DNA of 29,595 nucleotides, taken from NCBI GenBank assembly GCA_963764715.1, contig CAVXTP010000004.1, positions 1 through 29,595 of the forward strand. The letters run 5' to 3'. Positions 1 through 29,595 of the stretch are shown here, piece by piece. Within the stretch, counting starts at the first letter, position 1. Every line of letters starts with the position of its first letter. The notes beneath the pieces are model-generated. The model was not told where the DNA came from. It made no database searches and saw only the letters and a program-made list of their open reading frames with translations. The stretch comes from an uncultured Acidobacteriota bacterium. Lineage in GTDB: Bacteria > Acidobacteriota > Thermoanaerobaculia > UBA5066 > Gp7-AA6. A program made the translations under genes and the position numbers.

Positions 1-408
1 CACGGCCCACAGCGAGATCAGGCCGCCGACGACCATCAGGTACCAGGACAGGAGGTTCAGCCGCGGGAAGGCCACGTCCTTGGCGCCGATCATCAGGGGA
101 ATGAGGAAGTTGCCGAGGACGCCCGGGATGCCCGGGATCATGAAGAAGAACACCATCATCACGCCGTGCGTGGTGAACATCTTGTTGTACGTCTCGGACT
201 GGAAGAAGTCGCCGGCCGGCGTCAGGAGCTCGAGGCGGATCGCGGCGGCGTAGAGCCCGCCGATGGCGAAGAAGAACGTGACGCCGATCAGGTACAGGAT
301 CGCGATCCGCTTGTGGTCCTGCGTCAGGAGCCAGGACTTCACGCCGTAGCTCGAGTTCAGGTAGTTCGGGCGGCGGACCGCGGATTCGACGGGGGCGTTG
401 TCGCTCAT
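1..408 (-). CDS. ctaD: Cytochrome c oxidase subunit I, 5' part (runs off the window)
   Basis: Manual translation from ATG 408: MSDNAPVES...[15 protein letters not shown]...RLEL...[15 protein letters not shown]...[20 protein letters not shown], the conserved N-terminal motifs of heme-copper oxidase subunit I. Start overlaps the ctaC stop (ATGA, 405-408). Confidence 0.95.
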
Positions 409-1391
409 GGCTTTGCGGGCTTCCTTTCCGGCGCGGCGACGGCGGCGGGCGCCGGGACGGCCGGCGCGGCGGCCGGCGCCGAGGCGGCCGCGGGAGACGG
501 GATTTGATGTAGGCCGTCAGCTGCAGGAGACCCTCCTCGCTGATGAGGCCCTGGTAGGTCGGCATGATGGGCGGAAGCCCTCGACGAGCTTCGCCTGCGG
601 GTTGGTGATCGACTCGCGCACGTACGCCTCGTCGACGAGGACGGTCCCGGCCTGAGTGCGCACGGGCTTGCCGAAGATGCCGATGAGCGACGGCCCGCGC
701 GCCCCCTTCACCTCGCCGTGGCAGTTGTTGCAGGCCTGTTCAACCGCTTGGCCCCGGCCGCCGCGAGCGACTCGCCGGCCGTGCCACCGCGACCCAGGCC
801 TGGTAGTCGGCCGGCGTCATGGCGTAGATCCAGCCGATCATCCCGGAGTGGCGGGTCCCGCAGTACTCGGCGCAGAAGAGATGGTACTTCCCGGGCTTCG
901 TGGCCTCGAACCAGGCCGTCGAGAACCGGCCCGGGGGCGACGTCCCGCTGAAGCGGAAGGCCGGCACGAAGAAGCTGTGGATGACGTCCTCGGACGCCAT
1001 CGTCAGGCGCACCGCCTGGCCGACGGGCACGTGGAGCTCGTTCATCTCCCGGTGGCCGTCGGCGTGCTGGATCTTCCACGTCCACTGCTTGGCCGTGACG
1101 TAGACGTCGATCGCGTTGGCGGGGGGCCGCGTGATGCGGAACCAGACGGACGCGCCCCAGAAGAACATGACGAGCACGATCAGGAACGGGACGATCGTCC
1201 AGGCGATCTCGAGCGTGCCCGACTCGTGAATCTCGGTGGCCACCTCGTGTCCGGCGCGGCGGCGGTACTTGATCGCGAAGACGACGACGAGCGTCCCGAT
1301 AGATCAACGCCGTGACGGCGATCATGAAGCCGTAGAGCGCGTCGACGTGCGGGGCGAACGAGGATGCCTGCCGCGGCCAGATCTGCGGCAT
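405..1391 (-). CDS. ctaC: Cytochrome c oxidase subunit II with fused C-terminal cytochrome c (caa3 type); several frameshifts in this sequence
   Basis: Pieces in different frames: [17 protein letters not shown]; LEIAWT...DVIHSF...[12 protein letters not shown] (CuA site, ORF 740..1243); CNNCH heme motif near 718-732; YVRESITNP (ORF 517..711); [23 protein letters not shown]; Ala/Pro tail ending at TGA 405-407. Confidence 0.85.
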
Positions 1392-2252
1392 CAGCGGACC
1401 TCTCCGTGCGCGGCGGCGAGCGCTCGGGCCCGGCGGCGGGACATCGCCAGCATCCCGAGCCCGATCAGGACGACGGTCGCCAGGCCGGCGAGGCGAATGA
1501 TGTTGACGATGACGGCCCCGTACTTGCCGCTCGCCGGGTCGTAGTGGAAGCAGTAGAGGGGGACCTGGTCGACGGGCGTCCCGATGCGCCCGGCCGAGGC
1601 CTCGACGAAGCCGAGCCGCAGGTCCCGCGGGGCGTACTCGATGCCGTAGAAGTAACGGGCGAGGCGGCCTTCGGGAGTCGCGACCATGATCGCGCTGACG
1701 TGCGCGAACTGCTCGAGCTTCTCGTCGTAGCGGTACCGGTACCCGGCGGCCTTCGTCAGCGCCTCGACCGACGCGGCGTCCCCGGTCAGGAAGTGCCAGC
1801 CCGCGCTCGCCGCGGGGTGCTTGTAGCGCGACAGGTAGGCCTCCTTCTTGGCCGCGGCCATCGCCGGCGTCTCGCGCGTGTCGAAGCTGACGGCCACGAC
1901 GTCGAAATCGCGCCCGGCCTCGAGCGACATGACGTTCAGGGACGCGACGAGGCCGTTCAGGACCTGGGTGCAGAGCATCGGGCAGTTGTAATAGACGAGG
2001 GCGAGGATGACGGGGCGCTTCCCGAAGAAGTCGCCGAGCGCGACCGTCCGTCCGGCCTCGTCGCGAAAGGGGAGCGCGAGCGGAAGGCTCTCGTTGAGGC
2101 GCTGGTCGATCCCGATGTCCTTCAGCATCGCGGGCTTCTCGTCGGCCCGCACAGATCTGTCCCGGCGGCGGCGCCATGGCGGACTGGGCGCGAAGGGACG
2201 CCGAAAGCGCGAGCGCCGCCAGGACGCCGAGAGCGGGGGCGACGCGCTTCAC
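1391..2252 (-). CDS. SCO/SenC-family copper chaperone (frameshift near 2155)
   Basis: YYNCPMLC (CxxxC) and FAH motif in ORF 1391..2152. The signal peptide VKRVAPALGVLAALALSASLRA starts at GTG 2252 in another frame and overlaps the upstream stop. Confidence 0.88.
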
Positions 2253-2693
2253 TTCTTCACCTCTACGCCGGGCGTCGGCGCGGGCGGCGGCACGAGCGGC
2301 GCGAGCGGCGCGATGCCGCGCTCGGCGACGAGGTCCATCGCGCGGTCGATCGGGATGTGCACGACGCCCGAGGTCCGGTCCATCCAGCCGTAGGTCGCGA
2401 GGCGATCCATCTCCGCGGAGCGGAACTCCCTCCAGTGGCGGACCGGCTGGACCTGGAGCCTCGGCAGCGGCGGCGCGGCGTCCTCCCGCCGCTCCATTCC
2501 CGCGGCGGCGATCGAGGCCTCGTCCTTCTTCACCTCGCTGTTTTCGTGGCGCCGGAACCAGGAACGTCAGGAGCGCGCCGGCGATGGCGGCGCCCACGAG
2601 CACGATCCCGAGACCGACCGCGACCGACGTCTTCACCACGTCGGGCTCGGCGGCCACGCCGTGGGCGTTGGGCTTGCGGCTATCCGCGGCCAT
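2249..2693 (-). CDS. ActG-like small membrane subunit of alternative complex III (frameshift near 2555)
   Basis: N-terminal TM segment (SVAVGLGIVLVGAAIAGALLTFLV) from ATG 2693. C-terminal PRLQ...YGWMD...GVVHIPIDRAM is in ORF 2249..2533. Lies between actF and SCO. Confidence 0.7.
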
Positions 2694-3867
2694 GCGCGAG
2701 CGCCTCCTCGAAGCCGGGGTCGTGGGCGGGCAGGAGCGGGCGGGCGGCGAGGTTGCGGGCGTAGAAGGACACCCACAGTCCGCCGAGGCCCACCGGCACG
2801 GTCAGGTCGAGCCAGTGGATGCGGAACGCGCCGGCCGAGAAGGCCGGCAGGACGAGCCAGGCGACGTCGAGGAACCGCATGACGACGAGCAGCGCGGCCG
2901 CCTCGCCGAGAAGGCGCGGGCTCCGGTTCGCCTGCCGCGAGAGGAGCAGCAGGAACGGCAGGACGAAGTGGAACAGCAGGATGGCGAGCCCGAGCGCGCC
3001 CCAGCCGCCGCGGAACCGCGCGAGGTACCAGCCGATCTCCTCCGGGAGGTTGCCGGACCAGACGATCAGGTACTGGGAGAAGTTGACGTACGCCCAGATC
3101 ATCACGAAGGCGAACATCATCTTGCCGAGGTCGTGGAGGTGCCGGCCGCCGAGGAACGACTTCAACGGCTGGAGCGGCGCGAGGCGCAGGACCGCGAGGG
3201 CCGCCAGCGCGAGCGCCCCGAGCGCCTGGTTGACCATGAAGATCACGCCGTACATCGTCGAGTACCAGTGGGGCTCGAGCGACATCACCCAGTCGACCGA
3301 CGTCCAGGTGACCGAGAGCGCGTAGAAGACGAGCCCGCCCCCCGACAGGAGCTGCAGCTTGCGGTCGAGGAGCCGGTGCTCGTCGGCCGCGTCCTGCTGC
3401 CGCGACCACTTCCCGAGGAAGTACGCGAGCAGCAGCCAGCCGGCGAACGCCGCGGCCGCGCGCACCAGGAAGAAGGGCTCGTTCAGGTAGGCCGCCTTCT
3501 TCCGCAGGAGCTCGTCTTTGGCGACGAGGTCCGCGTGGGTCCACTCGTAGACGCGGTGCATCCCGAGGGCGACCGGGACGAAGAGCACGGCGCAGAGCGG
3601 GAGCGTGCGCGTGGCGGCCTCGAGCTCGCGCCGGATGGCGATGCCCCAGGCGCCGCCCGTCAGGTACTGCAGCATGAGGACCGCGAGCGACCCGACGGCG
3701 AGGCCGTTCCAGAAGACGAAGGCCGCCAGGTACGACCGGTGGAACTGGGTCGGGTCCTTGAACGCGCCCACGATGGAGACGGCGAGCGCGAGCACGCCGA
3801 CGATGAGCGCGCGCCGGGCGGCGCGGCCGGTCGTCTCCGGGAGGCGGGGATCGTTCGAGACGTCCAT
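2680..3867 (-). CDS. actF: Alternative complex III membrane subunit ActF
   Basis: 395-aa polytopic protein with DWVMSLEPHWYST, HDLGK and YVNFSQYLIVWSGNLPEE motifs; operon position. Confidence 0.9.
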   Translation of the reverse strand: MDVSNDPRLPETTGRAARRALIVGVLALAVSIVGAFKDPTQFHRSYLAAFVFWNGLAVGSLAVLMLQYLTGGAWGIAIRRELEAATRTLPLCAVLFVPVALGMHRVYEWTHADLVAKDELLRKKAAYLNEPFFLVRAAAAFAGWLLLAYFLGKWSRQQDAADEHRLLDRKLQLLSGGGLVFYALSVTWTSVDWVMSLEPHWYSTMYGVIFMVNQALGALALAALAVLRLAPLQPLKSFLGGRHLHDLGKMMFAFVMIWAYVNFSQYLIVWSGNLPEEIGWYLARFRGGWGALGLAILLFHFVLPFLLLLSRQANRSPRLLGEAAALLVVMRFLDVAWLVLPAFSAGAFRIHWLDLTVPVGLGGLWVSFYARNLAARPLLPAHDPGFEEALAHGRG

Positions 3868-4538
3868 CAGTGTTTCTCGCCTCCGGGCTGCGAAAACTCC
3901 TTCTCGATCTCGACGGCCTTCTTCCAGTCGTCGGCGCCGACGGGCAGGGGCGCCGGCTTCGGCGGGGCGTCGGGGCTCTCGAGCGGACCGCGGGCCTCGG
4001 CCGGCACGTCCGCGAGCGTGGCGCTCTGGGAGAGCTGGAGAGCGCGCACGTAGGCCGCGATCGCCCAGCGGTCCGCCGGCGGGATCTGCGCCCGGTAGTC
4101 CATCATCGCGCCGAAGCCGTTGGTCATGACGTCGAAGAAGTAGCCCACGGGCGCCGCGCGCAGCCGGTCGATCGCGTACGACGGCGGCTGCCGATAGCCG
4201 CGCTGGACGACGATCCCGAGCCCGTTGCCGGTCAGGCCGTGGCAGGGCGTGCAGAAGATGCCGTACCGCTCCTGCCCGCGCGCCAGGAGCTCCCGGGTCA
4301 GCGGCACGGGCAGCTCGGCGACCGGCTGGCCGTTCGACTTGCCCGTCAGGAACACGGTGTCGCCGTACGGGAGCCCCCGGGCGACCGTGTCCTCGACGAC
4401 CGGCCGCGCCGCGCGGCGGTCCTCGAAGAACGCGGACCCGCGCAGGTCCTTGTACTTCGGCTGGTCCTGCATGTCGCGGCGGCAGCCGGCGAGCGAGGCC
4501 GCGGCCGCGAGGAGCAGGATCGGCAGAGCGCGTCGCAA
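3867..4538 (-). CDS. actE: ActE monoheme cytochrome c lipoprotein
   Basis: Probable TTG start at 4538 after GGAGGAG (4544-4550); lipobox LAGC followed by RRDMQDQPK; single CTPCH heme motif. Confidence 0.88.
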   Translation of the reverse strand: MRRALPILLLAAAASLAGCRRDMQDQPKYKDLRGSAFFEDRRAARPVVEDTVARGLPYGDTVFLTGKSNGQPVAELPVPLTRELLARGQERYGIFCTPCHGLTGNGLGIVVQRGYRQPPSYAIDRLRAAPVGYFFDVMTNGFGAMMDYRAQIPPADRWAIAAYVRALQLSQSATLADVPAEARGPLESPDAPPKPAPLPVGADDWKKAVEIEKEFSQPGGEKH

Positions 4539-4540
4539 CC

Positions 4541-5077
4541 CTACTCCTCCACGTCCATGACGACCCGCGGCCCGAGCCTGGTCAGGAAGGCCCAGGTCTC
4601 GTCGTGATCGAACTTCGGGTCGCGCGCCTCGATGCAGAGGAAAAAGCGGTCGCGCGAGGCGAGCGCGAAGCGCGGGGAGTTGAAGACGGGGTGGTAGGGC
4701 ATCGGGAGGCCGTTCAAGGCCAGCATGCCGAGGACGGCCGAGAATGCGGCGAAGAGGATCGTCGTCTCGAAGGTCGGGACGATGAAGGCCGGCGCGCTGT
4801 GGAAGGGCTTGCCGCCGATGTTGAGCGGGTAGGCGATGACGGAGGTCCAGTAGCACAGGGCGTAGCCGCAGAGCCCGCCGAGGATGCCGCCGCCGAGCAC
4901 GACCGCCGGGAGCTTCCGGTCGTGGATGTCGAGCGCCTCGGTCAGCGCCTCGATCGGGTACGGCGAGTAGGCGTCGAGCTTCGTGAACCCGGCCTCGCGG
5001 ACCGTCCGCGTGGCCTCGACGAGGTCGTGCGGATTCTCGAACTCGGCCATCAGGCCGTAGAGCTTGGCGGCGGTCAT
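4541..5077 (-). CDS. actD: ActD (DUF3341-type) subunit
   Basis: Start MTAAKLYGLMAEF at ATG 5077 overlapping the actC stop; DAYSPYP, YPLNIGGKP and FETTILF motifs. Confidence 0.9.
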   Translation of the reverse strand: MTAAKLYGLMAEFENPHDLVEATRTVREAGFTKLDAYSPYPIEALTEALDIHDRKLPAVVLGGGILGGLCGYALCYWTSVIAYPLNIGGKPFHSAPAFIVPTFETTILFAAFSAVLGMLALNGLPMPYHPVFNSPRFALASRDRFFLCIEARDPKFDHDETWAFLTRLGPRVVMDVEE

Positions 5078-6468
5078 TCCTTCTCCTCTCCCTCGACCTT
5101 CGCCTCCGGCAGGATCGCCCGCATCTCGAAGATCGAGATCATCGGGAGGAGCCGGATGAAGAGGAAGAGCAGCGCGATGAAGAGGCCGATCGAGCCGACG
5201 AAGGTGGCCCAGTCGAAGATCGTCCCCTTGTACATGCCCCAGGAGGACGGCAGGAAGTCGCGCGAGAGGCTGACGACGACGATGACGTACCGCTCCAGCC
5301 ACATGCCGACGTTGACGATCATCGCCATGCCGAAGAGGGCCGGGATGTTGTGCCGGACCTTGCGGAACCACAGCGCCTGCGGCGCGAGGAGGTTGCAGAA
5401 GAGAAGCAGCCAGTACATGTGCTTGTACGGGCCGTGCATCCGGTTCCAGATCATGAAGCGCTCGTAGGGGTTGCCGCTGTAGAAGGACATGAAGGCCTCG
5501 ACGAGGTAGCCGTAGCCGACGATCAGCCCCGTCGCGAGGAGGATCTTGGCCATGTTGTCGAGGTGCTTGAGGGTGATGAAGTCCTCGAGCCCGTAGACTT
5601 TCCGGAGCGGGATCGCGAGCGTCAGGACCATCGCGAAGCCGGCGTAGATGGCGCCGGCCACGAAGTAGGGCGGGAAGATCGTCGCGTGCCAGCCGGGCAC
5701 GATGCCGGCCGCGAAGTCGAACGACACGACGGTGTGGACCGAGACGACGAGGGGTGTCGCGAGGCCCGCGAGGAGGAGCGAGGCCGTCTCGTACCGGTGC
5801 CAGTGCCGGGCCGACCCGCGCCAGCCCATGGCGAGCATGCCGTAGAGGATCCTGGCCCACAGCTTCTTGGCCCGGTCGCGCAGCGTCGCGAGGTCCGGGA
5901 TCATGCCGACGTACCAGAAGAGCAGCGACACCGTCGCGTACGTCGAGACGGCGAAGACGTCCCAGATCAGCGGGCTGCGGAAGTTGGGCCACATGCCCAT
6001 CGTGTTCGGGTAGGGCAGCAGCCAGTAGTCGAGCCAGGGCCGGCCGGTGTGGAAGGCGGGGTAGAGGCCGGCGCAGGCGACGGCGAAGATCGTCATCGCC
6101 TCCGCGAAGCGGTTGATCGAGTTGCGCCACGGCTGGCGCAGGAGGAGCAGGATCGCCGAGATCAGCGTGCCGGCGTGGCCGATGCCGATCCACCAGACGA
6201 AGTTCACGATCTCGAATCCCCAGCCGACGGGCTGGTTCACGCCCCAGATCCCGATGCCCTTGACGAGCAGGTACCCGAGGGCGCCGAGGAGGACCATCAT
6301 CAGGGAGAAGCCGATGCCGATCCCGATGAACCAGACGAGCGGCGTCCGGCGCGAGAGCGCGATCGACGCGAGCTTGTCCGTCAGCGTCGTGAACGAGTAG
6401 CCCGGGGCGAGGATCGCGCCCGACGGGGCGGGCTTGGCGCCCGAGCGGGGAGGAGTCGTCTCGCTCAT
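5074..6468 (-). CDS. actC: ActC, NrfD/PsrC-family quinol-binding membrane subunit
   Basis: Start MSETTPP at 6468; NFVWWIGIGHAGTLISA, WRNSINRFAEAMT, NFRSPLIWD and GWHATIFPPYFVAGA motifs. Confidence 0.93.
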   Translation of the reverse strand: MSETTPPRSGAKPAPSGAILAPGYSFTTLTDKLASIALSRRTPLVWFIGIGIGFSLMMVLLGALGYLLVKGIGIWGVNQPVGWGFEIVNFVWWIGIGHAGTLISAILLLLRQPWRNSINRFAEAMTIFAVACAGLYPAFHTGRPWLDYWLLPYPNTMGMWPNFRSPLIWDVFAVSTYATVSLLFWYVGMIPDLATLRDRAKKLWARILYGMLAMGWRGSARHWHRYETASLLLAGLATPLVVSVHTVVSFDFAAGIVPGWHATIFPPYFVAGAIYAGFAMVLTLAIPLRKVYGLEDFITLKHLDNMAKILLATGLIVGYGYLVEAFMSFYSGNPYERFMIWNRMHGPYKHMYWLLLFCNLLAPQALWFRKVRHNIPALFGMAMIVNVGMWLERYVIVVVSLSRDFLPSSWGMYKGTIFDWATFVGSIGLFIALLFLFIRLLPMISIFEMRAILPEAKVEGEEKE

Positions 6469-9400
6469 GCGCCGTGGCCTCCCTCGGGCTTCTTTCCGCC
6501 GGCGCCGCCGAGGGCGGGCAGCGGGTTCGAGAGCGAGGCGAGGTAGCTCGTCCGGGGGCGGGTGCCGAGCTCGGTCAGGAGGCCGTAGCCGCGCTTCTCG
6601 GCCTTGGCCTTCGAGACGCGGCTCGCGGGATCGTCGACGTTGCCGAACGTGATCGCGCGCGCCGGGCAGGCCTGCTCGCAGGCCGTGCGGATCTCGCCGT
6701 CCCCGATGGGGCGGTTCTCCTTCTCGGCCGAGTACCGCGCCCGGTTGATCCGCTGCACGCAGTAGCTGCACTTCTCCATGACTCCGCGGCTTCTCACCGT
6801 GACCTCGGGGTTGTTCACCATCTTGTGGATCTCGGTCGTGAAGTCCGCGTAGAGGAAGAAGTTGAAGCGCCGGACCTTGTACGGGCAGTTGTTCGAGCAG
6901 TACCGCGTGCCGACGCAGCGGTTGTAGATCATCTGGTTCAGGCCTTCGGCGCTGTGCACGGTCGCCGCCACGGGGCAGACCGTCTCGCAGGGCGCGTTCT
7001 CGCAGTGCATGCAGGTCACGGGCTGGTGGACCGTGCCGGGGTTCTCGAGGCCGCCCTCGTAGTAGCGGTCGATCCGGATCCACTGCATCGCCCGGCCGCG
7101 CTGGACCTGGTCCTTGCCGACGACGGGGATGTTGTTCTCCGACTGGCACGCGATGACGCAGGCGTTGCAGCCCACGCAGGTCGAGAGGTCGATCGACATG
7201 CCCCAGGCGTAGCTGCCCTTCGGGAGCTGCGGGTAGAGCGAGTCGCGCGGCCCCGGCGGCTCCTCGCCCATGTGGGCGACGACCTCGGGATTGGCGCGGT
7301 ACTCGTCCGCCGTCACGGCGCGCACCAGGTTGCGGCCCTCCATCGAGTGGTGGTGCTGGGTCGTCGCGAGCGACGCGCTCCGGAGCGTCTTCTCGAGCAC
7401 GAGGCCGGGCGCGCTCCACGGGCGCGCGCTCTCGCGCAGGGCGTACGCGTCGAAGCCCGTGCCGTTGGCGACGTGACCGCCGCGGGTGCGGCCGTAGCCG
7501 AAGTGGACCGTGACGCAGTCCTCGGCCTGGCCCGGCATGACCCAGACGGGCGCCTCGACGGTGCGGCCGGAAAGCGTCAGCCGGACGACGTCTTCGGTCG
7601 TGACGCCGAGCCGCTGCGCGGTCGCGGGCGCGATCAGGGCGGCGTTCTCCCAGGTCAGCTTGGTCAGGGGCTTGGCGAGCTCCTGCAGCCAGCCGTTGTT
7701 GGCGTAGGAGCCGTCGCCGATCGTCGGGTCGGGCCGGAAGAGGAGCGTCAGTCCCGAGTCGGAGGGGGGCGCCGCGGGGGCGTCGAGCGGGAAGCTCCGG
7801 AGAGCCGGCGTCTTCGCCGTCGACGCCGAGCCCGGGACAACGCCGTCGTGGAGCGCCTTCTGCCAGGCGGGGTCGTCGCCCGCGCCGGGCTTGCCGCGCC
7901 AGGCCTCCTTGACGATGTCGTGGGAGGAGCGCTCGGGCTCCGCCGAGAAGGCGGCGAGCAGCTCGTGCGCCGTCCGGCCCGAGAAGAGCGGCGCGATCAG
8001 GGGCTGCAGGATCGTGACGGTGCCGTCCTCGGTGCGCGCGTCGCTCCAGCTCTCGAGCGAGTGGGCCTCGGTCACGTGCCAGTGGCAGAGGCGCGAGGTC
8101 TCGTCGTCGTAGAGGCCGAGATGGATGCGGAGCGCGACCTTCTCCATCGCCTTCCCGAAGGCGAGGTCGGCCGGCGCGGAGAAGACGGGATTCCCGCCGA
8201 CGATCGCGAGCGTCGAGACCCGTCCGGCCGCCATGTCGGCCGCGAGCCCGGTCATCGCCTCGGTCTGCGCCGACGGGCTCGCCGCCGCGGGCGCCGCGTA
8301 GCGGACCGTCTTGCCGGCGTTGCCGAGGGCGGCGTTGATCGCGTGGGCGAGGGCGTGCACGACGGGCGGCTGCGTCTCGCCCGCGACGACGAGGCTCGAG
8401 CCGCGGTGCTCCTTGAGGTCGGCGACGACGGCGTCGGCGAAGGGATCGGGAGCGGAGCGGCGCGCGGGGGCCGGGACCGCCCCGACGCCGGCGGCGACCG
8501 CCCGGGCGAAGGCCTCGATCGCGGCGGGCGACATGGGACGCCGGTGATCGGCGCGCGCGCCCGTCAGGCTCGGCGTCGACTCGACGACGTAGAGGCGGTT
8601 CATCGCGGCGGCGCCGGGCCGGCGGCGCGACGTGAAGTCGCGGACGTGCCGGGGCATGGACGGGCCGCTGCCCAGGAAGTCGCTCTCGAGCGAGACGACG
8701 ACGTCCGCCGCGTCGAAGGAGGGCAGCGGCTCGAGGTCCTCGCCGAAGGCGAGCCGCGTGCCGGCGTAGACGTTCTCGCGGCCGGCCGGCTCCCAGGCGA
8801 CCCACTTCGCCGCCGGGAACTCCGCCAGCACGGCGCCGATCTGCGCGGCGAGCGTCGGCGAGGTCACGGTGCCCGTCAGGATGCGCAGGCCGGCGCCCTT
8901 CGACGGCCGCTCCTTCTCGAGGGCCAGGCGCACCGCGGCGTAGAACGCGCTCCAGGGCCGGATCTGGCCGCGCTCGGTCGTCACCTGCGACCGGTCGGGG
9001 TCGTACAGGTTGAGGATGAAGCCCTGCGCGAAGACGTCGGTGCCGCCGAGGCTCGCGGGGTGGAGGTCGTTGCCCTCGATCTTGACGGGGCGCCCCTCGT
9101 AGCTCTTGACGAGGATGCCGCGCGCGTAGCCTCCCGAGAGGTGCGCCGTGGCGTAGTGGAGGGCCTCGCCCGGGACGATCTCCTCGGGCGCCTTGACGTA
9201 CGGGAAGATCCGCTCGGTCGGCTGCCGCGTGCAGCCGGTCAATCCGGCCAGCGCGATCGACGCGCCCATGAGCGACAGGAGCTCCCGGCGGTTGACGCCG
9301 GAGTCGATCGGCACGCGGAACTCCCGGTGGAGGTGCTCGCGGAAGTCCTCGGTCTCGAGGAGCTCCTCGATCGAGCGCCAGTACTCGCGGCCCTCGATCG

Positions 9401-9479
9401 ACTCGAGGCGCTTGCGGGCGGCGGCGAGGTCCGACCCCCGGCCTGCCTCCCGCCTCCCGCCGCCTGCTTCCTGGTTCAT
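6465..9479 (-). CDS. actB: ActB, Tat-exported molybdopterin-oxidoreductase-like / Fe-S subunit
   Basis: Start MNQEAG at ATG 9479 overlapping the actA stop; YWRS, twin-arginine NRRELL, KIEGN..HP; C-terminal Cys clusters CVGCNACVIAC, CMHCENAPCETVCP, CVGTRYCSNNCP, KCSYC...CEQACP. Confidence 0.93.
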   Translation of the reverse strand: MNQEAGGGRREAGRGSDLAAARKRLESIEGREYWRSIEELLETEDFREHLHREFRVPIDSGVNRRELLSLMGASIALAGLTGCTRQPTERIFPYVKAPEEIVPGEALHYATAHLSGGYARGILVKSYEGRPVKIEGNDLHPASLGGTDVFAQGFILNLYDPDRSQVTTERGQIRPWSAFYAAVRLALEKERPSKGAGLRILTGTVTSPTLAAQIGAVLAEFPAAKWVAWEPAGRENVYAGTRLAFGEDLEPLPSFDAADVVVSLESDFLGSGPSMPRHVRDFTSRRRPGAAAMNRLYVVESTPSLTGARADHRRPMSPAAIEAFARAVAAGVGAVPAPARRSAPDPFADAVVADLKEHRGSSLVVAGETQPPVVHALAHAINAALGNAGKTVRYAAPAAASPSAQTEAMTGLAADMAAGRVSTLAIVGGNPVFSAPADLAFGKAMEKVALRIHLGLYDDETSRLCHWHVTEAHSLESWSDARTEDGTVTILQPLIAPLFSGRTAHELLAAFSAEPERSSHDIVKEAWRGKPGAGDDPAWQKALHDGVVPGSASTAKTPALRSFPLDAPAAPPSDSGLTLLFRPDPTIGDGSYANNGWLQELAKPLTKLTWENAALIAPATAQRLGVTTEDVVRLTLSGRTVEAPVWVMPGQAEDCVTVHFGYGRTRGGHVANGTGFDAYALRESARPWSAPGLVLEKTLRSASLATTQHHHSMEGRNLVRAVTADEYRANPEVVAHMGEEPPGPRDSLYPQLPKGSYAWGMSIDLSTCVGCNACVIACQSENNIPVVGKDQVQRGRAMQWIRIDRYYEGGLENPGTVHQPVTCMHCENAPCETVCPVAATVHSAEGLNQMIYNRCVGTRYCSNNCPYKVRRFNFFLYADFTTEIHKMVNNPEVTVRSRGVMEKCSYCVQRINRARYSAEKENRPIGDGEIRTACEQACPARAITFGNVDDPASRVSKAKAEKRGYGLLTELGTRPRTSYLASLSNPLPALGGAGGKKPEGGHGA

Positions 9480-10135
9480 CGGTGACACGTCGTGCAATCC
9501 GTCAACTCCATCGGGGGGCGGATACGATAATCCGTCACGAGCTTCGCGCCGATCTCCTCCTGCCGGCCGGCCGGAACGTAACCCATCGTGAAGACCTGGT
9601 CGCGCGGCCGCAGGAACTTCGCGGGATCGCGGTGGCACTCGAGGCACCACGACATCTGGAGGGTCGGGTGCTGGGAGACGAGCGGCATACGGTCGATGCG
9701 GCCGTGGCAGGTCTCGCACCCGACGCCCTTGGCCACGTGGATCGAGTGGTTGAAGTAGACGTAGTCGGGCAGGTCGTAGACCTTGACCCACTCGATCGAG
9801 CGGTTGGTCCGCCAGCTCTCCCGGACGGGCTCGAGCTCGGGGGACTGAGACCAGATCTGGGAGTGGCAGTTCATGCAGGTCTTCGTCGGGGGGATGTTGG
9901 CGAAGGCGGCCCGCTCGACGGTCGTGTGGCAGTAGCGGCAGTCGATGCCCATGGCCCCGGCGTGGTGCTGGTGGGAGAACTGGACCGGCTGGACCCGGGC
10001 GACCCCCTGGAGGGTGGTGTACGGCGACCGGTTCAGGGCGTCGAAGAGCCAGAGGAGCAGGCCGAGGAAGAAGACGGCCCCGAAAACGGACACACGCGAC
10101 GCCGTGTTCGTGCTGCGGTGGAAGATCTGGGCCAT
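9476..10135 (-). CDS. actA: ActA pentaheme cytochrome c
   Basis: Start MAQIFHRS at 10135; one TM helix; five CxxCH motifs (CRYCH, CMNCH, CETCH, CLECH, CTTCH). Confidence 0.93.
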   Translation of the reverse strand: MAQIFHRSTNTASRVSVFGAVFFLGLLLWLFDALNRSPYTTLQGVARVQPVQFSHQHHAGAMGIDCRYCHTTVERAAFANIPPTKTCMNCHSQIWSQSPELEPVRESWRTNRSIEWVKVYDLPDYVYFNHSIHVAKGVGCETCHGRIDRMPLVSQHPTLQMSWCLECHRDPAKFLRPRDQVFTMGYVPAGRQEEIGAKLVTDYRIRPPMELTDCTTCHR

Positions 10136-10222
10136 GACAGCTGGCCGGGAGCATAAATCAACCCGCTTCAGGGCTGGAAGAAGGAGCCAAGAAAGAGCAT
10201 AGAATTTCCCAAGAGGTTCCCA

Positions 10223-11326
10223 ATGAGACGACTCGGTGCGCTCGCCGCCGTTTCGCTCCTGTTCGCCCTTCCCGCGCCCGGGGAGACCCTCCCCGAGCTC
10301 TTCCACAAAGCCAAGGCCCAGGTCAAAGGGGAATCCTGGGCGGAGGCCCTCAAAACTCTCGCGGCCCTCGAGGGCGAGGCGGAAAGGCCCGGCGCCGAGC
10401 GCGCCCGGCAGCAGCTCGCCGCTCCGCTGGCGTTCTATCGCGGCGTCTGCGAGGCGAACCTCGGAAGAGCGGACGAGGCCCGGATGGACTTCGCGGCGTT
10501 CCTCTCGATCGAGCCCGACGCGTCGATGGACCCGTCCATGTACTCGAAGAAAGCGGTCGCCGCATTCCAGGCGGCGCGCAAGAACGCGGCCCCGCCGGTC
10601 GAAGCCGACGACCGGCCGTCGGTGTTCCAGTCGTTCCAGGAGTTCAAGCTCCCGCGCAACTCCGGCGAGCGCGTGGACGCGAGCTGGCCCGACGGGCCGG
10701 TCCGGTGGATCATGACGGCGGACGAGCGGCGGCGCTGGCAGGACCTGACGCCCGGCGCGGACTGGCAGGAGTTCGTGGACCGGTTCTGGGAGGCCCGCAA
10801 CCCGCAGTCGGGCAACGCGGACAACCCCTTCAGGACGGCCTTCGATCGCCGCGTGGCCTTCGCCGACGCCCACTTCATTCAGGCCGAGGGGACGCGCGGC
10901 AGCATGACGGACCGCGGAATGGTGTTCGTTCTCCTCGGTCCGCCGACCTACGTCGGCCGGACGCCGATCCGGACGGGTGAAGACCGCAACGACGCGACCG
11001 GCCTGTCGACGGTCGGCTCCCGCGCCTCGGCCTACGCCCAGCGCGCGCTGACGTCGGCCGGGGAGCCCGCGGGGTCGACGGGCGCGCTCGCCGTGGACGC
11101 CGTTTTCGGCCCGGGGTCCCAGGCGCCGGACGCGAACCCGAGCTGGCGCGAGACCTGGCACTACCGAAGGGAGCTGCTGCCCAGGTCCCTCTCCTACCAG
11201 CAGCTCGATGTCGACTTCATCACCCGCAGGGGCTATGGCGTCGGCGTGCTGCAGCGCGAGCCCGCGGCTCTGGCGGCGCTCGACGCGGCCCGGGCCCGCT
11301 TCGATTTTCGCGGAGAGACGCCGTAG
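10223..11326 (+). CDS. Secreted GWxTD-domain protein, paralogue 1
   Basis: Signal peptide, TPR-like helical N-domain, then FVDRFWEARNP...FDRRVAFAD..F...GSMTDRGMVFVLLGPP (GWxTD-family pattern with W replaced by S) and W-H-Y. Confidence 0.85.
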   Translation: MRRLGALAAVSLLFALPAPGETLPELFHKAKAQVKGESWAEALKTLAALEGEAERPGAERARQQLAAPLAFYRGVCEANLGRADEARMDFAAFLSIEPDASMDPSMYSKKAVAAFQAARKNAAPPVEADDRPSVFQSFQEFKLPRNSGERVDASWPDGPVRWIMTADERRRWQDLTPGADWQEFVDRFWEARNPQSGNADNPFRTAFDRRVAFADAHFIQAEGTRGSMTDRGMVFVLLGPPTYVGRTPIRTGEDRNDATGLSTVGSRASAYAQRALTSAGEPAGSTGALAVDAVFGPGSQAPDANPSWRETWHYRRELLPRSLSYQQLDVDFITRRGYGVGVLQREPAALAALDAARARFDFRGETP

Positions 11327-11396
11327 CTGGCATCCGGGATCGAGCGGCGACGGGGCGGGCCCCGATGGACTTAAGATCGCACCCCGGAGGCCCGCC

Positions 11397-12440
11397 ATGA
11401 AGCGAATCGGCGTGTTTTTCGCCGCCGCGCTGCTCTGCTCGGCATCTCCCGCGCAGACTCTCCCCGAGCTCTTCCAGAAGGCCAAGGCACAGATCAAGGG
11501 CGAGTCCTGGACCGAGGCGCTCGAGACCCTCGACGCCCTCGAGGCGGAGGCCGCCCGGCCCGGCAACGAGGCGGCGCGGCAGCAGCTCGCGGCGCCGACC
11601 GCGTTCTACCGGGGCGTCTGCGAGGCGAACCTCGGCAACGCGGAAAGGGCCCAGGCCGACTTCGCGACTTTCCTGCGGGAGAATCCGGGCTCGACGATCG
11701 ACGAGGTGATGTACTCGAAGAAGGCGGTCGCGGCCTTCGAGGCCGCGCGAAAGAACGTCGCCTCCGAGGCGGCGAGCGGGGACGCGTCGGGCGGCCCGCT
11801 CTCCCTCTTCCAGAGGTTCGAGCAGTTCAAGTCTCCGCCCGACATGGGCGAGAAGCCGGACGATCGGTGGGCCGACGGACCGGTGAAGTGGATCATGACG
11901 GCCGAGGAGAAGGCGGCCTGGGCGGGGCTGACGGGCGGAGCCGAGCGCGCCGAGTTCGTCGAGAAGTTCTGGGCGAGGCGCAACCCGAAGCCCGGTTCCG
12001 AGGACAACATCGCGCGCACCGGCTTCGATCGGCGGGTCGCCTTCGCGGACACCTATTTCCAGCCGGACGAGCGGCGGCGCGGGAGCCTGACGGACGCGGG
12101 GATGGTGTTCATCCTGCTCGGACCGCCGAGCTGGACCGGCCGCAAGCCGATCGTGACGGGCGAGGATCCCACCGACGCGGCCGGCATGTCCGAGGAGTCG
12201 AAGTGGTGGATGGCCAACCGTAATTCGGTCCACATCGACGGCGGTCGGGCCGCCGACACTTCCGGCGCCTTTCGCGAGATCTGGCATTACCGGCGAGAGG
12301 CCTTGCCGAAGGGCGTCTCCGCTTTCCAGGTGAACGTCGTGTTCATCACCAAGAAGGGGTACGGCCGATCCGTTCTCCAGCGCGAGCCCGCGACGCTCGC
12401 CGCCCTCGACGCCGCGCGCCCGGGAAGATCCGGGAGCTAG
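11397..12440 (+). CDS. Secreted GWxTD-domain protein, paralogue 2
   Basis: Start MKRIGVFF after GGAGG; same architecture; motif degenerate (GSLTDAG). Confidence 0.85.
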   Translation: MKRIGVFFAAALLCSASPAQTLPELFQKAKAQIKGESWTEALETLDALEAEAARPGNEAARQQLAAPTAFYRGVCEANLGNAERAQADFATFLRENPGSTIDEVMYSKKAVAAFEAARKNVASEAASGDASGGPLSLFQRFEQFKSPPDMGEKPDDRWADGPVKWIMTAEEKAAWAGLTGGAERAEFVEKFWARRNPKPGSEDNIARTGFDRRVAFADTYFQPDERRRGSLTDAGMVFILLGPPSWTGRKPIVTGEDPTDAAGMSEESKWWMANRNSVHIDGGRAADTSGAFREIWHYRREALPKGVSAFQVNVVFITKKGYGRSVLQREPATLAALDAARPGRSGS

Positions 12441-12493
12441 CTCCTCGCCGCGCGGGCCGCTTCGCCGGGACTAGAATGTGCGGCGGAGCCGCC

Positions 12494-13552
12494 ATGCGAC
12501 GACCCGGAGCCACTTTCGCCGCCCTTCTCTTTGCCGCTTCGATTTCCGCGCAGCCCCTTCCCGAGCTGTTCCAGAAAGCCAAGGCCCAGGTCAAGGGCGA
12601 GTCCTGGACCGAGGCGCTCAAGACCCTCGACGCCCTCGAGGCGGAGGCCGCCCGGCCCGGCAACGAGGCGGCGCAGCAGCAGCTCGCGGCCCCGACCGCG
12701 TTCTACCGCGGCGTCTGCGAGGCGAACCTCGGGAACGCGGAGAAGGCGCAGGACGATTTTTCGACGTTTCTCGAGCTCCAGCCGGGCGCGTCGATGGACC
12801 CCTCGATGTACTCGAAGAAGGCGATCGCCGCCTTCCAGGCCGCGCGCAAGGGCCAGGCCGCGCCGCCCGCGGGCAACGAATCCGACGGCCGGCCCGCGAT
12901 GTTCGTGGCGTTCCAGGAATTCAAGCTGCCGCCGAACGCCGGCGAGCCGGTCAACGAGAAGTGGGGAGACGGCCCGGTGAAATGGATCATGACCGACGAG
13001 GAGAAACGAGCGTGGGCGGAGCTTTCCTCGGGAGGCGAGTGGCAGGAGTTCGTCGACAAGTTCTGGGAAGCCCGCAATCCCCGCCCGGGCAACCCGGACA
13101 ACTCCTATGAGACGACTTTCGACCGCCGGGTCGCCTTCGCGGATTCGCGCTTCGCGGAGGCCGAGGGGACCCGGGGCAGCATGACGGACCGCGGGATGGT
13201 TTTCGTTCTCCTCGGGCCGCCGACCTACGTCGGACGCAAGCCGATCCGGCCCGGCGACGACGTGTCCGATCCGGCCGGAGCCTCGCGGGGTGGCAGCTAC
13301 AACATGGGCGAACGGGGCCTCTTCGTCGTGACCGGCGTGGGCGCCCGGGCGCCGAACAGCGATGCGAGCAACTTCCGGGAGGTCTGGCACTACCGCCGCG
13401 AGCTCCTCCCGAAGGGCGTGGGTTACCAGCAGGTCGACATCGAGTTCATCACCAAGAAGGGGTTTGGCGTCAACGTCATCCAGCGCGACCCGCCCACGCT
13501 GGCGACCCTCCAGGCCGCGGCGAAGCCGAAGGCGGACCTTTCGAAACCATGA
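12494..13552 (+). CDS. Secreted GWxTD-domain protein, paralogue 3
   Basis: Start MRRPGATF after GGAG; GSMTDRGMVFVLLGPP. Confidence 0.85.
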   Translation: MRRPGATFAALLFAASISAQPLPELFQKAKAQVKGESWTEALKTLDALEAEAARPGNEAAQQQLAAPTAFYRGVCEANLGNAEKAQDDFSTFLELQPGASMDPSMYSKKAIAAFQAARKGQAAPPAGNESDGRPAMFVAFQEFKLPPNAGEPVNEKWGDGPVKWIMTDEEKRAWAELSSGGEWQEFVDKFWEARNPRPGNPDNSYETTFDRRVAFADSRFAEAEGTRGSMTDRGMVFVLLGPPTYVGRKPIRPGDDVSDPAGASRGGSYNMGERGLFVVTGVGARAPNSDASNFREVWHYRRELLPKGVGYQQVDIEFITKKGFGVNVIQRDPPTLATLQAAAKPKADLSKP

Positions 13553-13607
13553 AGACCTGAACACGGCCGTCTCGAACGGACGTAAGATTCCGACCCGGAG
13601 GCCCGCC

Positions 13608-14717
13608 ATGAAGCGTATCGGCGCCGTTTTCGCCGCGCTCCTGCTTCTTTCCGCCGCATCCACCGCCCAGACCCTCCCCGAGCTCTTCCAGAAAGCCAAA
13701 GCCCAGGTGAAGGGCGAGTCCTGGGCCGAAGCGCTCAAGACGCTGGAAAAGCTGGACGCCGAGGCTTCGCAGCCCGGCAACGAGGCCGCCCGACAGCAGC
13801 TCGCCGCGCCGACGGCGTTCTACCGGGGGGTCTGCGAGGCCAACCTCGGCCAGGCCGACAAGGCGAAGGCGGACTTCGCGACGTTTCTCGAGATCCAGCC
13901 CAACGCCTCGCTGGACCCGTCGATGTACTCGAAGAAGGCGATCGCCGCCTTCGACGCAGCGCGCGCGAGTATCGCTCCGCCGCCGGATCCGGGCGACGGC
14001 CGCCCCTCGATGTTCGCCCGCTTCCAGGAGTTCAAGCTTCCGCCGAACTCCGGCGAGCAGATCAACGACGCGTGGGCCAGCGGTCCCATCAAGTGGATCC
14101 TGACGCCCGAGGAGAAGCGGGCCTGGGCGAGCCTGACGGCCGGCGGCGAGCGGCAGGAGTTCGTCGACAAGTTCTGGGAGACGCGCAACCCGCAGCCCGG
14201 CAATCCCGACAATTCGTACCGCACGGCGTTCGAGCGTCGGGTCGCGTTCGCCGACGCGAACTTCGTGCAGGCCGAAGGGACGCGCGGCAGCATGACCGAC
14301 CGCGGCATGGTGTTCGTGCTGCTCGGCCCGCCGACCTACGTCGGGCGCAAGCCGATCCGCACGGGCGACGACTCGAGCGAGGCCGCCGGGCTATCGACGG
14401 TCGAGTCGTCCGACCAGCGCAACGCGATGACGGCCGCCGTCGCTTCGTCCCCCTCCGGGAGGATCTCGTCGGCCCAGGCCGCCGCCATCTCGGACAAGTT
14501 CTCCGGCCCGGGGACGCAGGCGATCGACTCGAACGCCAACTGGCGCGAGGTCTGGCACTACCGCCGGGAGCTGCTCCCCAGGGGCGTGGGCTACCAGCAG
14601 GTCGACGTCGACTTCATCACGAAGAAGGGTTACGGCGTGAACATCATGCAGCGCGACACGCCGACCCTGAACACGCTCGCCGCGGCGGCGAAGCCTCCGG
14701 CGAAGCCGAGCTCCTAG
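13608..14717 (+). CDS. Secreted GWxTD-domain protein, paralogue 4
   Basis: Start MKRIGAVF after GGAGG; GSMTDRGMVFVLLGPP. Confidence 0.85.
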   Translation: MKRIGAVFAALLLLSAASTAQTLPELFQKAKAQVKGESWAEALKTLEKLDAEASQPGNEAARQQLAAPTAFYRGVCEANLGQADKAKADFATFLEIQPNASLDPSMYSKKAIAAFDAARASIAPPPDPGDGRPSMFARFQEFKLPPNSGEQINDAWASGPIKWILTPEEKRAWASLTAGGERQEFVDKFWETRNPQPGNPDNSYRTAFERRVAFADANFVQAEGTRGSMTDRGMVFVLLGPPTYVGRKPIRTGDDSSEAAGLSTVESSDQRNAMTAAVASSPSGRISSAQAAAISDKFSGPGTQAIDSNANWREVWHYRRELLPRGVGYQQVDVDFITKKGYGVNIMQRDTPTLNTLAAAAKPPAKPSS

Positions 14718-14739
14718 TCGCTCGCCGGAAGCCGGCCGG

Positions 14740-15447
14740 TCAGTCCGGGAGAACTTCCGTCTCCCGCTCGGCGAGGGTGCGGCGCGTCAGCCGCGCCACG
14801 TACACGGTCACGATCACCGTGATCGCGACTCCCGCGCCGAACACGGCCCAGCCCCACGCGGGAGGCGGCGCGGCGCCGGCGCCGGAAGCTCCGGAAGCGC
14901 GCGCGGCCGCGCCGAGGCCGGCGTAGAGAAAGGTCAGCGGAATCATCCCCGTCGCGCTCGCGGCGACGTACGGCCCGAAGCGGATCGCCGTCAGCCCGTA
15001 GACGTAGTTGGACAGGACGAACGGAACGACCGCCGACATCCGGAGAAGGAAGACGATCCGCCATCCCTTCTCTCCGACGGCGGCGTCGAGCGCCGCGAAG
15101 CGCGGGTCCCGGGCGGCCGCGCGGGCGATGCGGTCGCGCGCGAGGTAGCGGGCGACGAGAAACGAGGCGGCGGCCCCCGAGGTCGCCCCGGCGAGCGCGA
15201 CTGCCGTTCCGGGAACGAGGCCGAAGAGAAAGCCCGCGCCGATCGTCATCAGCACCGCCGGCAGCATGAGAAGGGTCACGCCCGCGTGGGCGGCGACGTA
15301 GAGCACGACGCCGAGCGCGCCGAGCCCCGCGATCCACGCGCCGAAGCCGGCGACCCAGTCGCCGAAGGGAAGCCGCCGTCCCGCCGCGACGAGCGCGGCG
15401 GCGACGAGGATGGCGGCGAGGAGGCGGACCCATCGGCGCGGCGTCAC
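14740..15447 (-). CDS. TVP38/TMEM64 (VTT/DedA superfamily) membrane protein
   Basis: Hydrophobic 235 aa; LPAVLMTIGAGFLFG, GATSGAAASFLVARY, LLRMSAVVPFVLSNYVYGLT and YAGLG patterns. Confidence 0.88.
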   Translation of the reverse strand: MTPRRWVRLLAAILVAAALVAAGRRLPFGDWVAGFGAWIAGLGALGVVLYVAAHAGVTLLMLPAVLMTIGAGFLFGLVPGTAVALAGATSGAAASFLVARYLARDRIARAAARDPRFAALDAAVGEKGWRIVFLLRMSAVVPFVLSNYVYGLTAIRFGPYVAASATGMIPLTFLYAGLGAAARASGASGAGAAPPPAWGWAVFGAGVAITVIVTVYVARLTRRTLAERETEVLPD

Positions 15448-15615
15448 GCGGAGGATCCTCTCAGAGATTTCGGTGGAAGAGCCGGGGGATCAATTTCCCG
15501 GTTGGCGCTTCGGAAAATCGGATTCGGAAAATTCTCGGGAGCTTCCCGTCGCCGCCGGAGCGCGCCTCGTCCTCGCCGCCGTCCCGTTCGTCATCGCGCG
15601 TCGGATCCGCGCGCG

Positions 15616-15631
15616 TGGCAAGCCGGTTGCT
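15616..15631 (+). promoter_or_regulatory. Sigma54-type -24/-12 promoter
   Basis: TGGCAAGCCGGTTGCT matches TGGCAC-N5-TTGCW with exact GG-N10-GC spacing; intergenic and divergent from the TVP38 gene. Confidence 0.7.
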
Positions 15632-15682
15632 CTTCTTCGCGCGCGAAGGGCGCGCATGGGGCGCGCCCGCGGAGAGGAGAAC

Positions 15683-15775
15683 ATGGCGAGACTCGAGCGA
15701 TTCGGTTTCGGCTTGCTCCGCCTCTCGTTCCGGGCGCCCCGCGGCTGCCCATTCGGAGCCGTCGTGCGCTCGTAG
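15683..15775 (+). CDS. Putative 30-aa small protein (or part of an sRNA)
   Basis: GGAGAGGAG immediately upstream of ATG 15683; MARLERFGFGLLRLSFRAPRGCPFGAVVRS*; lies between the sigma54 motif and a strong terminator. Confidence 0.4.
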   Translation: MARLERFGFGLLRLSFRAPRGCPFGAVVRS

Positions 15776-15834
15776 CCCCGGTCCTCCACGCCCGCCCTCT
15801 CCAGTCCCCGGAGGGGGTCGGACGTCGTCCAATG

Positions 15835-15866
15835 AAAAGCCCCGCCGAGAGGCGGGGCTTATTTTT
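15835..15866 (+). terminator. Rho-independent terminator, probably bidirectional
   Basis: AAAAGCCCCGCC-GAGA-GGCGGGGCTT-ATTTTT: 10-bp stem, GNRA loop, T-tail and leading A-tract. Confidence 0.85.
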
Positions 15867-15884
15867 CGGAACAGGTCTCGAAGA

Positions 15885-16023
15885 AGGGCGCCCGCGAGGG
15901 GCGCCCCTACGACCGGGGGCGCGAAGATCGGAAAGGTCCGAAAGACGTGCTCCGGGGGTGCGAAAGACCGGAAAGGTCCGAAAGACGTGCTCCGGTCGTA
16001 GGGGCGGGGCTTGTCCCCGCCCT
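15885..16023. repeat. Inverted pair of GTAG-type REP palindromes
   Basis: Minus strand GTAGGGGCGCCCCTCGCGGGCGCCCT (15885-15910) and plus strand GTAGGGGCGGGGCTTGTCCCCGCCCT (15998-16023). A perfect 14-bp inverted repeat GCCCCTACGACCGG / CCGGTCGTAGGGGC lies at 15903-15916 and 15992-16005. Confidence 0.75.
15921..15995 (+). repeat. Two tandem copies (40-bp period) inside the REP pair
   Basis: CGGAAAGGTCCGAAAGACGTGCTCCGG is identical at 15929-15955 and 15969-15995. Confidence 0.9.
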
Positions 16024-16068
16024 CGGGGATTTCGCCGAGTGAGGCATCAAAACACGACCTGGGTTCCA

Positions 16069-16120
16069 GGTCAGTCCTGATTCGTTGATTTCGGCGGGGC
16101 GGGGAGTTTCCCCGCCCCGT
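16069..16120 (+). repeat. RAYT-associated site (variant TTCGTTG) plus GC hairpin
   Basis: GGTCAGTCCTGATTCGTTGATTTCG (16069-16093) followed by GCGGGGCGGGGA-GTT-TCCCCGCCCCGT. Confidence 0.85.
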
Positions 16121-16276
16121 GCCGCTCGAGGGAGGTTCGGGTCCGTGCCACGTCTGCCCCCCGGAGGAGTTGCGCGCGAAGCGGAACCTTCCCCTTGATA
16201 TCCTCGCCCCTCGGCCCGCGAGGGCCGGGTCCCGGTTACCATCCCCACCCGCCACGGTGAAACAAAGGAGGGACTG

Positions 16277-17029
16277 ATGCGCCTTCGCTCCTCGATCGCC
16301 GCCTTCGGGTTCCTGGCCGCGGCCGCTTCTCCGCTCCTCGCCGACGAGCTCGGCCACGCCCGGCCAAAGAGCTGGGGCACGACCTCTCAGACGGTCCTGA
16401 CGCTCGGCCCCTGCGACGCCGCGCAGCGGGACATGACGAATCCCTTCCAGGTCTTCGGTTGCGATTTCCTGACCGCGAAACAGCCCAACACGTTCAACTC
16501 GGCGGCTGCCGGGTTCCCGCTGCACCTGCCGGAAGGCGCACTGCTCGAGGAGGTCGACGTCTCCTACTACGACACCGTCAGCGGGTCCGAGCCGTTCGTC
16601 AAACTGATTCGCAAGGGCCCCGGACCGACGGACCAGATCCTTAACGATAACCTCCCGGTGTTCGAGTCGGGGGACAACCTGGCGGTCTTCGTCCTGAGTC
16701 CGCCGCGCGAAATCCACAACGACAACTTCATCTATGCCCTGAACCTGGACCTGGACACCGTCGACGCCACGCACTACGAGGGGCTCTACAACGTCTCGAT
16801 CCGCTACCGCCTCCAGGTCAGCCCGCCGCCCGAAACGGCGACGTTCGGGGACGTTCCGGCCGACCATCCGTTCTTCCAGTTCGTGGAAGCGCTGGCCGCG
16901 TCGGGGATCACCGCGGGCTGCGGGAACGGGAACTTCTGCCCCAACACACCGCTGACGCGGGGCCAGATGGCGGTGTTCCTGGCGAAGGCGCTCGGGCTGC
17001 ACTGGCCGAACTCTCAGTTGCCGAACTGA
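16277..17029 (+). CDS. Secreted protein with single C-terminal S-layer homology (SLH) domain (SLH-1)
   Basis: GGAGG RBS; signal peptide; C-terminal TFGDVPADHPFFQFVEALAASGITAGCGNGNFCPNTPLTRGQMAVFLAKALGL. Confidence 0.9.
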   Translation: MRLRSSIAAFGFLAAAASPLLADELGHARPKSWGTTSQTVLTLGPCDAAQRDMTNPFQVFGCDFLTAKQPNTFNSAAAGFPLHLPEGALLEEVDVSYYDTVSGSEPFVKLIRKGPGPTDQILNDNLPVFESGDNLAVFVLSPPREIHNDNFIYALNLDLDTVDATHYEGLYNVSIRYRLQVSPPPETATFGDVPADHPFFQFVEALAASGITAGCGNGNFCPNTPLTRGQMAVFLAKALGLHWPNSQLPN

Positions 17030-17081
17030 GGGGTCAGTCCTGATTCGTTGATTTCGCCCGCGGCGGGGAATCCCGCCCCGT
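17030..17081 (+). repeat. RAYT-associated site (variant) plus degenerate hairpin
   Basis: GGGGTCAGTCCTGATTCGTTGATTTCG (17030-17056) starts on the base after the SLH-1 stop; 25 bp identical to 16069-16093; followed by GCGGCGGGGAATCCCGCCCCGT. Confidence 0.88.
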
Positions 17082-17094
17082 TTCCTCGCCCCCC

Positions 17095-17128
17095 GAAAAC
17101 ACGAAGGGCGCCCTTTCGGGCGCCCTCG
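17095..17128 (-). terminator. Rho-independent terminator of the Fe-S carrier gene
   Basis: Minus strand AGGGCGCCC-GAAA-GGGCGCCCT then TCGTGTTTTC, about 25 bp after the stop at 17152. Confidence 0.75.
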
Positions 17129-17151
17129 ATCGATTCGACGTTGGATCGCGC

Positions 17152-17535
17152 TTACGCGCTGAAGCTCTTTCCGCAGCCGCAGCCGCCGCCGGTCGCGTTC
17201 GGGTTCGTGACCGAGAACCCCGCTCCGCGCATGTCCTCGACGAAGTCGACCGTGGCGTCCTTGAGGTACGTGGCGCTCTGCGGATCGACGACGACCTGGA
17301 TGCCGCCCGTCTCGATGAGGGCGTCGCCTTCCTTCTTGTCGTCGAAGGTGAAGCCGTACTGGAAACCGGAGCAGCCTCCGCCCTGGACGAAGATCCGGAG
17401 CGGCTTGCCCTGAGACTCGGGCATGGTGCCCGCGAAGTATTTGACCTTTTCGATCGCTTTCTCCGTCAGCGACAGGAGGGCGCCCGTGGGTCCGGTCGTG
17501 ATCGGAGTCGGAATCGAAGATTCGACAGTAGACAT
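17152..17535 (-). CDS. A-type iron-sulfur cluster carrier (HesB/IscA/ErpA family)
   Basis: [16 protein letters not shown] and NPNA...CGCGKSF motifs; GGAG RBS. Confidence 0.93.
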
Positions 17536-17589
17536 TGAGTTCTCCTCGAAGGGGATTATGGTCCGCGTTGCGGACCCAACGCAACGGTC

Positions 17590-17871
17590 TCAGGAAGCCT
17601 TGGCGAGTGAGGGAGTTGCGAGCAGCTCGTCGATCGACTTCCAGGTCGAGTCGACCTGCCGGGGCGGCGTCAGAAAGGAGACCTGCTTCGGGCTGACCTC
17701 GAAATCGACGACTTCCGGCAGCCGCGCCCGCTCCCAGGCCCGGCGCAGGGTGCGACACTCCGCGTCATCCAGGGGACGGTTGAAATGACCAATCGCGAGA
17801 CGGGCCCCGTCGACCTCGAAGACCGACCGGAACGAAACCCTTGCTGCGCGAGGCTGATTGCTCCAACCCAT
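17590..17871 (-). CDS. Hypothetical protein (~93 aa)
   Basis: Part of ORF 17590..17988 from ATG 17871 (MGWSNQPR...); G/C-rich third positions; co-oriented just upstream of the Fe-S carrier gene. Start uncertain. Confidence 0.5.
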   Translation of the reverse strand: MGWSNQPRAARVSFRSVFEVDGARLAIGHFNRPLDDAECRTLRRAWERARLPEVVDFEVSPKQVSFLTPPRQVDSTWKSIDELLATPSLAKAS

Positions 17872-17982
17872 GATGTCTGTCGGATGCTCCCGGCCATCTC
17901 TCCGTTTCATGCCCCGATCAACAGCAATGACCGTGCCACTATTCCTAACCCCCACTATTGGGAGCACAGGTTCATGTGCAGA

Positions 17983-17998
17983 CCCCAATATCTTGTGT
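17983..17998. promoter_or_regulatory. NrdR box
   Basis: CCCCAATATCTTGTGT fits acaCwAtATaTwGtgt; about 145 bp upstream of an RNR gene. Confidence 0.75.
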
Positions 17999-18005
17999 TT
18001 TCCTC

Positions 18006-18035
18006 TTGACTCGGTCTTCCAGCCGGACTTACCCT
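18006..18035 (+). promoter_or_regulatory. Candidate sigma70 promoter for nrdJ
   Basis: TTGACT-N18-TACCCT immediately downstream of the NrdR box. Confidence 0.45.
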
Positions 18036-18143
18036 CATGAGCAACGCTGGCGGTTTTTCCGCATCACTCAGAGGTGAGCCAGGGTTTTTAGAGCCGGGGC
18101 GGAGCATTCGTTTCGTGAGCATTTCGGAAGGGAGGACGGGGGG

Positions 18144-20936
<2,793 letters not shown>

Positions 20937-20969
20937 AACCAAGTTTGGGGTGGGGCCGTCTTAGGCCGA

Positions 20970-21000
20970 CTGCGGGCGCCGAAGGGCGCCCGCAGGTTTT
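20970..21000 (+). terminator. Rho-independent terminator of nrdJ
   Basis: CTGCGGGCGCC-GAAG-GGCGCCCGCAG followed by GTTTT. Confidence 0.8.
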
Positions 21001-21036
21001 ACCTTTAGATCGACAGGCCGGCGAAACTCGACACGG

Positions 21037-21269
21037 CTCGCGGATCAGCGCTTCGTCGGACGCGACGCGGGCTTCCAGGCGAGGTGGAAGTGGTTCGTCA
21101 TCAGGCAGTAGGCGAGCAGGCGGACCCCGAACCGGTCGCGGCAACCGGCCAGCCGCTTCAGGAAGTCCTCGCGGTCCCGATCGCCGCTGAAGATGTCGCG
21201 ACGCTCGTTTCCGCGTGCGGTCACGTGGTAGACGGCCCCGGGGAACTCCAGTCGCGGCGGTCGCGGCAT
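21037..21269 (-). pseudogene. Internally deleted RAYT transposase
   Basis: First ~64 codons near-identical to 28583..29557 (through NHFHLA), joined out of frame to the C-terminal RLEARVASDEALIR. The deletion is 664 bp relative to the intact copy, at a GGCG microhomology (21078-21081; 28702 and 29366 in the intact gene). Confidence 0.9.
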
Positions 21270-21319
21270 ATCAAGGCGGCTCTCTCCTTGAATTGTCGCG
21301 AGCCGGTTGCTCGCACCTC

Positions 21320-21346
21320 CGAAATCAGCAAATCAAGACTGACCCC
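21320..21346 (-). repeat. RAYT-associated site, upstream end of the deleted RAYT
   Basis: CGAAATCAGCAAATCAAGACTGACCCC is the reverse complement of the consensus, 50 bp upstream of the ATG. Confidence 0.92.
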
Positions 21347-21372
21347 TCGTTGCCAGACCCCTCGCTGCACTT

Positions 21373-22191
21373 CTATTGGACCCAGTTCAAACCGAGGGCC
21401 TTGGCCAAGAAAACTGCCATCTGCCGGCGCGTCACCGGAGTGTCCGGACAGTAATTCCCGCCGCCGCATCCGGCCGTGATGCCCGAGTCGACCAGCGCCT
21501 CGATGTACTGAAAAGCCGGGTCCGACGTCGGAACGTCGTTGAACGTCGGCAACATCGGCGCCGGAGACACCTGGAGCGTGTAGCCGAATGAGACGCCGGC
21601 GAGCTGGAGCGTGTCGTCGCTGACGCCCCACCCAACCTCGACGAGGATCTTGAAGTTGAAGTTGTCCACCGTATATGGCGGAGGCACGAAACTCTTCGAC
21701 ATGCAGCCGCTGCCGGCCTCGGACGTGTACGTGTGATACGGGATGGGATCGCACTGGCCCAGGTAGTCGCAGATATAGACGTTGAAGAAGAGTCGGCCGC
21801 TACCATTGTTGTCGCAATAGTCGTACTCGATGATGGTCAAACGAGCGCCACCGGGCAGACGAGGGCTTCCGAAGAGGCGGGGTTGCCCACCGGTGACGTA
21901 ACGCCGATAGTCGTAGACCCCGAGCGCCGGGTTCCAGGTACTGGTGTAGTCGGTGCAGCCGGAGGCGCATGCGGTGTCGGGATCGAAATCCGAGGCCGGT
22001 ATGGTCTGCCAGACAGTCGTCGTCGTGCCGAAATTCGGTGCGGTATGGGCAGGGACACGCTTCGGCGCCCGAGACGGGCCGACGGCGACCGGGCCCGCCT
22101 TCGCGTCGCCAGGCGGTGCCTGGGCTCGACCGATCGCGAGGGCCGTTACCATGAAGACCGCGCAAAGAATCCCGACTCTCTGCCACTTCAT
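21373..22191 (-). CDS. Secreted single-SLH-domain protein (SLH-2)
   Basis: AAGGAGGT RBS; signal peptide; LPGGARLTIIEYDYCDNN; C-terminal TFNDVPTSDPAFQYIEALVDSGITAGC...TRRQMAVFLAKALGL. Confidence 0.9.
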   Translation of the reverse strand: MKWQRVGILCAVFMVTALAIGRAQAPPGDAKAGPVAVGPSRAPKRVPAHTAPNFGTTTTVWQTIPASDFDPDTACASGCTDYTSTWNPALGVYDYRRYVTGGQPRLFGSPRLPGGARLTIIEYDYCDNNGSGRLFFNVYICDYLGQCDPIPYHTYTSEAGSGCMSKSFVPPPYTVDNFNFKILVEVGWGVSDDTLQLAGVSFGYTLQVSPAPMLPTFNDVPTSDPAFQYIEALVDSGITAGCGGGNYCPDTPVTRRQMAVFLAKALGLNWVQ

Positions 22192-22292
22192 TGCGACCTC
22201 CTTCTCGGACCCGCTTTTGGCGGAGCGGAGGGTTTCCGACGCTATTGGCTCCAGTCTAATGCTGCGGAGGAGGATGCGACGCAGGAGAGGAT

Positions 22293-22430
22293 GGGGTCAG
22301 TCCTGATTTGCTAAGGGAATGGGGTCAGTCTTGATTTGCAGCAGAGGGCGGGGTGGGTCAGTCTTGAAATGCTGATTTCGGAGGGGCTGGTGCCCCTTGG
22401 GCGGGAAATCAGCAAATCAAGACTGACCCC
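22293..22430. repeat. Stack of four RAYT-associated sites
   Basis: Plus-strand copies at 22293-22312 and 22321-22339 (both truncated) and 22355-22380; minus-strand copy at 22405-22430; small hairpin AGGGGC-TGGT-GCCCCT between the last two. Confidence 0.92.
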
Positions 22431-22580
22431 AGGAGACTGGAAGCGCTCGCGATGGTGCGCGACCCGCTCGAGCTAGGCCTCGCGGTCCCGATCGTCCCGA
22501 AAGATCGCGCGGCGCTCGTTGCCGCGGGCGGTAACGTGGTACAGGGCCCCCGGGAACTCGAGTCGCGGTGGTCGTGGCAT
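22431..22580 (-). pseudogene. 5' fragment of a more diverged RAYT
   Basis: MPRPPRLEFPGALYHVTARGNERRAIFRDDRDREA*LERVAHHRERF; in-frame TAG at 22473-22475; ends at the site at 22430. Confidence 0.88.
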
Positions 22581-22662
22581 CTCCGCTCCGAACGACCGCG
22601 AACGATGCGGGACCTCCACTCAGAGATTGTCGCGAGACGGCTGGAAGCGGAGAGCGCGCCGG

Positions 22663-22689
22663 CGAAGTCAGGAAATCAAGACTGACCCC
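22663..22689 (-). repeat. RAYT-associated site upstream of the RAYT fragment
   Basis: Reverse complement reads GGGGTCAGTCTTGATTTCCTGACTTCG. Confidence 0.9.
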
Positions 22690-22702
22690 TCAGCACCCTC
22701 CG

Positions 22703-23320
22703 TTACCACTGTAGGCCCAGCGCCTTGGAGAGGAAGACGGCCATCTGGCCGCGTGTGACGGGGCTGTTGGGACAGAAGAGGCCGGAGCCGCACCCGCCAG
22801 TGATCCCCGCCGCCACGAGCGCCTCGATGTACTGGAAGAACGGATTGCTCGTGGGTACGTCGCCGAACGTCGGGGTTTCCGGAGCCGGAGACACCTGAAG
22901 CTTGTAACCGAGAGAGACGCCACCGAGCTGGAGGGTGTCGTCGCTGACGCCCCACCCGGCCTCGATGAGAATGCTCGAGCTGAGGTTGTCCACCGTATAC
23001 GGCGGAAGATCGAATAAGACAGCGGCACACCCTTGGCCGGCGATGGACGTGTAAGTGTGATACGGGTTCGAATCGCACTCCGAAAAGTGGTTGCAGATGT
23101 AGACGTTGAAGGTGAGCCGACCGCTTCCGCTTCCATTGAAGTCGCAATAGCGGTACTGGATAGCCGACACGAGAGCGCCCGCGGGCAGACGGGGGCTCGC
23201 GAAAAGGCGGGGTTGGCCACCAGTGACGTAACGGCGGTAGGCGTAGTTGTTTAGCGCAGGGTTCCAGGTACTCGTATAGTCCGTGCAGCCCGAGGCGCAT
23301 GCGGTGTCCGGATCGAAGTC
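22703..23320 (-). pseudogene. 5'-truncated SLH protein (SLH-3), close paralogue of SLH-2
   Basis: Aligns with SLH-2 from DFDPDTACASGCTDYTSTWNPAL onward; no signal peptide. The upstream part of ORF 22703..23461 is read-through of the site and the RAYT remnant. Confidence 0.85.
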
Positions 23321-23338
23321 GAGCCTGGGCAAGGGAAT

Positions 23339-23450
23339 GGGGTCAGTCTTGATTTGCTGAGTTGGCGGAGGAGGCGGTGGCTCGGGTTGGATTTGAGGCG
23401 GCGGCCGAGGCGGTCGAACTGCCGGATGAACGCGTCGTCGGACGTGAGGC
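23339..23450 (-). pseudogene. RAYT 3'-end remnant including its terminal site (site on + strand, 23339-23365)
   Basis: GGGGTCAGTCTTGATTTGCTGAGTTGG is the same variant as at 28581. 23400-23450 aligns with ~28640-28692 (LTSDDAFIRQFDRL versus LASDEALIRQLDRL). Confidence 0.85.
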
Positions 23451-23672
23451 ATCAGTGTCATCGCCAGACAGCTTTGGGGCCAATCTGGATTCCTGTATTG
23501 CTCGCGGACCGGCCTCGGTACGCAGTTCTCCGGCAGAACCGCAAACGCGGTTCGCCTCTAGCTGGTGAAGACAGGAGCACGCGGTCAAGCCTGGCATCCT
23601 GACCGCATTCTTCACAAGAACTGATCCAGTTGAATCAGGCCAGCCCAGCGGGGAGGCGCAACACTCACGCAG

Positions 23673-24032
23673 ATGAAGCTGAAGATGAATCCGTCTCGAT
23701 GGCCGCTTCTCTCGTCGTTGCTGGCGCTGAGTTGCAGTTCTCATGTCCTGACTGCCCCTACCGGCCCGCTCTGTGGAACCTGCGACCTTGGCTCGCCAGC
23801 TGCCCGGAAGGCTGGCAAGATCGTAATCACCGAGGACATGGCGGCGGTGTCGGGCTGCACGCTAATGGGAACGGTCGGCGGTTGGGAAGACTTAGACAAA
23901 AAGAATGGTGCCTACGCCCTCGCGGTTAAGAACCACGCTTACGACCACGGTGCCGACCCCATGATTCGGGTTCTCTTTGTCAACGGTGGAGATGACGAGG
24001 CTTACCTCTGCCCATCCGCCCCTACGAATTGA
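23673..24032 (+). CDS. Hypothetical exported protein, possible lipoprotein
   Basis: 119-aa ORF with a hydrophobic N-terminus ending LLALSC; visibly more A/T-rich than the core genes; stop 31 bp before a site. Confidence 0.55.
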   Translation: MKLKMNPSRWPLLSSLLALSCSSHVLTAPTGPLCGTCDLGSPAARKAGKIVITEDMAAVSGCTLMGTVGGWEDLDKKNGAYALAVKNHAYDHGADPMIRVLFVNGGDDEAYLCPSAPTN

Positions 24033-24063
24033 CTCCAGGGCTTAGCCGGACCTCCTCCGGGAC

Positions 24064-24199
24064 GGGGTCAGTCTTGATTTGCTGCTTCGGGTTGTTTAGC
24101 TCGCGGCTTAGACTCGGCGAATCCCTGAGTCCAGAAGAATGGGAGGTTCAGGGAATGGGGTCGAGGGGAAATGGGGTCAGTCCTGATTTGCTGATTTCG
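24064..24199 (+). repeat. RAYT-associated sites
   Basis: Copies at 24064-24090 and 24173-24199; head-only remnant AGGGAATGGGGTC at 24150-24162. Confidence 0.9.
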
Positions 24200-24827
24200 G
24201 GTTGAGCCGGGGTGCCCCTGTCAGTAATCGCTCCACTGAAGTCCCAGGGCCTTCGCGAGAAACACCGCCATCTGCCGCCGCGTCAACGGAGCATCGGGAC
24301 AATAGTTGCCGCCAGCGCACCCGGCGGTGATGCCCGACGAATAGAGCGCCTCGATGAACTGGAAGGCGGGATCCGACGTCGGCACGTCGCCGAAGGTTGG
24401 CGTGGCCGGAGCCGGCGAGACGTCGAGCTGATAGCTGACGATGGCGCCGCCCAGAACGACAGACCCGTCTCCGGCGCCAAAGGCCAGCGAGAGCCCGTAG
24501 ATTTTGTGGTAGTTGTCGATCCGCAAGCTCAGCGTGTTGTCTGCCACGAAGCTACAGCCGTTGTTCGTTGAATCGACCTCGACGACATCCGTGCAGTTCA
24601 GCGCCTGGTTGTCGCACTCCCGAAGAGTCAGATACAGGTGACTCGCGGGATTGTTGTCGCAATAGTCGAGCTCGACGCGCCGAACGACGGATCCTCCTGG
24701 CAGATGAAGCGCCGCCGCCCAGAGGGACCCGTTCACCGACGGATAGCGTGTGAGCCCGCCCGCGGACTTCCAGTCTCCGGCGAGACCCGACTGGAGAGGG
24801 ACGAACTCCATCGCCGCGACGCGCACG
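24172..24827 (+). repeat. 656-bp direct duplication of 27743-28398
   Basis: Constant offset of 3571 bp; I find one mismatch (24494 C versus 28065 T, synonymous Gly). Confidence 0.92.
24221..24827 (-). pseudogene. 5'-truncated copy of SLH-5 (SLH-4)
   Basis: Protein identical to SLH-5 from RVAAMEF onward; lacks the first 43 codons, including the signal peptide. Confidence 0.88.
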
Positions 24828-24844
24828 GCGGTTAGCAGAGGAAT

Positions 24845-25017
24845 GGGGTCAGTCTTGATTTGCTGATTTCAGGGAGTTGCGGAGGCGGGCGATCTGCGAA
24901 TACGAAATGCGGCCGAAAGGCGGCTGCTCCGCCGGGCCATGTATGGCCGCCAGGGGATGCGCGTGACGGTTTTGGGGTCAGTCCTGATTGGCCGATTTGG
25001 AATGGGTAGGGTCAGTC
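24845..25017 (+). repeat. RAYT-associated sites
   Basis: Copies at 24845-24870 and 24974-24998; partial GGAATGGGTAGGGTCAGTC at 24999-25017. Confidence 0.88.
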
Positions 25018-25262
25018 GAGAAATGTCAGGTTCGAGATTCCCGCTGGGAGCGTCGTGAATCAGGTCACGGTGGGGGATCCAGGGGCCGCCAGGCAAGACG
25101 GGAGGGTCCTAAATCTGAGAGGCCCAGTGCCGATCTGAAATGCTCGACGGCGGAGGGAAGGTGTGACAGATCGAGCGGCGCACGTCCCCTGTCATCGCCT
25201 GAGCCCCGGGGCACCCAGTCAAGCTCCAATTGCCCCATTCGGTTCGTCCAGGCTCCCGGAAC

Positions 25263-25288
25263 GGGGTCAATCTCGATTTGCTGATTCG
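25263..25288 (+). repeat. RAYT-associated site (degenerate)
   Basis: GGGGTCAATCTCGATTTGCTGATTCG preceded by GGAAC. Confidence 0.8.
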
Positions 25289-25398
25289 CCCGCTCGGATC
25301 GGCGAGTTCTCGGATGGCGCTTTCGATCTGGCTGCGCAGAGCCGGGTCGGTGTCGAGCGGATGTTCGAGGAGTCTGACCGGTCCGACGAAGGAACCCT

Positions 25399-27459
25399 TC
25401 AGATCGAAAGGCCCGGATCGCCCTCAACGACCTTCTGCCGCAGCACCGGCCGTTCGCCCGCCTTCCAGAGCGACGCCGTGTGGACGACGCGGTAGCGAAG
25501 AGGACCGCCGTCGGGACGATCGCTTCGCGTGATCGGGCGGGGGATACAGACGAACTCGGTCCGCATTTCATCGCCGGTGAGCCGCACCGTCGCATAGCCG
25601 TGACCGCCCAGGTCCACGAATTCGAGGTGGGGGGCGAGACTCGGATTGGAAAGGGCGTGAGCGCTCTTCAGGTCGAAGGTCTTCGCGTATTCGAGGCACG
25701 AGCGGACGCCGTGCTTCAAGAGCATGTTGTGGGTCCATTCGGGCTGACCCGCGGGCCCCTCGACCAGGAACAGCGCACGGAGGGGATCGTCCTTGGGATG
25801 GCGGTGCTCGAGGGCCTCCATCGTCCCGTGGCTGATCAGCGAGGCGCCGACGAAACTGAGCCCGACCGGCTCGTACTTGGCGGGTGGCAAGAGAGGGGCG
25901 GCATAGCCGGCCCAGAAGCTGTGACGGTCGCCCGACACGATCGCGAATCCGGTGATCTTCGAATCACGGACGAGGTCATAGATTTCGCCACGCTCGTGGT
26001 AGGCGCTGCCAAAATCCCAGCTGCCGATCTGCGCGAAGGTGTCGGCCGGCCACTTCTGCTTGGTCAGCCCATCCGGAAGGTTCTGGGGGTCGGCCCGCAT
26101 GTCGAGGGCACCCAACGAATTGCCCCAGATCTTCCAGGTTGCCCCGGACCGACGGAGCTGGTCCATGAACCACTTCTTCTGCACGGCCCCGAGGATCGTG
26201 CGCGGCGGTGAATCCTTTCGCGGATTCGGGATGGTGACCTCGCCGAAACTGAGCTCGGCGGGCGGTTTGCCGCCGTTGGAGGTGCGGCCGGCGTCGAGCG
26301 CGATCATCGCCGGCTCCGAGAACATCCCGTTGAAAGCCGGATCGTAAATCTTCTCCACGCCCTCCACATCGGTCGCGTCGGGGCCGGAGAAGGTGCGTTG
26401 GTCGGTGAGAATGAGATCGAGGTTTCGGCCGTATCGCAAAGACCGATACACGATCAGGCTGTTGATGGCCTTCAGATTGTTGGGCTCGATCCCGAGGCCA
26501 CTGTCGTCCCACTTTTCGATCGGCACATTTTTCACCGCCACCGTGCCGAACGTGTCGAACGATCCGCTCGGCGCCTTCACGCGCGCGGGGATGTACTCGA
26601 ACCATGCCTGGTTGGCGGCGACCTTGATCGTCTGGCCCGGCCGCGGCTCGCCCCCTGCCTGCTGGATGCTCTGCCGGCCCTGCCAGGAGAACTCGTGGTT
26701 GTCCCAGATGGCGACGAACGGCCAACGCGCCCGCGCGTCCTGCAGGTCGGGATCGGCCAGGTAGCCCTTGTAGACGACGCGATAGCCCTCGAGCGTCAGC
26801 GGGTAGTGGAATTTGCCGGTTTGACCGCCATCGGGAATCCGGCCGACGTCGTAGATCGTGCGGTCGTACACCGTCGCCAGCTCGTCCGGATATTGGACGA
26901 CCTCGTAGATGAAATCGCCGAGGTGGAGAACGAAACCGAGTTGATCGGCGGGCGCCGCACGCTCATCCTCGAAGATCATCCGGCGATAGCCGTTGAGCTT
27001 GCCTTCATTGAGGCTCTGGCAGCTCACGAAGGCGAAACTGACCGGCCGCGGATCGTTCGAGAGCGGCGCGGTGATCGTCCGGCCGACCCGGCTGCCGTTT
27101 CCCTCTCCATCGGTGAAGCGGTACCAGTAGACGCGCGCTGGCTTGAGATGACCGACCAGCACGCGCGTCGTCCAATCCGATTCCGGGCAGACCGGCGCGG
27201 ACGCTTTCGCGACCACCCGCCGGAACGCTTGATCCTCAGCGACCTCGACCGTGAGCACACGCCGCCCGCCCGACTCGAACGGCCGCCGAGTCCAGAGGAT
27301 GACGCTCTCCGGATCGGGATCGCCGGACGCGACGCCGTGGGGATAGAGGTCGCGACGCTCATGCCACGGGGTGGTGGAAGCTCGAGCCGGCCCGCCCCAC
27401 GCCAGCGAGGCGCCCATGGCTGCGGCCGTTTTCAGAAAGGATCGGCGGCTAATCGTCAT
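25399..27459 (-). CDS. phoD: Tat-exported alkaline phosphatase D family protein
   Basis: SRRSFLK Tat signal; GVASGDP, LWTR, FVSCQ, HLGDFIYE, WDNHE, SGDRH motifs. ATG 27459 fits the GGAG at 27467-27470 better than GTG 27465. Confidence 0.93.
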   Translation of the reverse strand: MTISRRSFLKTAAAMGASLAWGGPARASTTPWHERRDLYPHGVASGDPDPESVILWTRRPFESGGRRVLTVEVAEDQAFRRVVAKASAPVCPESDWTTRVLVGHLKPARVYWYRFTDGEGNGSRVGRTITAPLSNDPRPVSFAFVSCQSLNEGKLNGYRRMIFEDERAAPADQLGFVLHLGDFIYEVVQYPDELATVYDRTIYDVGRIPDGGQTGKFHYPLTLEGYRVVYKGYLADPDLQDARARWPFVAIWDNHEFSWQGRQSIQQAGGEPRPGQTIKVAANQAWFEYIPARVKAPSGSFDTFGTVAVKNVPIEKWDDSGLGIEPNNLKAINSLIVYRSLRYGRNLDLILTDQRTFSGPDATDVEGVEKIYDPAFNGMFSEPAMIALDAGRTSNGGKPPAELSFGEVTIPNPRKDSPPRTILGAVQKKWFMDQLRRSGATWKIWGNSLGALDMRADPQNLPDGLTKQKWPADTFAQIGSWDFGSAYHERGEIYDLVRDSKITGFAIVSGDRHSFWAGYAAPLLPPAKYEPVGLSFVGASLISHGTMEALEHRHPKDDPLRALFLVEGPAGQPEWTHNMLLKHGVRSCLEYAKTFDLKSAHALSNPSLAPHLEFVDLGGHGYATVRLTGDEMRTEFVCIPRPITRSDRPDGGPLRYRVVHTASLWKAGERPVLRQKVVEGDPGLSI

Positions 27460-27562
27460 CGTCACACTCCATCATCAGGGCTGTCGTTGGCGTCGCTCGA
27501 GGGCGCGGGCGCGAACGCCTGCTGAGACAAGTACGATCCCCGCTCGGAGGGGTTTTGGTAAG

Positions 27563-27770
27563 GGGGTCAGTACTGATTTTGCTGACTTCGGGGCCGCGAC
27601 CGGGCAGCCAAGAAGTTCCCGATGACCGCCGCCGGCGGCGTGCCGCGACGTCTTCCCGATCAGCTTCTCGAACCGCGTGAAGGAACGGGGTCAGTCTCGA
27701 TTTGCTGGTTCAGGGAATGGGTAGGGTCAGTCTAACGGGGGCTGGGGTCAGTCCTGATTTGCTGATTTCG
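27563..27770 (+). repeat. Cluster of RAYT-associated sites
   Basis: Copies at 27563-27590, 27687-27707 and 27744-27770; partial AGGGAATGGGTAGGGTCAGTCT at 27712-27733. Confidence 0.9.
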
Positions 27771-27791
27771 GGTTGAGCCGGGGTGCCCCTG

Positions 27792-28526
27792 TCAGTAATC
27801 GCTCCACTGAAGTCCCAGGGCCTTCGCGAGAAACACCGCCATCTGCCGCCGCGTCAACGGAGCATCGGGACAATAGTTGCCGCCAGCGCACCCGGCGGTG
27901 ATGCCCGACGAATAGAGCGCCTCGATGAACTGGAAGGCGGGATCCGACGTCGGCACGTCGCCGAAGGTTGGCGTGGCCGGAGCCGGCGAGACGTCGAGCT
28001 GATAGCTGACGATGGCGCCGCCCAGAACGACAGACCCGTCTCCGGCGCCAAAGGCCAGCGAGAGTCCGTAGATTTTGTGGTAGTTGTCGATCCGCAAGCT
28101 CAGCGTGTTGTCTGCCACGAAGCTACAGCCGTTGTTCGTTGAATCGACCTCGACGACATCCGTGCAGTTCAGCGCCTGGTTGTCGCACTCCCGAAGAGTC
28201 AGATACAGGTGACTCGCGGGATTGTTGTCGCAATAGTCGAGCTCGACGCGCCGAACGACGGATCCTCCTGGCAGATGAAGCGCCGCCGCCCAGAGGGACC
28301 CGTTCACCGACGGATAGCGTGTGAGCCCGCCCGCGGACTTCCAGTCTCCGGCGAGACCCGACTGGAGAGGGACGAACTCCATCGCCGCGACGCGCACGTG
28401 CGTGAGATTGGAAGTGCCGAAGTCCGCGGCCTTTGGATCCTGCACGACCCCGGATGGCTGCGCCGACATCTTGACGGCAAGACAACACAGCATTGCAAAA
28501 AGCGATCCGAGGCGCATGGTTCGCAT
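27792..28526 (-). CDS. Secreted single-SLH-domain protein (SLH-5)
   Basis: AGGAG RBS; signal peptide; LPGGSVVRRVELDYCDNN; C-terminal TFGDVPTSDPAFQFIEAL...TRRQMAVFLAKALGL. Confidence 0.9.
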   Translation of the reverse strand: MRTMRLGSLFAMLCCLAVKMSAQPSGVVQDPKAADFGTSNLTHVRVAAMEFVPLQSGLAGDWKSAGGLTRYPSVNGSLWAAALHLPGGSVVRRVELDYCDNNPASHLYLTLRECDNQALNCTDVVEVDSTNNGCSFVADNTLSLRIDNYHKIYGLSLAFGAGDGSVVLGGAIVSYQLDVSPAPATPTFGDVPTSDPAFQFIEALYSSGITAGCAGGNYCPDAPLTRRQMAVFLAKALGLQWSDY

Positions 28527-28580
28527 TGCATCTCCTCAGCGTGGAATTGGAATCCGTCATTCTATGAAAAACGGCCGACC

Positions 28581-28605
28581 GGTCAGTCTTGATTTGCTGA
28601 GTTGG
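28581..28605 (+). repeat. RAYT-associated site overlapping the RAYT stop codon
   Basis: GGTCAGTCTTGATTTGCTGAGTTGG; its reverse complement encodes NSANQD-TGA. Confidence 0.92.
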
Positions 28606-29557
28606 CCGGGAGGGCGTCAGCCGGGTGCGCGGACCTTAGGTGGCGGACGAGGCGGTCGAGCTGGCGGATCAATGCTTCGTCGGACGCGAGGCGGGCTTCC
28701 AGGCGCGCGAGAGGGCGGGTGAAGCTCGAGTCGTCGCGATGGAGCCGGCGGGCCATCCGGCGCACCGAGATGCGCCCGAAGCGGCGGCCGACGTAAGCGG
28801 CGAGGCACCGCGCGAACGCGACCTCGCCTCCTCGACCGGGTCCGGCGAGAGCGGCAGCGCTGATCCCGGTCTCGTGCGCGACGGCCTCCAGGACGCGGTC
28901 CTCGGTCAGGCCGAGGATCGGTGGATCGAGCTCCCCGGCGGCGGCGAATCGCTCGACTGCGAACGCCTCGTCGCCCACGACGGCCTGGGCGATGGCGGGC
29001 AGCTCGTCGGTGGCCGCCAGGCCGTCGACCAGCTCCACGTATCGCGCGACGGCGGCGCGGCGATTCGCGCCGAGCGCGGCCAGGGTCTCGTCGACATCGA
29101 GCCATCTCGGGCCGCGCGCGCGGCGCAGGTGACGGTCGCTCGACCAGGGATAGTCGCAGGCGCGGCGGGTGATCCCGGCACGCACGGGGTTCTGATGGAC
29201 GTAGCGGATGAGAGCCTGAAGGTACCGGTCCTCCTGGACGAGGCGGGACTTGTATCGACCCTGGAACAGATGGCCCACCCGGGCGTACCGGCGGTTGAAG
29301 AGCTGAGCATACGAGGACTGGAGGCAGGCCATGATCCTCGACAGCGGCGTCGCCGCGGTGCGAAGGGCGAGGTGGAAGTGGTTCGTCATCAGGCAGTAGG
29401 CGAGCAGGCGGAACCCGAACCGGTCGCGGCAACCAGCCAGCCGCTTCAGGAAGTCCTCGCGATCCCGATCGCTGCGAAAGATGTCGCGGCGCTCGTTTCC
29501 GCGAGCGGTCACGTGGTAGACGGCCCCGGGGAACTGCAGACGCGGCGGTCGCGGCAT
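28583..29557 (-). CDS. Y1 HUH transposase of the RAYT/TnpA-REP type with DnaA-domain-IV-like C-terminal HTH
   Basis: MPRPPR...YHVTARGN, AYCLMTNHFHL (HUH), GHLFQGRY, RYVHQNP (catalytic Tyr helix), YPWSS; C-terminal VLEAVAHETGIS...ARCLAAYVGRR...ISVRRMARRLHRDDSSF resembles Bac_DnaA_C. Confidence 0.92.
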   Translation of the reverse strand: MPRPPRLQFPGAVYHVTARGNERRDIFRSDRDREDFLKRLAGCRDRFGFRLLAYCLMTNHFHLALRTAATPLSRIMACLQSSYAQLFNRRYARVGHLFQGRYKSRLVQEDRYLQALIRYVHQNPVRAGITRRACDYPWSSDRHLRRARGPRWLDVDETLAALGANRRAAVARYVELVDGLAATDELPAIAQAVVGDEAFAVERFAAAGELDPPILGLTEDRVLEAVAHETGISAAALAGPGRGGEVAFARCLAAYVGRRFGRISVRRMARRLHRDDSSFTRPLARLEARLASDEALIRQLDRLVRHLRSAHPADALPANSANQD

Positions 29558-29595
29558 ATCAAGGCGCCTCTCTCCTTGAATTGTCGCGAGCCGGT

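Follow-up and report, generated by a model that had tools for sequence, protein, structure and literature searches.

Beside a putative HUH transposase gene, the end of this 29,595-nt stretch of soil acidobacterial DNA (the window) carries a short repeat that recurs between small genes. Does it represent a new, integron-like cassette system, as the first-pass annotation proposed, or a mobile repeat family of a kind already described? We consider it likely that this is a known mobile repeat family (TIRtron) that has multiplied locally and decayed within a plastic region. The anatomy of the element, its family membership, its sibling families, its decayed copies and one filled-versus-empty site are established and are presented in turn.

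The repeat and the gene it flanks

A profile built from the copies located 18 repeat sites in the window. Sixteen of them had been listed before within 21037-29595, including an indel-bearing copy at 27558, and two, at 16069 and 17028, are additional; the same scan confirmed that the first 16 kb hold none. All 16 listed sites are thus present, and the repeat is real: the 27-mer with up to three mismatches matched the window 11 times and each of 100 shuffles 0 times, so that the chance expectation is zero. In the genome scan that had been proposed as a check, the 27-mer with up to five mismatches gave 21 copies, 15 of them clustered on this 29.6-kb contig (17 of 21 if the end of contig C26 is the same region), and the control with a reversed pattern gave 0 matches.

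The site belongs, as had been claimed, to the HUH (RAYT-like) gene at the end of the window:

28583..29557, minus strand: full-length TIRYT / group-1 RAYT gene (324 aa) with a Y1 HUH core and a C-terminal DnaA_C-like helix-turn-helix
28581..28611, plus strand: terminal inverted repeat at the 3' end of the full gene, covering its last codons (..NQD) and stop

The product scores 53.6 bits against Pfam Y1_Tnp (cut-off 23) and 85.9 bits against NCBIfam REP_Tyr_transpos (cut-off 80), while its Bac_DnaA_C match, at 28 bits, lies under the 31.5 cut-off. H60/H62 and Y119 (RYVHQNP) are kept in 8/8 aligned homologs, and the repeat-encoded C-terminal NQD/SQD in 6/6 orthologs of this transposase type. Two repeats in opposite orientation frame the gene, one about 50 nt before its start and the other across its stop codon. 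This layout is found at the full gene and the fragments in the window, and at all five full orthologs in relatives (L003, L004, L007, L012 and L015); at the full gene the contig breaks off 38 nt ahead of the start codon, just before the expected 5' repeat. The 27-nt site is therefore the terminal inverted repeat (TIR) of the 28583-29557 gene, headed GGGGTCAG.

In agreement with the first-pass annotation, the 27 window proteins scanned include no tyrosine recombinase, and the site is no hairpin REP with a GTAG foot. The tail of the site consists of two tandem 8-9-nt direct repeats that are family-specific. A lone unit has no significant fold (z +0.1 to -0.9), and an Rfam search of the repeat returned no family matches. 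By its sequence, the gene belongs to the RAYT lineage known as TIRYT, RAYT group 1 or TnpAY1 subclass 2.1 (subgroup 2.1.2; Quentin et al., 2018, PMC6006769).

Genes and decayed copies between the repeats

The remaining features of the region are as follows.

16069..16098, plus: solo repeat copy, then a GC-rich hairpin; outside the range annotated first
16277..17029, plus: SLH-1 paralog (Pfam SLH)
17028..17060, plus: solo repeat copy that touches the SLH-1 stop codon (27-mer and profile scans)
21036..21307, minus: internally deleted transposase copy with an ORF at 21045-21269 (74 aa; Pfam Y1_Tnp match)
21316..21351, minus: 5' TIR, about 50 nt before the ATG of the deleted copy, then TCGCGACAAT
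21373..22191, minus: SLH-2, small secreted protein with a single C-terminal S-layer homology domain (Pfam SLH)
22287..22431, both strands: repeat cluster, tandem at 22287+, 22313+ and 22355+, inverted at 22403-
22452..22583, minus: 5' fragment of a further transposase copy (tblastn match)
22658..22693, minus: 5' TIR of that fragment (flank score 23 against the 5' reference; TCGCGACAAT present)
22703..23332, minus: SLH-3, 5'-truncated SLH-2 paralog (72% identity over residues 64-270)
23331..23450, minus: transposase 3' fragment with terminal repeat (23331-23368, plus; flank score 42 against the 3' reference)
23673..24032, plus: hypothetical 119-aa ORF with a weak coding signal, first annotated as a lipoprotein
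24058-24090 and 24166-24202, plus: two solo repeat copies (profile scan)
24221..24826, minus: SLH-4, 5'-truncated recent SLH-5 duplicate (24145-24827 against 27707-28398, 97.8%)
24838-24874 and 24969-25002, plus: two solo repeat copies (profile scan)
25257..25393, minus: G007-type transposase 3' fragment with terminal repeat (25257-25292, plus), just downstream of PhoD
25399..27465, minus: PhoD-like phosphatase with a Tat signal (Pfam PhoD, PhoD_N, TAT_signal)
27558-27595 (one indel), 27681-27712 and 27736-27773, plus: three repeat copies (profile scan)
27792..28526, minus: SLH-5, full-length paralog (Pfam SLH)

Gene calls place every copy between genes or at the end of a transposase copy or fragment, as had been stated. 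Whole or decayed transposase copies account, as their ends, for 5 of the 18 sites, and 8.5 kb of the window contains four transposase copies or fragments. The deleted copy has lost its 3' end and about 660 nt of its middle, and its two parts match the full gene region by self-BLAST (21078-21307 against 29366-29595, 95%; 21036-21081 against 28660-28705, 91%). The same comparison relates 22464-22583 to 29441-29560 (81%) and 23341-23450 to 28581-28692 (80%), and 25263-25393 is 78% identical to the 3' end of the gene in the relative G007 (L004 9044-8909).

The genes between the sites show similar traces of duplication. SLH-2 is one of a large paralog family, SLH-3 has no signal peptide, and the homology of SLH-4 stops 11 nt from the repeat at 24838. 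Segment 21153-21990 matches 22464-23320 at 72%, the trace of a tandem duplication that took in an SLH gene, a site and the 5' part of the transposase. For the 119-aa ORF, neither Pfam nor NCBIfam gave a match, the gene caller takes only 23838-24032 (score 10), and nothing of 80 nt or longer matches it in the loci of the 12 relatives compared. The last two copies of the 22287-22431 cluster make a REPIN-like hairpin dimer; the DNA fold of 22345-22440 reaches -30.7 kcal/mol (z = -8.7), with 0/200 shuffles as good.

These traces qualify the statement that no interval holds more than one cargo gene. It stands for 21.3-29.6 kb, with the caveats that SLH-3 and SLH-4 are truncated copies and that two intervals carry transposase 3' fragments (23341-23450 and 25263-25393); the interval 17060-21316 contains both the reductase gene and an IscA-like gene. 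From 23339 onward all copies do share one direction (10/10); three of these ten are 3' ends of transposase copies in the same orientation, and two fall in the 97.8% duplication.

The locus in relatives and competing explanations

Beside the class II ribonucleotide reductase gene, seven relatives also carry a site cluster, with different genes between the sites, so the variation in gene content sought by the first-pass annotation does exist. Clustering is seen in relatives too, for example with 12/13 copies in G001 and 12/13 in G023. PhoD adjoins the transposase in G007 and G024, and one SLH gene lies between them in G023 and in the window. The genome has two more such transposase genes (contigs C6 and C7), each flanked by its own GGGGTCAG-headed inverted repeats, with about 42 and 82 copies, respectively. 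These sibling families are dispersed in the REPIN manner over 11-18 contigs (second scan), often as inverted pairs, and the window-type family is much more clustered. A 58-nt dimer at C6:480265-480321 is missing from the orthologous spacer of G013, and the same spacer holds a 16-nt stub in G023 and a dimer of a different family in G017; this filled-versus-empty site is evidence of dimer mobility.

Could the transposase join any two repeat copies and move gene-sized modules, the array being a cassette store? The recurrence of a site-punctuated variable region at one reductase gene would fit this, as would the co-oriented runs (10/10 in the window, 13/16 in G001). Ser/Thr kinase, glyoxalase-like, PhnB-like and RibD_C modules differ in order between genomes, their homology often ends within 12 nt of a site, and in G006 and G021 sites stand on both sides of RibD_C. 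Two site-bounded segments are closer to G023 than the flanking core (97.4% vs 92-93%; 94% vs 78-83%), and conserved adjacency is weakly depleted at gaps with a site (5/49, vs 18/75 without; Fisher p = 0.06). However, most synteny breaks in the region are site-free (57 of 101 never-conserved gaps), and content beside the reductase gene is different in G019 too, a relative without the sites and without this transposase. Intervals in relatives carry 0-5 genes in either orientation, with sites pointing both ways, and several junctions cut genes rather than frame them (SLH-3, SLH-4 and a 110-aa gene on C12). Many sites are mere ends of decayed transposase copies, the arrays of G001, G021 and G006 persist without a close ortholog of the enzyme, and the C7-type family likewise punctuates genes along 17 kb of contig C17, where the nearest transposase-like gene, about 5 kb off, is short and 27% identical. 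We therefore regard such a cassette store as unlikely. The description as an integron-like cassette array gives way to decayed-copy stubs, tandem SLH paralogs (two of them truncated) and breaks that mostly avoid the sites.

It is distinctly improbable that the repeats are host-selected elements at gene ends (terminators, mRNA stabilisers or helix-turn-helix sites) served by a domesticated factor, with clustering reflecting regulation. Sites do lie at or across gene 3' ends, with stop codons in several frames and GC-rich hairpins after some; the tandem direct repeats of the tail would be expected of a double-stranded-DNA-binding protein, and RAYTs are regarded as domesticated in the literature. 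Yet the single unit lacks a significant fold or an Rfam match, sites take either orientation to the neighbouring gene and form tandem runs of up to six, and the filled-versus-empty polymorphism and truncated genes argue for insertion and rearrangement rather than a conserved regulatory layout. A mis-join of repeat-rich reads is barely credible: this metagenome-assembled genome is a 26-contig draft and the contig stops close to the transposase start, but 25258-29595 (4.35 kb) is collinear at 97.4% with the independent genome G023, comparable arrays lie on 0.9 to 4.1 Mb contigs (G023, G006, G017 and G021), and many parts of the window are matched at 99% or more by short soil contigs from public data.

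A locally amplified and decayed TIRtron is thus the reading we favor. The other copies would derive from the TIR, as ends that stand alone or in tandem and as REPIN-like inverted dimers, and would have piled up next to the gene in a hotspot of gene flux that lies downstream of the reductase gene. Three processes would account for this: the unit and its miniature dimers inserted repeatedly into nearby intergenic DNA, a segment with SLH gene, TIR and transposase 5' part was duplicated in tandem, and later deletions left stubs and truncated genes. Gene-by-gene punctuation would arise because insertions survive only between genes, and not from cassette capture. We infer cleavage at the repeat head, where the enzyme would nick and rejoin single-stranded DNA; the family-specific tail may act as an address, for which the C-terminal helix-turn-helix is a possible reader. 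The sections of the TIRYT literature drawn on here contain no demonstrated activity of any TIRYT. Strong local clustering that recurs in relatives counts against this reading, as plain REPIN-like dispersal predicts otherwise, and so do the reordered modules, the depleted adjacency and the site-bounded blocks of above-core similarity.

Relation to known systems

Integrons and CALINs (attC clusters without integrase) resemble the locus in that short repeats punctuate small accessory genes at a fixed chromosomal place, with co-oriented site runs and content differing between relatives. Unlike them, the window has no tyrosine recombinase and its site is not a folded attC-type imperfect palindrome; sites and genes are mixed in orientation, intervals vary in gene number, junctions truncate genes, and most synteny breaks are site-free.

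The TnpA of IS200/IS605 is a Y1 HUH enzyme of single-strand 'peel and paste' transposition and has the same catalytic core (HUH and one tyrosine), and the window enzyme probably acts on single-stranded DNA as well. IS200/IS605 elements carry different subterminal hairpins at their ends instead of inverted repeats, and they multiply as whole units and have no DnaA_C-like domain. IS91/ISCR rolling-circle elements also use an HUH enzyme able to move or delete adjacent DNA and so alter neighbour genes. They belong to a different subfamily, Y2 with two tyrosines, and have distinct ori and ter ends instead of the inverted repeats of the window gene.

REPIN-RAYT systems, reportedly described by Bertels and Rainey in 2011, share with the window a single-copy-type Y1 gene flanked by cognate repeats, inverted dimers that fold into long hairpins, and presence/absence polymorphism of dimers in intergenic DNA. 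In contrast to theirs, the window unit is itself no palindrome and has no GTAG foot, and its family is few (21) and local rather than hundreds and dispersed.

The closest likeness is to the TIRtron/TIRYT, described in 2013 as genes flanked by TIRs with a GGGGWSAS head, with a DnaA_C-like C-terminus, a sharply defined acidobacterial group and moderately abundant TIR families in single, dimer or clustered arrangement (Di Nocera et al., 2013, PMC3733652); for RAYT group 1 (Bertels et al., 2017, PMC5581495), flanking 16-mers repeated about 12 times are reported. As far as the sections drawn on describe them, these elements share with the window a Y1 HUH protein of about 320 aa with that C-terminus, inverted repeats with that head of which the 3' one overlaps the gene end, moderately abundant repeats that occur singly, as dimers and in clusters, the presence in one genome of several paralogs whose repeats differ, and Acidobacteria among the hosts. 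The window family differs in being nearly confined, genus-wide, to one plastic region by the reductase gene and in having several decayed gene copies there, neither of which is described for TIRYT in the sections drawn on of PMC3733652, PMC5581495 and PMC6006769. The designation as a new system is thus not supported, since the site is the gene's own TIR and of a type already published; the first-pass annotation was right to caution that GGGGTCAG-type ends near RAYT-like genes might be known, and, on the published passages used here, they are the GGGGWSAS-headed ends of TIRYT/TIRtron.

The transposase gene and its repeats

The repeats punctuating the right half of the window belong to a gene for a Y1 HUH protein, which has two paralogs on other contigs (C6 and C7) of the same genome, 46% and 45% identical to it.

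TIRYT genes of the source genome
28583-29557, reverse strand, window: TIRYT gene, 324 aa, a Y1 HUH protein by Pfam and NCBIfam
C6:495252-496278: TIRYT paralog with its own GGGGTCAG-headed inverted repeats, ~42 copies
C7:33418-34449: TIRYT paralog with its own GGGGTCAG-headed inverted repeats, ~82 copies

The 324-aa protein matches Pfam Y1_Tnp (53.6 bits against a cut-off of 23) and NCBIfam REP_Tyr_transpos, the REP-associated tyrosine transposase family (85.9 bits against a cut-off of 80). Its NHFHL (H60, H62) and RYVHQNP (Y119, in a Y-x-x-x-NP motif) signatures are kept in 8 of 8 aligned homologs. By its HUH motif, single catalytic Tyr and two above-cut-off profiles, it belongs to the Y1 HUH transposases of the RAYT/TnpA-REP lineage. 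At the C-terminus, where TIRYTs carry a helix-turn-helix (Bac_DnaA_C, HTH_23 or HTH_28), Bac_DnaA_C matches the window protein weakly (28 bits, below the cut-off of 31.5) and is above cut-off in the orthologs of two relatives, G007 (41.7) and G017 (34.3). No solved structure in the PDB matched the transposase by sequence at E up to 0.01.

The 27-nt repeat spans the stop codon of the full gene in one orientation, encoding its last residues (..NQD), and an oppositely oriented copy is found about 50 nt ahead of the start codon at both 5' fragments of the gene in the window. At the full gene only 38 nt of contig remain beyond the ATG, which stops shortly before an upstream copy would be expected; both flanking arrangements are found in 5 of 5 full orthologs from relatives. 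Inverted copies upstream of the start and across the stop identify the site, at the level of sequence, as the gene's own terminal inverted repeat. The first-pass annotation had assigned the sites to this HUH (RAYT-like) gene, and their presence at both gene ends bears it out.

A single unit has no significant fold (z of +0.1 to -0.9 against shuffles), the inverted pair at 22355/22403 folds strongly (z = -8.7), and a second inverted dimer lies at C6:480265/480295. When compared with REPIN features, most copies of the 27-nt family are solo or in tandem, and local; dimers also exist. A GTAG-type REP was rejected, as the annotation had already held, because the motif contains no GTAG and the unit folds no better than its shuffles. 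A dif/Xer-type site was rejected by inspection of the sequence, which has TCAG and CTGA arms 10 nt apart and is otherwise asymmetric.

The head, GGGGTCAG, fits the motif GGGGWSAS; its positions are kept in 67 to 75 of 75 aligned copies, and it is identical in all three paralog families. The tails in each family consist of two tandem direct repeats of 8-9 nt, namely TGATTTGC/TGATTTCG (window 21320-21346 and aligned copies), CTGAACTT/CTGAAGTT and ATTTTTCGG/ATTTTCCGG (C6 and C7 repeats). From this common head and these differing tails we infer a shared catalytic head joined to a paralog-specific address. The tandem-repeat tail may be the address for the DnaA_C-like domain, and TCGCGACAAT, conserved between the upstream repeat and the start codon in all three families, may be a promoter element.

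Genomic setting of the repeat array

The source genome is a 4.36-Mb draft in 26 contigs with ~70% G+C, and the window is the whole of one contig, C4. A site profile found 18 copies in the window, recovering all 16 sites listed in the first-pass annotation and adding those at 16069 and 17028. With up to 3 mismatches the 27-mer had 11 matches in the window against 0 in 100 shuffles; with up to 5 mismatches it had 21 copies in the whole genome. These counts show that the array is real and far from chance. The clustering that the annotation proposed to look for is present here (15 of 21 copies on the window contig) and repeated in relatives (for example, 12 of 13 copies in G001 and likewise in G023). 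The end of another contig, C26, has two further sites. Its AraC gene and TIR-domain gene match, at 95.4% identity, the far side of the hotspot in G023, the variable region downstream of the class II ribonucleotide reductase gene. Thus, 17 of the 21 copies probably represent one region, judging from this match.

Among the genes in the left 15 kb of the window are core respiratory ones, for alternative complex III and cytochrome oxidase; the DNA is repeat-rich from ~15.4 kb onward. Genes were called with a codon-usage caller seeded on Pfam-confirmed genes. Transposase copies account for 5 of the 18 window sites, which are their ends.

Further features of the window
10223-14717: four tandem paralogs with TPR and GWxTD domains, ~72% identical at the DNA level
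21036-21307: internally deleted transposase copy, repeat at its end
22452-22583: transposase 5' fragment, repeat at its end
23341-23450: transposase 3' fragment, repeat at its end
25263-25393: transposase 3' fragment, repeat at its end

The 5' part of the transposase, a repeat and most of an S-layer homology (SLH) gene are duplicated in tandem (21153-21990 and 22464-23320, 72%), and a repeat together with SLH-5 has been duplicated recently (97.8%). SLH-3 and SLH-4 have lost their 5' parts, and their homology stops at a repeat. The small SLH proteins (16277-17029, 21373-22191 and 27792-28526) have one SLH domain and an N-terminal part with no Pfam match. Genome-wide the family is hugely expanded, with hundreds of tblastn hits and long tandem arrays on contig C21. 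The SLH "cargo" genes are thus paralogs of an expanded family, two of them being fragments.

No Rfam family reached its gathering score in window 15000-29595. A different hairpin repeat of the classical GTAG-footed, GC-rich type (GTAGGGGCGGGGC...) occurs in window 15880-16030 and has 162 matches on 25 contigs, with numerous further matches in G013 and G023. Its partner may be a short RAYT-like gene at C17:16494-16937, 27% identical to the window transposase.

Exact matches to the site in public genomes fell in 47 stretches, 46 of them in records titled Thermoanaerobaculia or Acidobacteriota and one on a 2.7-kb contig from a bin titled Thermomicrobiales. A 22-mer with up to 2 mismatches was present in 15 of 24 other genomes drawn from the genus; of 16 genomes representing two further families in the order, 0 had it. 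As in the window, the class II ribonucleotide reductase gene of seven relatives (G001, G023, G006, G017, G021, G013 and G024) is followed downstream by the cluster, at a distance of 0.07 to 2.4 kb. The G024 repeat is a co-evolved form, shorter by two bases (..CCTGATTTCTGATTT); none of its copies came up in the scan that allowed mismatches alone (up to 2), and the profile gave 11 matches (L015 10790-19769), which adjoin a 59%-identical transposase, PhoD and the reductase gene. In tblastn the reductase gene of four loci (L001, L007, L010 and L011) is split over at least two frames, most likely through frameshift errors of the assemblies.

Gene content between sites, whose variation had been proposed as a check, differs widely among these seven relatives. 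It includes short-chain dehydrogenases, SnoaL, HxlR, RibD_C, NIPSNAP, DoxX, DinB, glyoxalases, PhnB-like proteins, kinases, PhoD and a Schlafen-type helicase, among others. The helicase lies in the G013 hotspot (L011). Other defence-like genes were seen in the G023 hotspot (L003 15300-18100 and 1637-2578) and at C26:85419-86345; they comprise DNA that by visual inspection is lower in G+C, adjoining a DUF4145 gene, and, next to the AraC regulator, a TIR-domain protein of the CAP12/Pycsar type.

Origin of the array

The most likely origin of the array is that TIRtron repeats and units inserted locally, were duplicated and decayed, and so accumulated in a plastic region. Several comparisons suggest that these elements move. 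The dimer at C6:480265-480321 is absent from the orthologous spacer of G013; at that place G023 has a 16-nt GGGTC..GACC stub and G017 a dimer of another family. Such filled, empty, stub and other-family states indicate that dimers are gained and lost as discrete units at preferred intergenic positions. PhoD is downstream of the transposase in G024 and upstream in G007, and in the window PhoD has a full transposase copy on one flank and a 3' stub on the opposite one, for which the simplest explanation is that the transposase unit itself was moved or duplicated locally. Soil metagenomes offer two single cases among public Logan contigs, which are short and of depth 2-5, too little to weigh for or against mobility: one low-depth contig skips 91 nt (27646 to 27738) and one repeat copy with them, and another has an 8-nt GAGGAATG duplication at the head of repeat 24838. 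The punctuated look is not peculiar to the window. Repeats of the C7 family punctuate the genes along 17 kb of contig C17, with 1-4 genes per interval, at a locus where the nearest transposase-like gene is short, 27% identical and ~5 kb off, which makes punctuation a general outcome for these repeats.

The first-pass annotation had instead proposed an integron-like cassette array. On one version of that idea, the TIRYT would act with its repeats as a recombination system working on single strands and driven by the HUH enzyme; gene-sized modules would be moved and exchanged at the fixed reductase hotspot of this Thermoanaerobaculia genus, both inside a species and from one species to another, with the GGGGTCAG head as cut site and the tandem tail as address read by the DnaA_C-like domain. 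If true, it would be a functional integron analogue built on another enzyme. Its strongest point is that shared modules occur in different orders among relatives, with a site often no more than 12 nt from the end of homology; some modules are bracketed by sites. However, 57 of 101 never-conserved gaps have no site. For neighbouring genes in the hotspots of nine genomes, adjacency was ever conserved at 5 of 49 site-bearing gaps and at 18 of 75 site-free ones (Fisher p = 0.06), a weak contrast and one inflated by the flanking core genes that were included. Counted per comparison it was kept in 5 of 126 and 18 of 150, respectively (p = 0.017), the comparisons being non-independent. Also against the proposal, G019 (97% complete), which has no site and no match to the window transposase at E up to 1e-20, differs in most of the genes in the 20 kb beside the reductase gene, and arrays are kept without a close ortholog of the enzyme in G001 (just 66% complete), G021 and G006. 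Moreover, genes are cut at sites, as in SLH-3, SLH-4 and the 110-aa gene at C12:60576, which is moved and 3'-truncated relative to G023. In relatives, sites point either way and form tandem runs of as many as six, with 0-5 genes of either orientation per interval. We therefore consider enzyme-driven module shuffling improbable. Lagging-strand targeting is unsupported: for copies without an inverted partner, the head lay on the G-rich strand by local GC skew in 11 of 15 (27-nt family), 18 of 31 and 12 of 23 cases, none significant and the copies not being independent.

Local insertion, duplication and decay do not fully explain several points. The 27-nt family is extremely local compared with its siblings, for which a second scan with other patterns found 56 copies spread over 11 contigs and 81 over 18, often in inverted pairs (reversed-pattern controls, 0). 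Its place beside the reductase gene is conserved across the genus. Finally, site-bounded blocks are closer to G023 than the core is. Window 25258-29595 (PhoD, SLH-5 and transposase) is 97.4% identical to L003 14681-10335 of G023, whereas window 1-11316 and the reductase gene are 92-93% identical, which suggests recent exchange of this block between species; a second such block, on C12, is 94% identical against 78-83%.

Relation to known systems

The annotation had put the locus forward as a candidate new system, but RAYT-like genes with terminal inverted repeats in place of REPs are already in print as TIRYTs, or TIRtrons, and the GGGGWSAS motif is common to many of their repeats (Di Nocera et al., 2013, PMC3733652). 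The same authors describe some TIRYT repeats as moderately abundant families of singles, dimers and clusters, and an acidobacterial group as "sharply defined". TIRYTs correspond to TnpAY1 subclass 2.1 and to RAYT group 1 of Bertels, and a DnaA_C-like C-terminus was noted for this subclass (Quentin et al., 2018, PMC6006769). Among the literature matches listed, none described HUH-driven single-strand gene-cassette or integron-like arrays, and a search for the bare octamer GGGGTCAG gave unrelated primer matches only.

If such arrays did arise by enzyme-driven shuffling, they would represent a second path to integron-like gene stores, by a distinct mechanism; current data do not point that way. 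What the locus adds is a well-resolved acidobacterial example of the widespread TIRYT/TIRtron (RAYT group 1) family, in which three paralogs share one genome, each with a cognate repeat family, the head being constant and the tandem-repeat tails paralog-specific. Together with the filled and empty site and the decayed copies, these make the locus well suited, as a natural system, to work on what TIRYTs recognise and on whether the enzyme moves its repeats. The available text of PMC3733652 and PMC6006769 reports no biochemical test of any TIRYT (binding or cleavage of repeats). The locus is of modest interest as things stand, mainly as a clean natural setting in which TIRYT function could first be tested.

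Integrons differ in their sites: each cassette has at its 3' end an attC, an imperfect palindrome that folds, and all attC sites share one orientation. The window unit does not fold, its copies lie in both orientations and in tandem, and the genes between them also run either way. They differ also in their enzyme: as the annotation had stated, IntI is absent, with no tyrosine recombinase of Phage_integrase type in the 27 window proteins or in 86 proteins of the relatives' arrays. The window gene fits the TIRtron description, with terminal inverted repeats, none of them a REP hairpin, on its flanks and a repeat head that conforms to GGGGWSAS. In copy number, the 21 copies of the window repeat are in the range of the flanking 16-mer frequency of ~12 given for RAYT group 1 (Bertels et al., 2017, PMC5581495). 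What the window carries is a TIRtron and its family of repeats, already a known kind of system, lying in a plastic region.

Follow-up and report, generated by a model that had tools for sequence, protein, structure and literature searches.

A partial copy of an SLH-domain gene in a probable TIRtron island of an uncultured Acidobacteriota bacterium: most likely an old, TIR-bounded fragment kept near-identical by gene conversion

Genes and repeats of the locus

The stretch of DNA analyzed here (the window) is 29,595 nucleotides long and comes from a genome labeled G000; related genomes carry labels of the same kind. It contains a TIRYT gene (28583..29557, minus strand) that encodes 324 amino acids with a Y1 HUH domain and a putative DnaA_C-like HTH. 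The translation matches PF01797 (Y1_Tnp) with 53.6 bits against a cut-off of 23, and the NCBIfam family NF047646 (REP_Tyr_transpos) with 85.9 bits against a cut-off of 80. It contains an HFH motif and a RYVHQNP sequence with its tyrosine, which, judged by motif resemblance rather than structure alignment, we take to be the putative catalytic residues. The C-terminus matches PF08299 (Bac_DnaA_C) weakly (E = 2.3e-6, 28.0 bits, below the cut-off of 31.5), and the DnaA C-terminal region of TIGR00362 with E = 4.2e-5. Among PDB sequences, phmmer found nothing similar at E ≤ 0.01. As far as can be judged from its sequence, the gene product is a Y1 HUH protein resembling RAYTs, and its C-terminus may be DnaA-like.

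The repeat called a "site" in the preliminary description of this DNA is the TIR of a TIRYT. Its outer end, or head, is GGGGTCAG and fits the TIRYT consensus GGGGWSAS given in the available text of PMC3733652 and PMC6006769. TIRtrons and their TIRYTs are the subject of Di Nocera et al. (2013, PMC3733652), and the class corresponds to subclass 2.1.2 of TnpA-REP in Quentin et al. (2018, PMC6006769). Among the RAYT/IS200 Y1 HUH enzymes, TIRYTs form a large branch, which has been reported in Acidobacteria. The class is described yet uncharacterized, and the available text of the two papers reports no experiment on it.

All four intact TIRYT homologues (G023, G017, G007, and G003) are surrounded by inverted TIRs with their heads outward. 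The window TIRYT has its 3' TIR at 28581-28606 with a worn head (CCGGTCAG), and its 5' TIR, which lies beyond the contig end, is seen in a remnant at 21312-21348 and in G023. The window contains this one intact TIRYT gene and decayed remnants; a 66%-identical relative is located on contig C6.

The intact SLH-5 gene (27792..28526, minus strand) encodes a protein of 244 amino acids that begins with a signal-like segment and has an SLH domain (PF00395) in its C-terminal part. Its 3' part belongs to copy B (27743..28398, minus strand) of a 656-nucleotide repeat. Copy A (24172..24827, minus strand) consists of a TIR and the 3' 606 nucleotides of the SLH-5 gene. The ORF remnant in copy A (24221-24826, minus strand) lacks codons 1-43, including the signal peptide, as well as the promoter region, so copy A is a pseudogene fragment. 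The TIR heading copy A (24173..24198, plus strand) has an "A-type" 5' extension, GGGGAAA, at 24165-24171; partial copies in G023, G054, and G056 carry it too. The TIR heading copy B (27744..27769, plus strand) has a "B-type" 5' extension, ACGGGGGC, in common with G023.

The left flank of copy A (24145..24162, plus strand) reads GGTTCAGGGAATGGGGTC and forms an imperfect direct repeat with 24830-24850. This direct repeat is identical in 18 of 21 columns, a value reached by none of 500 shuffles. On the right, a 17-nucleotide spacer (24828..24844, plus strand) leads from the truncated gene to the next TIR (24845..24870, plus strand), so that copy A breaks off beside the head of this TIR. The spacer resembles a TIR tail, and AGCAGAGG occurs both in it and in the tail of the 22323 TIR. 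Strain X3 contains an additional GAGGAATG, an 8-nucleotide insertion, behind 24837.

A gene for a PhoD-like phosphatase (25399..27465, minus strand) is located between copies A and B and anchors positional orthology with G023, G054, G056, and G007. The order phoD, TIRs, SLH-5 is kept in G023 and G056, and G023 adds a TIRYT gene after SLH-5.

An internally deleted TIRYT remnant with its TIR lies at 21036..21348 (minus strand). Nucleotides 21078-21307 are 95% identical to 29366-29595, and 21036-21081 matches 28660-28705. The SLH-3 gene fragment (22703..23450, minus strand) is missing its 5' part. Its similarity to SLH-2 ends near 23320, and the fragment is joined to a TIR head (23339) and a 110-nucleotide TIRYT 3' fragment (23341-23450) that is about 80% identical to 28581-28692. 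SLH-3 is the second gene that is cut off just before a head. An inverted TIR pair (22355..22432, no strand assigned) folds as one long REPIN-like hairpin with z = −8.7. No Rfam family was matched in the window.

Two other layouts, an insertion of copy A inside one TIR (a "split TIR") and a 3571-nucleotide tandem duplication, were rejected as a poor fit: the TIR on the far side of SLH-3 is inverted, and neither phoD nor the sequence to the right of copy A (Z) occurs a second time.

Copy number and polarity of the TIRs

The genome contains 22 TIR matches. The island holds about 17 TIR copies, each roughly 26-35 nucleotides in length, and 14 heads on the same strand fall within 13.6 kb. Folded as single-stranded DNA, single TIRs gave z values of −1.62, +0.21, +0.18, and −0.74, with no significant hairpin.

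Similarity between TIR copies continues on the tail side and halts at the head. It extends at least 43 nucleotides past the tail and at most 12 nucleotides past the head in 14 of 16 anchored pairs, and the two exceptions are orthologous loci. Together with the outward heads of the four homologues, these pairs support the site head as a real and polar boundary. All copies with at least 45 nucleotides of shared tail-side sequence are confined to the same island. Intragenomic repeats (at least 45 nucleotides, at least 85% identical) were counted over 17 stretches, and in 12 of 21 both members begin at a head (in 13 when the A/B pair is represented by its ungapped core). Older duplications do span a head, for instance that of SLH-2 and SLH-3 (72% identical across 878 columns), so the polarity is limited to the younger repeats.

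Breakpoints inside the TIRs are scattered and do not indicate a single cleavage position. In a noisy breakpoint histogram built from 8-mer seeds, the commonest starting point of similarity to the consensus is the leading G of GGGG, with 96 of 352 seed hits, and no single end point was found. A solo TIR on contig C12 with the six bases that precede the head of copy B was dropped as a weak gapped blastn match in a G-rich stretch.

The 656-nucleotide repeat, its relatives and its age

Copies A and B (24172-24827 and 27743-28398) are identical at 655 of 656 positions, a match that is far beyond chance. The sole mismatch, C at 24494 versus T at 28065, is synonymous, since it falls in a third codon position and the translations are 100% identical across the shared part. 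No further near-identical copy exists in the 4.36-Mb assembly. Ungapped identity begins at a T one base ahead of GGGG (24173 and 27744) and stops at 24827, 17 nucleotides short of the next GGGG (24845). The size, the synonymous mismatch, and both limits agree with the preliminary description as far as the ungapped match is concerned.

The clean start at the head that it also claimed does not hold. The left limit of ungapped identity is not the true end of homology, because a gapped BLAST alignment carries the match leftward to 24145 and 27707 (692 columns, 97.8%) and the 15-mer GGTTCAGGGAATGGG occurs in the genome exactly twice, at these two positions. It makes up the first 15 nucleotides of the left flank of A and 27707-27721 to the left of B. 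Between the 15-mer and the head, the two loci differ only by a heterologous patch of 12 versus 21 nucleotides. Homology resumes 27-36 nucleotides left of the head, and the left limit of identity falls within TIR homology. Divergence is uneven along the alignment: 15 of 15 nucleotides are identical, then comes the patch, and then 655 of 656.

One recent, one-ended, rolling-circle-like event could produce such a repeat. The Y1 enzyme would nick at the head at 27743, the strand would be copied or displaced rightwards as far as 28398, and the product would integrate 5' of the head at 24845. This sequence of events is quite improbable. It agrees with the single difference in 656 nucleotides, with ungapped identity that starts one nucleotide before GGGG and ends 17 nucleotides before another head, and with an HUH motif and tyrosine that appear intact in the TIRYT translation. 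It is opposed by the homology to the B locus that resumes left of the head, by the confinement to one island of all copies that share tail-side sequence of at least 45 nucleotides, and by the protein itself, which is of Y1 RAYT type; a scan of 39 ORFs revealed neither a Y2 protein nor a helicase as its partner.

The preliminary description had asked for a catalogue of site-anchored duplications. Six TIR-led partial SLH-5 copies were identified in four species (G000, G023, G054, and G056), with fixed head ends and with lengths of 48, 142, 182, 273, 327, and 656 nucleotides. The A-type extension, GGRAAR, is present on five of the six. No two have the same left flank, and the right flanks vary too. 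The distal end lies 5-17 nucleotides ahead of another GGGG head in five of six copies, and the adjoining heads belong to family 1 or to a second clustered family, GGGGTCAATCGTGTATTCCTG. By our own estimate from the 14 same-strand heads in 13.6 kb, about 0.1 of the six would be expected there by chance. In these five copies the distal end, earlier described as arbitrary, is a head-associated joint. The remaining copy, G054_A, ends without a head and is joined directly to 25358. No ter-like motif is common to the distal ends. Recurrent head-anchored copies with variable distal ends, most of which abut a head, are also what a site serving as both origin and target would predict, and to this extent they favor the rolling-circle-like event.

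An A-type copy is located just left of the phoD 3' flank in all four genomes. The A-type copies of G054, G056, and G023_1 already hold 94-280 nucleotides of the gene. The copy G023_2 is 48 nucleotides in length and contains the TIR and its tail to GGGGTGCCCCT, followed by TGAGGGAAT and the next head, with no gene sequence; it may represent an empty site. When the two flanks of copy A (23451-24171 and 24828-25262) were compared with the 43 other genomes of the genus, the matches were all of TIR length, apart from one 75% match to the small ORF in G050. The species representatives therefore contain no orthologue of the flanks of the A locus. A metagenome scan with the gene-specific part of SLH-5 found four loci at 31-83% identity, none at strain level, of which L051 alone was used, as an outgroup.

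Copies A and B differ at 1 of 656 positions in G000, 16 of 328 in G056, and 8 of 182 in G023. A differs from its own B by 4.4-4.9% in these relatives versus 0.2% in G000, and B differs from B between genomes at 20-29 of 656 positions (3.0-4.4%). At seven sites, A and B of G000 have a common state that differs from G023 and two outgroups. Paralogues within one genome are closer than orthologues, and divergence is patchy, which is the pattern of gene conversion in either direction (A to B or B to A). An X3 contig across the joint of copy A with Z (A|Z) has ancestral bases at 24749 and 24754, and an X1 contig across the left joint (L'|A) has C at 24314, as in G023_1, G056, and the outgroups.

Since gene-bearing A-type copies are present in G054, G056, and G023_1, and two of the three have drifted 4.4-4.9% from the intact gene of the same genome, these copies are old. 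Copy A itself is probably not recent, contrary to the first reading: copies with the same extension stand left of phoD in G023, G054, and G056, and a diverged strain also has the A|Z joint. The same observations weigh against the rolling-circle-like event. Copy A has the A-type extension and not that of B, and shares it with same-position copies in three further species; in relatives, A has diverged from B by 4.4-4.9%; and the joint occurs in a diverged strain together with ancestral bases.

The age of the A-type copies also bears on a recent homology-primed templated extension in the G000 lineage, in effect a one-ended gene conversion. A solo A-type TIR would break or stall, its 3' end would pair with the 48-nucleotide identical TIR-plus-tail of B, about 608 nucleotides of gene would be copied, and the end would be rejoined illegitimately, with about 10 nucleotides of filler, beside the following TIR. 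G023_2 has the structure expected of the empty site, and the left identity limit inside TIR homology, the direct repeat around copy A, and the seven lineage-specific states common to A and B are all consistent with such an extension. It is nevertheless unlikely, given the gene-bearing, partly diverged copies just described, the X3 contig that has the same joint yet ancestral bases, and right flanks that vary among genomes in a way that fits nested deletions better than repeated insertions.

Contigs from public runs cross the joints. At copy A, both joints are covered by X1 contigs that match the window exactly (24124-24447 and 24567-24989). A contig of X3 likewise extends over A|Z (24648-25130), and in X4 one runs through position 28398/28399 of the B gene (28256-28439). 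The preliminary description had called for both copies to be confirmed on reads; the joints of A and the B gene are each bridged by contigs, and no read or contig in the public-run data holds A and B together. Depths are 2-5x for the public-run contigs and 2.8-4 for the X1 and X3 k-mer contigs, so that a single difference could be an error, and the X1 and X3 contigs could switch copies or strains inside the repeat. X1 may be the source sample of the window. Cover by X1 and X2 contigs is absent to the right of about 26796, and this hole was not taken as evidence. An X4 contig contains 28427-28580, then 23 other letters, and then a TIR like 24840-24884 (3 mismatches in 45). It was set aside as a sign of a full-length cassette before such a TIR in another strain, being too short and too diverged to rely on.

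An assembly artefact would require that strains were joined across the TIR array or phoD, or that polishing copied one allele onto both repeats, in which case two near-identical copies would not occur together in any one genome. In its favor, the metagenome-type assembly consists of 26 contigs, the window makes up one complete contig of 29.6 kb that ends in a repeat, and a 656-nucleotide repeat is hard for short reads. The A-linked X1 contig differs from the assembly at 24314, and nothing in the data examined spans both copies. An artefact is still highly improbable. X1 contigs bridge both joints of copy A without a difference from the window, and A|Z is bridged in another sample too. The phoD, TIRs, SLH-5 order of locus B was assembled independently in G023 and G056, and both of these genomes hold an A-type partial copy left of phoD. 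Two copies per genome are therefore the normal state in the group, which argues against an artefact. The MAG consensus may itself exaggerate the likeness of A and B.

Proposed explanation and comparison with known systems

Most likely, the 656-nucleotide repeat goes back to an old, incomplete copy of a gene for a cell-surface protein, with TIRs at its limits, and gene conversion rather than a fresh rolling-circle copy explains its near-identity to the intact parent. With moderate confidence, it can be explained as an old SLH-5 fragment left of phoD that was homogenized by conversion in an island where TIR heads act as polar break-and-join points. The locus would be a TIRtron island composed of a TIRYT gene, about 17 TIRs, and decayed copies of TIRYT and SLH genes. 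Copy A would be an old TIR-led fragment of the neighboring SLH-5 gene without the 5' part of that gene, and the fragment left of phoD would predate the split of G000, G023, G054, and G056.

The limits of copy A would then be the limits of pre-existing homology. The left limit would be a TIR head beside the heterologous patch within a tandem TIR array, and the right limit would be the joint at which the interior of the gene meets the following TIR head on its 5' side. For G000, the divergence pattern suggests that the fragment and its intact parent, 2.9 kb apart, were homogenized by gene conversion, which would account for 655 of 656 identical nucleotides without a recent copy event.

Joints composed of any sequence, 5-17 nucleotides, and a GGGG head would arise from TIR heads as polar break-and-join points. 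New DNA would be joined onto the 5' side of a head, and nested deletions would start at the head and extend into the DNA 5' of it. HUH enzymes remain attached to the 5' end, which can then be joined to any 3'-OH. The probable agent would be nicking of one strand by the TIRYT. The orthology of the A-type copies is read from a 6-7-nucleotide extension and from position, and independent events at a resident A-type TIR may have contributed to the series.

A further proposal is tentative and somewhat doubtful: the GGGG heads may be the working ends of an active TIRYT that nicks one strand 5' of the head, holds the head-side 5' end, and joins any 3'-OH to it. Such an enzyme would yield TIR-led copies of neighboring genes, for example the SLH-5 cassette, and nested deletions 5' of the head, and it may also seed the gene conversion seen here. 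The island would then be the first natural record of TIRYT/TIRtron action, including gene capture by a RAYT-like Y1 enzyme. Were the copy instead recent and made by the enzyme, it would be the first case of gene capture by a RAYT-like protein.

The locus and its relatives offer a concrete, testable polarity for TIRYTs. Tail-side sequence travels with the TIR, colinearity between close species breaks about 5-17 nucleotides on the head side, and gene fragments are cut off just before heads, which tells a biochemist the strand and the side to test. The locus also carries a caution. An identity of 655 of 656 looked fresh, and relatives and a second strain indicate an old fragment whose near-identity was kept by gene conversion, or partly by assembly consensus.

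The locus shares with the TIRYT/TIRtron class of PMC3733652 and PMC6006769 a Y1 HUH enzyme of RAYT type. The C-terminal HTH of that class is related to Bac_DnaA_C, HTH_23, and HTH_28, and the weak Bac_DnaA_C match here may point to a similar HTH. Inverted repeats with an outer end of the GGGGWSAS form flank the gene in both. The TIRs are not self-complementary in either, form a moderately small family, and often occur as dimers or clusters. The available text of the two papers covers the gene, the TIRs, and copy numbers, and does not describe polar joints, TIR-led gene fragments, nested truncations, or homogenized copies. Here, in addition, the TIRs are almost confined to one island, with 16 of the 22 matches on this contig.

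REP and REPIN sequences with their RAYTs (Nunvar 2010, PMC2817692; Bertels & Rainey, PMC3337134), as far as the available text goes, share the enzyme family with this locus, as the NF047646 match indicates, and the placement of repeats just past stop codons; the inverted pair at 22355-22432 is REPIN-like. They differ in that a single site here is no palindrome (z from −1.6 to +0.2) and that about 22 clustered copies stand against hundreds of dispersed ones. The repeats thereby depart from the GTAG class, which has a palindromic unit of 20-40 nucleotides with a GTAG tag in more than 100 dispersed copies.

IS200/IS605 elements have distinct left-end and right-end hairpins, occur in multiple identical full copies, and often carry tnpB. 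End hairpins and multiple identical full copies are absent here, and there is no TnpB among the 39 ORFs scanned. Integrons combine a tyrosine-recombinase integrase with attC sites that have paired inverted cores. The same ORFs include no integrase, and the sites are not attC-like hairpins, unlike those of an integron cassette array.

IS91, ISCR, and Helitron elements use Y2 transposases or a Rep-helicase, have ori and ter ends, and can read through the terminator into DNA beyond the element. Their capture of genes resembles this locus in its HUH chemistry, in pairing a fixed end at an origin-like site with a variable end, and in carrying along neighboring host DNA. It differs in the enzyme, since the sole HUH protein among the 39 ORFs is of Y1_Tnp type with no Y2 (IS91-type), Helitron-type, or Rep-helicase protein beside it, and in that the copy here is probably old. 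The variable end here also precedes any second source site and abuts a head in the copy.

IS1, Tn3, and Mu-type elements promote adjacent deletions by intramolecular transposition, with DDE transposases acting on double-stranded ends. These deletions likewise form a nested series with one end fixed at the terminus, comparable to the 48, 142, 327, and 656 nucleotides left of phoD. The fixed end here is the 5' side of a TIR head of a Y1 HUH system.

Gene conversion between paralogues fits the low divergence within the genome (0.2%) against that of orthologues (3.0-4.4%) and of A and B in relatives (4.4-4.9%), and in both cases the tract is bounded by the ends of homology. It differs from the usual case in that one partner here is a dead fragment. 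The left boundary also coincides with a transposase recognition repeat, which may help to start the exchange.

TIR distribution and the TIRYT gene

The repeated site, called here the TIR, has a GGGG end (head) and an opposite end (tail). Its GGGGTCAGTCYTGATTTGCTGATTTC motif occurs at 17 places in the window, all between 16.0 and 28.6 kb. The assembly (G000) has 26 contigs, 4.36 Mb and 70% G+C, and the window is its entire contig C4 of 29,595 nt. A 21-nt core with at most two mismatches gave 22 matches in G000, 16 on contig C4 and 6 elsewhere. Among 24 other genomes of the genus, 15 have the motif, every time locally clustered; it was found in 0 of 16 genomes from other genera of the order. No folding of a single motif was detected (z between −1.6 and +0.2). 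The inverted pair at 22355–22432 folds strongly (z = −8.7).

The TIRYT ORF (28583–29557, minus strand) encodes 324 aa and scores 53.6 bits against Y1_Tnp and 85.9 bits against NCBIfam REP_Tyr_transpos, for which the cut-off is 80. It contains the motifs HFH and RYVHQNP, and its match to the DnaA C-terminal HTH is weak. In relatives, all four intact homologues have the GGGGTCAGTCYTGATTTGCTGATTTC motif on both sides in inverted orientation, with the GGGG ends outward. Two papers (PMC3733652, PMC6006769) describe TIRYT or TIRtron proteins as RAYT-like, with a Bac_DnaA_C-type C-terminus and TIRs with the outer motif GGGGWSAS, and include cases from Acidobacteria. The system in the window is a member of this published but uncharacterised class. 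The TIR is therefore a transposon-like end, with the head as its outer terminus and the tail directed inward.

Upstream of the TIRYT start, the contig continues for 38 nt and stops within repeated sequence. TIRYT remnants comprise an internally deleted one (21036–21307, 95% identical to 29366–29595), an N-terminal one (22464–22583), and a TIR with a 110-nt 3' fragment (23341–23450). A TIRYT relative, 66% identical, lies at C6:495318–495704. TIR heads are often located 0–27 nt past a stop codon, in the gene's own direction (window 17029–17057, 21321–21372 and 22662–22702; G000 C6:480320 and C26:73405). Examples are TGAG/GGGTCAG after SLH-1 and TAG/GGGTCAG on C6. SLH-5 is an exception: its TIR has the opposite orientation to the gene.

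The gene at 18144–20936 encodes a class II (B12-dependent) ribonucleotide reductase and adjoins TIR islands, at 83–93% identity, in six or more relatives (G006, G013, G017, G021, G023, G054, G056); the island is therefore at a fixed chromosomal place. Between TIRs, in a stretch of lower G+C, is a small ORF (23673–24032, 119 aa) whose N-terminus resembles that of a lipoprotein. Pfam and NCBIfam gave no match to it, and its only DNA match is in G050 (75%).

TIR heads as boundaries of repeated sequence

The preliminary description treated the site head as a fixed, functional end. Pairs were compared by ungapped extension from the motif among 122 sites in 17 stretches (the window and 16 loci from nine relatives), and a pair was counted as anchored if similarity continued for 45 nt or more beyond the tail or for 25 nt or more beyond the head. 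In 14 of the 16 anchored pairs, similarity extends 43–653 nt past the tail and no more than 12 nt past the head; the remaining two pairs compare orthologous loci in G000 and G023. Gapped BLAST inside each stretch gave 21 repeats of 45 nt or longer with identity of 85% or higher, and in 12 of them both copies begin at a head. The copy A and copy B pair is a thirteenth if its ungapped core is used, and the other eight lack head association by the flags of the script. A counter-case comes from the SLH-2 and SLH-3 units, which are older (72% identity across 878 columns) and run across a head. On these alignments, TIR heads act as polar boundaries, which agrees with the earlier proposal.

The SLH-5 copies were catalogued using copy A (24172–24827) as query against all 44 genus genomes, after which the loci were fetched. 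Full-length matches are present in G023 and G056 (97%) and in G022 (92%, without the TIR), and further partial matches begin at query position 1–2. Full-length TIR-led B copies were found in G000, G023 and G056, and those of G000 and G023 share the 5' extension ACGGGGGC. The TIR-led partial copies measure 48 nt (G023_2), 142 nt (G054_A), 182 nt (G023_1), 273 nt (G054_P), 327 nt (G056_A) and 656 nt (G000_A). Head ends are thus fixed and distal ends variable (48–656 nt) across four species, as the preliminary description anticipated for site-anchored duplications. Five partial copies carry the A-type extension GGRAAR directly before the head, and left flanks differ among all A-type copies.

The far end, previously described as arbitrary, is a different matter. 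In five of six partial copies a GGGG head lies 5–17 nt beyond the distal end. Given the density of same-strand heads (14 in 13.6 kb), a randomly placed end is estimated to have a head no more than 17 nt beyond it about 2% of the time. This end is therefore a head-associated joint. Three of these heads belong to the TIR family and two to a second clustered family, GGGGTCAATCGTGTATTCCTG. The distal end of G054_A has no head and joins directly to 25358.

The second family has the consensus GGGGTC(A/G)ATCGTGTA(A/T)TCCTGTATTGCC and may be the TIR of another TIRYT. Six of its seven G000 copies lie at C6:316–328 kb (316709–328304), on the same strand within 12 kb and with shared tail-side sequence. 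It also has sites at 6498 and 6592 of G054 L068 and at 7466 of G056 L067 (both reverse complement), and its heads truncate two SLH-5 partial copies in relatives. In G023 L011 (reverse complement, 3719–3840), a 61-nt tandem duplication, composed of 45 nt of gene sequence and GCGGGATAGGGGGTCC, lies between the 182-nt copy and a full TIR, an arrangement that suggests slippage at the head joint.

Age and origin of copy A

The 656-nt repeat reported earlier (24172–24827 and 27743–28398) was recovered with its sole mismatch, C at 24494 and T at 28065. This mismatch is synonymous, at a third codon position, and the A and B proteins are identical across their common part. Identity is limited on the left by the T preceding GGGG and on the right 17 nt short of the GGGG at 24845. 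No third near-identical copy was found in the whole G000 assembly. The 244-aa product of intact SLH-5 (27792–28526, minus strand) has a signal-like segment at its N-terminus and an SLH domain at its C-terminus. Copy B (minus strand) comprises the 3' 606 nt of the SLH-5 gene and 49 nt downstream. The copy A ORF remnant (24221–24826, minus strand) lacks the first 43 codons and all upstream DNA. Among the five SLH paralogues of the window, SLH-3 also lacks its 5' end and is truncated immediately before a TIR head.

An A-type copy lies immediately left of the phoD (25399–27465) 3' flank in all four of G000, G023, G054 and G056, with orthology based on short sequence and position. The order before phoD is copy A and 24828–25302 in G000; a 48-nt unit, a 47-nt TIR with a TIRYT 3' piece, and 25303 onwards in G023; 142 nt joined to 25358 in G054; and 327 nt, 138 nt and 25394 onwards in G056. 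Across the phoD region, the closest relative, G054, is 99.3% identical to G000, followed by G056 at 98.3% and G023 at 97.4%. Copies A and B differ at 1/656 positions in G000, 16/328 (4.9%) in G056 and 8/182 (4.4%) in G023, and B copies differ between genomes at 20–29/656. The unusually high likeness is confined to G000, where A and B share seven states unlike G023 and both outgroups (G022, L051).

Contigs from two public sequencing runs, k-mer-built at depth 2.8–4x, bridge the joints of copy A. Run X1 bridges the left joint (24124–24447, A>C at 24314) and the right joint (24567–24989, zero differences). Run X3, a separate sample whose contigs are about 1–2% off the window, bridges the same right joint (24648–25130). 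Its bases at 24749 (T>A) and 24754 (G>A) match those of G023, G022 and, in part, L051. This run also shows 8 nt inserted behind 24837 and two changes private to it. The right joint is therefore older than substitutions now common to A and B in G000. The position in four genomes, the divergence in relatives and the older bases at the X3 joint all speak against the recent origin first proposed.

From these comparisons, copy A is best regarded as an old fragment, later homogenised with its parent gene. The MAG consensus may over-homogenise A and B. Left of the 655/656 tract, homology is patchy, with a shared 15-mer (24145 and 27707, found at these two loci alone) followed by a patch of 12 versus 21 nt. 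A gene-conversion tract between A and B would have this heterologous patch, next to the head, as its left limit and the fragment end as its right limit. An imperfect direct repeat surrounds copy A (24145–24162 and 24830–24850, 18 of 21 columns identical, a score reached by 0/500 shuffles), which is also compatible with template switching within a tandem TIR array. A rolling-circle origin is not supported. The most likely basis of the duplication is ordinary concerted evolution, acting on an old pseudogene fragment bounded by TIRs, and the wider pattern at TIR heads is the more interesting lead.

Rearrangement at TIR heads and other features

Across the loci compared, truncated ends abut heads, and close relatives differ by rearrangements at these points. 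TIRYT would nick 5' of the head, and the covalently held 5' end would be joined to another 3'-OH. Such activity could produce joints of any DNA, 5–17 nt and a head, both in TIR-led copies and in nested deletions. Classical IS elements produce adjacent deletions, and IS91 and Helitrons follow a fixed-end logic; the proposed joining would resemble both. No cleavage position can be named because breakpoints are scattered inside the TIRs.

In G007 (C178; L019 10818–14085 versus window 25265–29557), phoD is 88% identical and also adjoins a TIRYT gene, in the opposite relative order and with no SLH-5 between. TIRs bracket phoD in both genomes, as if it had been shuffled as a TIR-bounded block. In G054 (55% complete), phoD is followed only by a decayed TIR and a TIRYT 3' remnant (L068 reverse complement, 11140–11240), with no intact SLH-5 or TIRYT within the 16 kb fetched.

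Another short hairpin repeat, rich in G+C and GGGGCGGGGCTTGTCCCCGCCC-like, is present at 15986–16030 (and 15885–16023). Matches of about 30–40 nt at 90–100% occur on most G000 contigs; the repeat has no relation to the TIR and forms a REP-like family spread through the genome. Positions 10223–14717 contain a tandem array of four paralogues, each about 1.1 kb long and encoding TPR and GWxTD domains, with 60–83% DNA identity. The minus strand of 2–10154 contains an alternative complex III-type cluster (ActD, NrfD-like, Fe-S/molybdopterin-like, cytochrome c), a high-G+C region in which mechanical ORFs overlap heavily.

Follow-up and report, generated by a model that had tools for sequence, protein, structure and literature searches.

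A TIRYT gene with cognate terminal inverted repeats, decayed copies and a local cluster of repeats in an uncultured Acidobacteriota bacterium

The window, the whole stretch of 29,595 nucleotides analysed here, is the complete contig C4 of an uncultured Acidobacteriota bacterium and very probably contains a TIRtron: a TIRYT gene framed by cognate inverted repeats of approximately 27 nt and working by the mechanism outlined below. The conserved GGGGTCAG heads of these repeats point outward. At the sequence level, the TIRYT gene was shown to be intact, with complete catalytic residues, to be inherited in place, and to have left at least three decayed copies beside itself (Table 1). Its repeat (C4-type) was multiplied as solo, tandem and outward doublet copies, almost all within one locus. 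Each TIRYT paralogue was found to have its own repeat family, the sequence of the repeat tracking that of the protein. The gene/repeat layout itself is already known; it is that of the TIRYT/TIRtron class, which is TnpA-REP subclass 2.1.2.

Table 1. Positions of the TIRYT gene, its decayed copies and the associated sites in the window
Feature	Position	Strand	Comment
Diverged solo site, 3 mismatches	17031..17051	+	Directly after SLH-family gene 16277-17029
Decayed copy A, internally deleted	21036..21269	-	ATG at 21269, premature stop
5' terminal inverted repeat, copy A	21320..21346	-	50 nt before ATG; head intact (GGGGTCAG)
Two tandem sites beside the doublet	22294-22342		
Outward-facing doublet, two sites, can form hairpin	22355..22429	.	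Folding: -30.3 kcal/mol, z -8.3
Decayed copy B	22434..22580	-	First 49 codons only, 73% aa identity, in-frame stop
5' terminal inverted repeat, copy B	22663..22689	-	82 nt before ATG at 22580
Remnant C	23339..23450	+	3' repeat, then ~85 nt of transposase 3' end, 82% identity
Five solo sites, all plus	24065..25284	+	24065, 24174, 24846, 24975, 25264
656-nt duplicate of 27743-28398, 1 mismatch	24172..24827	+	Carries site and 5'-truncated SLH gene
Two solo sites between SLH gene and PhoD gene	27688..27765	+	27688, 27745
3' terminal inverted repeat of intact gene	28581..28605	+	Encodes ANSANQD and TGA stop
Intact TIRYT gene	28583..29557	-	ORF, 324 aa
5' leader of intact gene, ended by contig edge	29558..29595	-	Contains CTCGCGACAAT at 29580-29590

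The N-terminal part of the 324-aa protein is an HUH/Y1 RAYT-like nuclease, with the HUH motif at H60/H62 and the catalytic tyrosine at Y119. The protein matched Y1_Tnp in Pfam (2.9e-14) and passed the REP_Tyr_transpos model of NCBIfam (85.9 bits, cut-off 80), while the single-sequence Pfam match to Bac_DnaA_C was under its cut-off (28 bits vs. 31.5). H60, H62, Y119 and N123 were invariant in 29 homologue sequences. Searching solved structures with the single sequence gave no match at E up to 0.01, and a family profile was consequently needed; it matched E. coli TnpA-REP (4ER8) at 3.8e-7 and DnaA domain IV at 5.7e-7. The predicted structure (AF2, pLDDT 87.3) had 4er8_A as its best structural match in Foldseek (TMt 0.73) and also matched the DnaA DNA-binding domain 3pvp_B (TMt 0.90, rmsd 1.5). 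Judged by profile and predicted fold, the C-terminal part is a DnaA-domain-IV-like helix-turn-helix, a fold that predicts a double-strand DNA binder. Residues 313-324 form a predicted disordered tail, and the residues encoded by the repeat belong to this predicted disordered, unconserved tail.

A first-pass annotation of this DNA had placed the stop codon and the last codons of the gene inside the site at its 3' end. This was correct: the reverse complement of 28583-28606 reads ANSANQD and then TGA, which puts the last seven codons and the stop inside a copy of the site, and the terminating TGA is the TCA of the head motif read on the opposite strand. The outer head of this repeat is degenerate, with CCGGTCAG in place of GGGGTCAG (two bases changed), and for this reason the 3' end of the intact cassette may have lost its function as a substrate. 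Its tail is the GAGTTGG variant, and the remnant at 23339 does carry the same variant (23339-23365), as the annotation had also stated.

Since the window is a whole contig that ends 38 nt upstream of the ATG, the intact gene shows its 3' bounding copy only, and we infer the 5' copy. The annotation had predicted a further minus-strand site just past the window edge; the orthologue L001 (95% identical) has this 5' inverted site, at the distance also found in front of decayed copy A. The leader was said to match 21270-21307 at all but one base, and it does (1 of 38 bases differs). The missing piece beyond 29595 was absent from all other contig ends of the assembly. Among 20 public read runs, the best one held a fraction of 0.42 of the sampled words; at the contig end, four metagenome runs gave short contigs only, one of them reaching 5 nt past 29595, and the metagenome contigs showing a site beside the leader carried the flank of decayed copy A, not that of the intact gene. 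The other acidobacterial genes examined also have the CTCGCGACAAT motif, or a close variant, in their leaders. Inspected by eye, repeat and leader showed no consistent spacing that would suit a sigma-70-type promoter divided between the two.

Upstream of the two broken 5' ends, opposite-orientation sites were found at the positions and distances that the annotation had reported. Copy A retains 230 nt of the 5' end (95% nucleotide identity, including the leader to 21307), joined to approximately 46 nt of the 3' part of the gene (91% identity). In remnant C, the repeat is in plus orientation and the transposase remnant reads on the minus strand; remnant C has replaced the N-terminal portion of the SLH gene next to it (ORF 22703-23461). 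The GGGGTCAG head is present at 21346, 22689, 23339 and in most of the solo copies. A search with a 21-nt core (up to 3 mismatches) gave 16 matches in the window, 13 on the plus and 3 on the minus strand, vs. 0.00 expected from 100 shuffles. Rfam gave no family at gathering score anywhere in the window.

The C4-type family has 22 copies in the genome, including tandem copies and two outward doublets. Sixteen copies are on C4 and two near the end of contig C26; this contig end corresponds by synteny to DNA that, in the related genome G001, lies 7.8 kb upstream of the orthologue. Of the 22 copies, 18 are at one locus. The same clustering was observed in G001 (12 of 13 copies within 13 kb of the gene) and in a second related genome, G002 (6/6 within 9 kb). 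It could stem from duplication or recombination rather than transposition. The left edge of the 656-nt duplicate is the outer G of a site. Solo sites 27688 and 27745 are conserved at the orthologous locus of G001, where the order TIRYT-SLH-PhoD is also conserved; a ribonucleotide reductase gene is nearby in both G001 and G002. SLH genes were considered as dedicated cargo of the sites and rejected, as approximately 25 full-length paralogue matches elsewhere have no C4-type site within 400 nt. SLH-domain genes are very numerous in this genome.

The arrangement of a gene between two inverted sites with outward heads, proposed in the first-pass annotation, extends well beyond the window. Both paralogues in this genome (on contigs C6 and C7) have their own inverted repeats, with the GGGGTCAG head and the TGA inside CTGACCCC; L001, L002 and L093-L096 likewise have inverted repeats with this head and a stop inside CTGACCCC. 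The layout was found in 4/4 further acidobacterial genes, and the stop was inside CTGACCCC in 9/9 acidobacterial genes examined (window gene included). Among homologues from many phyla, flanking inverted repeats were detected in 31 of 37 long forms (at least 250 aa) and in only 7 of 36 short forms, counting repeat scores of at least 17 (shuffled controls reached at most 13). The annotation had also proposed to test whether the stops of homologues overlap their cognate sites; this was the case in 19 of the 31 repeat-flanked long homologues, and in 13 of the 31 the stop is the TGA of the head. The head fits GGGGWSAS strictly in 15/31 homologues, and GGGTCAG is common to 23/36. Moreover, the suggested co-variation of site and protein was borne out: as protein identity increases, identity in the inner 20 nt of the repeat climbs from 0.39 to 0.90 (Spearman 0.32 over 36 repeats, a value reached by 0/2000 permutations).

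The three co-resident paralogues have families of 22, 38 and 82 repeat copies (0 in reversed-pattern controls). The two sister families are scattered across 10 and 20 contigs; their units are discrete and sharp-ended and obey a fixed rule of orientation. Three single sites folded no better than shuffles (z -0.9, -1.5 and 0.0). In the 82-copy family there are 28 outward-facing close pairs and no inward-facing ones; these doublets are bounded by G in 26/28 and by C in 27/28. None of the 28 is flanked by direct repeats of at least 4 nt, a count that refers to the 82-copy sister family only (the C4-type has two doublets); a target-site duplication such as that of DDE-type IS/MITE was accordingly not seen. 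Seven site groups on contig C17 (six containing doublets, one solo) were compared with G001 and G002, and 3/7 could be anchored in G001 and 0/7 in G002. The three anchored positions held a diverged doublet, a degenerate doublet and a different insertion. None of the seven groups yielded a clean empty site from which a target sequence could have been defined.

In the mechanism that we favour, the variable inner part of the repeat would be recognised by the enzyme, probably as double-stranded DNA via the DnaA-like domain, and the conserved HUH core would cut at or beside the conserved head. Units bounded by repeats would be copied without target duplication, most plausibly folding back as a single-stranded hairpin, as proposed for REPINs. 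The stop-in-repeat layout would reflect compact packing, common in insertion sequences, and would need no separate mechanism.

Inverted flanking repeats were described by the annotation as unexpected for an HUH enzyme. They are not, since such layouts have already been published both for RAYTs and for TIRYTs/TIRtrons. According to a 2010 description, a RAYT gene always lies between two inverted REPs (Nunvar 2010, PMC2817692). The names TIRYT and TIRtron were given in 2013 to RAYT-like genes with non-hairpin terminal inverted repeats and a GGGGWSAS head, with an Acidobacteria group among them (Di Nocera, De Gregorio & Rocco 2013, BMC Genomics 14:522, PMC3733652). In that description the repeats are moderately abundant and can be single, dimeric or clustered, and the legend of Figure 9 has a code, 3'ov, for repeats overlapping the 3' end of the gene; Koribacter is listed with three TIRYT genes with different repeats, and a repeat family is reported there for one of them (PMC3733652). 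In the description of TnpA-REP subclass 2.1.2, the Y1 protein is long and ends in a Bac_DnaA_C-like helix-turn-helix, and the gene has no canonical REP nearby (Quentin, Siguier, Chandler & Fichant 2018, BMC Genomics 19:475, PMC6006769). Its authors equate it with the TIRYTs; they report that the repeat head is unlike a DnaA box and do not assign a role to the domain (PMC6006769). Between them, these two papers already describe the class with its GGGGWSAS head, its Acidobacteria group and its Bac_DnaA_C tail (PMC3733652, PMC6006769). In the open literature on TIRYT/TIRtron we found no biochemistry of any TIRYT, activity included.

The gene in the window agrees with these descriptions. The HUH motif and catalytic tyrosine of a RAYT-like Y1 protein are present, as is the C-terminal DnaA-like extension of subclass 2.1.2 (profile 5.7e-7; 3pvp_B TMt 0.90). 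The flanking repeats are inverted and are not GTAG hairpins (in the case of the 5' copy of the intact gene, by way of L001 and the decayed copies). The GGGGTCAG head fits GGGGWSAS, with the exception of the CCGGTCAG head in the 3' copy of the intact gene itself. The repeats are moderately abundant (22 copies) and occur as singles, dimers and clusters. Unlike in Koribacter, all three genes have a repeat family (22, 38 and 82 copies). Nothing essential differs from the described TIRtrons, although the C4-type copies are almost all at one locus. TIRYT is accordingly a more fitting name for this enzyme than RAYT; the sites do not have the form of REP hairpins.

An alternative, rather unlikely in our view, is that the whole cassette (approximately 1.05 kb) is an autonomous insertion sequence that is still moving, the solo sites and doublets being MITE-like deletion derivatives. 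A fourth cassette, L095 (approximately 1.06 kb), is present in G002 at a position where G000 and G001 are uninterrupted, and its right edge is within 1 nt of the CCCC end. By contrast, its left junction is unclean, differing by approximately 20 nt, and the case may be either a gain or a loss. This one case points to movement or loss of whole cassettes as well, and it blurs the part of the preferred explanation that has the gene stationary. The decayed extra copies beside the intact gene (at least three) also fit a moving cassette, as do the doublets, oriented outward like the cassette ends (28 to 0), with the TCGCGA-type motif of the cassette leader in 9/28 of the doublet spacers. Against this, there is a single intact gene copy per repeat type per genome, and the paralogues are only 46-51% identical, which indicates no recent copying. 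The neighbours of the C4-type gene are alike in three genomes, and the genes on C4, C6 and C7 are all syntenic in G001 and/or G002. The head of the 3' repeat in the window cassette is mutated. IS200/IS605 elements (TnpA of IS608 and ISDra2) share the HUH/Y1 fold and the lack of target-site duplication. Their two ends have different, non-inverted subterminal hairpins in place of terminal inverted repeats, and one strand is cut. This end structure is absent here, where a single non-hairpin sequence stands in inverted orientation at the two ends; moreover, IS200/IS605 elements usually have several near-identical copies, unlike the diverged paralogues of this genome (46-48% identical).

An unlikely elaboration of the favoured TIRtron explanation is that the repeat is a two-part, origin-like site, that the doublet hairpin is what moves and that the TIRtron shuffles SLH cassettes locally. 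The HUH core would cut the GGGGTCAG head, and the DnaA-like domain would read the inner part as duplex. In single-stranded DNA, an outward pair would fold back as a hairpin; the enzyme would cut one strand at the foot of this hairpin and paste the unit elsewhere with no duplication of the target, and the same chemistry, running from one head onward, would have copied flanking DNA at this locus; the basis for the latter is the 656-nt SLH segment, which begins exactly at a head. Such a two-part site would resemble those of the Rep proteins of AAV and geminiviruses, which bind tandem repeats next to the nick site. The lineage-specific inner part would often consist of two or three tandem 7-9-mers, an idea with uneven support: a tandem direct repeat was detected at p<0.05 in 10 of 36 repeats (10/32, Fisher combined 1.8e-7, and 0/4 further ones). 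In the site of the window the value was p = 0.12, and the notion that all repeats contain tandem boxes was not upheld.

It is very unlikely that the sites are immobile, operator-like targets of the DnaA-like domain, serving autoregulation or the regulation of neighbouring SLH surface-protein genes and multiplied by ordinary duplication or recombination. Such a role would agree with the double-strand DNA binding predicted by the C-terminal fold and with the 18/22 copies at one locus, many of them just downstream of SLH-family genes. The region from PhoD to ribonucleotide reductase is rearranged between related genomes, and the 656-nt segmental duplicate carries a site along. However, the HUH motif and the tyrosine are invariant across the family and would be needless in a pure regulator, the dispersed sister families with sharp ends and fixed orientation argue for mobility, and the approximately 25 full-length SLH-family paralogue matches elsewhere lack sites within 400 nt.

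E. coli RAYT/REP likewise has co-evolving, inverted cognate flanking repeats, hairpin doublets and a single-copy, vertically inherited gene. Nevertheless, it is extremely improbable that this is a classical REP/RAYT system, in which the enzyme would read a 5' GTAG-type guide tetranucleotide together with a hairpin inside every single site: the protein passes the NCBIfam model for REP-associated tyrosine transposases, 4ER8 is the best profile and fold match for its N-terminal domain and inverted repeats frame the gene in the manner of published RAYTs, but the single sites have neither the palindrome nor the GTAG of each classical REP, the family has 22 copies (18 at one locus) instead of the more than 100 dispersed copies of a classical one, and 4ER8 (165 aa) is without the DnaA-like domain.

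What is added here to the described class is the three co-varying families, the stop inside CTGACCCC (9/9), the absence of folding in single sites, the outward pairs free of target duplication (28/28), the presence/absence of L095 and the local clustering. The value lies in study material on how a single-strand-specific HUH enzyme handles two inverted ends. Three intact paralogues with three cognate repeat families differing in size and dispersal make up a compact natural experiment, to which the two related genomes add orthologues and one presence/absence case. The same cell also holds the classical form: a separate short RAYT-like gene, a 172-codon open frame, is flanked by GTAG-plus-palindrome repeats.

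The 324-codon TIRYT gene (a RAYT-like HUH/Y1 transposase) ends inside its own 3' site, a copy of the ~27-nt terminal inverted repeat that has a conserved outward head and a variable inner part. The first-pass annotation had read the last codons and the stop from this copy, and the reading was confirmed (see the table). The GAGTTGG tail of the copy was also found, as claimed, at 23339-23365 in remnant C (a 3' repeat with a gene 3' end). The head of the 3' copy is CCGGTCAG in place of GGGGTCAG. With no more than 3 mismatches allowed, the 21-nt site core matched the window 16 times (13 plus, 3 minus; 0.00 expected). The two decayed transposase copies, A and B, start at 21269 and 22580, and each has an opposite-orientation site upstream (50 nt and 82 nt away respectively), as previously noted. 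The last bases of the contig (29558-29595) differ from 21270-21307 at one of 38 positions, again as described. In the related genome G001, the 95%-identical orthologue (L001, on a 910-kb contig) has a site upstream of the gene, at the same spacing to the leader as in copy A. None of the public metagenome contigs compared with the contig end extended the intact copy. We infer that the upstream site of the intact gene lies beyond 29595 in this organism. The assembly of the source genome, G000, comprises 4.36 Mb in 26 contigs, and the window is one entire contig of it (C4, 29,595 bases), which ends at 29595. Synteny with G001 places this end facing the end of contig C26 (86345), with a gap of up to ~7.8 kb; the repeats probably broke the assembly between them.

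Features of the intact TIRtrons (TIRYT genes framed by their own inverted repeats) and of the SLH paralogues
Feature	Position	Strand	Remark
Intact TIRYT gene	28583-29557	minus	324-codon open frame
3' site copy of intact gene	28581-28605		encodes ANSANQD and the TGA stop
SLH gene	16277-17029		single C-terminal SLH domain
SLH gene	21373-22191		single C-terminal SLH domain
SLH gene	22703-23338		single C-terminal SLH domain
SLH gene	24221-24826		single C-terminal SLH domain
SLH gene	27792-28526		single C-terminal SLH domain
C6 TIRtron, intact	G000 C6:495253-496277		gene 495318-496274; 38-copy repeat family (10 contigs)
C7 TIRtron, intact	G000 C7:33419-34448		gene 33483-34445; 82-copy repeat family (20 contigs)

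The site>gene<site architecture was found well beyond the window. The C6 and C7 paralogues of the same genome (46% and 48% identical to the window protein respectively) each carry a pair of inverted repeats of their own, headed by GGGGTCAG, and their stop is the TGA within CTGACCCC. This layout was present in 9/9 acidobacterial genes (the window gene, C6, C7, L001, L002 and four more from G001 and the related genome G002). A multi-phylum sample was biased, as it held the best 80 tblastn matches of a pattern scan; 9 loci with an incomplete gene or flank were left unscored. Among these best 80 matches, flanking inverted repeats scoring at least 17 (shuffled controls reached at most 13) were present in 31/37 long forms (at least 250 aa with usable flanks) vs. 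7/36 short forms. In the same best-80 set, the stop lay within the repeat in 19 of the 31 repeat-flanked long forms and was the TGA of the head in 13, while the strict GGGGWSAS head was found in 15. The heptamer GGGTCAG was common to 23/36 repeats. The co-variation of site and protein that the first-pass annotation suggested testing was detected: the inner 20 nt of the repeats were more alike the closer the proteins, with a site identity of 0.39 for proteins less than 35% identical, 0.67 for those at 60-80% and 0.90 for those above 80%. The Spearman correlation was 0.32, reached by 0/2000 label permutations; close relatives account for much of this trend.

The architecture and the co-variation stood, but the claim that the layout is unexpected for an HUH enzyme did not, since it was already published in 2010-2013. 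Nunvar et al. 2010 (PMC2817692) state that two inverted REPs always flank RAYT genes and co-evolve with them. Di Nocera et al. 2013 (PMC3733652) name RAYT-like genes with non-REP inverted repeats on either side TIRYTs and TIRtrons, give the head consensus GGGGWSAS, describe repeats as singles, dimers and clusters, and use the code "3'ov" for a repeat overlapping the gene end; they also single out an Acidobacteria group and note that Koribacter has three TIRYT genes with different repeats. Quentin et al. 2018 (PMC6006769) equate TIRYTs with TnpA-REP subclass 2.1, describe a Bac_DnaA_C-like tail for 2.1.2 and point out that the repeat head is unlike a DnaA box. The window element fits the TIRtron class in its inverted non-GTAG repeats and in the 3' overlap of the gene end. 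No biochemical study of a TIRYT or TIRtron was found in the open literature searched by those names.

The 324-codon product matched Pfam Y1_Tnp (2.9e-14) and passed the NCBIfam REP-associated tyrosine transposase model (85.9 bits, cut-off 80); Bac_DnaA_C scored 28 bits, under the family cut-off of 31.5. H60 and H62 (HUH motif), Y119 and N123 were invariant in an alignment of 29 homologues. The profile of this alignment matched E. coli TnpA-REP (4ER8, 3.8e-7) with its N-terminal part and DnaA domain IV (2HCB/1L8Q, 5.7e-7) with its C-terminal part. The AlphaFold model (mean pLDDT 87.3) gave the same division in Foldseek: the N-terminal domain matched 4er8_A (TMt 0.73) and ISDra2/IS608 transposases, and the C-terminal domain DnaA-box-bound DnaA DNA-binding domains (3pvp_B, TMt 0.90; 1j1v_A, 0.85). 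Residues 313-324, including the repeat-encoded ones, had pLDDT below 50 and were unconserved in the alignment. In insertion sequences, the stop codon of the transposase gene often falls within, or close to, the right inverted repeat. Because the complement of the head contains TGA and the added residues form a disordered tail, the stop codon in the repeat is most simply read as compact packing.

The C4-type repeat has 22 copies in G000, beside the C6- and C7-type families listed in the table; reversed-pattern controls gave 0 for all. As single-stranded DNA, three single sites folded no better than shuffles (z -0.9, -1.5 and 0.0), and an outward doublet (two neighbouring sites with heads facing outward) folded at -30.3 kcal/mol (z -8.3). 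Neighbouring C7-type pairs were outward in 28 cases and inward in none; they were bounded by G (26/28) and C (27/28), with 25 nt as the commonest spacer (11/28). A flanking direct repeat of at least 4 nt, as a sign of target duplication, was present at 0/28 of these pairs. Most of the C7-type family consists of outward doublets that form hairpins; the usual length, measured from the start of one core to the end of the other, is 67 nt. The C4-type is dispersed differently from the other types. Sixteen copies are on the C4 contig and 2 near the C26 end, whose syntenic counterpart in G001 lies upstream of the orthologue, so that 18/22 copies belong to one locus. Likewise, 12/13 C4-type sites in G001 are no more than 13 kb from the gene, and 6/6 in G002 no more than 9 kb. 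Tandem 7-9-mers inside the repeats were significant in 10/32 (p < 0.05; Fisher combined 1.8e-7), in 0/4 further repeats, and had p = 0.12 in the window's own site; they are over-represented but by no means a general feature.

Read on the minus strand, the intact gene and its 3' repeat are followed by an SLH-domain gene, two sites, PhoD and a site-rich stretch; then by remnant C and its 3' repeat, to which a second SLH gene, lacking its N-terminal part, is fused; by a 5' repeat with decayed copy B, a four-site cluster and a third SLH gene; and by a 5' repeat with the internally deleted copy A and the ribonucleotide reductase gene. Two of the five small SLH paralogues in the window are N-terminally truncated, and all have a C4-type site ~50 nt or less from the stop, while many other SLH genes elsewhere in the genome have no such sites. 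The arrangement suggests that a unit of transposase cassette and SLH gene was amplified in tandem long ago and has since decayed. A 656-nt duplicate (24172-24827 vs. 27743-28398, 1 mismatch) starts on the left with the outermost G of a site's head and stops on the right inside an SLH gene, with the next site 17 nt on. This duplication with an edge at a repeat head is a single event.

The TIRYT-SLH-PhoD stretch is 97% identical in G001. The interval from PhoD to the class II ribonucleotide reductase gene (20937-25398, compared with L080 13681-17183 and L081) is ~4.3 kb in the window and ~3.5 kb in G001. It is site-rich in both but differs in content, and nothing in it can be aligned between the two except copies of the site and an SLH fragment of 188 nt. 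In G002, site copies also lie between the transposase and reductase genes. The C6 and C7 paralogues have syntenic orthologues in related genomes, which argues for vertical inheritance of the TIRYT genes. A fourth cassette of ~1.06 kb in G002 (L095 2945-4003), directly 5' of a conserved TTACAATTG, corresponds to uninterrupted DNA at the syntenic site in G000 (C7:~50840) and G001 (L097). On the right, its edge is at most 1 nt from the CCCC end; on the left, ~20 nt differ at the junction. The difference may be a gain or a loss. This presence/absence indicates that, at least on occasion, a whole cassette acts as one discrete unit.

The conserved head, the protein-tracking inner part, the DnaA-like domain that binds double-stranded DNA, the strictly outward fold-back doublets, the sharp G...C ends and the lack of target duplication fit a three-step model, which we infer from these features. 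The C-terminal domain would read the inner repeat as duplex, for example in the stem that arises when single-stranded DNA folds back on itself; the HUH core would then cut at the foot of the fold-back; and the repeat-bounded unit would be moved in the "peel and paste" manner by which IS200/IS605 elements transpose. The window element adds some useful detail to a known class, and its genome, with three co-resident TIRYT systems, makes a good natural test bed.

Other features of the leaders and flanks were observed. L019, L010 and L058 have 2-5 tandem 5' repeat copies ahead of the gene. Several TIRYT leaders (5' repeat to ATG), those of L003, L006, L021, L031, L037 and L072, share GGAAC(TTTTT), ~16 nt and CGTAT, an arrangement that resembles an ECF-sigma-type promoter; four of these six loci carry an Elusimicrobia/Elusimicrobiota label; the acidobacterial TIRYT leaders share CTCGCGACAAT instead. 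A short RAYT-like gene in G000 (C17:16419-16937, a 172-codon open frame 26% identical to the window protein) is flanked by GTAG-plus-palindrome repeats, the classical arrangement, whereas GTAG is absent from the window sites. G000 thus has a classical REP/RAYT system alongside its three TIRYT systems.
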